In this document: one piece after another, positions 1 to 57,614 of the stretch | How positions within the stretch are numbered: position 1 is the stretch's first letter | How the letters are laid out: every line of letters begins with the position of its first letter | DNA from: Catajapyx aquilonaris | Lineage: Eukaryota | Length of the DNA: 57,614 nt | Assembly (NCBI GenBank): GCA_000934665.2 | Contig: JYFJ02002400.1 | Coordinates: 1 to 57,614, forward strand | Reading direction: 5' to 3' | Notes under the pieces: generated by a model | What the model saw: only the letters and a program-made list of their open reading frames with translations | The model's database searches: none | What the model was told of the DNA's origin: nothing | Made by a program: the position numbers and the translations under genes

Positions 1-99
1 ACTCGCTCTCCGTAAACATTGGGCAATGACACTGTAAGCGACCATCACGGGATGATGGTTGAATTCGCCCTTTTCCTTCCGCCAGGTGACAGCACCGCG

Positions 100-140
100 T
101 CCCGGACTTTTCGCCCCCGGCATATTCGCCCCCGTGGCAA
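100..140 (+). mobile_element. Fragment of the same family as 12151-12360
   Basis: CCGGACTTTTCGCCCCCGGCATATTCGCCCCCGTGGCA aligns with the left arm at 12156-12225. Confidence 0.65.
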
Positions 141-203
141 CTTCTCCCACGCCGCATCACCAAGAAAAAGGGCAACTCCATCCCTCAGTATGTCGTGGTG
201 GGA

Positions 204-228
204 AAAGCCACAATAACGTTCGTTGGCC
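204..228 (+). repeat. Dispersed repeat core, copy 1
   Basis: AAAGCCACAATAACGTTCGTTGGCC. Confidence 0.8.
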
Positions 229-3200
229 GGCGCGACGGAAAAATTAGGGACTGCTATTACCAAGAGCTCTTGCTATTACTGTGCATATAGAAGGAGGTCG
301 GGTCAGATGAATCGACCTCGTTTGATGCCCTTTTTCTCCGAATCGCGCATTTCCTTAATAAGTGTTGGGGGGTGATAAACCAGGCAATGGCCTCCCTCGA
401 TTGCATTGCCATGCTCTCTAGAGACTAGTGTCCGGCCAATATCATCTGCTAATTGGCGGTGTATATATCTAGGGGGGAAACGCCTATCCGTGGGAAAATT
501 GTCCTCACGTGTTTGCAAAAGTCGTCATGGGAAACGGCGGGCCAACCCTCCCCCCAATCCCCCAAAATCACACGCTTCCTAAAAAAAAAAAGGCTGGGTG
601 CACCCCAACAACAAAAGTAAACAACGACTTATGCTAACGAGTATCCGTCCTGATAAATCGGGGGTCTCATTAGCAGAAAAATTACAGCGTAGTTTTGCTA
701 AATAAATCATAGGCGGCCCGTAGGGGCATCGGTATGTCGAGTCGTTTGTGTGCAGCAAAATGCTTCAGATGTTAGTAGGCCAAAGTGGAGTTTATGGACA
801 GATTAATTAACAAGGCTCGAGTAATGAAAACTGCGCCAGTTAGCCTAATGCCTGGTGGTAAACAGTTAACCGGATTCCACTGCTTGATTGCTTCAACTGC
901 CCTACGACCGGAGGAAAAAAAAACCCACACACATCCATATACACACTCGGAACACACAAAAAAAGTTGGCGAGTTCTGAGATCGATGGTCCATCGGAGCA
1001 GATTTTCCGCGGACATTCTATTCCGCAGGCAGTCCAAATTGGACCGATATGTTATACAAAACGCGGCAGTCCCAAAGAGATGGGCAGTGAGTGCCAGCTT
1101 GTCAAACGAGCCGTTTGCATCGAACAGAGTTGGTTTTACCCTCCCGGAGAAGAAAATCCGCAATCGTCATTTTCCCTGGCCAAAAAAAAAAATCCTCTTC
1201 TTATCAATGGTTCCACTTTTGTGCCCGAATATCCTCCCCCATTTTCGTGGGAAAAAAGAGTAATCCTGGCACTTTCTAGAGATGTAGTGTCGTGTTTCAC
1301 GTGCCAAGAGGAACTTTAGTCGGTTTGGCAATCCCCAGTTTCGGTAATGCGTGTTCCTTGTAGTCCTTTTTTCTCCCTCCAAAAATCTCAGTGTATATAT
1401 TGTACTCCATGTTGCCAAAACCTCGTCGTCTCCGCGGGAACCTCTAAATTAGGAACATGACGCAGGTTGCTTTTGGGGAGGGCCAAAATGCGGGGATTTG
1501 TGTGCTGCCAGCCCAATATGCACGAGTGCTTTGGCCTCTCTCATACTATACATACAGCATAGTGCATCACAGTTGGACCAAAATTGGTGTCTTCCAGTGG
1601 ATGGCAACAAGTGAGCAGAGTCATTGATTTTTGTGCGAGTTTGTTAGGTTGTGTGGTCCTTCTGGGGAGACTTTGTGTGGGAAATGAAAACAAGTAAAGG
1701 ATACCAAATAGGTGTGTGGAGGACCACCCGGACCGGACCTAACGAGGATCCGGAGTGTATCGGACAGCAGAAAAGGCAATCCAAACGATGCAAAAAAAAT
1801 GGCTTTATACTGAGAGAGAGAGTTGAGCACGCAATTTTCTGTGCACACAAGCCTGTGGAAACGGATCGTTACTTACCATGTAGTTATGGGGTGACTATTG
1901 TCCCCGCTTCCTTATCACGTTTTCGTTCCGCATGCGATCCAAAGGCATGCTGGTAAGCGATCAGGAATAGTCCGTGGGGCGGGCTCTCTTTTTATTATTA
2001 TTTTTCTTTTCTTTTGCGGGAAGCCTATTTTCCGGGTCGACTTTTTTTTATATCCGGAGGGGGGCTATTAAGTGACGATTGGAGAGACTCCGGAACCATG
2101 CATTTTTCATTCGCTCAACGGGCTGTCTTTTTGGTCGCGGACACACACACACACAGCCCTGGAGCCCTTTCTCAATGAGGGCCCGATGAATGACTCTGAG
2201 CATGCAAAGCTTGACAGATGGAGAGACTCTATACGACCCAATATGTCACGTCTCAAGTAGGTTCAAGCCCTGTACGCATATAAAGCTGCTTTCATACTTG
2301 TTGGCTGATATATGCTGTATAGTAAAAATCCAGCATTTTTTTCTCCAGCGGATATGTATGTAAATGGCTCAATCAGGATCTTGACATTTCCAATACATTT
2401 TTTCGATTCCAAATCTGCAGAAAAGTGTTGTCTTGGCGCCAAATAGGAAAGAGATTTTTTCTCTCTCTCCCTCTTCTGTTCCTGTTCAATCAGCTGGTCC
2501 GGAGGGGTGGCTGTGGAAATTGTCGTCTGTCTGAGAAGCGAGAAACATGTCGAAATGTCTCTCTGAGGAAACGTTTAGGCCGAGGAAGAGCGATGAGATG
2601 AGATGAGTCCATACTCCATCCTGTAAAAACAACAAGGGCCAGACAGACAGAGTGAGTCTCAACAAATCGGGAATGAATGCAGCCCCATCCAACATTTGAT
2701 GCTGGGGACTATCAAACGGGAAGCTTTTAAGAAGGAGAGCCGGGCTGCATCTCGGGATAGATATAGGAGAGCTTTAAGCGTCCCGGACTAAAGGTATATA
2801 GGCTGGTGAGGAGTAGAAAACTCTTAAATATTTATGGGGAGCAGGGAGTCTGCTGGAGGAAATTGTTTCCTGGCCGGATGCTGCATGATAAAAGAGGCGG
2901 GTGGCCACGTGCTGCTGTAGTACGTATATATACCCCCCCGGATTGGCCTCCTCAGCCAACTCAATAAAGGTGCTCATTGCGTCAAAGATATTCATTCGGA
3001 ACAGGCGTCATCTACTCCGGCAGAGGACGGTAAATCACTTCCAGCAAAAGCAGCAGCAGGCGAGATATTGGCCCGAGGGTGGCTTGGGCTCCTTGCTTGT
3101 AATTGCAAAGTTTTGAAGCGAGGTTTGTGTGTGTACTGTGCACCCTAATCATACTTCGTAAACCTGGCTTACAGTGCACTAATTGAATGCCCCTCCGGTT

Positions 3201-5648
3201 ATGATGATGGCCACCGGGTGTTTCTTGGCGAGTCCATCGTTTGGTCGTACAGAGAAACATCCCTAGCCAAAGTGGAATTGAATTTGAAGCTAGGTTGCTG
3301 GCTGGGGTGGTGATGGTGGAAACGGAGACTTTTGCTTTCTAGACACGTTCCCTGGATTGTTGGGAACGGCGGAGAAACACATCTACAGTGAAGGCCACCA
3401 ATGCTGTGGCTGCTTCTGGAGTATAAGGAGAGGGGGTGTGGGGAGAGGAGGAGGAGGCAAATATTTTTGAAACTGTTGAGTTGCTGCCGCCGATGGCTGG
3501 TGGGTGGAAACTGGAGTTTCATGCAAATTGGTCTGCTCCAGGGGGAGGTAGTACCACTATAGTAGGAGAAGTGCACACCACGCATGCATATAGAGCAATC
3601 TGCAAAGTATAATGGAATGTGGAGGTGACAGCAGCCTTTGCAAACTTCTAGACTTCTCCTGGCATATAATTATGACATGCTGAAAAGCTCTGTTCTCCCA
3701 TCTTGGTCGCTGACTAATTAGGTGTGGGTTCTCTCTGATGGAAAGGCTCCTGTGTTGCTCCACGCAGAATGTGTATATAGGAAATCCGTGAGCAGCAAGG
3801 ACATCTTAAATTCTGGGCACACATTTCGGGAGCAGATGGGGGGGACCACACTCGAGTTTTCTCAAACATCAGCAGGAGCCATTTATTTTTTCTTTCTCGC
3901 CTCTTCTCTCCTATATCCCCCCCTCTCGACCATGTTTCTTATCTACGGGTTTCTTTAATGGAGCAAACGAGTTGAATGAGCTGGAGGGGTCGTTTGGCTC
4001 CCAGTCTGCTCATGTATCGTCCATACCACTAAACCTCTCTCCCTGGAGGACACCCCCCCTATTTTTAATTAGAGTGTTTATCTCTCGAAAGGAGCCAAGG
4101 CGTTTCTTTGGGGGTCTGACGTATGACACCCAGGTTCAAAGTGGACTTGATTGGATTAGGGGGGGGCGGGGGGACATTTGTCAGTTGATCACGTAGGCTG
4201 CTCGTATACAATGCTGGCTGCATGGCGATGACAGGCTGCCGACGCCCGGCGTCGCCTTGTCACATCAGGCATGCAACGCATCGCATTACAAGGGGAAAAA
4301 GGTCCCACCTGCTGCCTAACAGCCCCGGCATTATTCTGGACGTTTACCTTGTTTATGTTTGACCCCCTGCTCTCCCTATTTTGCTTACAGTGTCGCCGTT
4401 GGTGTTTGCCCCTGCCCTTAAACTGTACCTCCTCTGTCCGAGATTAATTAGTCCGCTAGTCATTATACAGCTGCTACACTACTCCGGCTGTAAACAAACA
4501 CCCGGAATCGGACTATTCAAAATATACAAAGTGGTCTGCATGTATACCAACAAACGGGAACATTTAATGTAGAGTCGTGTCGTTTGGTCCTTTCAGAGAT
4601 ATATTGGTAGATTAGCACTTGGTCGGTAGTGTTGACGAATGCAAATGTGGCTGGATCCTTCGATTCCGCAATGTGCGAGTCTTGATCCCAGAGGGTTTCC
4701 ACCTTTTTTTGGCGAAAAGTCTTCCTGTTCCTCTCTTCTTCTTCTTTCCTTGGGAGCAAGGAACAAAGAATGCTAACCTCCAGGCGACTTCATCTCGCTT
4801 TTTTTCTTCTCTCTGCTGGGGCTGTCTCCTTTTCTTGACTCTTTCTTTTCACTCCCGTTCCTTTTTGGCCTCCTTCTTCCCTGCCAATTTAAAGCGCGAT
4901 GGATTCCTCTCTTTTCTTTCAAAGCATCGCCCCCAACTGCAGGCTATGGTTTTTTTTTGTGAATAGAAATATTCACAGCTCATTCTGTCAGGCAGTAGCA
5001 TTGTGAGGAGGTGGGGGAGGAAAAAAGAGGAAACGGCGCTGCTTTCCTTGTTTCGATGCTGCCACCAGGATTATTAGGGAGCTCTGCCGAAGGGATTCAA
5101 CTCCGCGTCTATTCTTACCCCCACCTGAATATATGCGCCAAAAACTGAGGGAGACTCAACAGAAAAAAAGACGTGAAAGATAGCCAGGCTTCTTAGTCTC
5201 CAATTGAAAAAAGAAGAAGTGAGGAACGTGTGCGGATGGAAAAGGGAATTTTCTTTTTTCCCCTCCTCCTCCTCCCAACCATCTTTTTTGTTCGATGAAT
5301 CACAGATCGTCGTGCTTGCTGACTCGAAGTTGTCGTCGTTCACATGCAGAACTCTTTTTTTCTTCTTCTCTCCCAGCAGCTTATTTGGGGAAAAAAAGGT
5401 TTTGGGGGAAGAGCTGAGAAAATTCCAGGCAGAGGAATTTTCCCGGTCGCCATCTGGAAGAAAAAAAAAATCCTGGGCTTTTTGGCACCGTGGTAATCAC
5501 CAACCTCATTACCCGCCTTGCCATTATTACATCGATGCAAACCCCTCCAGCCACGCAATATTTGATAAAGAACGAGGATTCACCATGTGCTCCAGTTTGC
5601 GTTGATTCAACGGCTGATCTTCCCTACACGCAACTATATACTGCGGGA

Positions 5649-5679
5649 CAACGAACGTTATAGTGGCTTTGCCACGGCG
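5649..5679 (-). repeat. Dispersed repeat core, copy 2 (reverse orientation)
   Basis: Minus strand CGCCGTGGCAAAGCCACTATAACGTTCGTTG. Confidence 0.8.
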
Positions 5680-6764
5680 CGGCGTAGTAAAGATCTTCCG
5701 ATTCAACTGGAGTCCCTCTGATTCAGTGCATGCAATATTTCCTTGCAGGAAGAATAATGCCGCGCATTTTATGCAGCAGGGAACTATACGTAGAACCGGT
5801 CCCAAACGGGTGTCTTTTTAGTCATGATTAGAAGAAAAGCCTGGTTTTAGGCATGCATTTGATTCCCTGCGAGCCCTCCCTGCCCTTCCATATTTTATTA
5901 GTCCAGCGGTGGAGGCTGCAGCCTCTGGGACCACCGTTGGAAATAACTTATGTAACCCCCCCTTCCAAAGACAAGAGAGAGGGGGGGCTGAAATATTAAT
6001 TGCGACAGGGTCGCACTAATTCAGTTTGGCTCACACAGCTTTTGCATCCCAAAGTTTGACCATTGGAGACTATAAATGTCAGGAAGTGTATACTTGTTGT
6101 TTCGAGTCACGTGGGCTTGGTGTTGACTGCTGGTGGTTGCTTTTATTGGCGCCCCTTCTGGTCCAGTCTGGTCATTACGGTACACTAATCCTCCCTCCCT
6201 CTGACTTACAAGGGGGACAGGAAAGAAAAGAACAAGAGATGCTGCTTGTTGTTTCAATCTGGCATCGACAGGGTGTGCCAAAACGGCCTGTAATGATCGT
6301 GTGTGCAAATCGCCCGCGAAAATGCCAGTGCAAATTTCATTGCAAATGGGTCCCAAATGGGGGGTGTCCCCCAGTGTGTGTGTGTGTGCATGGGATTATC
6401 TTGTTGGATGATACTCTAACGCTCGATGGTGCTGCTGGAGACGCTCCCATTCTATAGAGGGGGGGACACAACATATGAGTCTTTTGCCTCCTGCTGCTGT
6501 TGGGTTGAAGGAACATATCAAACGCGGCTGGTAGGATGCAATATGAGGCCACCAAGTCCACTTCCTGAAAGCAATAATCCCCTGCTGGTCTTTGGGGGGG
6601 AGATGGCCGAGAGAAACGCAATATTTCGAAGGGGGGATCCAACCCTCCAAGTCTCCAATATCCCATCAATGACCACCCAAAGAGGATGCCACTATCTAAT
6701 CTCATTCTGTATACATTTATTATCGTTATCAAACCCATCGTGTTTTGAACTGTCAAGTAACGTG

Positions 6765-6797
6765 CTTTTTTTCCTCTTGTTTCTTTCGCAGGTAAGC
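6765..6797 (+). promoter_or_regulatory. Candidate recursive splice site (juxtaposed 3' and 5' splice sites)
   Basis: CTTTTTTTCCTCTTGTTTCTTTCGCAG|GTAAGC: long pyrimidine tract plus CAG directly followed by a near-consensus donor. The acceptor end TTTCGCAG is identical to the genuine acceptor at 57295-57302. Confidence 0.5.
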
Positions 6798-8315
6798 ATC
6801 AGACCAATCCGGATCCACTATCGGAAGGTGCGTGTCTTGTCCAGGTTCATTTCTCATGTTCTCGGGTGGGTGTCATTACCGGCGTATAAATTGTTTTTAA
6901 ATTTCCAGGCGGCAAGTTTTGAAATGTGTATTTATACCTGAGCAAACGGTGCGCCCGTTTGACATGCAACGGGCGCGATTCCGTGATTTGAACCGTGTTT
7001 GACCTATACTATACGTGATGTTGAGCGATAGTTTACAGAGAAGAAAAAAAATACAGCTTACGCGAGCATAGTTAAGACCTGAAGAAAATCGAGTCCGACT
7101 CGGCATTTTCTAGGTGATTAGTACAATTATCACGAAAGCTGCCTCAAGTAGCTACTGTACACTCTCTTTTGGAACAATTACCGGAGTAATTAGTGCTTAC
7201 GTAGCTATACCCCAAGTGCGGGAAGGGAATCCTAAGCTGATAAAACTCGTTAGTTTTGTACATCAGTTTATAAGTGGATATATGTTTATTTAAGGATTTA
7301 TGCCTGGGTCCGGGCCGCCCGAGTAAAGTGAGGACAGGATTAAATTCCATCCCGAGCACCAAGCACCGCTTCAAATGGATTGTTTATAAGTCAAATCCCT
7401 ATAAGCTTTCAGCACAGCAAAGGCTCGAGTGCTGTTGGTTGCATTACCTTCCTTGTTTATTCGACTTATTAAAAGTCGGCCCTATTATTACATCTAATTC
7501 GATGTCGCCACTGATATATACACTCCTAAAAAGCATTACAATCCGGAGCCGTGTCACAGGATAAAGCTGTTCAGTTTTGATCGACCATTACACATCAGTC
7601 GACGGCGTTAAAATCGCAACAATAACTTTTTTTTAACTCCCGGATAAGTTGTCAAGTGCTGAGTTGTAGGCAAATATACCGACTGTTTTGTGTTGTCCGT
7701 CCCCCTACATATACGGGCTGTAAATCAAGGTTTCGTTTTGTAATAACGCTTCATCCTCATTACCGTTCGATTTATTTCTTCCCCAAAAATTTTTTTCCCA
7801 ACCCCCCCTCTTTTTTTATGATCCGACTGCAGATGAATATTTTATTGAAATTGCACGTGCATGTCGGGTTTATGGCGGAATAACAGTCCTTAAAAAGTTG
7901 ATGGTTTCTATCGGGAAAACTTGTGGGGGAAGTGGGCCACACTACCCTCCTATACAATATAGGTGCGAATTTTATTGCTCTCCTTTCTCTCTATCAAAAA
8001 AAACAAACTCTGCATTGCTTCCAGCCTTTTTGGGGGTGTCCAACTGTCCTCAGCAACGTCTAATTTATATGCCGCGATCCTCATTATTTTTTACTACCAT
8101 TAGTCGCCGATAATGGCTCCATTTCCATAAAACGCCCTGTTTTTTGGCGTCTGGTTAGTCCTGGAGGACAACAAGCCCCCTTTTATGAAGTCTAATGACA
8201 GACCAAGCCCCGCACGGAATATTGCAAATAATAATCTACAGGATAATCGTAAATAAAAGTAGAAGTTGGTACCGTCTCCGCCGGATCAATGGCGCTGCTG
8301 TATAGTGACACTTTG

Positions 8316-8357
8316 TATATATAGTTTGGCGCGCAGAAAGACTCGGGCATCAGTCAG
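8316..8357 (+). promoter_or_regulatory. Candidate core promoter of Sema2a (TATA-like box + arthropod-type Inr)
   Basis: TATATATAG at 8316-8324 and TCAGTC (Inr consensus TCAKTY) at 8350-8355, about 32-36 bp apart and about 285 bp upstream of the ATG. Spacing is slightly long; no transcript evidence. Confidence 0.5.
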
Positions 8358-8517
8358 CCCTCTGAGGTTGCCAGAGCCAGGGGCAGACGATTTGCCAACA
8401 CCGCTTTTCCACTCGTCTCCCCAACCCAAAACCCGACCAACCAAAAGCAACCGACCGGAGCGGATCCCCAGCCAGTCGAGACTCGGAGCTCGCTCGAGAC
8501 GCGTCTAGAGCTGGGGC

Positions 8518-8592
8518 ATGGGCCCGGAGGTTCGGATATCAAACACAACAATGCATCGCGAGTGTGACGACTCTTGGTGCAGGAACTTGTGA
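8518..8592 (+). other. Upstream ORF (24 codons) in putative 5' UTR
   Basis: ATG 8518 to TGA 8590-8592, MGPEVRISNTTMHRECDDSWCRNL, ending 43 nt before the main ATG. Relevant only if transcription starts near 8352. Confidence 0.35.
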
Positions 8593-8635
8593 GAAAGAGA
8601 GGAATATATTGTTGTCCTTTCTGGAGTGAGACAGT

Positions 8636-8807
8636 ATGGGTGGTATGATCCGGCGAGGTTGGTGCCGGCCCAGTCGGCTGGTGCTGTGTCTGGTGCTTCT
8701 GGCGCTGGCCAACCATTGCCTGGAGCAGGTGCGGGCAGACTCGCAGGAACACCTAGGGGTCTACTTCGAGTCACCCTGTTGCGGAAGGCATCTCAGGCAC
8801 CACAGAA
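8636..8807 (+). CDS. Sema2a: Semaphorin-2A-like secreted protein, first coding exon (signal peptide + N-terminal CC segment)
   Basis: ATG at 8636 (in-frame TGA at 8627; second ATG at 8645) reads MGGMIRRGWCRPSRLVLCLVLLALANHCLEQVRA|DSQEHLGVYFESPCCGRHLRHHR. Hydrophobic signal peptide ends in V-R-A. YFESPCCG resembles YYERPCCTG of Drosophila Sema-2a as recalled. Exon ends A|GTGAGT (phase 1), compatible with the exon at 37917. Absent from the ORF track because the unspliced ORF is under 60 aa. Paralogue 2a vs 2b cannot be resolved here. Confidence 0.88.
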
Positions 8808-11800
8808 GTGAGTAAAATCATTATTGCATCCGTCCGCACTCTCAGTACTCCGAAAGTGGGCTAGTAGCCGGGGCATACAAAGAAAGTGGCGGAAAAGGTT
8901 TTATAGCACGAATGATGAGAGCACGTGTGGCGTTTGGCGCCCGGATAAAGTTGCTACCAACATCCGGATAGATTCTGTAGTTGGCCTGGGAGTCCAGCTG
9001 GGAATGAACCCGTTGCACGCGTGTGTGTTCCATAGCGATAAATAATCCGGGGGATTGAGCATCGGTGTGAGCGCAGCACAAAAGCCCCGGTTCCATCCTC
9101 CCCAGAGGTATGAATGGGCCCGTAAATAATATCCGGGTGTGCGACCATACGCAAAATGAACCCTTCCTCCCGCACCAGTGGCAGTGCGAGCAAGCCGAGA
9201 GATGACGGCTACCGATATCTTCCTTCATCCCCCGGATTTATGAGCCGCTCATTGTCCTAACGAGCCGCCCTCCGACGCTTTTGTCATCAACACTCGGGCT
9301 GGAAATAGCCGCCCCGGTATAGCTTGGACATGTCGTCTTCCCAAACGTCATTTGTCCGGGGAAAAAGACGCGCTCAACTTTATACTCGTATAGGTGGGCC
9401 AGGTGGTGCGGCTGGCAGCAGGCAGGCAGAGGGGTTGATGGAGATATCAAAAGGCCTGGCATTTGCCCCAGGGCGGATCCGGGGCTGGATCCCCGTGGCA
9501 GGTGGTGGATCATCGGAATCCAAAGTGGCTGCAAAGTTTAGAGACGATAGTTCCTTGGACGCCTGTCGATTTCATTAGTTTTTGGGTCTTGCCCAGATGT
9601 GCACATGTAATAACTTTATCTGCCGGCAACACTATACAGGTTTTTCCACTTTTGTTGTGGGAGGAGGTGAGGGACCCCCCCTTCTTTTCGATTTTTTTTG
9701 CGCCTCTTTTGTCTGGCATGTTGCCGTCCAAGGTCGGTTGCATCAGGGTACTTGACCGGATTACTGACCGCTGGCTCGAGCTGGGGGATGCAAAATACTG
9801 GATAGCCTTATTGTCATCATTGCCAGCGAGTGTGTGTGTGTGTGATCATTAAGTCCCAGTCGCAATGACAGACAGGCATGTTGGTTAGGAGTGGTGGTAT
9901 AGGGGGGGTGTAGAGATCGATAGCCTCCCTCGGAGCGTGAGGAATTAGTTTTGTGTGTTTCGTGCCGAGTGATTACTCGCACACAATCGGAGGCTTTGCA
10001 CGGATGAACACCAGTTCCCAGTCTAAAAAGAGAGGATCTCCCCAGCAGTGGTGGTGTTACTGGCCGTCTATACCCATCCGAATCAAAAAAAAATATGCCC
10101 GGGATAGTTGTCCTGGACTATAATCGGGGCCAATAGTTGCCCCTAATGGAATTTTAATGGCAAAGACAATGCACGGAGATGCGAGTCGACAAAATTTGCT
10201 GGGGGCTGGCCTTTCCTATCCAGTCTAATTTCCGGCGTCCAGGGCGTCGCTTCTCTTTTCCCCCCCTCCTGCCGGGGCGGCAGGTGTGGTCCTTTTTTTT
10301 TTCCTCCTTCCCCAACCGATCTGTCCATGATTGGGCCAACCAGAAATCCTCGGCAGCTGCTTGCCCCTTAAAAAGTCAGCCCTCGCGGCCACACATTGCT
10401 GCAATTGACATTGTAATTATAAGGGACCGCTGATTTTTTTTTTTCCGAGTGTAAAAAAATAGGAGGCGCGCGAGTCGATGAGTAATTATCCGGGCGCGGA
10501 ATAATAGGAGCGCGACAGTAAATTGCGCAGATTCTAAAAGAGCCATTAATGCGAACGCTCTTAATTACCTAACGAGCAGAGGGTCTGGGATTAGTAGGTT
10601 AGTCTGCTGGAGGGAGGGAGAGAGAGAGCTAAGAGAGAGGATGAAGAGCAGCATCAGGAATGATGCCTTGGAGTGCCCTTATTTTTGGCAAAGAGGAAGC
10701 AGCACGTGTGCATTGATTAATGAGTGTCTGCCAAGCATCCCCCCCCCCCCCCCCCCCAACTCGATTGCTGCTGCGGGTTGTCTCCTCCAGCCAATTCAGA
10801 CCTTCGCTGCAGATCCTCAGCTTCTGTTTACACGGTCTAGAGTGCATTGAATGACACCAGATGACATTTGGTGTCGAGAAACATTCAGCTACACTGTACT
10901 GATCGCACGTTTGGTAAAACAATTAACCGGTGATCTCGTCGATACACACCGCACACAAAACGATGATGTCAGATGATTCCCCACAGGACACGCCTTGTGT
11001 GCCCTTGGGACATGTGATGCCAAGAGGCACCAGTGATTCATAAAAATGTATTGAGGCGACAACATTTTTCAGGAAGGCCCCAATTTGGCAGAGTGACTAG
11101 CAATTGCCCTCTAGGTGCAAGTAACCTTCACCCGAGCAGAAACGTGACTATCAAAAGTCTTTTCTCCTCCACCTCCACCCCCACCTTCGGAGTTCCTAAC
11201 GAGCCATGGTTTGGAGGCCACATTCCCTGCGTGCACATGTCCACTATAAACGCGATGTAGTTTCGTGCTACCAAACTGTTTTTTTCTTTTCTTATCCTTT
11301 TTACCCTGCGTAGATTCGGTCCAAAGAAACAGTGTTGACAACACTGGAGCTGACTTTGAGACAACGACTGCACTATCTGCAGTGCGGGATGGTTTGATTG
11401 GCAGGGAATAGATTGAGCAGCATGGCTCGACCTTGACTTTCCTTCTCCGCTGATTGCCCGTCAGTTTCAAGCCTTAATTAGTTTCCGCCGCGGATCACAC
11501 CTATAGGATCAGAAATTCGCCACGCAATTATCCGGAATGCCATTTGAGCCCTCTCGAGAATGATGACACACCATTTTGCTGCAAAGGACCCAACAAAAAC
11601 AACAGCTAGAATTGTCCCCCATTTTGGTCTGACCCACGTTGCGAAATGACCTTACCTGGAAAACATAATATCCGTGAAAGTATAATTTGGACAAAGTATA
11701 AGAGCATGAAAGGCTCCGTTTATTTGGCCCACCCTCTATCCCCCCCGAATAAAAGGGGGGAGTGAGGAAACTTGGGTCGAGACCCGCAGTAAAAACAATC

Positions 11801-12150
11801 GTTGTTGCGATAATAGCCCCGGAGAAGTAAAGTCGAGCTCTCACGGGGGCCACCTATTTTTGGTGGCCATAAACCGGATGGCAGGTCGTTTAATCCGGAC
11901 CTGGAGAATTACCACCCCTCGTCCAACCAACCCACCACCCACAGTCCCCATATGTCTGTTTACGCCGACCAGCAATCTGGACAACATATAAATTATCACC
12001 ATTGGGCGTTCAACGGGTGCCAAACGGACCGGGTCCACTTAAATTCGTTACCTTCTTTTTGTGTTGAAAAGTACAGTACCCACAGCATAACTTCTCAAAA
12101 AAAGCAGTCACCGTAAGCGATTGGTGGAGCACAGGCCTTCTGCTCCACCA

Positions 12151-12360
12151 GGGATCCGGACATTTCGACCCCGGCATATTGGCCCCGTGACAATTTCGCC
12201 CCCGGCGTATTCGCCCCCGTGGCATATTCCACTTTGAAGAATTGGGCTGGGAATTTCTCGAGAAGTGACCTGGCCTTGTGTGTAGCCTGGCAACGGCGGG
12301 AGCGAAATTGTCACGGGGGGCCAATATGCCGGGGGCGAAACGGTGGGGGCGAATAGTAGG
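12151..12360. mobile_element. Non-autonomous DNA transposon relic with ~15-bp subterminal repeats (TTCGCCCCCG type)
   Basis: Left arm TTTCGACCCCGGCATATTGGCCCCGTGACAATTTCGC is mirrored by GCGAAATTGTCACGGGGGGCCAATATGCCGGGGGCGAAA at about 12302-12340; several tandem TTCGCCCCC units. Confidence 0.7.
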
Positions 12361-13267
12361 GCCTATGCAACAAACGGTTGTGTTGCATACGCCCCAAGTA
12401 TAGACTGAATATCTGCGACTATAGAGAGCCTATGAGGGATGTAAAGTGGGCACTCAATATTCAATTTGCGAGTATAAGTGCAAGACTGGCAACAATGCTT
12501 TTTTTCTCTCCCATCTTATGGTGCCGTTGATGAGAAAGTTTGGTGCAAGTGCGTTTAGTAGAGGAAGAGCTTTTCTTTATTCTTCTTGTCCCGTATAATG
12601 CACTCAGGCAACCCCTCCCTTCCTCCTCTTCTCTTTTTCGAGTCGACGACGATCATTCCGCTAAAGGATTCGCCCGTCGCTCTAATGGACAATTACAAGA
12701 CGTGTCACCCTGGCTTTTAGTCGCCTGGGTTTCGCCCGAATAGTACCCCCGGAAAAAGAGAGCTAATCCGATTTGCGAGCCTGTCTCCATATTGGGATTA
12801 AAGACTAGGAGAGAGAGAGAGAGAAAAAGAGCGATGGAAAGTTACGAGCTTGCAACTCGCATTATCGCCAAAAAGGCGACGAGGAACATGGCTGCCACCA
12901 CTCACGACACTTCATTTTGCGCGCAAATTCGATGCACGCCCCTTCAATTTTGCCTCCATATCATCACCGACAAAGTGCAAAAAAAAAAAAATGCTGGAAG
13001 CGATGAGCTACAATATATTTTAAATACGCTGTTTCATACCCCCCACTTTTTTATATTTAAAAAAAAATGAAGTCATTCAATTAGTGCTCGATTTAATTAG
13101 CCCAGATCGGCACACCATATCGTTTTTTTTTTAAAAAAAAGTTGACGTTTGCTTAGGAACGTTGAGGGGAGACCCCTTAATTGCATACATTATTTAGCAC
13201 CTTTACTCGCACATGGTTGCCAAGTTTTCCCCCCGCAATTTGAGCAATGGCCAACAATCACTATATG

Positions 13268-13464
13268 CAGGGTGGACCAACTTAAAGTGTCGTTTTATAA
13301 CGGCGATTAATAGCAGTGATTTTGCGATGACGTAGCAGCGACGTGTAAAATTGCCCACTTCGATTGCGCCGAAGTGGGACATTTCACGCGTCGCTGCTAC
13401 GTCAACGCAAAATCACTGCTATTAATCGCCGTTATAAAACGACACTTGAACTTGGACCACCCTG
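13268..13464. mobile_element. Tc1/mariner-type foldback MITE
   Basis: Termini CAGGGTGG...CCACCCTG; about 95-bp near-perfect arms around a 7-nt loop (13363-13369). Followed by TA and preceded by TG (probably a mutated TA target-site duplication). Confidence 0.88.
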
Positions 13465-15012
13465 TATACGTATAGGGTAAGAATAGAGGTTAGTGCTTCT
13501 AATTAGCTGGCACTTTTCGGTGGTGGATGAATCTGGGGGAGGAATTACGATGTGTACGTGTGTGTTGAAGTGTGCTCAGTTGAGCGTGGAGTTGACAGCA
13601 GGCAGAGGAGTCGAGTCTGTAGAGGAGGCTCTTCCATCTGGAGTTTAATCCCGCGCCAGATTCTCCTCCAGGAGATTACAACTTTGGTTAACTGGCTCGG
13701 AATAGGCCGCTAGCTGCTTGGAGAGGTTGAATAGTCTCAGAAATAAATAAATGCCGAAAAAAAAGAGATTCCGCCCCAAGTAGGTTAAGCTCCCGGCGCA
13801 TGTGCCCAGGAATGTTAATTCCTCCGCACCTCTTTTGTCTGGGGTAATTAGCGCGCAGTGTCTTTCCTTTTTGCCCGCCCGTCTTAATGAAGTGTTATTC
13901 ATAAACCGGGTAGGATATATAATCAAAAAAGGGCGACCGTCTTTAAGTTGTTAGGAAACACTTTGAAGTGGGATCCAGCGTGAAAAACAAACCGAGTTTG
14001 ATTCTCTCGCCACTGAAAGGTATATACGCTGTTTTTTTTTAAAGTTATACAAAATGACAAACAGTTAGTCCCCATTGAGTGCTGCTGGGTAAGTTTCGGA
14101 CCAAGTTTGAGGTTTCGCATCCTCGGGCGCGTGCGAGGCGTTGCGAAAGGAGAAGGCGATATAATTTGAAATTCGAGTCGAGTTTTGGTGGGTAGTGTGC
14201 AGGAGGCTGCTTGTGCGAAGCTGCAGATTTTGGAAGTCATTTGGAGCGTGGAAGAGAGACGCTTTGGCCCGAAAAGCAGGCACATTTGAGGACGTGTGCA
14301 AGATGGTCTGGAAGGTGGCGAAATGCAAATCCCGTCTAGGGAAAGGGGGCACGTCTGCAGGGCCGATAGTGTCTTGTAGGAGCATAAATTTTGCAAGTCG
14401 GGAAAAGCCCCCCTGGCGGAAAAAAAGAAGGTGAGACGTCTTTTTTTTCTCTCTCCTTGCTGCAACTTGTTCGCATCCTTCCTTCCTTCCCTTTTCCATC
14501 TTCCCTTTTTTCCCCCCCACACACCACAGCCCCGCCATCTTTCGCCTCAAACGCCGGATCATATGTCAAGGGATTTTCAATTTCCCCTCGCTAAAGGGAA
14601 TCTTCACATGGAGGCTTTTAAAATTTGCAAGTCAATGTGCGCATCCCCACGCGGAGTTGGAAAAAAAACGAAGGAAAGACGAGAACCCCTCCCACCCACC
14701 CAGCCTCTCTCCTGCATCGTTTCACTTTTAAGACTCATATTCACTTGCGGCTTGGAATTGGTTTTGTAGTGGTGCAAGCCTGCTGGGAGTTTGCCCCAAG
14801 GAAAGAAAAGTGGAACTCGCGCATTACCACTTTTTTCTCTCTCTTCTTCTTCCACACTTTTTTGTCGTCTCTCTCACTGCAGAAGCCTCCTTTAAAAAAA
14901 ACAGATAAGTACTTACGTGCACGTGCACCGATTTGCTCAGCCAAGCCGCAAAATCAGTCGCTTCATACTACCAATCCCCTTATTCTGTCTATCTGCTTAT
15001 ATGTCACGTAGT

Positions 15013-15356
15013 TATTATGGGATTCACGAGTCCTGGCCTGTTAGGCTCCTCCCCCGTCCTCCCCCCTCTGAAGGCGACGTTGCCACACAGCGCGGCGCGG
15101 GGGGCGGGAAGATTTGAATTGACACGCCTGCCAGGCGGATGGGGGCGAGAACTTGGCAGCAGTGCAGTAGGGATGGGGGGACAACCAGGCCTGGAAATAA
15201 TACGACGAACCACCTATCCCTTGTTGAGACCGAACCCCGCACCAATGGCTCATACTCGCGAGAATCACGAGCATTCCAGGCCTGATTTCTTCCGTCGGTG
15301 ACGTAGGGAGGAGGTGGGTGGAGCCTAACAGGCCAGGACTCGTGAATCCCATAATA
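15013..15356. mobile_element. MITE with 37-bp perfect terminal inverted repeats
   Basis: TATTATGGGATTCACGAGTCCTGGCCTGTTAGGCTCC at the left end and its exact reverse complement at the right end; additional internal IR AGGCCTGGAA/TTCCAGGCCT. Flanks ACGTAGT / CCATAGT may be a decayed TSD. Superfamily not assignable. Confidence 0.85.
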
Positions 15357-15808
15357 CCATAGTTGTCACTTTCCTGGCGGTCGGAGAGGGTGGGACCCAC
15401 TTCAATGGAGGCGAGACACGCCTGTGGGCTTTGTCCGCGTCTGACTCATCACCAACGTGCATGTAGCAGTGTGCGGAGGGAGGGTAGCATATGCGCCAAC
15501 TGGTAGTGGCCTATCGTACTACGTCCAAGTGAGGTGGCAGTGTTGCCAAATGTCCGCTACTACAGTATAGTTAAAAATGAATGGTTGCGCATTGCGATTG
15601 TGCCTTTTTTTTGAAAATTCCCGACGGAATCTGGAGTGCTTGTTCCTCAGGTAGTTCCAAATGGGAGGTGAGAGTTGTCTTCTCTGATGGGGGGGGCTCG
15701 TCCTTTGATATGGCCAAAGTGGCACCTCGACACCTTTTGCCAGAACTGCATGCGAAATAAGTAAAGTAATTTTATATTCCACGCCGCCGACTCCTTGCCA
15801 CTCAACTT

Positions 15809-15811
<3 letters not shown>

Positions 15812-15898
<87 letters not shown>
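15812..15898. repeat. (TA)n microsatellite, about 43 units
   Basis: Uninterrupted alternating TA run. Confidence 0.98.
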
Positions 15899-15900
<2 letters not shown>

Positions 15901-18900
15901 CCGGGACACCATCGGCTTTAAAATTCCATGTCCATTATAGGACCACATGTGCCTTTAGCTGCAAGCCCCGATCATTACAAAGGAGGCTGCTCTCGACTCC
16001 ACAACAATGGACCCCGCAAGTTTTTTTCGAGCCCCGTCGGTTGATGAGTTTTGCTCCGTAACAAATAGTGGTGGCCAATGGCACGTGACAAGACGCCGGA
16101 AAAAAATGGGGACTGTAAGGGCCAAAGAGTTTTGTTGGGATAAATTTAAAACTTTTTTTTATATATATCGAAGACAGCCGCGCGGCGGAAGAAAAAGTTA
16201 ATGAAGTTTTTAAACCGTTTTCTGACAGGATTATTATCTGCCATGAAAGGTGATTTCTCATCAGTTTTTTTTATTATAGTTAATGCGCAATTTTTTTTCT
16301 TTCTTTTCTCATAATGTGCCGTCACTGGCCAAATATGCAGCACCATTGCTTCTGTTCCAAGTTGAAACTCGACGATTTCTAATTCCAGAACGTGCAGTAA
16401 AGTGGTTCCCATGTTTGATGTGGAATTACACAGCATTGTTACGGAACAAATTGCTGGAAAGGAGGGGGGNGGGGACCAAAAAAAAGTGACGATTCTTGTC
16501 TCCTCTCTTCCTTACCTTATTTCCAGCAAAGAGCTGGCAATTGAACGCCTGAAAGTTCTTGCGGAGGCTGCACGTGCCTCGACTTGCTGGTTGAAGGGGG
16601 CGGGTTGCTACAGGAGCCATCATCATAGTCTTTTGGACCAACAATTCGTGCGTGTGTGGCCCACGAGATTCCTCCCCCAGGAAACGAACCAACATTTTTT
16701 TTCTTCTCCCCAATGGACTTGGCTCTTATTCCGACTGTACCTAGCGTCATCAGCACCGTTGGCTAATTACACCAGCCTGTAATTTTAGAGCCTTTCCACC
16801 CCCCCTCCCTTTGTCTCGGGCATGTATTGATTTTGCATCGGGACGGAAATTCCTCTGCCTCTTCTATGAAAACCTTTGGTGCTTCGGCGCCGTTTGTACA
16901 ATAGACCCTGTTCATTGCAACCTGATTTTTACACACTCCCATGATTGGATCTACTACGAAGAGAAAAAAAAATCAGGTTGTTAATATTTCATGGTGGTTC
17001 CGATATGACTGCGCATACACGAAAGAAAATTGTCTTTGGTGGTGGGGGGCGGTAATCAATTTATGTCTCCGGCCGCCCAGTTAACGAATTAAACGTTAAG
17101 CTCACTGGGGAACTGGGAATGTCTCGGGGACTATAAAATGAAATGGAACGATATAATTCTGAGCCGCCGAGCCAGCAGCTCTGCGGCTAACGAACGGAGA
17201 CGAATTCGCCGACAGCGGAATGCGGACGAGACACCCACACCCACAGTGCTGATAACTCAAAAGAAAAATAGAAGAAAAAAATACTCCCCCCCAAAAAAGA
17301 GAGAAAGGCGAAGACGATGCATTGTCTTCATTCCTATTGTGGTGTCACTAACACTCTTTTAAGAGAAATTCTTACGCAGTTTATGACGCCTCTTTCCTTC
17401 CTGATAGCCCTTAATTGCCCCCCTTATTTGTCTCCAAGTTTGGAGTGGTTTTGACACAATTTTGAGCAGCACTTTGAGGGAATTTTCTCCAGATTGATTC
17501 AGTCGGTCTTGAACGAGTTGTAGTGTATACCAATAGAGTAGGGGGGAAATAATAGACTAGTGGGCCTTATAGTGTAGCGGTTGGGATAAATCCTGGAGGA
17601 GTGTGTTGAATGGAAGCATTTTCCGTCCGAGCATGTTTTCTGGGCCAAACATTTCGTTTGGGACGTGTCTATTGAAAAGGGAAAGGTTTGAAGGTCTTGT
17701 GTTGTGCCTGCTGCCCTTTTCCTTAGCAGATCGATCTTGGCTCTAGCTGCTGTGTATAGAAGATCGCTTTTGTGTGCCATCATCCCCCCTCCTCTTTTTT
17801 AGAGGGGTGAGGAAGAGTTTGTAAAAGGAGCTTCCACAACCACTAGAGAAAATCCCCCCTACACACACTCAGTGTCTGCGTGTTGTAAAAGGAGACGGGA
17901 GGTCAGGGCCATCAATTAGGACACCCAACTCTATCCGCGACCAGATTACTTTTGTCTCCTAAATGTCCACACCTTGGAGGATCCAGCAGCCCTTTTTTTC
18001 TCCCCAGTTTTTTTGACTGACCCCAAAAAAAAGTCCGTCGCTAATTGCCAGGAGAGCAGGATCGCTTCCGGGGGAGCACGTTCCTTTGCAAAAGTTTGCA
18101 GTTAGGAAATGCAGTTTGCCAAGAAAATTTTAGCGCTGCCTGCAACTACAGTCGAAAATCCCCATTTTCTTATAGGAGGCTGCCCACCCCGATTAATATG
18201 CAAGATCGATAACTGGACAAAGATTGTGGACCTTATTCACTCTATAAACATGAAGTTGTGATTGGGTTGGAGGCTTCAGAGGGGGGTTGCTGTGGCTGGA
18301 CCCAAATCAATCACAATCATCGGATAGGTTCGACCTCCCAACTCAATCGAGCCAGAAAAACACTCTTTAGGGAGACTTGCTTCTCTCAAAATGTGGGGAT
18401 TGGCCATCAATAATGTTCATGTTGGGTGTGTATGTTATGATGATCCCTTTACGCAGCAGCAGCCACGCACTTTTTCTCTCGGGCGCAAGCTGCGGGGCCC
18501 CTTGTGCGTGAAATTTAATCAATTTTGCTTTAGGGGTGGTGGGCTTTTTTTTTCGGGAGGGGAGAAGCATCATTGGGCATGCAGGTCCATGATGTGTATA
18601 TCGCGCCATTCCCCCCCCCCCCCCCCCCCCCCTCGCCCCCNGGCATTCACGATTTCCAACCGCACGCATTTTTTTGTCCGCGCGTTTTTATTCGCCCAGC
18701 CCACGACTTTTTGTCAGCCAATTTGTTAACAAGGAACGAAAACAACGCGCTCCAACTCTTGGATGTCATATTCTTCCGGAATTAAACTTGAGAAGCCACA
18801 CACACACACACACAACAGTCGAGCTGATTACACCGGGTAGTTAGAAATATTTGGCATACCGGTGGGGACTATAAATCGCGATTTAATTGACACACCGCCT

Positions 18901-20969
18901 TGTTTTTGCAAGCGTCGAAAAACATCGAAATAGATACAGTGTCGAGCACCTGATGATTGATGCTGCCAGCAAAATGGCTTTGAATGAGTCGTGTGTGTAC
19001 GAGTTTTGAAACCAAATGCGTGCACCTCCTGTATATAGCATGCATCAGCCTGACCGGGGGTGGTTGAGTCTTTAATATGAAGGCGCGGAAATCGATTTGT
19101 CACAGTGTGTTTTCTTCATTATACGGTCCCCCGACGCCCAACCGCGGGGCAATTTTTCATGTTTTCTTCCTCACTGAGAGTGGAGAGAGACGGACTGGCC
19201 ATGCACCCAGGCATTTAGAAGGCCTCTCTCTCTCACCCCCCTTTAGGCAACATGATTAATCGAGTGGGTCACTCCAGTTTGGATTGGGAAGTGATTAATC
19301 TGACGGCCGAGTCTGCTCTGCATCAATGAACACCCACCACCGAATAATATCCACTCTGCTTTTTTTTATTATCCGGGTCGCTATTAGAGGCCCGTTTTAC
19401 ACATAGGATCGCGTCTCACTGCCAACCTGGTCCGGAGGTGTTTGTCTAAAACCGGTGCGTCGTAACTGCGTGTTGAAATTGACGGTCACGGAACATTTCC
19501 CCACCCCTCCCAAAACCATTCATCAATTATGAAAGTTGGTCCCGAAGTGACGGGATGTCTGAAGAAATCGGCAACTCACTCGAGGGGGGATCATCCGGAC
19601 CAGGTTGATTGATTATTACCCACCCTATACAGGGCCGCATCATTTTCCATCGTAACAATAGAGAGGGGCTGTCACTAACATATAATGACCATCCATGTAA
19701 TTATAGGGTACCATTTGGCGGATTAAAAATATACACACGAGCGATCCGTCGCTAAAATTTGGCAACACTACCAGGTGGCGCTCAGGAGAAACGTTGGTGA
19801 TGAGTCGCCATTTGACACGTCATGGGCCTGTTAGAAGCTCGACATGCTCGGTATACCGTTTGGAAGGAATAATTGCGTGTGCGGAAATTGTTTTGCGGCT
19901 CACCTTATTGGACGGCAGGCTTGGTGACGCCAGAGACATATCAAGCACAATGGAAATTAGGCACTTGGCGCCAGCCGATTAAATTCCCCAATGTAATACC
20001 GGGTTCTCCTGAGCTGTGCAGCCATATTGATCGAGTCTATCGCCATTTTTCCACCCCCTACTATTTTTTTTCTCTCTCTCACTTTCCTCCAGGCCTTCGT
20101 TTGGGGTCGACTCCCGGTAATGAAGGAAATGGCTTTTGCCGCCACCCACATTTTTTTCTTCCCCTACACACCCAAAAAAATAAGTCCAAACTGCTTTTGA
20201 CCAGTGCTCGAAAAAATTTTCGTCGACAACAAATGTGTCGCTTTTCATCGCGCTGGCAAGTTATTTAGTGAGTCACATTTCACTGGGTGGAGGCCAAGCC
20301 CTCCAGAGAAAATAATAAGCATCGATTTTACGATGAAACCGTTTCCATTAATCTCCTCGGGTATTCCCTAATAATTTAACATATATATACGTGGGTGTAT
20401 ATATATTCCCCTGGCTGGCTGGCTCCCCCCCCCCCCCCCCNCTCCTCTTCCATGGTATTCGACCCGGGGAGGAAGCAAAGGTATTTTACCACTGCCATTT
20501 CCCGTTAGCAGGAACGGAACAGGAAAAGGGAACGATAAGCCGTTTTCCATAAGGCATTAGAGAGATGGGGGTGAGCAGCAATGTTCCTCGTAAATTCGGG
20601 CCCCCTCTTGGCGTGCCTGGAAATGGGAGAAGATGGCCCCCTCTTTTGAGCTGGCTGGGCTGCTGCTGCTGGGGATCCTCTGGTATGGTTTGGTGGGGGA
20701 GGAAATGGCGGATGTAATCATAGAATATGCTAGGGAAGACTCGGGGAAGGCGTTTCTTTTTCTCTCCCTTACCCCTACAACCTTGCTTCAATTTCCGACC
20801 AGCACAATTATTTCTCGGAGAGAATCATAATAAAAACGACCTTCAGATAAACCCTCGTGTTTATGGGGGCCATGTCGACACTCTATAAAAACGGCTGTTT
20901 ATCATGTGTTGCACTTTATCAATAAGCTGGAATGATCGGAATCAAAGTCTCCTTTCTTATCGGAGTGTA

Positions 20970-21270
20970 CTATAACACGCAAAAAGATGGCCGCACTGTA
21001 TCCGTGTGGTGTTCACGACTTTTTGTTTCACTCTCCTGCCGCCAGGGTCCGGCAACGACCACCCTGGGGGCAGGAGAGTAAACTAAAAGTCTCCTTTCTT
21101 ATCGGAGTGTACTATAACAAGCAAAAAGATGGCCGCACTGTATCCGTGACTTTTAGTTTACTCTCCTGCCCCCAGGGTGGTCGTTGCCGGACCCTGGCGG
21201 CAGGTGAGTAAAAACAAAAAGTCGCCAACACCACACGGATACAGTGCGGCCATCTTTTTGCGTGTTATAG
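20970..21270. mobile_element. Family-A foldback MITE (TA TSD) with nested hairpins and internal duplication
   Basis: TA|CTATAACACGCAAAAAGATGGCCGCACTGTATCCGTG ... exact reverse complement|TA. Each arm contains its own CTCCTGCC...GGCAGG hairpin; the centre repeats 20944-21006 at 21086-21148. Confidence 0.88.
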
Positions 21271-22477
21271 TACGTGTCGCGTGCCTGATGGCGCGACTTC
21301 TCATGTGAGCAGGTGCGGATTCGAGCGAGCGAACAATGTCTTGTCGGCACCGTTCCATTAATAGCTCGCGTCTTTTTTTAAATACGTTTGCTAAATTTCC
21401 AAGCGAAAGAAACCCGAGCAGGTTATCTCTAGAATTCGCGAACTTGGCACGGAGACTACAGCTGCAGGTCTGGTGCCAAGAGACGCACGTGCTTATCTGT
21501 TTGGCCCCCGCAGCATTTATTTGGTTGGCCAAAATTTTCGGGAGACGAAAAAGTATAGGAACAATGATTAGATTTTGGGTGAATAGAAACCCTTTATCAC
21601 TCATCAACCAGCCTCTCCTTTTCCTTCATGGCCTGCTGCACTGATAAGCCTGCCTCTCTCCCCTGGTTTTTGGGTGACATTGGACCATCAAGGGTTGCAT
21701 CTGGGGGCCTCGGGGCCATATGTATGGATTCCCTATAGCTCCCTCGACGGAATATAATCGTGTGCAGGAGAAGGAAGGGGGAGATCCAGCTAAATGCCCC
21801 CCCTTTTTCCCCCCTTTTCTCCCTTTCCCTTCCCCCCTGCTTTTGCCGCAACTCATTTCGGGCCCAGGCGACATTTTCGATTTTCTTCAAAGAGCCAGCA
21901 TGTGAGCACTCGACAAGCTCGCTTCTTTGTACAAGGCTTGGAGGCAGCAGCCTACCTGTTACGGACATGGCAAAAAAAAGAGAAAGAAACTTTGTGCGAA
22001 CCAATGCGTGTTGTTGGTTTTTGACATTATCACACCTGCAATTTTTCAGACGCCGACACGTTCCAAAAAAAAAGGTCGGACTCAGTCAGCCGGAGAGAGA
22101 GAAAAAAAAGTATATGCAAAAATTTCTGCGGTCGCGTTCGTGAGAGTTCGGTTATGTTATTTTTTTAAACCGAAACACTTGTGTTAGTTTTGCGGCCTGC
22201 GGTCAGTTTTGCAGCGCTGGGTTTTTACTCGCGAGTATGTCAGGTTGTCTGTATTCTGCCAGTATTCGATGACATTACAGATTTTGTCATCATCCTCGTT
22301 ATCCGCTGGAAACCCCATTTTTTTAGGGGGGGGGGGGNGGGGGGGGGAGGGGGAAAACGCCGTGACGGATGATGAACGAAGCTGTTGATTTGTCGACATT
22401 TTTGTGTACTACTCTCCTAAAAATTTCAAGTAAAAAATTTCAACCAAAAAAATGAGCAATTTCGCAAAATGCAATGT

Positions 22478-22961
22478 TTGAGTGAATTTCCCTCCTCACT
22501 CAAATAGAGTGGAAAACTACTCGAAAGAAGAGTGAGAATAAGTGGGGAGACTATTCTTTCAACGAGTGAAACCCACTCAAGTTGAGTGGTCATTTCGCTC
22601 GAATTGAGCGGAAAGTCCACTCAATTTGAGTGAAATGATGGTTCAGTTTGAGTAAAAATGTTTCACTCGTGTAATCGAGTCATTTCCACTCTAAAAATAG
22701 TGGGAGTCAAATAAAGTAGGAGAAACAGTGAAAACAACTCGATCGGGTGGAAAAACACTCCCAAAAATTTTATAGTGTAAATTAGTGTAAATTTAATGCA
22801 AAAATCCACTCTAGTAATGGAGCGATTTCCACCCAAAAAAGTGGGAGTCAAATCAAGTTGGAGAAAGAGTTAAAATCACTTGATTACTTAAGTTGATCAT
22901 TTCGCTCGAATTGAGCGGGTTTTTGCAGGAACTTTACACTCTAAAAAAATTCGAGTGTAAA
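22478..22961. mobile_element. AT-rich relic with arrayed CACTC-N5-GAGTG palindromes (DNA-transposon subterminal repeats, possibly CACTA/EnSpm-like)
   Basis: CACTCAAATAGAGTG, CCACTCAAGTTGAGTGG, CGCTCGAATTGAGCG (twice; 21-bp block at 22591 and 22898), CACTCAATTTGAGTG, TTTACACTC-N11-GAGTGTAAA. CACTCTAAAAA occurs twice. Confidence 0.55.
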
Positions 22962-25900
22962 TTTCACGCAATCTTTGTCCAAGAATATTGTTAGCCAACA
23001 TCTCTGCACATTCTGTGGGTAGTGTCGACTTACCTTCTTATTTGATGGCATTTTGTGACTGGTCGATTCTGGAGGGGATGAGGAAGGGATTTTGGCCCCC
23101 CTCACAGTTCCTCCTCCACTGTGGCCATGTCCACATCCATAGCATGTTGACAATGACAAGAAGGGGGGGAGAAGACTAAGAGCAGGTGAGTCATCTAGAG
23201 GGGGCAAAGGAACGTAGACCCCTCGATGCCGGGTTAATTTAATGAAGCCGCCTTCCATAGGACCCTTATTCGTCTTCTCCCTCCCTCAGAAGAGACGTTA
23301 AAAAGGTGGCCCTCTTTTCTCCAGCGACCCTTGACCCACGCAAAGGGAGAAAAAAAGAGCCACTAGAATAGGGAGCTTCCCCCCCTCTCTATATATGCAT
23401 GTTTGTACAGAAGGCTTTTTTTTCGGGGGAGGCCGAATTGCAAAGTCGAAAAACTTGTAGCGAGTTTTCACTGAGAGTCTCGAGGGAGAGAGCCCGGGTG
23501 ATTCAATATTTGATCGTCGCCATAGGATGGGGAGGTACAATTTACATATATACCATTGGATCTCCCCCTCTTCCTCTCAATATTGGCCGGCTTGATCGGT
23601 CAACCGGAAGGGCATTTTCCGGGAGACTAGTGTCTTTTTTCCACCTTTCCATTTGCTAGTCCACTTCCTCTCCAATCAACCCCTTTTCCTCATTTCCGCA
23701 CCCCCTTTTGGCGAGACCCAGGACACCTCATTTTGTTTCCAAGGGGGGTGTCAATAGAGAGAGACGCAAAGGGGGGGTGAAGAGCTTGTGTTGAAAAGTT
23801 GATTGAAGTGCTGTGGATTAGGTGTAACAGGCGGGATTAAGCGCGGGTGTTGACTCTGCAAATAACCTGGGTGTTGTGTCACCAACGAGCAGCCCAGGAT
23901 ATTGCCGGAGCCTCTTCCGGATTGGTACACAATTGAACATTGCTTTTCCTTGGATCTTGCTCTTGCCTGGGAAACCCCACGCACAACCCAATCTTCCTAA
24001 GTTTATCAACCGGGTGTGCGTCGAGCAATTTCAAACTGGGTCCTTAATCCTGCATGTGCACGCGTCGCAAGGTTTTCCTCCCCCTTTAAGCCCCCAGTTG
24101 TCTGTCCCATCCCTTCAAGTTGAGTTGGGCCACTGTGGATGGAAATGCAGGCGTGGAAAGTTAGATGGGCTTTGCCCCCGGGCGGTTAGCGCAAGATTGC
24201 CCATCCCGGACCGTGATTTGCCCGGGTAATGTTCTGTTGCCCGGGACTTTTTTTTCCGGTACATGTGTGCCCACATTTGGAGGGGGAGGAAATGGGGCCA
24301 ACCCAACCCGGATTTTTTTTGGCGGGTGGGCGGGTTTTGCAGTTACGCCCCAAATCGGCAATCATGCTAATAAAATCCACGGGGGAGCTCGGATTTCCTG
24401 TTTCCGGTGACTTGTTTCCTCATTTGACTGGCGCCGATTGATTGTCAGCAGCCCGGAGACGCCCGGCCCTCAGATAAAGAGACGCTCCCTGAAAAAAAAG
24501 GAGGTTGGAATTGAAAAAAAAGAGTGCTTTATCTGGGGCGTCTCGGGCGTCGGATTCCCTCCATCCAAGCGGGATCCGAACACCGGAATACACTCAGTCC
24601 GGCTTCTCCCAAGGAGCCTTCTGATTCCGATTTGCTCTCCAGAAGGATCCTCTGGCCGTGACTCCAGCCAACATGTCACTGATTGGTGACTACGCCGCCA
24701 TTGATCCATCCCTGTAAAGTAATCCCCAGGCGGATTCTAGTAATAAAGTCTGGCAAAATAGGGGGGAGAGAAGAAGAAAGGTGACGCTGCCAGATAATCT
24801 TCTTACCAAGGAACGGATCCTGTATAATCCTCCCCTGCTGGGTTATAGGGTGTGCCGGAAATTTTTTGAGACACCCTGTTGTTGGGGAGGGGGGCATAGG
24901 GAATACACACCCGTGGCGTGTCCGTTAGTGGCCATATAAAGTGGAAAGGCCGAGGAGTAACACGTCAGGAACCTTTTCGTGAAACCTCGCATGGGGCAGG
25001 GCTATTGTGAGTTCATGGAGGGAGCTATTAAGTGCTATCATCCCCGGCCGGTTAGCATGCAGGCCTGATTGAAAAGTGAGGCCACACTTGCGATAGGAAA
25101 AGGAGAGGGGGGGGGGGGACACACACCAGTGCCGCCGATTCCATCGGAATAATGACAGTAGGCTACAGGCCCCTTTATGGCAGGTAATGACAGCTTTGGG
25201 ATGCCCGTGCGTTCGGCGTACTATAAGTTTGTGCACCGAATTCTGAGACACACTGGTAGTCGTTTGGAAATAGCCTATACTATAGATACGACAGATTTCC
25301 TGTTGTGTTTGTTGGCTGGAAGACAGCTCGGAAAAAGAGAGGATCTGTTTACCAACCCAATCCACTTAGCGATATGGCGCATAAAATCGGCCCCGATGCC
25401 TTTACCTCCGTGACATCCTTTTAGTACCTGCTAGTCTTTTATAGCGAATAGTAGCTTCCACCGCCACCATTTTCGTATCTTTCCAGGGCGACTCATCTCT
25501 CCTTTCCTTTGATTGCTTTGCCTCGAAATCGATTCCTCAGGCACTAAACCCGAGTGTCACACACTGTCCAAAAGCGTATCCTGGAGCTATGCAACCACCA
25601 TTTGTTATAGTCAGCGACCCTCCGAAAATGCACATCTGGCACCTCCCACTTCTCAAATTTCCACGCATGCTCCAAGGATGGACTGAGGGTGCCAAGTGAA
25701 GCGATCATTACCTCATTAAAAACATTACACTGGGCAAGGAAACATTATTCAGGTGCTTGTGCTTTTCATACGTAAATTGATATTGAGATACGATGTACTT
25801 CTGTATGCAATTGTTTTATAAAGTACCGGCAATAATTTCAAAATCGTCGCTTATGCCACCTGGCAACCTTTGTGGAAATATGAAATGTAAGTCTGAGGGC

Positions 25901-28017
25901 CGTATTCAGAGTCGTTCGCTAATGCAGCGCAAAAGTGCACACTAACTAGTGCGACGCTAGGTCCGCACTAGCGCCACACTTGTTGCTCCCATTCAGAGTC
26001 GCCTTACTGCCTGCTTAGAGCGGTGCACTAGGTTCGAACACTGCACTAGCGAGACGCGGTGTTGCCACGATTTCACAGTCAGGTTTTCGGACACCGTCTG
26101 GGCGATAAATGGGTACCACACGTGCCTATAGACACGCTTATCCTATACTGGATAAGTTGTTTTTTGTTCTTGGCAAAAATGGGTTCAAACACGAGGAGTA
26201 AGTGAAACACATATTTTTCGGCTGGCGATAATTGGCCCCCTTCCCCCCCCCCCCCCTTTCCTTCCATTTTCTTTTTATGTCGGTTTCCTTTTCCTTCCCA
26301 GCAGCACGTCATCACTCGAGCGAGTTGACTTTGGAAGGTTCGACTTTCAGGAGATGGATGTGTAAGTGCAGATGGACCACACGCGCTTTTCAGAGGCTTT
26401 GGGGGGGGGATTTTTTGGCAGCCGGGCCAAATAGCTTCTCTCGATGGAGTCAGATGCCGAGCACTTGCTGGGTAGAAAAATATGGATGGAGGTCGGGCCA
26501 AACCGCAGGAAAGTCATTACCGAAACACTATACGTTTCCAAGAGAGTTGGTCAGGCTTTCTCCCAAGTATTTTCTGAAAGGTGCTGTGGTTGACTGGTGT
26601 CATAGGTCGGGGAGCTAATTCTGGTTGGGGCCAATCTGTCTCTCTGGTAGGTGCTGGGGGGCATGGAGGAAGAGGGTTGCTGAGCTGCGGGAATCCGTCG
26701 GATTTGGAGTGGATTCGATGCTTTCAGAGCCTGGCAATAAATAAGAGGGAGGCAAACACTGGTCGGCTTCAGAGGAGGGGGAGACTTCCCCAAAATGGGG
26801 GACTGGCATCACAGGTAGTCCTCTGCCCGTGAAATGCGTTTGTGTCGGCCGAATTGGTGCCCTTCGGATGAATAGATTTGTTGGGGAGGTACAGAAGGGG
26901 ACAAAAGAGAAAATGGAACAAAAGATTTTGAGCGGACGTCTTAATCTGGCAAAGCCAAGGAAGGGTCCAGGTCCGTCCTAGAGAAAGAGAGAGAAAAAAA
27001 AGGTTTGGACCCTGCTGTGTGACAAGAAGGCAGCTGCCGGATTTGGGTAGGACATTTCTGCCTGCATGTTGCGGCCATTGTGCATCTCCTCTCAACAAAA
27101 ACCCGGGGGGACCAGGTCCAAAATTACAGACAACACATTTCTGCTACACTACATGGCGTTGACAACTGTTTGCCGCAGCAACTAGTCTCGAAAGATATCA
27201 AAATCCTACCAGTTTTGCACGACGTCACGCGACCTTGGACTCGCCGCATGCGCAGTCGCTCTGATGGCTTTATATTACTTTCTATACGTTATGAGCACAA
27301 TTTTGCAGTTGGGATCATTGGAGCCATAGCCTGTGGGAAAATAAGTGCTTTAACCTGCCGGATGATTGCCTAATAAAACGGGTTAAATACCGAAATAAAA
27401 TTAAAAATCCGACGTTTTATGCCTCGCTGGCCCCAGATTTATTTCGGGAAACCTCTTTTAAAAAAAGGGTCTATGGCTTCTCTTTTCTCTCTCTTTTTTG
27501 ATCCGACGAGCTGAGTGGTATAAGTGGAGTGTGACAGTTGATGGAGGGCTGGCTTGTACTGTCCTCCTGTCCACTTACCCGGAGGGACATCCATGACGAT
27601 CGCTATCCCGGACAAACCTCGCAGCAGCCAATAGGCCAGCTTCATCCCTCATAACATCCTGATGGGGGAGGGAATCTCTCGCTTTTTTTCCTTCTTATTC
27701 TTGGGGGTCGCCCCTCCGGTAGCCCCAACTCGTCTCGATCGAATTTAGTCCCCAAGATGGACGGTTCATGTAGGGAGGACCAGGGTCTAGGATCCATTTA
27801 CCTTTTTTTTTTACGACCAGATTTTATTTCTGGCGCTGGCGACGCCTGCGGGTTGCTGTCACTTTCTTACGTCCCCCTTCCCATGTACCGGACCCTCAAC
27901 TTTTTTCATTCCGAATTAAATTTCCTTCGGACGTGAAGCTTGCCACAGAAATCCATAGAGTACGAGTCTTTAAAAAAACGACTGTACTGCAAGGATTTGG
28001 CTTGCTGCCAATTGGGT

Positions 28018-28045
28018 GTGGGTTCGGGCCCCACGTTGGGCGCCA
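28018..28045 (-). other. Primer-binding site complementary to tRNA-Lys(CUU) 3' end (extended, includes CCA)
   Basis: Plus strand GTGGGTTCGGGCCCCACGTTGGGCGCCA vs the conserved metazoan tRNA-Lys(CUU) 3' end GTGGGTTCGAGCCCCACGTTGGGCG+CCA: 27/28. Minus strand reads TGGCGCCCAACGTGGGGC, the classic Lys PBS. Not a complete tRNA gene. Confidence 0.88.
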
Positions 28046-28046
28046 A

Positions 28047-28201
28047 TGTCAGGACCCTTGACCAGGACCAGGCTAGCTCGCAGGGCGTGGGAATAAGAGT
28101 CCGGTGGGAGGTTAAATCAGTGTATTGCAGGAGAGAGAGTGTCTCTTTTTCCCACGCCCTATGAGCTAGCCTGGTCAGGGGTCAGGTCAAGGATCCTGAC
28201 A
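28047..28201 (-). mobile_element. 155-bp TG...CA element: LTR-like terminus with long foldback arms
   Basis: Ends TGTCAGGA...TCCTGACA; arms of about 55-60 bp pair with a few mismatches and one 6-bp indel. On the minus strand it is followed after 1 nt by a tRNA-Lys primer-binding site. Confidence 0.75.
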
Positions 28202-28269
28202 CGCAAAAAGATTGTCGCACTGTATCTGTGTGGTGACCAGCCCTTTCTGGTTTACCCTCCTGCCGCAAG
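28202..28269 (+). mobile_element. Truncated family-A MITE left arm
   Basis: CGCAAAAAGATTGTCGCACTGTATCTGTGTGGTG...CTCCTGCCGCAAG aligns without gaps to 20978-21045; the first ~8 bp of the TIR are replaced by the element at 28047-28201. Confidence 0.8.
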
Positions 28270-30292
28270 CCGGTTGAGGGTGTTTGGGGGTGATTCTATA
28301 CTTCCCCTTTACCCTGTTGAATGCACCAGGATGTGCATTGAATATTTAACACGCGCTATGCACTCGGTGTTACTGCATTACTAAGCTCGCAGGCACGTAC
28401 GGATTGTGCCAAAATTCACAAGGCATTTTAGGGATTCCGCGTGGTTATCTGGACTCCTGCGAATGTTTTCCCAAGAATTCCAGCGCAACTCTAGCCCCCC
28501 CGGATTCCACCCCTCTCTCAGGAGGAAATTTCAACCGTGGAGGGGAAACTGTGCATCGATTAGGAAAGGCGAGGCATAAGCAGGCAACAATGTGTAGTCG
28601 GGAGTCCACGAGGTTTGCACCAAGTTGTGTAAGTGCAGTGTGTGTGTGTATACACAGGAAAGGCATTTAGCGAGAGTGGCTCGGGCAACGGGGGATTTTC
28701 CGGGCCAAGCCCGTTTTCGAAAAACTGTAAGGTGTCGGCTACTTAACTCCAGAAGGGAAAACAAACTTCAAAACCCAGTTCAAGGCTGGAGAAACTAGGC
28801 CAGGTCATCAAAGTTTGACATGTACTGCATGGAAAAAAGTTTTTGACATACCCTGCTCTCTGCAGCCACCCCAGTCTTATTGCTAGAGAGTGGTGGATGC
28901 CAGACGGTATATGCAATTTGACGTGGCTTTGGGTTCCCAGTGGCAGCTCCGCCTGGGTGTACTTAGCAGATAGACAAATGTAAATAGTAGGGACAAATGG
29001 AATCCACAGGCTTTGGATCCGTAATGAGAGTAGCAAGCCCTCCCCCTCCCCTGCCTCTAAATGGCATTAGGTTCCCCAGGCAGTCATTAAAGCGACCTCA
29101 GCAGCAGCTTGCTCTTTTACATCCTCGTTGCTTCATGAGGGAGGAGAATAGAGATTGGGGAGGTGGGGGAGGGGGGCAAAAGGCGTCTATTCGATCTTTG
29201 ATTTATACTAAAAGCCACGGCGCGAGAACGAGTTCCGTTTTCTTATAAGAGTGCAACTTATAATGGCGGGCAGGAAAGTTTGCCTTCCCTTCCCGCGTGC
29301 TGCCTCGCCCTATCATATATAATTATAAGCCCAAAGTAGGTAGTGGGGGAGTTATGCAGGGAAAGTTAGCGGGGGGGCCCTATTGATACCCGTTTTCAGC
29401 TCTGATTAAGTACAACCAATAAGGGAGCCGTGAATCATTTTTATGGCGGGTTAATTCGCCAGCCAAGGAAATTAGTACACTTCTCTCCGGAAGATGCTTT
29501 TCTTTTCCGGAGGGGGGGAGTTGACCTCTTAAGTTTGCCAAAAAAAAATGGCGATGAGGGATAATGAAGCATCGATTGACTTTGGCCCAAACGTGTATCA
29601 AGTTGCCGAAATAACGGTGGAAATATACACAGGATAACTTGGCGTCATCAACCAAGGTCCTTCCCCTCTTTCGAGTGAATCAATCAAGTTGTTTCCGGAA
29701 CTTGTGGATGTCTTTTGGCGTGTTGAGTGTCCGAGAAGATTGTCTGCGAAAAGAGGGGGAAAAAAAGAAATGAGGTTAAATTGTCCTCGGAAGACCGATT
29801 CGTAAGTGTAGTCGTGGCATGCAACCGGGGAGGGGCGGCCCGCGTGCTGGTTATTAGCCCCACTCCCCACTGAAAGAATGGCTCCCAGCAGATTGGCCCG
29901 ACCGTCTTCCCCAGCAGGCCCATCCCTTCTTCTTGCAAAATTAATATTCCTGCAGCTGGCTCCCCCTTCTTGTCTTGATTCCCTTCCCCCCCAAACTAGA
30001 AGCCTGAGCATCCAGGGTTAGCCAAACACGTGTCCTTTCCACCACTTGTGTATACACACACACACCGGGGGCACCCCATAAATAACGGAGACGCTTTTAG
30101 AGCCCCTGTTTTGACACTTCACTTCCTCGTCACGCAACCTCTAATAGTCTGGGTACGCCATAATGCGTATTTCAAGACCACCGCCATCTGTCTGTACATT
30201 GCCCTTAGGGACACCACTGACCAGCGACATCCCAGTGTCCCATTGTCGGTTTATCTTACCCTCGGCGCTACTGTTAGCCTGAGCGTATCTCA

Positions 30293-30368
30293 GTGAGCAG
30301 CGCCATCTGTCGGTAGCGTCCCCCGAACCTCCAAGTGAGCGCCATCTATCCACAGCGTCCCCTCAACC
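30293..30368. repeat. Degenerate ~42-bp tandem duplication, each unit with AGCGCCATCT
   Basis: GTGAGCAGCGCCATCTGTCGGTAGCGTCCCCCGAACC followed by GTGAGCGCCATCTATCCACAGCGTCCCCTCAACC. Confidence 0.7.
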
Positions 30369-31321
30369 ATTCCGAATGGTCGTTTGCACGAGTCGAGTGA
30401 ATCATCCCGATGGGAATGAAAGGAACACAATGCAGTGGAAGCGTACCAGGCAACGTCCGTCTGTTTGACTAGAGACAAGCTCTTTGAGAATTGACGAGGA
30501 AACACCATTGTTAGGGAAATCTGATTAGGAATGTCTTCTGTCGCGTGGGGGGAAAGGAGGGGGGGGAGCAGACGTCACATTCTCTCCCCTCCTTCCCTCT
30601 TTTTATGGATAAAAAAAGAGCGGGAAAGGGGGGCAAATGAAAAGAGATAGCATTGGGTATGCTTTGGAGGTTTTTCCCTGGCTGGTTGAAAAGGGGGTGG
30701 GGGGTTGAGGTGGTGGCATTTTCCTCTCCCCCTTGGCGTCGGCGGCGTCGGCGTCGGCATTTGCATGAAAACGTTCGGAAGTGAAACGGAGAGAGCGAAA
30801 AGGCAATGAAGCGTAAGGCAGATATGGAACGAACATCATCTGTGCCCAGCGCCGACGACTCGTTCGGAAATAGTGCGGTGGCATATTAACATGGGAAAGA
30901 GAGGGGATAGAGGGGGGGAGCATTCCCTCTCCCTCCTCTCCCCTGAGGCCCCCCCCCCTGTACCCCCGCGCGGTTTTTTCGCAGGCTGTGGTTTTTCTAC
31001 ACGCGGAGGCACGCCGCATTCATGGCCAGGGCCGGATACGTCGGATTCTTCCTGCAGATCAATTTATTGAATCCGTCCAATCAGCCTGCTGCTGCTGCTG
31101 CCAGACCATAGTCGAGGGAAAAAGGGGGAGGGTGGGGAGGATCGGGGGCTATGAATATTATTGAACACTCACGAATACCAATCGCGATCACCTTGGACGC
31201 ACGCACTGCTTTAACCCGATCCAGGAAATGGGATTTCTAACCTGCCCAACTCGAGGGGATTGTATACAATCGGGTCACATTCATAACATACTATTCAATA
31301 ACTGGTTTTGGCCCAGATGTA

Positions 31322-31362
31322 CAGTCTGTTAAAGGATGGTAAGGTACTCCCTTAACCGACTG
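31322..31362. mobile_element. 41-bp Tc1/pogo-like mini-MITE
   Basis: TA|CAGTCTGTTAAAGGA ... TCCCTTAACCGACTG|TA. Confidence 0.65.
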
Positions 31363-34300
31363 TACATGGTGCCAGATGCGATGCAGCTTCATCTGGCACC
31401 CTTGTCGGTGAGACGCCATGTTTAGAGCCTAGCCACGTGGCTGGAATGTTCTCCAGATTGTGATTCTGTTGGAAGCTGCAGAAGGAGCAAAATCAATCTC
31501 GTCATCCGGCCAAGCGGAGTGATCTTGACTTGGGCCGGAAGAAGGTATGCAAATGCCTCATAATTATTGTTAGTCTTGCCTGGAAATGCTGCTTGATCAG
31601 CAGGTCGTATGGAAATGGACGGCGAAAATGAGAAGATATGGCGCAAGGTCACCCATCTGCTATTGGCTGGAAAGGATGACAAAAGCTGGCTTTAGAGAGA
31701 GAGAGGCCCCCACCGTCCATTAAGGGATGACACTTTCCGACAAAAGGAGGGGGGTCGGCGAGTGACACTTTGGACCTCCCATTGCAAGGGCCCCGAATTG
31801 GGAGCATTTAGGAAGTGTTGGCTGCGGAACCAGGGGAAAGGACTGATTTATGACGCGACGAAATTAGGAAATTCAACCCCTTTTGGGCTTTTGAGAGTTG
31901 GGCCCGACACTGGCTGGCCCTTTCAACCTGATTTGTCATCGGGGCTTGACCATCTGGAGAGGACATGTGCACCATGCGTGTCTGGAAGTTTTTGACACCT
32001 CCAGCATGGGGTCGGGAATTGATGGATTGCCTCTGCCCATCACCTGGAGAAATAACAACCCCGCTATTTTGTAGCTCCATATAAAATAGCAAATCCGGTA
32101 TCGTACACAGGTTTTTGCAAGTAGGTCGGGAAACCTTTTGCCGAGGTCAGTGAAGGGAGCAAAAGGCTTGTTTCCTCCAGAGAGAAATTGGCTCCAGATT
32201 TATCCGGAGGTAAATGGCAGATTTGGCATTAGCCGAGGAGGAATCGTGTTCATAAAGCGGGAAGAGGCCTGCTCGTTCCGCGGTGTTTGTAAATGTTAGA
32301 GCTTGGCTTGGCTGGGAGGGGGTTTTGTGGAATAAGGGTTAGAAGAGGAGGGGGGGATGCAGCAGCCTCTCTTTCCAGGGCCTGCCTAGATATAATCTGG
32401 GTGCTGGGTTGGAGCATATTGGAATCATTTGTTATTCCGACCGGGAGTTGTCAGTCGGATTGGCCAAATGATTCCGGGTGTCGGCGCCACTTTGGCCACG
32501 GCTTGCCGCACTTTGATCCCGAGGACTTGCAAGCCCAGAGACCCAGGTTTTAACCGGTCCCGGAATTATGATTATGATTATTTTCGTCGTCTCGCAGCCT
32601 TGCGCGCCACTTGCTTTAATGGGAAAGCGCAATTGGATTACCGCCCCAGACTCCGCTAAAACCCACACGATCTTCACAACCAACGTTGCCTCTATAAGAC
32701 CGATGGATCAACATTCTGATGATGGATATCTCTAGTTTTGATTTTCAGGCACGACTCGTTGGTCACAATCGCCGGTTTATTAGCTGAGAAATGATGGGGC
32801 CGGCTCTCATCAAACGGTGCCGTATGCCGGGGTCAGACTGAGGTCAGCACGTGGAAGGCGGCCTGCAGTGACACGAGGGGTGCGGTCCGGGCCATAAATT
32901 TCCGCAAAAAGAGAGAGGACAGGGTGTGCCACAAAGTGTCACGCCTATGAAGCTGTCGAGTGTGTCTCGCTTATTTACAACTCTCGGATATAAAAATAAT
33001 TTCGACTCAGCCAATCCGCCATTGTTGGTCATCCCGCACGTCTTTTCCGCTCCAAGCTGCACACTGGCGCCCCTGGATTTATGTGGCGGAAATTTGGCTT
33101 CCAGGGGGCCAATGGCACGCAGGTGGTCATAATTCAGAGGCTTTTCAGGCAGGGGCCAGCGATCAGCTCCAGGCCTTCCTGCAGCTGCAACGCCCGCCAA
33201 AAGAGAGAGAAGAGAGAGAAATGTGTGCTCTTTCCAGCTGTTTTTTTGCGCGCGTTGCCATCGGGCACAACCGTCCAAAAATGATGTAGATTGATTCGGA
33301 TCCTGTCGCTTTTCATTTTGAGGAATGTATAATCCGCTGCCTTATTGGAGAGCTGGGGGAAGAAGACAAACGCTGTGTCATTGCTGTACTGTCACCACCA
33401 AAAAAGGTATTCCGGGGGCATTCCGGAGAATCCGGAGAGATATATGTGACGAGTGGCCCCCCTAACATAAACACGAGCCGAACGACCAGGGTCAACAATC
33501 CCCGCCGTGACCGGAATCCGGGATGACCCGACGACGGTGTCGCCATCTCCACACCCAAGTTGGAACACCAAAGGGGACCGCCCTTAATGAACCCAGCGAA
33601 AGGTTTAATGGGCCTTGCTTAAGCGGGGTTCAAAGTCTGTCCCGCCGATGTCTCCTCATGCCGGACACGTACGGACCTCCTGGGAAAACACCACCGGGGG
33701 TTCCAGAACTTACACATTTTTTTTCTTCGTCTCTTCCACCGCCCAAAAAGTCTTATCGATGCAGAGGGAAAAAGGCCGCCTCCCTTTAATCCTGTTATGC
33801 ATGGCAGCTTCTGGTTAGTGTTAGGCGCCCCAGATAAAAGAGGTCAGTTTGGAGGGGGATGACCAGTAGAATTGGGGGCTCCTGCTATCGGGTCCCCAGG
33901 AAGGAAATGAGCGCCCCCCACCCCCTCCTCCTGTTTTATTATCGCACCCTTCCCTACCCTCCCACGTCCTCAGAAATGTTGTCCGAAAGTTTGGGTCGCC
34001 CAATTTTCCAGGACCAACTTTGGCCCTGGAAGACACTTTTCTTTTCCTGGAGCCAAGCCAGGAGCGCATGTTGTGATCAATTGTGACGTCCGATTGAGGC
34101 CGGAATTTGCTTTAATTGGAACGGACCGAATTTACGACGCCGACGACCCAATTGCTGCAACTTGGGGAGAGAGAGTGAAAAAAATGGTTTCGTGTTTCTA
34201 ATTAAACTTTATTTTCGGGAATGGGGTGGGTGGGAGACTAGTTAGATAAAAATGGGACTGGTTGTTGTCATCTACGTGAAACGGCCATTGCGTCCGCCCA

Positions 34301-37300
34301 TAAATTACGATTCGGGTTTATTACTCTCGACATTTATATATATGTAACATGTGGCTGTAGACTTTTACAACTGTTGTGTGCCGGCGGTACATGGCCCTGC
34401 CGTTTGTCTCTTTGTTTCCATGATGTGAATGCATTGTTTGAATATTTCCTGCAACGCGGTACATTCAATATATAAAATGACTGCCTCTTTTTGTCGCACT
34501 GGTTTTTGTTTTCCACATTTTCAAAGCGATTGACTGTACATTCACTTCTGGTTGTGATTGTTGTTTCTAACCGGTTTCTGCTGGCTGTAAATAATTCATA
34601 GCTTCTTTCCCGCCCCCGTCGTTGAACTCTGGGCTTGTGAAGGGTACTGGTTTGTGCACAAAGTTCAACGAACAATGTTGCAGTAATATACCTAATTAAC
34701 TGTCAAACACAGTACTGTACATGTCGCATATTCTTATATGAAAAACCTAATGCGAGATATGGCAACGAATTCACGGCATGACGTGGTAAATATCCAGTCT
34801 CGTTGTGGCCTAAAAAGTAGGGGGCGTGTAATGAATAAATTGCGCAGTTCCCACTATGCAATTATGGTTGTTACGCGAGACAAATTTAAAATGCCCTTTT
34901 TTGGAAAACGCCCGCAAATATGTTGCAAGTGCGCCCGCCCACGTTGCGCAAATTATACCAACTATTTTTTTGGGCCCGAATACACAATTTAATTGTCCAA
35001 TTGTCGATAAGTCTCTGCCATCACACACACAGAAAAAAAAATGTCCCTTATGGCAATTGCCAATTGAAATGAAGTGGCTCGATACATCATGATGTTATGG
35101 TGTGGAGCATCACAAACCTCCCCTCCAAAAAAATATGGCGGGGGGATGTCAGAGAGATGTATGTCTGAAGCTGGGAACCCAGGCTTTTACTCCCAAATAG
35201 CACGTGACAGGCCATCAGGCATTCATTCCCACAGCGCGGAAGAAAAGAAGCCACACAGCCTTTGATTCTCTCGCAGAATCTCTCTCGGCGACTCTTTTTT
35301 TTTTGTATAATAAAAAAAAACTCGGACGCTCCAAAGAGGCAGGTGTCCAAAAATGCGTTGCCAGCAGATATATCCGTCCCATGGTCGCATCCAGCAGACA
35401 CGGCGGCGGCGCTTTTCATTGTTGTGTCACTTCGACGTCGCCAAAATTCCGGAGAGAAGTGCGCTATTTATATATATAAAAAAGTAGCTGTTAATTTTTC
35501 GTAGGTAACAGTATCTGGTCCAAAGTGCTTCCTGGTCCACGTGGACCTTTAGGGGTTTGAAGGAGTTTGGATGGTGGTGGTGGGGGGATCCGGGGGCAAC
35601 CCTATCCCTGTGAGAAGGCTGCCAGACTCTGGCCACACATGCCATTAGGAAACGTAAACATGGGGAGGGAGGCTGAGAGAAGATAAATGGCGAGAAGATG
35701 GACTCCCCTTTGCTCCTGGGGGCTGCCTGGGCCAGATAACAGCGACACCCCTTTGCGACACCTACACACGTGCACATCTTTTTTGAGGAAACACTTCCGC
35801 CTTCTTATGGAAGAGGGAAGAAACAGTCCCCTTCTTTGTACATAAAAAAATTTGCATTTTATGGAACATCTTCATGGAGCTGATAACAAGCTGGGGTGTC
35901 TTGATGACTACTTTTTTCTTAAGGAGGCTGCATCAGAAAAACGTGACAAGGATTTGTGTAAGCATGTTTTGGAATGTAACATGGGGTGTGCTCAACACAG
36001 ATGCTTCTTTTTTATCCTTCCACCTAAACAAAAACTCATTTTACGAGTTCTGCTAATTGAAGATTTGCTCCAAAATGCATTTACTGTAGTATGTGTGGAT
36101 AGATTGGTTGAGTAGGTCCCTTTTGCTGCATGCCCAACCCCATAATTTGATGGGTGGTCAAATGGGGCTTCAGGGAAACCTGATAGTGTGTGGTGGACCA
36201 CACATGATGAGAAAATTTTTGGTTGGTTGGGGAGGGTTTGAGAGATGGCCAAGGTGAGCATGTGGAAGAAGAGGAAGTGGGCGTGACTCTTTCAGTTCTG
36301 GATAATACGATGCCCCCACCATGGAAACGATCGCCACATTTGCGTGCATGAGTAGGAATTCGCTATCTATCAGACGAAACCTAACTTGAAGGGCGTCGGC
36401 ACCTTTGAAAATGCTGCCAAAACTGTGCTTCTGGCAATTATTATTAGCAAGCACTGTAGGCGCCAGTGTGACTGAACCTAATTACCCAGACGCACTGTAC
36501 ATAGGTTTAATTTGGGGGTCTACATGTTGTGTGGTAAAAACGCGGCCAAGGCGGGATTGTATACGAATCAATTTGCGGGCAAAGTACTGATCAGATACAG
36601 AGTGAGCTGTGTTGTAATACACGGCGGTCAACAGGTCGGAAACTTCTCTCGGGCCGATCATTACCGGTAATTGATCACGAGTTCAGATGCTAATCTCTCA
36701 AGTTGGAACCAAGCGAAGAAAAATATTCACCTTAAGGAAAGGAAAGGGGGGGGGGGGGAAAAAAGTTCAATTTTTTTTTCTCCTTTCCTCCATGAGTCAT
36801 GAAGGTCTTAGGGGTTAAAGGTTCCTAATTTGCGTCCAGAAAAGAGAGAGCTCACCTGATTAGCAGCTCGATCACAAATGGAGCTTGCTGGGGGGGGGAT
36901 GTTATTATAATGGAAGCTCTCTCGTGATGGGAAGAAGTGGGGGGGAATTTTTACCTGGCCCTTATATACCCCCCCAAAGCTTGTTAATGGCTGCAGCTTG
37001 TTCCGTGACGGGTCCAACCCCCCCATGAAAAAAAAGGAACACGCACTTTTTTACATACCCAACACGACACTCGACACTATGTGCAGGTCATTGCACACAC
37101 TGTAAGTCTTTGCTGATGTAAGTACATGCAGCGCATAAAATACAAACATAATAATAATAAAAAAGTTTCGTGCCACTGTGCAATATTTAACTTTTACCCG
37201 CAACTCTTAATTAAAAGCGGCCTTATGTTTTCAGGTCGCTTAAAGTGCAAACATAATCGGAAATGATACAAACACTGTAGTTTACCCAGGACCTCTCTCT

Positions 37301-37916
37301 TTCTCGCTTTTTTTTTTTTAAATTCGAGTTGAATTGTTGGCAGTTGATTAGGACCAAAAAGTATAATAATATACTGGGTGCTCTTTCGTCTCACTCCCTC
37401 CGTATAATTGAGCGACGTTAAACTAACCGTAAAAATTACATTGCACGCTCCGGCTGATGAAAGAGAGAAAAAAAAGGGGGGGGGGTTGCAAAAAAAAGTG
37501 TGCAGTTATTGGCATTCAACAACAGCCCCAGGGGCATATGATGCGTGCCCTGCAATTACGCCAAAACATGCATAATATAATATACGAAGGTGTGTTTGCG
37601 GTGAGCCTCGTGGATTTCTATAATGGTTTCAGCTGTGGGTCCAACCTGTGGGTGTGTTTTTTTTTTCGGGGGGGATAAGAACTGCGGGTGGGGAGGTGGT
37701 GCTTTGCATAATTCAAAAGGGGGAGAGGGCCTGAAGAGGTCATTCGGAGTCTGGGTCATGCCGCCAACGTAAAAGCATAATTCGATCGAAGGTAGTAATC
37801 GAAAGGAGGGGGGTCCCCAAAAGAAACACGTGTCTCCAAAATGAGCTGCCATCCACAAACAATGTATCAGCAAACAATGCAAAGGGTTTCTAACAATGCT
37901 TTTTTCTTCCTTTCAG

Positions 37917-38004
37917 ATCACGTGCGGGAGTTTACCTGCGGGAAGTTGTATTATAGGACCTTCTACTTAGACAGCAAGAGAGATGCACTCTATGTGGGCG
38001 CCAT
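37917..38004 (+). CDS. Sema2a: Semaphorin-2A-like, second coding exon (start of Sema domain)
   Basis: Acceptor TTTTTTCTTCCTTTCAG at 37900-37916, donor GTGAGT at 38005. Translation (N)HVREFTCGKLYYRTFYLDSKRDALYVGA(M) closely matches the recalled Drosophila Sema-2a DHVREFNCGKLYYRTFHMNEDRDTLYVGAM. Phase 1 in, phase 2 out. Confidence 0.96.
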
Positions 38005-38037
38005 GTGAGTATACCTTTCTTTCTTCTGTATACTACA

Positions 38038-38261
38038 CTGCCGTCAGATGTGAGAGGACCGTAACTCAATATCCACTTCCCTTGCGGCGAGAAAAGAAAG
38101 CAAGTGTTACCGAAAGCATCCAAGAGGTGGCGTTGGGGGAAGGGGGGAAAAGGAACGGCATCCCAACTCCACCTGTCGGGTGCTTTTGGTACCACTGCTT
38201 TTTTTTCTCACCGCAAGGGGAAGTGGACATTGAGTTACGGTCTTCTCATATCTGACGGCAG
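38038..38261. mobile_element. Foldback MITE (~100-bp arms) directly after Sema2a exon 2
   Basis: CTGCCGTCAGATGTGAGAGGACCGTAACTCAAT... pairs with ...ATTGAGTTACGGTCTTCTCATATCTGACGGCAG; arms 38038-38137 and 38162-38261; flanks CA / TA. Confidence 0.88.
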
Positions 38262-41200
38262 TACAGACGTATGTGCTTTTGGTCCACGATTGACAAAAAA
38301 AAATTGGCTTATTCTCTCCGTCTGATATTTGTCCGACCTGATAGTACTACTACATCTCGCGCGGTGGCAGGCGTGTGCAGAGGGAGTATGCGCCATCTGT
38401 GCGTGAAAAATAGAACCACGTGGTAAATCGGCGGGCCATCTCATTTCGATTGTCGATTGTCACTGGACATGCCAATTTTTTGGCAACGGGTTCACTAATA
38501 TGTCAGTAATAATAATTGAAGTTAAAGCTTCGACATTACTGTAGCTTGTAGTAAGCTGCCTTGATTATATCCTGCTGAGAGTCCCTCGGGTCAGGTCAGC
38601 ATGTCAACTTTGCCCACCGATGTTGAGCATCCCACGGAGCTTAAAATATATATCTCCTGGAGCATATAGCTGCTGTGTGGGTTTTTTTGTTTAAAAAAAA
38701 GAGCTGGGTGGCTTAATAATTCACTGTTTAGCTGGGGGTGGACATGAGAGGTGTCCGGAAAGAGGACAGTGTGTCGAGGATTTAATCTGCGATTCGCCGT
38801 CCGCGTGTGGGGGGACAAAGTGAAGAATCTAATTTGAATTTCCATCATGTCCGTCATCGTTTGCAATTCATGAAGCTCCCTGAAAACTACATTTTCGATT
38901 GGTGATTAGTGGCGCCCGACACATACACACACGTGTGGCTCTGATGCTATTAGCGACTTGCACAGGAAGAAAACATGCGAAATATTTTTGGCGTAGGGTC
39001 AAAGTGTGCGCCTGGTGCCCTTAATAGAGAGAAAGGACCTGGGGGCTGAGATTGAGTTGTGCTCAGAGGCTGCTGGTAGAGAGGTGGTATATAGGTTGGA
39101 GTCTCTTCTCACGTGGGTGGATTACAGAGAAAACAGCGATAATAGGTTCGGCCTCTACTCCTAGCTCCGCTTGACTTTGATGGGCTGTAATGGAATTAGG
39201 GGAGGTGAAAGGGAAGCCCCCCCCCCCCNCCCCCTTTTCCATCCTCTCTTATGATTGCACCCTCCCAACCTCTCACTTTCCTATACCCCAGCATCAGCAC
39301 AGGAGCAGCAGCATCCCAGCCTGCAGAAACTCTCAACGCACTTGTGAGGATTGGAACCTCATTTTTTAAAGGGCTCAAAATAAATTGGCACCTGCCCCGA
39401 CATGGACGCATATAATAATTACTGCGGTTTGTGTGTAGTAGTTTACATTAATTAGTTGTTATTGATATGTGCGGCCGTTGTTTGGGCTACGTACTATTGC
39501 AGCAGGTGTGTGCACAAGCCTATACCGGAGGGGGGCTTGGCTAAATGGCGCGGGGTCAACCATCGCCCAACGAATTATTAATCAAACTGACGCCCAACAC
39601 TTGAAATATTGAAACCTTTTAACGCGTGAAAGTAACAGGCTCCATCATTAAAATTGCAGGAGCATCGGATGGTGCAGGCCGTATATTAAACTCTGGGATG
39701 ATATCACTTGGTGCCTGACCTATAATAATGTGACACTCCCTGGACATAACGGACCTGAGGGACTGATCTTTGCCCCCCCTTGACCCCGAGTAGGGGTTAT
39801 CTTATCGGGTCCGAATAAGGCGCCAAAGTACGCCCACCCAAAAAATAGGGGTTGGCGCAAGAGGATGATAATGAGGATTAATGGGCTTTTGGCCCGGACT
39901 TATCGAGTTTGGTGGACTTGGTTGGGGGTAGGGGGACGTGATCCTCCCACGGGATGCTGCTGGGAAAAGGGGGGAGTGCTCAGGGATGAGGTTCTCCTCC
40001 TGTAATAATAATGCGTGTATAATAAGACGGATGGGGGATGTGTACATGATAAGTTGGGGCATGATGCATCATCGGCCACACCATCCTAATTAGCCCGGAA
40101 TCTCTCACCAACCTAATAGTAGGTCCGGATTCTGCACTCGCACCTTGTCAAGTTTCTGTCCGGATCGATCCGGAAAACTATATATACTCCTGCAAATATT
40201 GAGGTAGTGCTTTGGCCTTGTTTATTCTGGGGTTTATCTGCGAGCCGTGTGCCGACTATCTGGAAAACTATTACTGTTGTACGCTGCGGGCTGATATCAC
40301 GTATCCTTGTAGTTGGTACCGCTGTCCAGATAAGACTCGGTGCTCGTGTGTATACTTATTGACTTACCCACCCATCCGGTACAGTGTGTCCAAGAAGGTG
40401 CGTAATGGCGTGTGCGGTGGCAGTCATCTTGGAGGCAAAGCAGTTAGCGTGATTAAAATCGATTCCCAGGGAGACCGAACCCATGCATCAGTCTGCTGAG
40501 GCCGAGAGAGGGCTGTAATTAAATAACACACTGATTAGCGGAGCAGTGACCAGGCGGGTTGTGACCAGAGCAGTTGCCCTTTTCCCCTCTTAATGCTAAA
40601 TGATGTTTGCATCTTTCGTTGGGGGGGGGGGGGGGNGGGGGGGGGGGGTCGACGCTGCTGCTGCGGCGCGACGTTTCTTACCCCAAGCTCCACATAATTG
40701 TATTTGCTTGGCACACAATCTGGAAGCTGCTGCATTAGGGAGATGGCAGCTATACTGTGCAGCCAAGCACAGCCTGTACATGGCTCAATATTCCGAGTAA
40801 AGTTGCAACAATGCCGCCTATGCACGCTGGGCTTGCAGTGTAATGGAAACTCAATTACACAATCGGGCGTTACTTTTCCTCGATTCGGAAGTTAACGAGA
40901 TGATTTCTCATCTGGCAGGCGTCGCGTGGGTGCGGTCCTGTGACAGTCGACAGCGTATTACAACGGGATTAAGCCCGGTTTATTCCGCACTTCGCACCTG
41001 AGTACCTGCTGCCAACAATCTTTTTTATTATTATTATTACTACTATATGAAGCCAGCAGACTGCAAGTGACGAAAGAAGCCGGCTCCTTCTTCCCCTCCC
41101 TTTTTATTGCGGAAGAGGTTTAATTACACGCAGTCTAATCTACATGAAATGGGCGGTGTTTGTAGGCGTGTTAGTGATATTTTGCAGCTGTAGGATGCAC

Positions 41201-44200
41201 CCCGAGGAGCATTAGGCCCTGTGATTTAAAGAGCAATTAGCCCTAATTCTGAGGAATAAATCGTGGGGTCCCTCCTTGTTGCCGCCGTATATATATCTAT
41301 CGGATAGAGTGGGTTGGAGGGGGGCAAGAGACCTCCGCGTCTTTGCATAATGGAGCAGGCTGTGATCCAAGCAAGGGATTTGTAATGGGGTCTGTTTCTG
41401 CATCCTCCGACGCGTCTGCTGGACCCGCAAACCACTGTTGTTGCTCCGGATGACAAGCAGCACTACTCTTTCTATACAGTCAACCGAGTGCTGATGGTGT
41501 AAATGAGATTGCAGGATGGATGCTGGGCGATATTTTAGAATTAAAAAAGTCTAATCCGCAGCGACAGAAGCGAGAGTCTTCTGGACACATTTCCTCATTA
41601 GAGAGGAAGGCGTCTCCGCCTCTTCGGATATATCTCCGAGAGATGCTTACCTGCTGGGATTACTACCCAAGGAGAGTATAGACTCATCGCGATGTAATTT
41701 CTCCAGACGACCACTTGTGACGCCATATGGCGCCGACGTCGTATATAGCCAAAGCCGGAGCACTGCTGCCGTCTCCTTCCTTTCCACAAGATTAATCTAT
41801 GTCGTCCACCAAGCAGCAAGCGGGCTTCATTGCCAAGGTTTCGCTTTTAAAGGACACCCACCCATCGCACTTTAAGACGCTTCTAATGTTGATTGGCACC
41901 GTATGCCTGCGAGTTAAAAAAAAGAGGTGCCCATGTATGGTATGCCCAGCGAGGTGCATTATTCCAGAAAAAAGGACCTGGCCGGATCATTAGAGACGGA
42001 GGAAAATATGGCCACTTGTGTCTGTCTCCACGATATTAATGGCTGGGGCTCCCAAGAGCGCATTACTCAACTTTAATAAGTGGGGGATTTAAATTTAACA
42101 GCATTTTGCTCCACCCTTTGTTTTTTTTCCCTCTCTCCTTCGTCCACCATAACCGTCCGTTCCAGCCGTTTTGTAATATACTGTATTGTGCCTCCCTATT
42201 GGAGACCCCGAGCAGCACATGGCCATAAAAAAGCCAAGCATGCGAGACAGCATTCCTCAAGTCGGAAATTGATTCCCGCTGGTAAAATTCTGCTAATGAA
42301 TGGACCCCCCCTATAAGTAATCACCATAATGCGCTGCAGTACACGTCCAGCCCAATAGGTTTTAATCTGCCCTGAATACCAAGTTAGCTGGGGTTGTAAC
42401 CAAGTTGGCTATAGATGCGCATTTCCGCATCGAGAAAATAGAAAGAGCCGCTCTTCTGAAAGACATTTTTATCTTCAGAGGATTCTGGGTGGGAATTGAA
42501 AGATGGTGCACACACACACAGGTCGAGGCATTGGTGAAACCGGGTGGGACAGTTCTGCATTATCGAGCTGTCAGGATGGGGTCCCGTCATGGGCCTCGCT
42601 CTGCATTTTTGCTCATTCTAGATAGCAGTGGTGGAGGGATCTTCACAAACCTCTGCCTCCGCCTTCAATCGCCCCCGATGCAAAAGCCTTTGGAGACAGG
42701 CATTTTTTTTGTCCCCCCTTCTTCTTCTTCAACTTCTCTCTCTCTCTTGGGGAAGCGGCTTCTTGGCGATTGGCCCACAGGAAATCATCCTAGCGTGAAT
42801 GGCGGCCACACGGCTGCTGGCACACAAACGTCAAATGGAGATTTCTCTCTTCCATTCCCTATATGCCCCCCTGGGAGTCACACGGAGGACTTATTCTGCG
42901 CAATGTGTCCATTAGGCTGTGTCTCCCACACTCATTGCAGCACATTTTGCAGTTCCGGCTCCTTTTTTTTAGGTTCTGTGCCCACCACACCCTTAGAAGT
43001 GATGGGACTGTGGGTGTGTGTGACCCCCACCCATGACCTCCTGCCGGGCATGTGTGTGTCGGCAGCATATATGCTGGTCATGCGTGTGCTTCTTTTCACA
43101 GGGAGCCCTGTTGCTTTCCTGTCCTTCCTGGCAGGGAGTCCGCCTCAAGTCATGCATAAATTTGAATACAGTGTGTGTGTGTGTGAGCCAGTGCGTGTGT
43201 TTTAGGAGGGGGGCCACACACGTTGGGTTTGAAAAAGTGAGGCGTCCCATATATATCGGGACTTATCTGATAGTACGCATCGCCGCCCTGTAACGAGCCC
43301 ACGTGTAGCCTACATGTTGGGTGCTTATCTGTTATTTTCCAAACCCACCCAATCACAATCGCCGGGGAAATGAAACTGGAGGTAATGAGGAAGGCGACAA
43401 ATAATTTAATGCCTCATTAATAATTTGGAGCTTATCCGAACCCGCAATTGTAATGACCATCGGGTTTGATTTTTTTTTTTTTAAATTCCAGCATGCGGTT
43501 ACAAATCGCATTAATTAGCGTCCATTTTTTTTTTTGCTAAAATTTGAGAGAGGGGGCACTGTCAACGTCCGGTCTGATTCAATTAGATAAACTCTAAAAA
43601 AATATGTAATTATTTATTTGTGTGATAAAAAATAACTGTCGCAAATTTCGCGTAGGAATTCACAGTGCAAATATTGTTACCATACCAACTTTATTTTTTC
43701 CAAAAGATGAGCTGCCGAATTTTTTTCCGGTTGTACATTACAGTATGTGCGGTAATGCAATTTAGCATGTGTTCCAGCCATGCGTTTCAATTACAGCACA
43801 ATGCACCGTAAGCAAAAAATTGAAGCCTAGTCTTTTGAACCTATTTGTCTCATTGGCAGCCGTGTTTGTAAAAAAAAAAAATGTATTTCCATGCAGAGTG
43901 CACAGATTACCGTACACATAGCCATCCGATTTGCTCTCATTATTCGTCCATGATGATAACCTGAAGCTTTCAGGGTTTGTACGACAATATTATCAAAAAA
44001 AATGCTGTAATCCAGTTAAGCTCGAAAAAGCTCTTTTGTGGGCAAAGAGAGCAGATGACAGCCCCAAAGCCCATCACCTGATGTTCGCAGCCGCAGCAGA
44101 TTATCAAGATCACTAAATTTGTCGCCAAATCCAATCAAATATTCTACTTGTACAGTCAATCGTTTGTGGCCCGGAATTAATAATACACTGGGCTGTGTAT

Positions 44201-45475
44201 ACAAAAAAAAATGTCAAGTTGACACTATAATGCGAATCTCGCGTGACATTATTTTCATTACGTATTTTTAGGAGAAGCATGTCAGGTCGGAAAAATCGCA
44301 GGGATGTGTTTGCAAGTGACGCCAAGTAATTCGCAAAAAAAAAATCCATCCTTATCCGGGGCATTTAATTAGGAATAAGAGTGTGTGCGCCTCCGGAGAG
44401 AATAAGGTTTTTGGGAAAGCGTATTCCGGGGACCTCATGTGTCAGTGTCAGGGAGGCATGTAAACACTAATTTCCACTCATTAAGTCTGACGGAGGCTGA
44501 CGGGGAGACAAAGATAAATTTGCATAAGGGCCCGGAGGGGGGAGGGAAGGAAGAGCAGCCTCCGGATCTAGACCCGGACGATACTTCAGGGACTCTGATT
44601 CTAACCCGGAAATATGGAAATCGCATCATCGGACACAGAATTTTGGGGAGTCCCAAAAAAAAATTGTAGTTTTTTTTTAGGACACGAAATAAATTAGTGG
44701 CGATGAATCTGGAGGCGTTGAAAGTAGCCATTAAATAGCACCCCGTGACCTTTCACCCGCAGCACCTAAATTACGCGGAGTTATCAGGCAATGAAAACTA
44801 TGGCGACGAAGGCTGTGGCCGCCAAAGCATGTTTGATCACGACATGCGTTTCATACGCCTTTTTTTTCTCTCGCAAACTTCACTTAGAGTGTACCCGAAG
44901 CACTTAATGGATGACAGGGGGGTGAATCTCTGGCTGACAATAAATCATGATTGTGGCCTTGATGGGAAGTAGGGGAGACTGAGAGAGCTAGAGAAAAAAA
45001 AAATGCGACTTTGGCTGATAGATAGGGCAGATTATGGATTTCCAACATGATGGATGCCACAGGAGGAATCTCTTTTCCTGGTGGCATTCATTTCCGACCC
45101 CTAGTCTGCATCATTTTAAAAATGGCTGGGGCGAAAAATGGTGTACCGGGGAAGCACAGCAAAAGATTTAGGTTGAAAAACCGGCAGTGGCATTTGGCTG
45201 GGACTTGCTGAGAAAAGGTGGTTGTGATGGGAGGGGAAAAAGGGCACAAAAGAAATGAGAGGAGGAGGAAAGAAAAAAAGAAGGTCAGACATGGGGAATC
45301 ACGTCGCTTCTCCTCACAATGTCGCCGAGGTTTTCCCTCCTCTTTTCTCATAGGCGACTGAAATTTTAATGGCTCCAAATTAGTGCGCTAGGAGGGTGCG
45401 GGGAAAGGTTCCTTCTCTGATCAATACCAACCATAAGATAAGGAACATGTGCTGGGGATCATATCGGGAAGCCTC

Positions 45476-45543
45476 GTCGCATCGGGGATGTCCATTTCCG
45501 CCTTTGTGCCAATGGTTGCGGAAATGGACATGCCCGATGTGAC
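45476..45543. repeat. 68-nt inverted repeat (26-bp stem, 16-nt loop)
   Basis: GTCGCATCGGGGATGTCCATTTCCGC / GCGGAAATGGACATGCCCGATGTGAC, 24/26 Watson-Crick pairs plus one G-U on the + strand. Confidence 0.8.
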
Positions 45544-45624
45544 TAATCTGCAGAAATGGACATGTCGCTTCATCTTAAACGACACTTGAAAAGGGTTTGA
45601 ACAGTGCAGCTGTATAGCACGTAT

Positions 45625-45700
45625 GGTCAGTAGCCTACTGTACATTCATTACAGGTCAGCAGCCTACTGTACATTCATTACAGGTCAGCAGCATTCATTA
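45625..45700. repeat. 29-bp tandem repeat, about 2.5 copies
   Basis: GGTCAG recurs at 45625, 45654 and 45683; unit GGTCAGYAGCCTACTGTACATTCATTACA. Confidence 0.92.
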
Positions 45701-47949
45701 ATTCCCGGTATTAATGAATACCCGCTGTTCGTGGGTTGTAGTAAGCGATTTATGAACGGTCCAGTTTTAAATTGGCAATATTTGTCCAGCTTAACTGTAA
45801 ATTGTTGCTTAGTTGCGCCTAACCGCAAAATCTGTCCTGCTGTGGCACCGGCAGATATTGACATTTATAGGCCGGAATTCAGAGATACGCGCACCCGGGA
45901 TTTAGAGGCTGGACCGGCTGCCAACTACAATTCTGATCAGATATCAATAAGTGGTCAAACTTGCCTGAAGAGTGTTTGGAGCACGTGTGTTGACGTATGG
46001 AGCAGGGAATGACACGTGTCTTGGCCGAAATCAATTCCCCTGGGGCTGTCCGTGTGTGTCTGACTGCGTGAGGATGTGAATTCAGTGCACGTCGAGAGTC
46101 TATCAATCAATCGCCGCGTGGGATCCCATACTAATCGATGCCTCTTGGTTGATCCGATGAGAGAGGTCCTTTAAGGATTAGTCTTGCTGCACAGCCTACA
46201 CATGCGATGCCAGTGTGTGTGCGTCATGTGTGATGTGCATTTGGCGGGTAATTGAAGCGTGCATGAAGAGATGAGGAGAAGTGCTGATGCCAATAACATG
46301 CTCTATTGGGATGACAGGAATTAATGATGATGCCCCCATCCGCAAATTGAAAGCCGGGGCCTCGGGGAGACCAAGTGATAGGATTCGCAATTGGGGATTG
46401 ATTACTGCGCTGCTGATGCCAGCCCAGGCCCGAGGAGATTGTGTGTAGTGCACACTCGCCCCCTAAGGTATATACTTCAAGAGAATAGATCAAGCCGCGG
46501 TCGACACGCGTTTTCTGATCGTGCTTAATTGTGTCCAAAGAACACCGTGATTTCTGATGAGCTCAGCAGCAAATGTTTGCTTCCCTCACAAATTGTCCCC
46601 CTGCTGTACACTGACATCGAATATCATAATTGGAACCGCTAATGATGACAACCCCATCGTTAATTGCGCTCCTTTTTTTAATTCCATATATTTTTGTGTT
46701 TTTTTTCTTCATTTTTTGGGCTGGTTGGAGAGGACATAATGACTGGCGCGGGAGAAGTGAGCTTTTCCCAACCACTTGCTTCATTAGTCCCCATTAATTA
46801 TACATAGGTTTCCCTCACCAATTAGCCAAACATGTTTAAATTCTCTTTGAGCCCAGGTGACATAGTACACACACTGTGTTTTAAGACACTGTACGCCCCA
46901 CAGATCCAGTCGAACCAATCCACAAATTGCGTGGTATTTCCTGCTGACATCGGGGGTATATAGGTAAGGTCATTTTTGTGCCCTGCTAGCATCTGGCGAC
47001 TTCTTCCGTTTTTTTTCTGGACCGACGTAGGCTGTACAGGATTTACGATCAGGAGGAGATGAACCTTTCTCCTTCCATTTCTTATTCTCCCTCTTTTTTC
47101 CTTTTTCCACCTTCCCCGTTTTACGACATCCTTTCCTCAATTGCTCTTGAGAGGATTGGAGCCTCTTCCTTCCTTCCTGCTGGCTGCCTCTTGCTGGTCC
47201 ATGCCCCCTCCTCCCTTCATCTTTAATTCGGCAAAGCCTACCTTCCACCCTCACTCGACTTAGTCTCACTTGGAAGAGCAAGCTAAGCCTCCTCTGATGT
47301 GGATCCGAAGAGATAGCTTTTCACCCACGATTTTTATCCTTGCTGGGTACACTCCTGCTGGAAGAAGCCCAGCACTAATTGCAATGTATTTCACTTTAGC
47401 TCGCATGTATATCATCGGTTCCGTGCGTGTACCGTACATGCGATATTGCATCGAGTATAATCCCCCAACCACCACCACAGAACTCCATGCAAGTTTCAAT
47501 AAGGAGGCGTTTCTGGCGCCAACTTGGCTCGCGTGAGGGTAATGCCAACACTTGTGCGTACATACTAAAAAGGCAGCATTATATCCCCCCAACTTTCCCC
47601 CCCCCCCCCCCCCCNGTTTTGACTCGAAATGGCCTGGGAAGCCTGGGGGGTTTTTCCACTCACTGCCAGCATCATATTGCAGCATAATATTTTCCAGATT
47701 TCCGGGGGCGCGTCAATCACTGCTGGCCTGGAATGGATTGTCAGTGGGTGGGGGGGTATATAGGTGACACTTGGCCGCCTCCATGGCGCTGACAGCCAAA
47801 TTGTGTTGCCCCGAGTCGCACTATTTTATACCCACCCGACACAATCGCCCCAATGAGAGTTGAATGACACAGACACAAGGGGGGCTGTTTGAATGAAGTT
47901 CCACACTGCACACTCTCGGATGATATTTCCTACGCGGCGAAGTGGCGTC

Positions 47950-47980
47950 CGTGGCAAAGCCAGAATAACGTTCGTTGGCC
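47950..47980 (+). repeat. Dispersed repeat core, copy 3
   Basis: CGTGGCAAAGCCAGAATAACGTTCGTTGGCC. Confidence 0.8.
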
Positions 47981-49204
47981 AGCGACGCCTTGCATTCGTC
48001 GAGTATACATCAGTCGAAACGCGGTCCGTTTGTTGAACCCAACACAAGCATGTTGACCGTGGTGTCTTGCCAAAAGGAATCTGGAAGAAGACAAACCTGG
48101 CGGTGAATAGATTGGCTGACATTTTCATTAGTTACCCCCGTCAGCGGCTCCCTTTTCACACACAGAAAAATTCTTTCAGATATCCTTTTTTTACGTCGCC
48201 CAAACACGTAGGCCTACTCATTAAGACCAGCCTCCTGTCGTGGACCTATGGATATTAATAGCCGCTTGCATAATGCGTCACAATTTAAGAGTCTCTGTTA
48301 GCAGTTGCCGCCCATTGATCACCGTAATGTGCTCGACAAAAAGGCTCTGACAGCGGCAAAGAAGCGAGGTTGCCAACACATATTTGGTCGCGTCTGAACC
48401 GCGTCGTAATGCAAAAAACCCCCGGATTAATCGGAGGCCTGGGCGCTGTCCACTTTAAGTGATGGTCAGCCGCCCCCGACGTCAACCGTAAAAACCGCGT
48501 TCCAAATTGACCAAATGCCTGATAACGTGCTTCGGGGCGATAACGACCAAATGAACAAAGAGGGTGGGGGCCCATTTTTCTCCCTAGATAACTTTTGTGG
48601 GCAACACTCAGGGGGGAGAGCCTGGAAAAAATATATATATTTGGCGGACAGTAGTTTGGCGGTTGTAAACGTGTGTGCGCCGCACGTTATTGGCTGTGGT
48701 TAAAGTTGATGGAAAAACCGTAAATGATTGGGTGGTGATTAATTTGCGGAGGTTGGGGTTTGGTTCCATGGTGGGCTGCCAGCCTCGGGAGGGAGAGAAT
48801 TTTGTGCAGGCCATACCCTCCACTCTCTAATTGGCTGTCATGTCCATCGGCTTCCTGCGCAGCTTCACCCTAGGCTGGACCATCGGATCGCAAGAGTGGG
48901 GGAGAGATAGATAGAAACATCCCCCCACCTCCATTACATCATCATTACCCCTCGGGCCAAAAAAAAGTGGGGGGCGAAAAAATCCAGCAGCAAACTTAGT
49001 TTAGGCTCCCGCAATATTGGACCCAAAATTGCACCCCCCAACCTATGAATAGTTTTTTTGGGGGGCGGGGAGGGGGGGGGTGGGCTTTATTATCGCGCCC
49101 AATTTTTGCCGAATTTAACATCAGAGATTGGTTGATCCAGGAGACATAATAGCTGGAATTTTTGCCCCACTGCTAGTTGCTGCTAACCACTGCCAACACT
49201 GGTA

Positions 49205-49438
49205 CTATGAACCGCAAAAACATTGTCGCACTGTTATGGCGTTCGCGACTTCTAATTTAACCCTCCTCCCGCAAGGGGCGCTGCCAGTATCACTGAGCAG
49301 CGCCCCTTGCGGGAGGAGTGTCAATTAGAAGTCCTCCTTAGTACTCCTCCCGCAAGGGTCAGTGGTGACACTGGCAGCGCCCCTTGCGGGGAAGTCGCGG
49401 ACGCCATAACAGTGCGACAATGTTTTTGCGGTTCATAG
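49205..49438. mobile_element. Family-A-related foldback MITE (TA TSD)
   Basis: TA|CTATGAACCGCAAAAACATTGTCGCACTGTTATGGCGT ... reverse complement|TA. TIR is clearly similar to 20970; same GACTT...hairpin...AAGTC internal layout with CCGCAAGGGG/CCCCTTGCGG hairpins. Confidence 0.88.
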
Positions 49439-50973
49439 TAGGTCTACTGGGACGAAAATGCCACCAAATGTTTTTTTAAAACCCAAATGCATTCCTTCCA
49501 TTCCTGAACTTATTGGCACGTGTAAAATCCCCCCCTTTAAACGCGACTAGGGCAACATTGCTGCAACTTCGAGGGTGTAATGGCTTGTAAAACAGGCAGA
49601 AACACCCCTTGGAAAGCAGGCTAATGTATTATTATTGGCCTCGTATCCTCGGGCAGTAAAATAAGCCCTTTCGGACCGTTTCATTCATTCGGCAGCCGAC
49701 CGTTTTGAGGCCTCATAACATGGCTGGAGGAGACAATTGGCCCAATTCTCTCTCGGAGTAATGGCCCAGCGACTTTGGTCAAACTCAGCTCTTCGGAACT
49801 GGTCCGCATTTTGGCGCTGTCTGCCAGGGCATCAACCACACATGTGTCCTACATACTCTTTGAATTATTTTGGCTGGAGTCCCATGTGCGTCCCCGCACA
49901 CATTTTGTCATGTGTGAGACCCAGTTCGGCAGCAGGATGGCCGTAAAAATAATTTAATTACGGGTAATCTTCCGGGTGCGGCCTGGGTGATTCCGGAGCA
50001 ACAGCCGGAAAAAATAGGGGGGGAAGCTAGAAGGTTGTAGCCGGGATGAAAGGGAAATGTCATTTCCAAGTAGTCGAGCCTTATCGCTCTTTTACGATGC
50101 ATTCATTTGGCTGCCAAATAGCTACGTTTACTGCCAGCCAAGGACAGCGCCCGGATGCCTCCAATTCCTTGCTCTGTATGTTTTTTTTCCGGGGGGGGGG
50201 GGGGGGNACACAAAAATTGTGTGTACATTGTTACCTGGTGTGTACCTGCCGCGAGTACAAACAAGGTCTTCCCACGAGAGCTAAATTGCGGCTCTAAAGC
50301 GAAACAGCCAGCCCATCTTTTTCATTACTAGTTTCAAACGGGGGTCTGCCACACAGGGTGCCTCAAAAAAAACTGTGGTTGCTGGGACGAACAATCATCT
50401 GTTGCGACTTTGCAGCAGCACCCTGTTGCCTAGAAAAAGCGGTCGTGTTAGGTAAACTGCAGAGTATCAAGTGTGCAGCTCGGATGCACCCAATTAAAAG
50501 GGGCCGCATGCTGCCGTGGGTGGGGGGGTGAACATTGCAGAAAAGAGGGTTTTATCTGGAAAGCTCATCCCGGCTAATTATCCCGCACGCTGTCTGTCCG
50601 GAGAGATTTCCACTCCGGGGTTCCCCCCCTCCACAAGTGAGCGTAAAATGTTAATGTCTGGCCCTAACTGCAGGAGGGCGTTGCTTGCGTTTTGCTCTGC
50701 TTTGCCCAAACTGAGTTGCAGAGAAAAGACAAGTTTTAAAGTTTCAGGTGTGCGGAGGGTTAGGTTGGCAGCCTGCCTGGCTGTTGGGTTGGCAGGTCTT
50801 CCCCTCCCCAAACTGCCTCACCCGGCCTTTTGTTGGAAAAGAGATACACGTTCCTCATGCATTATGGACCAGGCCCCACAGCCACTGCCTCCAGGACCAG
50901 GCATATAGGTCTGCAGGGAACGGTCCATATACACTCACACTGGATGTGTATACAGAGAGGTTCGGCGGAAGAA

Positions 50974-51007
50974 CGCCATGGCAAAGCCACAATAACGTTC
51001 GTTGGTC
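50974..51007 (+). repeat. Dispersed repeat core, copy 4
   Basis: CGCCATGGCAAAGCCACAATAACGTTCGTTGGTC. Confidence 0.8.
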
Positions 51008-51053
51008 CCCCCTGCGTCTCCACCCCTCGTAGGAGAGATCAGCCGATCGTTTA

Positions 51054-51151
51054 CGCCCTCACGATTTGAGCCTCGGTCGCACGTTTTGTCGTGCGACCGA
51101 CTTTGCGACCTAGCGTCTGGTCGTGCGACCGAGGCTCAAATCGTGAGGGCG
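51054..51151. mobile_element. 98-bp MITE with 30-bp perfect TIRs
   Basis: CGCCCTCACGATTTGAGCCTCGGTCGCACG ... CGTGCGACCGAGGCTCAAATCGTGAGGGCG; internal TGCGACC repeats; flanks TTA / TCA (possible decayed 3-bp TSD). Confidence 0.85.
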
Positions 51152-52504
51152 TCAACAGGCAGCGTGTTGCCAATAATAAGTCGAGTATAATGAAATCCAG
51201 TCCAGCAAGTGCGGTAGTTTGAGTAATGCATCGGGGCATGTGCTGTACGTTACTATACGTGTTGTGTCAGCTTGGCTCGGCTCGGCTTGGCTGGTGCCAA
51301 CGGCCCGCCAATTTGTTAATGATTCATTTAGCAAATGAGAGAGCGGGCAGCCTTTTCCACGCAAACCAGAATAGCCCCTGCCTGCGTCATAGACTAAAGG
51401 GCAGCAGCAACAGCACAAGAACTGAGCTGCTAATTTATTGTTCAGCAATGATTGTCCCACCATTATTTTTATGTAGTTTTTGGCCTCTCAGTCCCCTCCA
51501 AAAAATAGTGTCGTCTCGTCGCATCATTAAACCAAACCCTCTTTTGGTATCGCGATTTATTCATTTATGCCCGCCTTTTGGCCCGACTTTTTCGGCAAGC
51601 CCTGGGGGTTGGATTGGTCCACAACTAGTCCCCCCCCACTTTCCCCCTTGTCGCATGCTAATTTCGGGTCCGAGTCAAATAGATGATGAGTCAGACGTGC
51701 TCTCATTATCTAACTGCAGCGCAAATAGAGGGAAGTTAGCCGTCTTTGTGCCTCCAATTTCACATGATAATGCCGACTTATTTTGCTCCCAGGGACAGAG
51801 AGGGAAGGGGGGAGATTATGACGTTACATTTTCAATGGCCGAAAAAAAACAGGCGCTCCAATCTCTTCTGTCATATCCGGCCATGATGGTGTTACGAGTT
51901 AGTCACACCTAATATAATAATATTTATAAAAAAAGTGCTAATATCGAGTGACGTCACTTGAGGTTCTGAACAAGTTTGGTGGGAATCAGCACTTTCTGAA
52001 GCAATGAGTCGCGCACAAAAAAGTTTTTTACTCCTAGTTCCTTCTCTCTCTTTTTGAGTGTTGAGCACCTGAGGGACAATCCGGGCTGAAATGAAGACGT
52101 GGAGAAAAATAGGGGAGGCTGCAACCTGATCGGTATGCCGGAGGCAGGATTCCTCAAACAAAAGTTGCACCGCAGACTGCCCCCTCACCCTCCTCCTTCC
52201 CAAACTCCATTACTCCCCTCCTCTCCCCACACAGCTCGCCTTCCCCCCTTCTTTTATTCTCCTCCTCCTCCTCCTCTCGTTGGCGCTTTTTCTTTGCTGT
52301 TGGCTTTTTGGGCAGGGAAAGCACGTAACCCGTTCACTCCAATTGCTGGAGGGAGATGGAGTATAACTACCAAGACTCTGATTCTGTTTGGAAAAACACC
52401 ACTCAAAAAACGGAGTCACACAACTCAACAACAGCTATACATCGCTGTCTGACCATGCCTTCAAAATAGGACTTTTTTCCGGAACCAAAACTGTCAACAC
52501 GGTC

Positions 52505-53519
52505 AACAGAGCAGGGTGGCCAGATGAGAGGGAAATTTTGAGTTACTTGATCTGGCCACCCTTATCGAAGAAGCAGGGTAGACAGATAAATGCTTCGTCT
52601 GGCAACGGAGCAGGGTGGCCAGATGAGGGGGAAATTTACTTGATCTGGCAACCCTTATCGAAGAAGCAAGGTAGCCAGATAAATGCTTCGTCTGGCAACA
52701 GAACAGGGTGGTCAGATGAGGGAGAACTATGAGTTACTTGATCTGGCCACCCTTATCAAAGAAGCAAGGTAGCCAGATAAATGCTTCGTCTGGCAACAAC
52801 AGGGTGGCCAGATGAGGGGGAACTCAGAGTTACTTGATCTGGCCACCCTTATCGAAGAAGCAGGGTAGACAGATAAATGCTTCGTCTGGCAACGGAGCAG
52901 GGTGGCCAGATGAGGAGGAAATTTACCTGATCTGGCAACCCTTATCGAAGAAGCAAGGTAGCCAGATAAATGCTTCGTCTGGCAACAGAACGGGGTGGCC
53001 AGATGAGGGAGAACTATGAGTTACTTGATCTGGCCACCCTTATCACAGAAGCAAGGTAGCCAGATAAATGCTTCGTCTGGCAATAACAGGGTGGCCAGAT
53101 GAGGGGGAACTCTGAGTTACTTGATCTGGTCACCCTTATCGAAGCATCAGGGTGGCCAGATAAATGCTTCATCATGAGCAAAAATCGGAGTCCTTTGATC
53201 TGGTCACCCTGCTGTGTGGCCAGGTGTATCATCCATCTGGTGTGTTACCAGGTGCAACAGAGCAGGATGGCATATGAGGGAAAATACTGATGAGTTTCTT
53301 GATCTGGCAACAGAGCAGGGTGACCAGATGAGGGAAAATATGACTTCCTTCATCTGGCCACCCTCGTCGAAGCAGGGTGGCCAATCCATCCAATTAGCAG
53401 GGTGGCCCGATTAATGCTGCACCTTGCAACAGAGCAGGGTGACCAGATGAGGGGGAAATGGGAGTTCCTTGACCTTCATCGAAGCAGGGTGGCCAGTTGA
53501 ATGCTGCATCTGGCAACTG
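52505..53519. repeat. Minisatellite of 93-99-bp double-hairpin monomers with 287-bp higher-order repeat
   Basis: Monomer starts at 52505, 52604, 52697, 52795, 52891, 52984, 53082, then degenerate copies to 53519. Each has CAGGGTGGCCAGAT...ATCTGGCCACCCT plus GGTAGCCAGAT-AAATGCTTC-GTCTGGCAAC. Confidence 0.95.
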
Positions 53520-56500
53520 TTGCCAGGTTCTCTGACAATTTTTTTCTCCGCCAAGTCTACCTTGATTGGTGTGGAGTAGTCAGAGGAGTGCGACGGTAAA
53601 AATGCAATTTGCGATGGCAGCAAAGAGCCGAGGCGTCGTCGTAGCATCAAAATCTATGTCTCGACACCACAAGCGTCGACGGGCGCCCAGACTAATGGAA
53701 AACCCCTTTTTCGCCCTACTCCCCCCCACGCTACAAACACAGTCATTCTAACATCATTTTCGCCCTCGGTTTCACTTCCACAAATGACTCCACCGGAGTG
53801 ATGCCCCATATTTTTGGTCTCTGCCGTTCCCTCTCATCCTATATGGCAAATTTTTTTCTTCGTCTTCGAGCCAGCGCTTGTTAGAGGAAGAAAAACATTT
53901 TGTTGACGTGTCTAAATGCTCCAGGCTGTTGCAATCAGTTACGGATTACCAGGAAAAGCGTCAGGGTTTGTAAATTCCGGGATTCATTCGCTGGAAGTAT
54001 GCATCATCGGAATTTCCTGATAGCTCTTCGATGCCATTTTGCAAATATCGCTCACACTGTACAATAAGTAATATTTATATATAACTGAAATATTATTTAG
54101 CTTGCCCATAGCTGATCTGATCGAATGATGACGTTTGAATAGTGTTGATGCATCCCCGTCGGAATATGACGTATCCCAAGGGAGCATTGCAGGAAGTGCG
54201 ACGTGATGAAGCGTCGGATTAGTTAGTGTCACAAAGTGCAGTAAGCTGAGAAGAGTGTTGACAAGAGCTATCGGTTATGTAATCCCGACTTGATTGTGCC
54301 TGGTCCGGATTGATCCGGGCAGCAGGCGTGATGGAAGCCCCGGTTGATCCCAGCTGGATCAGGTCCTGCTGCCACTGGATCTCTCTCTATTTTTTACCTC
54401 TCTCTCTCTCTCCCTCTCCAACACACACCCAGGGTAGCCCAGGCATGGCAGCACACATCCAGAGAGAGTCTACCAAGCGCCAACAAGCACCACAAACAAC
54501 TCGAGCCTTTAAATTCAACGTGCCGGTCCCGAATTACTGCTGTTTCCCGAACCTGACCGAAGGGGTCAAAATCCACCCACACCCAACGAAAACTTCCCCT
54601 TAGGCCACGTTTCCAGCAGAGGTGGGGGGGACTGATATTGACCCAACCCAGCACCAATGGCCCACTCTTTCAACAAACTAACCCTGCTGTACACAGTGCT
54701 CCAGTTGGTGCAACACACCCGTCGATGACCCACGTGCACTGGACAAACAACCAAAAAAAAAACGCCTCGAATCAATCGCAGTTGCGACCAAAATCGCTGC
54801 TACTTTCGAATAAATGGGGTTTTGTGTCGTTGCTTAATCCGCGGGAAGAAAATCCTCTCGATTTCGTGTCCGGATAAAATCCGGGGAACAAGTTTTACAA
54901 GAGTCGTCGCCGGCAGGAAAAAGGGGGAGGAGAGAAACTTGCCGGCATTATGCGTCTTCAATATGGAGATTAGTCTTTTAAGTGCTTCATTTGCGTGCCG
55001 CTGTAATTGTTCTTCGGATATCTCATTTAAGTTTGGTCGAAGGGGGTGGTTGGGAGAGAAAAAGTTGGTAGAGAGTGGGGGGGGCTTATCAGAGAAACCC
55101 CGATTAAAATGAGTGGAAGCGAGGCATTAGTTTTGGGCCTAAGGTTTTCCAATTAGTGGGGTGGTGCTTCTGATAGTACCGATATCAATTGATGCGTGGG
55201 CTTTTATGCTGCATACACAACGTGTGTACAAAAAATATGCTTCCCCCAGCATCAGGGAAAGGGGGGGAAAAGTACATTGCGGGCAACCATGTGTGAAACT
55301 GGTACAGAAACGTGGGCTGTTGATAACGGGGCTTGCATTAATGGGCCAGCATTGTGCGGGAGTGGCCAGCCGAAAAAGGTCAGCATCACGCTGGACCCAC
55401 TGAGGGAGGGGGGGATGCGTATGTGCCTCGTAATGCACTAGCCATGTATAGGCACCCCAAAAAAAAAAGTTCAGCCGATTCCAACACTTCTGAATTCGCG
55501 ACTTCAGGCGACTAATCTGCCGGAAACTTCGGAGGCCTGCTGAACGGGGGCCTAATCATGGTCGGTGGGTTTGAAAATTTGGCGGTGGGCCACTGTGGTT
55601 GTACGCGAGTTCGGCGGGGGCATACCTCGGTTAAGGATATGAGAAAAGTTGATCCCGGGAAAGTTTCGCAACCGTGTTCTTCATTAAAGGAGCGGGCCAC
55701 ACGTTATTAGCTTAATACTGGAACGATTTGTAGACTGTGACAATTAGTAAAGCCGCACAATATAAATCACGTCCAAAGCAGGTCGTTGGCACGTGAAAAG
55801 GGGAGTTGTTGTATCTTCCCCCCATCGCGGCAGACAGCGATTAACATGCGATTCCTTTGAGTTTGTGAGGCAGAACCCGCCCGTGTCTTATAAATACAGC
55901 GTGTGCCCCGAGGCAAGTTTGGCCTCCAGACAATGCCTCCGTTCATTAGCAGCTCCCTTGTTAGTTCAACCAGAGGCAGTTCCGGCATTCCTCTTGATCA
56001 CCAGTCACAAACGGCATTTGAATCAGCCCAGGGACGGACACTTCTGTCTTCTTTGCTCACCGGTCCGTCACCAGTTTTTTTGGGGCCAAAGTCCTTAAGA
56101 CCCTCTCTTGAAACTTGCATCGTCGGCCCTCTTTAAGACGACGACGTAGGTCCCTTTTAACGGAGTTGACACACGAGTCTGGCAGTGGTTCGACAAGGCC
56201 CAGCACCCAAGGCAGCATATAAGGGGGAAAGGAGACTACCCGGTTACATATTCATGAAAACCTTTATTGAGCTTTTGCTCGGCTCTCTCCCAAAGGCAAA
56301 GTGACGCCCACGACTTGGAAATTCTGAATCAGCAGCATCCTTCGATTGCTGGTCTGGCTCTCTATATAGTCATTTCAATCGCATTTTTTTTGGCAACCAA
56401 TTTTTGAATCCCCATCTTGTGGATCTGCTGACAAAATGATCGCATTGATCGGATGACGCCCGTGTTTGATTTGTCCATCGGTATAGCAGGATATTGGCTG

Positions 56501-57302
56501 CTTGTATACCAGATGACCTTTCCCTCCCCTCTTCGGTGTGAGATTAAACTGGGAGAATACGCTTCATGGAGTCTTCCAGTCCGGTCAAATGGCCCTATTT
56601 TCTCCAGAGATTGAATTTGGCTCTTCTCCTGTGCTGCTTCTGCCAGCAGAGGTGGTTCGTATATATGTGGTTTTTGGCGGGGGGAAGGAGGAGTATCCAT
56701 CCCTCCCCAAAAAAGCGGGGAAAAAGCATCGTCAAATGCGATCCATCCTACTCCAGCTGCTGCCGGAGAAAGCAAACTGGATTTCTTGTTCATCAGTGTT
56801 TGTTGATGGATATTGAGCCTTTCAGCCGCTGCTCTAAGAACCTCCAAACACGCTTCTTTTTCGGGTGCGGCCCAGAGATAAACGCGCCAACGCCCCCCCN
56901 NNNNNNNCCCCCCCCTCACCCTTCCTCCTCCCCCAAAAAAGAAGGAAGAGCATTTCCTTCCAAAAACGCCTTTTTCCTCTCGTACAGCTCGATACCCTCC
57001 CAACCGACCGACCCAAACTTTGTTCCCAACTCGTTATTATTGGGACGCGACCGAATTTTTGCACTCGATACTTTTCGATGCGACTATAACGACACGTGAT
57101 TGGATGGTTACAAGAGAAGCTATTTGGCCCCCCCGAGGGTAAACCCGTTTTTTTTTTTGCGTTATCGTGAACTCTGTGATGGATTTGCCTCTGGACAAAA
57201 AAAAAGGGTCTGGACAAGTCGATAGTGTCCAGACATGAATATGTGGATTATCTGATGTCGATATGTTGTACTGATGTCAATTTTTTTCTCTCTCTTTCGC
57301 AG

Positions 57303-57354
57303 GGACCGGATAGTGAGGGTGAACCTCAGCAATATTAGCCATACGGACTGTGCG
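57303..57354 (+). CDS. Sema2a: Semaphorin-2A-like, third coding exon (Sema domain)
   Basis: Acceptor TTTTTTTCTCTCTCTTTCGCAG ends at 57302, donor GTAAGT at 57355. AT+G completes Met, then DRIVRVNLSNISHTDCA, matching the recalled Sema-2a continuation DRVFRVNLQNISSSNC. Phase fits the previous exon. Confidence 0.95.
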
Positions 57355-57614
57355 GTAAGTACTTTCACCCTCTATCCATAAAATTAATCCTTTGTTGATT
57401 GACCGACGCCTCTTATTATTGGTCTGCCGCATATTGTTACCGCGAAGTGGCCCGATCACATAAGAGGCGCAAACATTCGATTTCCGCTTCTCTCTGTTTG
57501 GGGCCGTTGCCAAGGCTGGCGGCCATTTTGAAGTGTGGGCAACGCCAACGAGGTATAAATAGGGTACAGGCAAAAATAGGATCCGCCATCTTTGATTCGC
57601 GCGTGTTCTTGCCG
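57355..57614 (+). other. Sema2a: Start of next Sema2a intron (runs off the window)
   Basis: Perfect GTAAGT donor after exon 57303-57354; the rest of the Sema, PSI and Ig domains are not in the window. Confidence 0.9.

Follow-up and report, generated by a model that had tools for sequence, protein, structure and literature searches.

The stop of reverse transcriptase (RT) at m1A58 of the primer tRNA sets the 18-nt length of the primer binding site (PBS) and is regarded as essential for plus-strand transfer. In the pertinent passages of PMC8599865, m1A58 is described as the plus-strand stop and m5Um54 as a second stop, and m1A was found to cause both RT arrest and misincorporation according to the pertinent part of PMC4787781. 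A cloned circle of MMLV was found to contain a near-complete tRNA between its LTRs (Colicelli and Goff 1986, cited after PMC12220202), and an extended PBS helix of 22 bp has been established in the HIV-1 initiation complex, as given in sections of PMC8096811. A literature search, mostly outside subscription journals, found no description of chromosomal fossils of tRNA read-through with a scar at position 58, and nothing on the capture of Ty1 cDNA together with the primer tRNA.

Viral records were found to carry similar extensions. Among the records with an exact PBS-Lys1,2, 27 go on with CGA at positions 57-55, and the base opposite position 58 was T in 24, C in two and A in one of them; the Lys3 records with TGA (n=8) contained T in five and C in three. 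A further four to five matching bases, with either T or C facing position 58, were found in 24/32 PBS-Lys1,2 and in 8/9 distinct PBS-Lys3 records, and five viral records contained C opposite position 58 with the match persisting beyond it. One record (L001/L076) was found to contain an LTR, the PBS and tRNA complement as far as position 13, followed by a truncated LTR; T at position 58 was its sole primer-site mismatch, and the 5′ PBS of the same record (L075) was followed by an ordinary leader.

In the window (the whole analysed stretch of 57,614 nucleotides), nucleotides 28014-28045 of the plus strand were found by alignment to be the 3′ end of an animal tRNA-Lys(CUU) including the CCA. The features of the locus, all read on the minus strand, are as follows.

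28047..28201, minus strand: LTR-like repeat unit of 155 nt, which begins TGTCAGG and ends CCTGACA; a near-perfect hairpin with inverted termini of ~46 nt
28046, minus strand: spacer of 1 nt between the ACA end of the repeat and the PBS
28028..28045, minus strand: PBS of 18 nt, exact complement of tRNA-Lys(CUU)/Lys1,2 positions 59-76, CCA included
28027, minus strand: base opposite tRNA position 58 (m1A58 in the mature tRNA), C on the minus and G on the plus strand
28014..28026, minus strand: PBS extension, complementary to tRNA positions 57-49, which complete the T arm, and to 47-44 in the variable loop, without position 48
27989..28013, minus strand: downstream stretch of ~25 nt, common to roughly one other genomic copy, with single-copy depth beyond it

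The references for the alignment were nucleotides 166-241 of L005, called by ARAGORN as a tRNA-Lys(ctt) with CCA, and the tRNA-like stretch of L001. All of the 32 bases (32/32) aligned to these tRNA-Lys(CUU)-type references, with the G at 28027 as the sole substitution (A in L005, T in L001) and tRNA position 48 as the single absent base. The original prediction had claimed a match of 27/28, which held for the core 28018-28045; it had also counted 28027 as the 19th base from the 3′ end (28045), which is indeed tRNA position 58, and had followed the match to 28014-28017 across one deleted base, now identified as position 48. The four bases past the gap, 28014-28017, carry little weight by themselves. 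The reverse complement of 28028-28045 was found to be the 18-nt PBS for tRNA-Lys1,2 printed in passages of PMC1084362 and PMC8775094. A 25-nt pattern with up to three mismatches gave one match in the window and none in 100 shuffles, and the probability of at least 9/10 matches beyond the PBS was ~3e-5; a chance match is excluded as the origin of the tRNA likeness of 28014-28045. A tRNA gene at 28014-28045 was rejected, as ARAGORN called no gene in the window, the CCA is present, only positions 44-76 are represented and no full cloverleaf was found. Rfam over 20-36 kb returned no tRNA and no ribozyme, just sub-threshold chance matches to miRNA and snoRNA. The B-box region of the tRNA stretch carries the position-58 change.

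On the minus strand, the 155-nt unit (28201-28047) was followed by the 1-nt spacer, the exact 18-nt PBS and a further 14 bases complementary to the tRNA. The unit was found to contain a TG start, a CA end and inverted termini and to lie within the 0-3 nt before the PBS that characterise an LTR end, and 28028-28045 contains the complement of at least 18 nt to the tRNA 3′ end, CCA included, that characterises a PBS. The predicted extension of the PBS over the whole T arm was likewise recovered, with the PBS in register with the LTR-like end, and it is highly probable that the PBS adjoins an LTR-type end. The fold of the unit had an energy of -108.3 kcal/mol (z -11.35). A unit of 155 nt that is nearly all hairpin is unusual for an LTR, and a second foldback family adjoins it at 28199. 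Neither BLAST (word size 7) nor a pattern search brought up 28047-28201 a second time in the window, and no polypurine tract with a directly repeated downstream unit was found there. No retroelement Pfam family, gag or pol, was found in 80 minus-strand ORFs between ~15.9 and 34.1 kb or in 40 (mostly the longest) of the 184 ORFs with a length of 85 aa or more in the window. The flanks at 28013 and 28202 contained no matching target-site duplication, and none is expected for a truncated element. The flanking LTR-like unit is atypical, and the window contains no complete element.

The copy number was taken from the read depth of four sequencing runs of one sample, with a unique depth of 29.9 in run X1. 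Relative to unique sequence (~30 reads), the depth was ~13x over the PBS, ~17-20x over the unit ends and the loop and ~110x over the unit core 28073-28114. The unit and the PBS are repeated ~13-20 times in the source genome and belong to a dispersed repeat. The depth was found to drop from ~13x at the PBS to ~2-4x at the extension 28014-28026, followed by a depth of 64.6 against the unique 29.9 in X1 over 27989..28013; by depth, the extension is common to just about one other genomic copy. No variant letters were reported over the PBS among the ~13x depth of copies, nor any other letter at 28027 in the read data. The mismatch at 28027 is counted as a single event, because there is only about one other extended copy and no other letter was reported. 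Three contigs contained an extra A inserted behind 28044 (155/351 depth in X1), which gives a 2-nt spacer in other copies, and the contigs were found to diverge at 28201 in loose ends. By summed contig depths, which are rough, ~60-75% of the unit ends adjoin the PBS, a share that could not exceed 50% if the LTRs were paired. In all four runs, a contig of single-copy depth was found in which the unit arm is joined straight to the T arm.

The retroviral records with PBS-Lys1,2 (L047-L078) contained the same 18-nt PBS as the window with the LTR end 0-3 nt upstream, and their complementarity often continued past 18 nt, with TCGA(A) in 24/32. Their extensions were found to end at position 55 or 54 (22-23 nt) whereas that of the window ends at position 44 (32 nt), and they are complete viral genomes whereas the window locus has no coding region. 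The same change as at 28027, C opposite position 58 after which the match resumes, was found in L051 and L070. The MMLV circle and L001/L076 contained, like the window, the LTR followed by the PBS and by tRNA complement far longer than 18 nt; these are cloned viral DNA and a viral record, respectively, whereas the window contains a chromosomal copy in a eukaryote with a shorter copy of the tRNA. The extended helix of HIV-1 also resembles the window in that the pairing of the template with the tRNA passes position 59 into the T loop (sections of PMC8096811), but it consists of four extra pairs in a replicating virus as against fourteen extra bases in a dead fragment. TRIM-type elements and solo-LTR remnants share with the window a short terminal-repeat-like unit (155 nt here, TG...CA), a PBS and the non-coding character, whereas the window yielded neither a second repeat nor a polypurine tract, and its unit is nearly all hairpin.

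A pattern of T arm plus CCA was found at 45 metagenome loci and at none in a genome-contig collection. The CCA was followed by 0-3 nt and TGT in 23 of the metagenome loci, and 22 junctions were retained after one duplicate had been dropped. These junctions (TGT class among L002-L046; invertebrate-type) contained, like the window, the CCA, 0-3 nt and TGT together with tRNA-Lys(CUU) complement far longer than 18 nt, and several of them keep gag-like or pol ORFs, unlike the window. The window repeat unit had no similarity to the fetched comparison loci outside the tRNA part. The tRNA copies of the 22 junctions were found to start at positions 1 to 47. Position 58 was non-A in 3/22 loci, whereas the positions below 52 had 22 mismatches among 806 (p=0.026 by a one-sided Fisher test, or 0.019 when the doubtful L036 is left out). 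This comparison rests on positions 1-51, as the 24 bases of positions 52-76 other than position 58 were preset by the pattern, and it reaches a p of only 0.02-0.03. The non-A nucleotide was T in L038 and L045 and G in L042, the last of which contained C opposite position 58 with the match continuing, as at 28027. The A at position 58 was kept in 19/22 extended copies, so read-through need not leave a scar.

Loci with the same LTR were found to differ in the extent of the tRNA copy and to be followed by unrelated sequences (L010/L032/L045 and L028/L040), and L045 carries a pol RNase H domain (PF17919, 2e-29) directly adjoining its tRNA copy. The differing extents and the junction of L045 indicate independent aberrant products of reverse transcription. 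L017 and L042 contained an extension restricted to the T arm, like that of the window, followed by a gag-like ORF, and differ by A/G at position 58. The gag-like ORF of L017 matched DUF1759 (1.4e-05), and the corresponding ORF of L042 had no Pfam match.

The reading preferred here, held with about even confidence, is that the minus strand contains the 5′ junction of a short non-coding repeat derived from an LTR retroelement, with tRNA read-through and an error at position 58. The extension was in all likelihood templated by the primer tRNA, and the evidence is evenly poised as to whether the mismatch at 28027 is due to m1A58 or to a later mutation. During plus-strand strong-stop synthesis, RT would copy the tRNA primer still joined to the minus-strand DNA, and m1A58 would usually arrest it once 18 nt had been made. 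RT may instead have passed m1A58 in the ancestor of the window copy, with C incorporated opposite it, and gone on through the T arm; it would then have left out position 48 and come to a stop, or changed template, within the variable loop. This DNA could have been fixed as a dead-end cDNA of LTR, PBS and tRNA joined to unrelated DNA, or as a small non-autonomous element that was duplicated once. Read-through is supported by the comparators: L001/L076, the metagenome junctions with their excess of changes at position 58, and the viral records in which the match goes on past a C opposite that position. Against the preferred reading stands the statement in a passage of PMC8599865 that read-through products of HIV-1 cannot be integrated. 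A random single mismatch, moreover, would fall on position 58 with a probability of ~1/28 to 1/10, which also counts against it.

The same tRNA-templated origin followed by an ordinary A>G transition at 28027 after insertion is rather unlikely, though transitions are the commonest substitutions. In its favour, the mismatch is a single event, with about one other extended copy and no variant reported at 28027, and the A kept in 19/22 extended copies elsewhere shows that RT as a rule copies faithfully or copies an unmethylated tRNA. Against it, no change other than one deletion has affected the remaining 31 aligned bases, and position 58 is also the varying one in independent elements and in viral records. 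The original claim of a read-through fossil stands as regards the tRNA-templated extension and the mismatch confined to position 58, which recurs elsewhere; it is weakened in that the mismatch here is a single event, for which a later A>G change is possible. The extension could also be a functional lengthening of the PBS, kept by selection because it makes the annealing of the tRNA more stable; position 58 would drift since m1A cannot form a Watson-Crick pair, and an error of read-through would be unnecessary. This reading finds a precedent in the 22-bp helix of HIV-1 (sections of PMC8096811), in the 4-5 extra matches kept by the 24/32 PBS-Lys1,2 and 8/9 PBS-Lys3 viral records and in L017 and L042, which inherit the T-arm extension before an open gag-like ORF. 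It is nevertheless quite improbable for the window, as a stepwise origin of fourteen extra bases in register would be impossible had no tRNA served as template, and the window copy is non-coding and nearly unique, which makes selection unlikely; relaxed selection cannot account for the change at position 58 in the one-off products L045 and L038, which are followed by unrelated sequences.

The plus strand could also be read as the remnant of a tRNA-Lys-derived retroposon (SINE), with a tRNA head and a hairpin derived from U5-R. Ohshima, Okada and colleagues reportedly put forward in 1993 a model in which SINEs were born from tRNA-primed minus-strand strong-stop DNA. Most copies of the unit seem to carry the PBS, a contig in all four runs joins the unit arm directly to the T arm, and the hairpin contained antisense tRNA-like pieces with a marginal shuffle p of 0.007-0.015 per test, uncorrected for four tests. 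Yet only positions 44-76 are present, an A box and a cloverleaf are both lacking, nothing upstream of 28014 matched tRNA positions 1-43, the sense-strand tRNA likeness of the unit was not significant (p 0.22-0.28), and the sequence reads equally as an LTR-PBS junction, so that a SINE origin is given little probability. The review PMC3747384 lists tRNA-Lys SINEs, and the term strong-stop DNA does not occur in it. The least probable reading, with only a very slight chance, is that the hairpin is an unrelated foldback or MITE DNA transposon that lies by chance beside a retro-copied 3′ fragment of a mature tRNA-Lys. The long inverted termini, the short length, the high copy number and the other foldback family at 28199 would suit such an element; many copies, on the other hand, have the PBS next to the unit at a constant spacing of 1-2 nt, no target-site duplication was seen, and a MITE beside a random tRNA fragment is disfavoured because chance adjacency would not recur. 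The locus is a real feature, in which m1A58 may have caused the mismatch.

The chromosomal copies past m1A58, here and at the comparison loci, mean that read-through products do reach genomes; some arrive internally deleted or as dead ends, and a few may represent lineages whose primer duplex is longer. It may be suggested, as a tentative and somewhat doubtful generalisation, that the LTR-PBS junctions of eukaryotes and retroviruses are a readable fossil of primer-tRNA modification, in which RT would repeatedly have copied past the 18-nt stop and m1A58, the only strongly RT-visible modification of tRNA-Lys(CUU), would be the sole position to change, the element strand then carrying C or A there; other blocks may be marked by the points at which the copies end, and the LTR-like unit of the window may itself be partly primer-tRNA cDNA, as tRNA-like stretches were found in both of its arms. 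As a single locus, the junction described here is of modest value, one decayed example. If the position-58 excess holds in an unbiased survey, it would give a sequence-only record of the tRNA methylation and RT fidelity of past hosts, and the polymorphism between T and C that lentiviruses and foamy viruses show immediately 3′ of the PBS would find an explanation as well.

Both of the hairpin arms of the unit were found to contain a 13-nt stretch resembling tRNA positions 2-14, with matches of 11/13 and 12/13, and the unit also contained a 15-nt stretch resembling the antisense anticodon arm, with a match of 14/15.

The plus strand at 28014-28045 was found to resemble a mature tRNA over its 3′ third, including the CCA. 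It was aligned with tRNA-Lys(CUU)-type references, namely L005 166-241 (a metagenome locus called as tRNA-Lys(ctt) by ARAGORN) and the tRNA-like stretch of the viral locus L001, and all 32 of its 32 bases were aligned with a single substitution: 28027 is G, against A in L005 and T in L001. The nucleotide at 28027 is the 19th base from the tRNA 3′ end, i.e. position 58, and tRNA position 48 is missing from the window copy. The reverse complement of 28028-28045 is the exact tRNA-Lys1,2 primer-binding site (PBS) sequence given in PMC1084362 and PMC8775094. A chance match was rejected (0 matches in 100 shuffles; 9 or more matches out of 10 past the PBS would arise with a probability of about 3e-5), as was a tRNA gene, the window being found to contain 0 tRNA genes. 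The original prediction of a tRNA-Lys 3′ end copied with a mismatch at m1A58 was borne out, since the alignment holds, chance is excluded and there is no tRNA gene.

The tRNA match was found to lie beside an LTR-like unit, followed by the presence of a foldback repeat on its other side:

28201 down to 28047, minus strand: 155-nt unit starting with TGTCAGG and ending with CCTGACA
28199-28282, to the right of the unit: copy of a different foldback repeat family, with further copies at 20944-21273 and 49208-49435

On the minus strand a single base was found between the unit end and the TGG of the PBS, and a unit end, a 1-nt gap and a PBS in this order form the arrangement typical of an LTR end beside its PBS. 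Judged by this junction, the locus works like a retroelement PBS. The features of a complete LTR element were not found at the locus (no second repeat, polypurine tract, gag or pol), and no second copy of 28047-28201 was found within the window. The window looks eukaryotic and non-coding in character. Of its 184 ORFs of 85 aa or more, 40 (mostly the longest) were compared with Pfam, as were 80 minus-strand ORFs surrounding the site; neither set yielded a family reaching its curated cut-off or a retroelement family. The unit itself was found to fold into a hairpin that is close to perfect (-108.3 kcal/mol, z -11.35), which is unusual. In both hairpin arms, 13 nt resemble tRNA-Lys positions 2-14 (28068-28080 and 28162-28174, with 11/13 and 12/13 matches), and 28088-28102, on the left side of the unit, contained 15 nt with 14/15 likeness to the antisense anti-codon arm. 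These likenesses are marginal (p 0.007-0.015 per test in four tests), and part of the hairpin unit may come from tRNA.

Copies in the source genome were surveyed with contigs of four sequencing runs from one sample, placed at a likeness of at least 80%; the runs are possibly the source of the window itself and so give no independent support.

Summed contig depth in one of the runs (X1), to be read as a rough copy count only
Unique sequence: ~30
27989-28009: ~65
28010-28030: ~117
28031-28051 (PBS): ~391
28052-28072: ~518
28073-28114 (unit core): ~3400
28136-28156 (loop side): ~616
28199-28219 (neighbouring family): ~4500

By this rough measure the unit with its PBS was present in roughly 13-20 copies and the unit core was much more abundant than the whole unit, whereas the T-arm extension with about 25 nt past it was found in only about one other copy. 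No variant letters were reported among the run contigs at 28027 or inside the PBS. The spacer was one base longer in three contigs (about 44% of the depth), giving the classic 2-nt spacer, and several diverging contigs marked 28201 as the unit boundary. All four runs contained one contig of single-copy depth linking the unit arm at 28085, via seven letters, to 28027 onward, which is a rearranged family copy with the unit fused to the T arm and PBS. The extension with G58 is essentially a single event with at most one duplication, because only about one further copy extends and no alternative letter was found.

A scan of metagenomes with a T-arm pattern (N at position 58) plus CCA returned 45 loci, and together with L001, 41 loci have A at 58, four have T and one has G. 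In 23 loci the CCA was followed by 0-3 nt and TGT, which mirrors an LTR end with its PBS; L043 duplicates L026 and L036 is doubtful, leaving 22 after de-duplication. The tRNA copies of this class were found to begin anywhere between positions 1 and 47. L010, L032 and L045 contained a common LTR with the tRNA copied to positions 17, 5 and 3, respectively, followed by unrelated sequence, and L028 and L040 contained another common LTR with the tRNA copied to 22 and 1, likewise followed by unrelated sequence; the two sets look like independent aberrant reverse-transcription products. The tRNA copy of L045 runs into a pol RNase H domain (PF17919, 2e-29), which implies that L045 is internally deleted and that the deletion was made at the tRNA copy. 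L017 and L042 parallel the window most closely: they share an extension that is limited to the T arm, starts at position 47 and leads into a gag-like ORF (matching DUF1759 in L017, 1.4e-05), and they differ at position 58 by A/G.

The other 22 metagenome loci were without an LTR-type junction, and about 12 of these shared a conserved T-rich flank. The members of this group (L006, L007, L011, L013, L015, L021, L022, L024, L027, L029, L030, L044, and L020), most of which come from a single metagenome series, have complete tRNA-Lys(ctt) cloverleaves ending in CCA and no LTR junctions, and may represent tRNA genes encoding CCA or a tRNA-Lys-derived repeat. L033 (~560-640) contained tRNA positions 36-76 with CCA and T at 58, between AAT microsatellites and without a TGT junction, and may be a retro-copied tRNA 3′ fragment with the same position-58 change.

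A non-A nucleotide at position 58 was found in 3 of the 22 de-duplicated junctions (T in L038 and L045, G in L042), against mismatches at 22 of 806 aligned positions below 52. The one-sided Fisher p was 0.026 (0.019 without L036; 0.0025 with L001 added) in a test where the scan pattern fixed the other 24 bases of 52-76, some loci are mutually related, and the window, whose match prompted the test, is left out. Some of the 22 mismatches, those at positions 27 and 43, look like host tRNA variants. Viral records anchored on the 18-nt PBS alone place no constraint on position 58, and 24 of the 32 PBS-Lys1,2 records (L047-L078) were found to continue with TCGA or TCGAA, matching to position 55 or 54. 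Two others (L051, L070) contained C followed by CGA, and one (L076, the same site as L001) contained A opposite 58 followed by a long extension. The ten PBS-Lys3 loci (L079-L088) represent nine distinct records, eight of which continue with TGA, presumably the complement of Lys3 positions 57-55, preceded by T in five and C in three. The nucleotide opposite 58 was C in L051, L070, L079, L086/L087 and L088. Complementarity beyond 18 nt is common in viral records, because the PBS-anchored records mostly continue the match; for HIV-1 a 22-bp extended PBS helix is described (PMC8096811). The base opposite 58 is the variable one in an otherwise conserved 22-23-nt match, and its usual alternative is C, as in the window.

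Viral contigs scanned with the T-arm pattern (N at 58) contained one locus, L001 (1-665, also L076), at the 3′ end of record IMGVR_UViG_638276397_000001, with an LTR followed by PBS-Lys1,2, the tRNA complement to position 13 and a truncated LTR. The sole difference in its primer site was T at 58. The stretch has the appearance of a cloned product, of the read-through or circle type, that was deposited within a genome record. It also differs from L005 at positions 29 and 41, which we take to be host tRNA variants. The 5′ PBS of the record (L075) was followed by an ordinary leader, and an LTR-LTR junction was found just upstream of the LTR-PBS-tRNA stretch.

Plus-strand strong-stop synthesis is stopped by m1A58, with m5Um54 as a second stop, and HIV-1 run-on products are described as losing complementarity after transfer and as unable to integrate (PMC8599865). 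The m1A nucleotide causes both arrest and misincorporation by reverse transcriptase (PMC4787781), and a cloned MMLV circle contained a near-complete tRNA copy between LTRs, ascribed to plus-strand copying of the still-attached primer (Colicelli and Goff 1986, described in PMC12220202). In the ancestor of the window copy, the plus strand would have passed position 58 and placed C there, then copied the T arm, omitted position 48 and stopped within the variable loop. Such a product could survive as a small non-coding element duplicated once or, like the L045-type loci, as a dead-end cDNA of LTR, PBS and tRNA that became joined to other DNA. An element with an extended PBS could in turn take read-through plus strands, because their 3′ ends would now pair, and position 58 would become a site of recurrent mutation.

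The G at 28027 may instead be a later transition, a reading favoured by the single event behind G58 in the window and by the A kept at 58 in most extended copies. Selection for priming may also account for the extension, and position 58 could then drift since m1A cannot pair, but the 14 in-register bases of the extension still require a tRNA template and the window copy is dead. tRNA-Lys retroposons have been modelled as derivatives of strong-stop DNA, and in a plus-strand reading the locus could be the remnant of one; a large share of units carry the PBS and the marginal tRNA-like stretches occur in both hairpin arms and at 28088-28102, but the tRNA head is absent. That a MITE lies beside a tRNA fragment by chance is unlikely, since the spacer to the PBS is fixed and recurrent.

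Earlier work already covers primer tRNA copying past 18 nt, the part played by m1A58 and extended PBS helices. In a literature search that took in few subscription journals, no description of a chromosomal fossil scarred at position 58 was found. The locus itself is of moderate interest, and the position-58 pattern across loci is the more interesting lead.

The foldback family at 20944-21273, 49208-49435 and 28199-28282 was found to contain 62-72-nt inverted arms at ~150x depth in the runs. Its copies other than 28199-28282 were preceded by GTACTATA, and the copy at 28199 was truncated exactly at the hairpin unit, the two overlapping by ACA. Self-BLAST also revealed a tandem array at 52504-53517 of the window, whose repeats recur every ~96-99 nt and are 78-88% identical to one another.

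Follow-up and report, generated by a model that had tools for sequence, protein, structure and literature searches.

In a 57.6-kb stretch of Catajapyx aquilonaris DNA (the window, by which we mean the whole of the stretch analysed), a 155-nt hairpin lies one base away from a copy of the 3' part of tRNA-Lys, and this raises the question of whether a palindromic LTR is the design of a retroelement family or whether the hairpin is an accident of one copy. We find that the locus is best explained as what is left of an LTR retroelement from a family primed by tRNA-Lys(CTT), at a probability of roughly 0.5, consisting of a terminus of a repeat that we call S, a copy of the primer and an inverted terminus, all at the broken end of a MITE. 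The parts discussed below are these:

27998..28013, plus strand: weak candidate for a decayed continuation of the tRNA copy (GGCTTGCTGCCAATT)
28014..28045, plus strand: 3' part of tRNA-Lys(CTT) in its mature form, positions 44-73 plus CCA, by alignment
28045->28028, minus strand: 18-nt primer-binding site (PBS), with a 14-nt extension through the T arm at 28027->28014
28046: single base separating the CCA of the tRNA from the TGT end; it reads T on the minus strand
28047..28099, plus strand: left arm, on the PBS side; terminal (U5-side) part of repeat S, in complement
28100..28142, plus strand: loop; 28100-28133 is multi-copy repeat S, and other copies differ from 28134 on
28143..28201, minus strand: right arm, the terminus repeated in inverted orientation with 6 nt more than the left arm, ending exactly in ...CCTGACA
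28199..28292, plus strand: fragment of a MITE of an unrelated family, abutting the hairpin end, its first 8 bases (GTACTATA) absent

The unit at 28047-28201 has TGT...ACA ends, starting with TGTCAGGA and finishing with TCCTGACA. A repeat finder places the core arms at 28066-28099 and 28143-28176 (34 nt, 91% complementary, 43 nt apart), and an end-to-end alignment extends them to 53 nt on the left (28047-28099) versus 59 nt on the right (28143-28201), with 5 substitutions and one 6-nt indel between the two. Folded as single-stranded DNA, the 155-nt unit reaches -48.4 kcal/mol, compared to -19.9 +/- 2.9 for shuffled sequences (z = -9.75), and none of the 200 shuffles folds as well. The long inverted repeats described in the sequence-only reading are thereby borne out, as is its CT-rich run followed by AATACA in the loop, which we read on the minus strand as CTCTCTCTCC-TGC-AATACA (28139->28121); the 3' side of the hairpin loop is a purine run. 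Around the unit, Rfam gives no microRNA precursor at gathering score, with mir-550 at 28.8 bits against 81 and mir-4654 at 23.4 against 87, these sub-threshold scores being generic hairpin matches. By shuffle counts, the arms may bear a marginal, suggestive likeness to the tRNA itself. The left arm contains CCAGGCTAGCTC, which resembles tRNA-Lys positions 2-13 (score reached by 149 of 3000 shuffles), the reverse complement of the right arm aligns to positions 2-31 with a 5-nt gap (14 of 3000), and in semi-global alignment of the arms to positions 2-13 and 2-31 the scores are reached by 129 and 51 of 2000 shuffles, with no clear box B. The locus at 27300-28232 is not a one-read artefact, and it is spanned without a difference by contigs of two of three DNA runs and by two overlapping contigs in the third; these runs probably come from the sample behind the window's assembly and so are not independent support for the locus.

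On the minus strand the hairpin end reads ...CCTGACA, followed by T and then by TGGCGCCCAACGTGGGGC (28045->28028), an exact 18-nt PBS for tRNA-Lys(CTT). This is the only match of the 18-mer in the window, where 0.04 chance matches are expected at up to 3 mismatches, and the same 18-mer is given as the 'Lys,1,2' PBS in PMC1084362. The arrangement by which an LTR is recognised, a CA end with at most 3 nt between it and a sequence that starts with TGG and is complementary to a tRNA 3' end, is thus present at the hairpin. The sequence-only reading had noted the CA end, the single base and the PBS, all of which hold, and the match in fact extends to 32 nt. As a reference we used the full tRNA-Lys copy of a metagenome locus (L005), whose sequence equals that of the human tRNA-Lys(CTT) given in PMC8216282, and against it 28014-28045 shows 31 identities in 33 columns, a score that none of 3000 shuffles reaches. 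The sole two differences are an A58->G mismatch and one gap at position 48. Positions 46-49 are modified in animal tRNA-Lys, and the gap at position 48 adjoins them. Eukaryotic tRNA genes do not encode CCA, and since the copy contains it, the template was the mature tRNA and not the gene.

According to PMC8599865, plus-strand strong-stop synthesis normally halts at m1A58 of tRNA-Lys, and without a stop at 58 or 54 plus-strand synthesis continues into the tRNA. The two differences, one at the position 58 stop site and the other at 48, would count in favour of a read-through of the primer. The G at position 58 may have been inherited rather than being a fresh read-through scar; it is shared by at least one further genomic copy among contigs of the same organism, where one contig per run reads ...GCAGGG-GTGGGTT-CGGGCC..., a T arm with G58, and also by one metagenome locus (L039). 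No tRNA gene was found in the window by ARAGORN, the Rfam tRNA model gave no match around the unit at E-values up to 10, and no Rfam family reached its gathering score in the window. To the left of the tRNA copy, the best local alignment of 27998-28013 is to GGCTAGCTC..GGGCGTGGG of both arms (scores reached by 345 and 117 of 2000 shuffles), and this flank was rejected as a remainder of the tRNA, not being significant by shuffles.

Four DNA runs of one sample contain the stretch, and contigs of three of them and of one other run were placed on 27300-28500 at 80% likeness; run X5 contributed no contig. The summed depth, which is one figure per contig and in which short palindrome contigs may sit on either arm, is as follows:

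Single-copy DNA: ~30 (run X1)
27300-27955: flat at 29.9, except in the bin 27669-27709, raised by an unrelated contig
27956-27996: 37.5
27997-28037: 140 (run X1)
Position 28044, junction: 351 (run X1)
28047-28065: 217-357, climbing to ~3300 from ~28073
Position 28061, outer left arm: 357 (run X1)
28079-28119: 3296 (run X1)
28120-28160: 750 (run X1)
28161-28201: 2155 (run X1)
28202-28242, unrelated MITE: 3433 (run X1)

Repeat S is a multi-copy family of tens of copy-equivalents, and the junction of terminus and PBS recurs at ~12 copy-equivalents. The spacer at the junction varies, with an extra A in three contigs and an extra AT in one, and other genomic copies therefore share the junction with spacers of 1-3 nt. 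Because the junction recurs with such variants, the adjacency of hairpin end and PBS is not due to chance. With the junction at a depth of 351 versus 357 in the outer arm, and with these spacer variants, the CA-N-TGG arrangement is a real LTR/PBS junction, as the sequence-only reading had proposed, and not a MITE beside a tRNA fragment; nor do all other copies lack an adjacent PBS, the case that would have spoken for a chance insertion. The tRNA-like stretch is not, by contig depth, a separate high-copy repeat. At the other end of the unit, at least four contigs continue unlike the window exactly behind 28201, and the right end is therefore a boundary common to the repeat copies. Within the loop, at least three contigs (runs X3 and X4) leave the window sequence behind 28133, and among the contigs listed none joins the two arms via another loop and no joint inside the unit skips sequence or changes strand. 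One contig reads ACCTCCTACCGGTCTCTTATT before 28152. Among the same-organism contigs listed, no other copy could be demonstrated to be a hairpin, the arm placement of short contigs being ambiguous. Searches with two core patterns of the unit gave no match in metagenome, viral and prokaryote-genome contigs, and the junction pattern gave none in viral contigs. New here are, among other points, the 32-nt tRNA match, the multi-copy family and the recurrent junction of hairpin end and PBS.

When metagenome contigs were scanned for the tRNA-Lys T arm followed by CCA, 42 loci were obtained, and all 42 match the tRNA part of the window at 90-96.6%. TGT stands 0-3 nt after the CCA in 22 of the 42, with ~2.6 of 42 estimated to be expected by chance; L019 and L034 look like chance, and 20 junctions of an LTR end with tRNA-Lys remain. 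The tRNA copies of the comparators begin at positions 1 to 47, with 30-76 nt of the tRNA copied, and LTR-end/tRNA-Lys junctions with copies of this length are common in invertebrate-type DNA (20 of 42 loci). The start in the window, at tRNA position 44, lies close to those of L030 (position 43) and of L016 and L039 (position 47). The 30-nt match of L016 is followed ~80 nt on by an ORF with gag-like DUF1759 (E 1.4e-5; 25.6 bits versus a cut-off of 25.4), which shows that a bona fide LTR element can have a long match on the PBS side. Other arrangements are found as well: L033 reads LTR, A, tRNA complement 76->16, LTR, A, PBS and internal region, in L009 two LTRs enclose 59 nt of tRNA complement, and in L008 the tRNA sits between LTRs that are inverted. 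A segment like the tRNA-Lys 5' half is present in the LTR complement of L027 and L037 (0 of 400 shuffles), of L009 (2 of 400) and, suggestively, of the window (21 of 400), and in the three comparators its strand agrees with that of the window; such antisense segments, recurring in several LTRs, may reflect extended pairing of primer and template or past read-through followed by recombination. A further arrangement, a full tRNA-Lys with CCA and a conserved downstream stretch, makes up ~13 of the 42 loci. None of the 22 comparators carries a long inverted repeat at its TGT end, the best scores being ~10 matched bases, and none is similar to the window outside the tRNA part. A clustering of mismatches at modified positions in the comparators' tRNA copies was also considered and is not relied on, the alignments having been over-extended.

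Taken with known systems, the window shares with the 5' LTR/PBS junctions of tRNA-Lys(1,2)-primed Gypsy and BEL/Pao elements the TGT...ACA terminus, the 0-3-nt spacer and the TGG-starting complement that includes CCA, and with the comparator junctions that show primer read-through (L016/L039, L030, L033 and L009) a match going beyond 18 nt; the 5'-half-like segment in the LTR complement would be a point of likeness to L027, L037 and L009. Unlike the 22 comparators, the window copy has a long terminal inverted repeat. It has no internal region, no second LTR and no PPT. LTR/PBS junctions with primer read-through are the closest in kind, with TRIM/Helenus elements next.

Under the reading as a retroelement remnant, the minus strand would run from the U5-side end of S (...CCTGACA) across one base into a 32-nt reverse-transcribed copy of the primer tRNA, in which synthesis would have passed position 58, crossed the T arm and reached position 44, and a 59-nt inverted copy of the terminus, 43 nt away, would close S into the 155-nt hairpin. 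Repeat S would then be the end of an LTR. That the left arm is an LTR end joined to a copy of the primer is quite probable, because the CA-N-TGG junction recurs, the tRNA copy includes CCA and reaches into the T arm, and 20 comparators show a like junction; the frequency of LTR/tRNA-Lys read-through architecture elsewhere (20 of 42 loci) would also count in favour of the remnant as a whole. The only parts of an element at the locus are S, the spacer, the tRNA copy and the inverted terminus; the MITE flanks them at one end and single-copy DNA at the opposite end. We infer that the copy at 28014-28201 is a dead end, either a by-product captured at a DNA break or an integrated copy that was truncated and rearranged, and that its hairpin is an accident of one copy and not the design of the family; ordinary copies of the family may well be non-palindromic and the hairpin a one-off inverted duplication. 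A captured by-product is favoured since both ends of the piece are natural ends of reverse transcription intermediates (the LTR terminus and a stop in the tRNA) and since the piece abuts a MITE that lacks just its tip. Capture of cDNA at DNA breaks is known from work in yeast.

Three routes could have produced such a copy. It could have arisen from a minus-strand strong-stop DNA that snapped back and primed itself with the primer still attached, from plus-strand strong-stop DNA whose synthesis continued into the tRNA, in which case the LTR would be truly palindromic, or from an integrated copy truncated directly behind the PBS and followed by an inverted duplication. Self-primed fold-back extension has been described in vitro for retroviral minus-strand strong-stop DNA, and endogenous reactions run with particles treated with detergent did not show the snap-back product, according to PMC6088434. 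As outlined there, such DNA resembles the locus in having an R-U5 arm with its copy, an end at the U5 terminus and the primer tRNA at one end, and in being a dead end. The arms of the window are only ~91% alike, and with 5 of 53 bases substituted and a 6-nt indel between them, a snap-back copy would have to be old or sloppy. We know of no report of snap-back strong-stop DNA fixed in a genome. No terminal base pairing that would prime the snap-back is seen at the hairpin, and this counts against that route; the exact end of the right arm at the terminus is also expected of a designed foldback unit and counts against a one-off event. If the remnant reading is true, the locus would be a legible record of failed reverse transcription in an animal germ line, in which an LTR terminus with a read-through copy of its mature primer was folded back at the end of a broken transposon. 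A natural fossil of self-primed strong-stop DNA, carrying a copy of the modified tRNA primer, would be the less radical novelty, if that is what it is.

Among the other explanations, the one that fares best is that of a family-wide foldback LTR, which we regard as unlikely. The family would be a TRIM-like non-autonomous element whose LTR of ~155-200 bp is itself a hairpin and whose solo copies look like MITEs, and the copy in the window would be a 5' LTR with its PBS, either truncated or captured as plus-strand strong-stop DNA. A complete LTR with PBS and tRNA read-through is the exact make-up of plus-strand strong-stop DNA, the PBS junction recurs, both ends of the unit are boundaries common to repeat copies in the contigs, both arms are at high depth, and the exact TGT...ACA ends fit the TGTNR pattern that PMC2836005 gives for Gypsy LTRs and Ginger. 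The contig with ACCTCCTACCGGTCTCTTATT before 28152 would extend the palindrome inward if it belongs to the right arm, but it could equally well be an ordinary copy of S placed in reverse. A palindrome as the design of the family, which the sequence-only reading had put forward, is not borne out by the at least three contigs that diverge behind 28133 or by the contigs listed, which hold no joint bridging the arms and no other hairpin. In the whole 57.6 kb there is no second copy of the unit or of its core (up to 3 mismatches, blastn and nhmmer) and no second PBS, and neither a PPT nor a partner LTR was found in the window, where there is no 3' LTR to bear a PPT. The flanks of the unit, CCAA and CGCA, are unlike each other and give no TSD, which is not decisive for a truncated copy. 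The earlier description of a non-autonomous element therefore lacks its second unit, PPT and TSD in this window, while its statement that no gag or pol is recognisable stands: among 113 ORFs (36 around the unit and 77 elsewhere), Pfam finds no RT, RNase H, integrase, protease, gag or transposase. Among the loose ends listed behind 28201 there is no PPT-like consensus (pyrimidine-rich on the plus strand), none of the 22 comparators has such an LTR, and past the tRNA copy, left of ~28000, the DNA is single-copy by contig depth. More doubtful still is a living non-autonomous family with the hairpin as its true LTR, a reading in which the identical ends of the hairpin would be integrase substrates and the hairpin would serve as both an LTR and a solo, MITE-like unit that integrase could move. 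If a foldback LTR were real, it would form a structural bridge between LTR retroelements and Ginger-type transposons and would bear on their interconversion.

Helenus (TRIMp3), a non-autonomous LTR retrotransposon of TRIM type, has LTRs of 120-323 bp, two of them around a PBS and a PPT, and a 4-bp TSD in animals (PMC10886601). Like the window, it has a short LTR, a tRNA-Lys PBS in some animal families and possibly tRNA-derived sequence in the LTR, and in its sequence supplement (Kojima 2024, PMC10886601) 33 PBSs of Lys type start with TGGCGCCCAAC. Unlike TRIM/Helenus elements, the window shows one unit only, with no second LTR, PPT or TSD, and whereas the tRNA-like part of the Helenus LTRs examined lies on the sense strand with box A and box B, that of the window is a weak 5'-half-like stretch on both strands. 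The Helenus sequences are without the motifs of the unit, with TGTCAGGA giving 0 hits and GGCTAGCTC and GGGAATAAGAG occurring in 0 files of the supplement, which is line-wrapped, so that matches across line ends would escape. Judged by titles and the beginnings of abstracts, the papers listed on palindromic, hairpin, foldback or inverted-repeat LTRs deal with palindromes at LTR-LTR junctions, integrase sites or LTR-finding software, and none of those listed with an LTR that is itself a hairpin.

Read in the opposite direction, the locus could be a SINE-like retroposon with a tRNA-Lys head that stems from strong-stop DNA and that RNA polymerase III would transcribe and a LINE would copy; its plus strand would consist of head, CCA, spacer and U5-R complement. 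We find this reading improbable. Ohshima et al. are said to have proposed in 1993 that tRNA-Lys SINEs stem from strong-stop DNA. The plus-strand order tRNA...CCA-A-TGT fits this, with tRNA-Lys, CCA and U5-complement-like sequence as in tRNA-Lys SINEs, and so does a B-box-like GGTTCGGGCCC. Depth climbs from the tRNA part towards S, as is expected of 5'-truncated copies, one other copy has GGCTAGCTCGCAGGG immediately before the T arm in the contigs, and the ~13 of 42 metagenome loci with full tRNA-Lys, CCA and a conserved stretch indicate that such families exist. However, only tRNA positions 44-76 are clear, neither ARAGORN nor Rfam detects a tRNA, and there is no A box, no LINE-like tail and no A-rich end, the MITE fragment adjoining directly; the window holds no LINE ORF. 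Unlike tRNA-Lys SINEs, the locus is without a complete tRNA-like head, and its copies without the tRNA part stop at the defined TGT/ACA terminus and not at random truncation points.

According to Bao et al. 2010 (PMC2836005), the TIRs of Ginger1 and Ginger2 measure 40-270 bp, their termini follow the TGTNR pattern of Gypsy LTRs, and their TSDs are 4 bp long, with Ginger1 at CCGG/CCGT and Ginger2 at RTATAY. An ordinary cut-and-paste MITE of that type, with TIRs of ~55 nt and lying beside a tRNA fragment by chance or target preference, is very improbable: the long TIRs (53 and 59 nt) with TGTCA...TGACA ends of TGTNR form and the abundance of MITE-like inverted repeats in the window speak for it, but the unit has neither a TSD (GCCAA / CGCAA) nor a CCGG/CCGT or RTATAY target at its ends, the attached PBS is needless for a DNA transposon and recurs at the depth of the outer arm, the tRNA-like stretch is no independent high-copy repeat, and none of the 113 ORFs is an integrase or a transposase, so that the MITE- or Ginger-like movement once suggested for the unit finds no footing here.

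The MITE at whose broken end the remnant lies belongs to a family with further copies in the window at 20967-21273 and 49203-49440. The fragment is 82% identical to 20975-21045, and its alignment to the other copies of the window covers 28199-28273, while the consensus of the family runs past 28269; at least 15-17 contigs per run carry ...GTACTATA before 28199, which is the intact MITE end. The left flank of the locus was rejected as the missing half of the MITE, with no significant similarity (344, 693, 66 and 801 of 1000 shuffles). A joint from 27702 to 28281 is carried by one contig per run (21 + 21 nt), and its interpretation as an allele without the 578 bp was also rejected, since to the right it falls within the MITE consensus, as a loose end behind 28269 indicates, and to the left it is a T-rich low-complexity run. 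MITE-like inverted repeats are found in the window at 13264-13468, 15013-15356, 20967-21273, 38037-38262 and 49203-49440.

Among the 42 metagenome-contig loci carrying a tRNA-Lys T arm and CCA (L001-L042), we found a read-through junction between an LTR end and the tRNA in 20, and the tRNA copies of these junction loci start at positions ranging from 1 to 47. At L033 and L009 the arrangement is LTR, tRNA copy, LTR, resembling a junction of two LTRs that carries a primer insert, while at L008 the tRNA lies between inverted LTRs. Within the LTR complements of three loci, we observed segments resembling the tRNA-Lys 5' half or T arm; in each case the segment and the primer copy share a strand. 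Their positions after the CCA, with the frequency in shuffles serving as chance control, were:

L027: +67..108, 0/400 shuffles
L037: +121..154, 0/400 shuffles
L009: +45..60, 2/400 shuffles

These segments may mark a longer stretch of primer-template pairing, or be remnants left by read-through and recombination. Additionally, approximately 13 of the 42 loci (L005, L006, L010, L012, L014, L019, L020, L021, L023, L026, L028, L029 and L041) contain a full tRNA-Lys with CCA, behind which lies a T-rich stretch that is conserved, TTATTTTCTCTTTTGATTAGACATTTTAT.... These loci are a family of SINE-like or tRNA-gene type in which the CCA is present in the DNA.

Across the hairpin locus itself, one contig per sequencing run, at single-copy depth, fuses window positions 27682-27702 to 28281-28301 (21 nt on each side), skipping 578 bp. 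We judge this contig, short of proof, to derive from another MITE copy and not from an empty-site allele. The MITE family adjoining the hairpin, with TIR GTACTATAACACGCAAAAAGAT..., has a high copy number, estimated from summed contig depth at ~100 copy-equivalents. Its members in the window are:

20944-21273: duplicated or nested copy, with one right end and two left ends spaced 142 nt apart (98% alike)
28199-28292: fragment adjoining the hairpin's right end
49203-49440: further member

Other palindromes and repeats were also observed in the window:

13264-13468: near-perfect 205-bp palindrome, arms 99 nt (91%), loop 7 nt, ends CAGGGTGG..., TATA on the flanks
15013-15356: MITE-like inverted-repeat pair, 51-nt arms (94%)
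38037-38262: MITE-like inverted-repeat pair, 45-nt arms (93%)
52494-53459: tandem array, 7-9 copies of 93-98-bp units, containing a 287-bp higher-order repeat (97%)

The motif composing the tandem array, CAGGGTGGCCAGAT, resembles the ends of the 205-bp palindrome. For protein-coding sequence the window offers a single hint, a weak Pfam match to a Period-like PAS-A domain at 41555-41872 on the forward strand (E = 0.0022; 18.5 bits, below the cut-off of 27). Finally, long G runs broken by a single N occur at 22319-22360, 40614-40655 and 49052-49093, probably representing homopolymers that are difficult to sequence, and the window contains 16 N in total.
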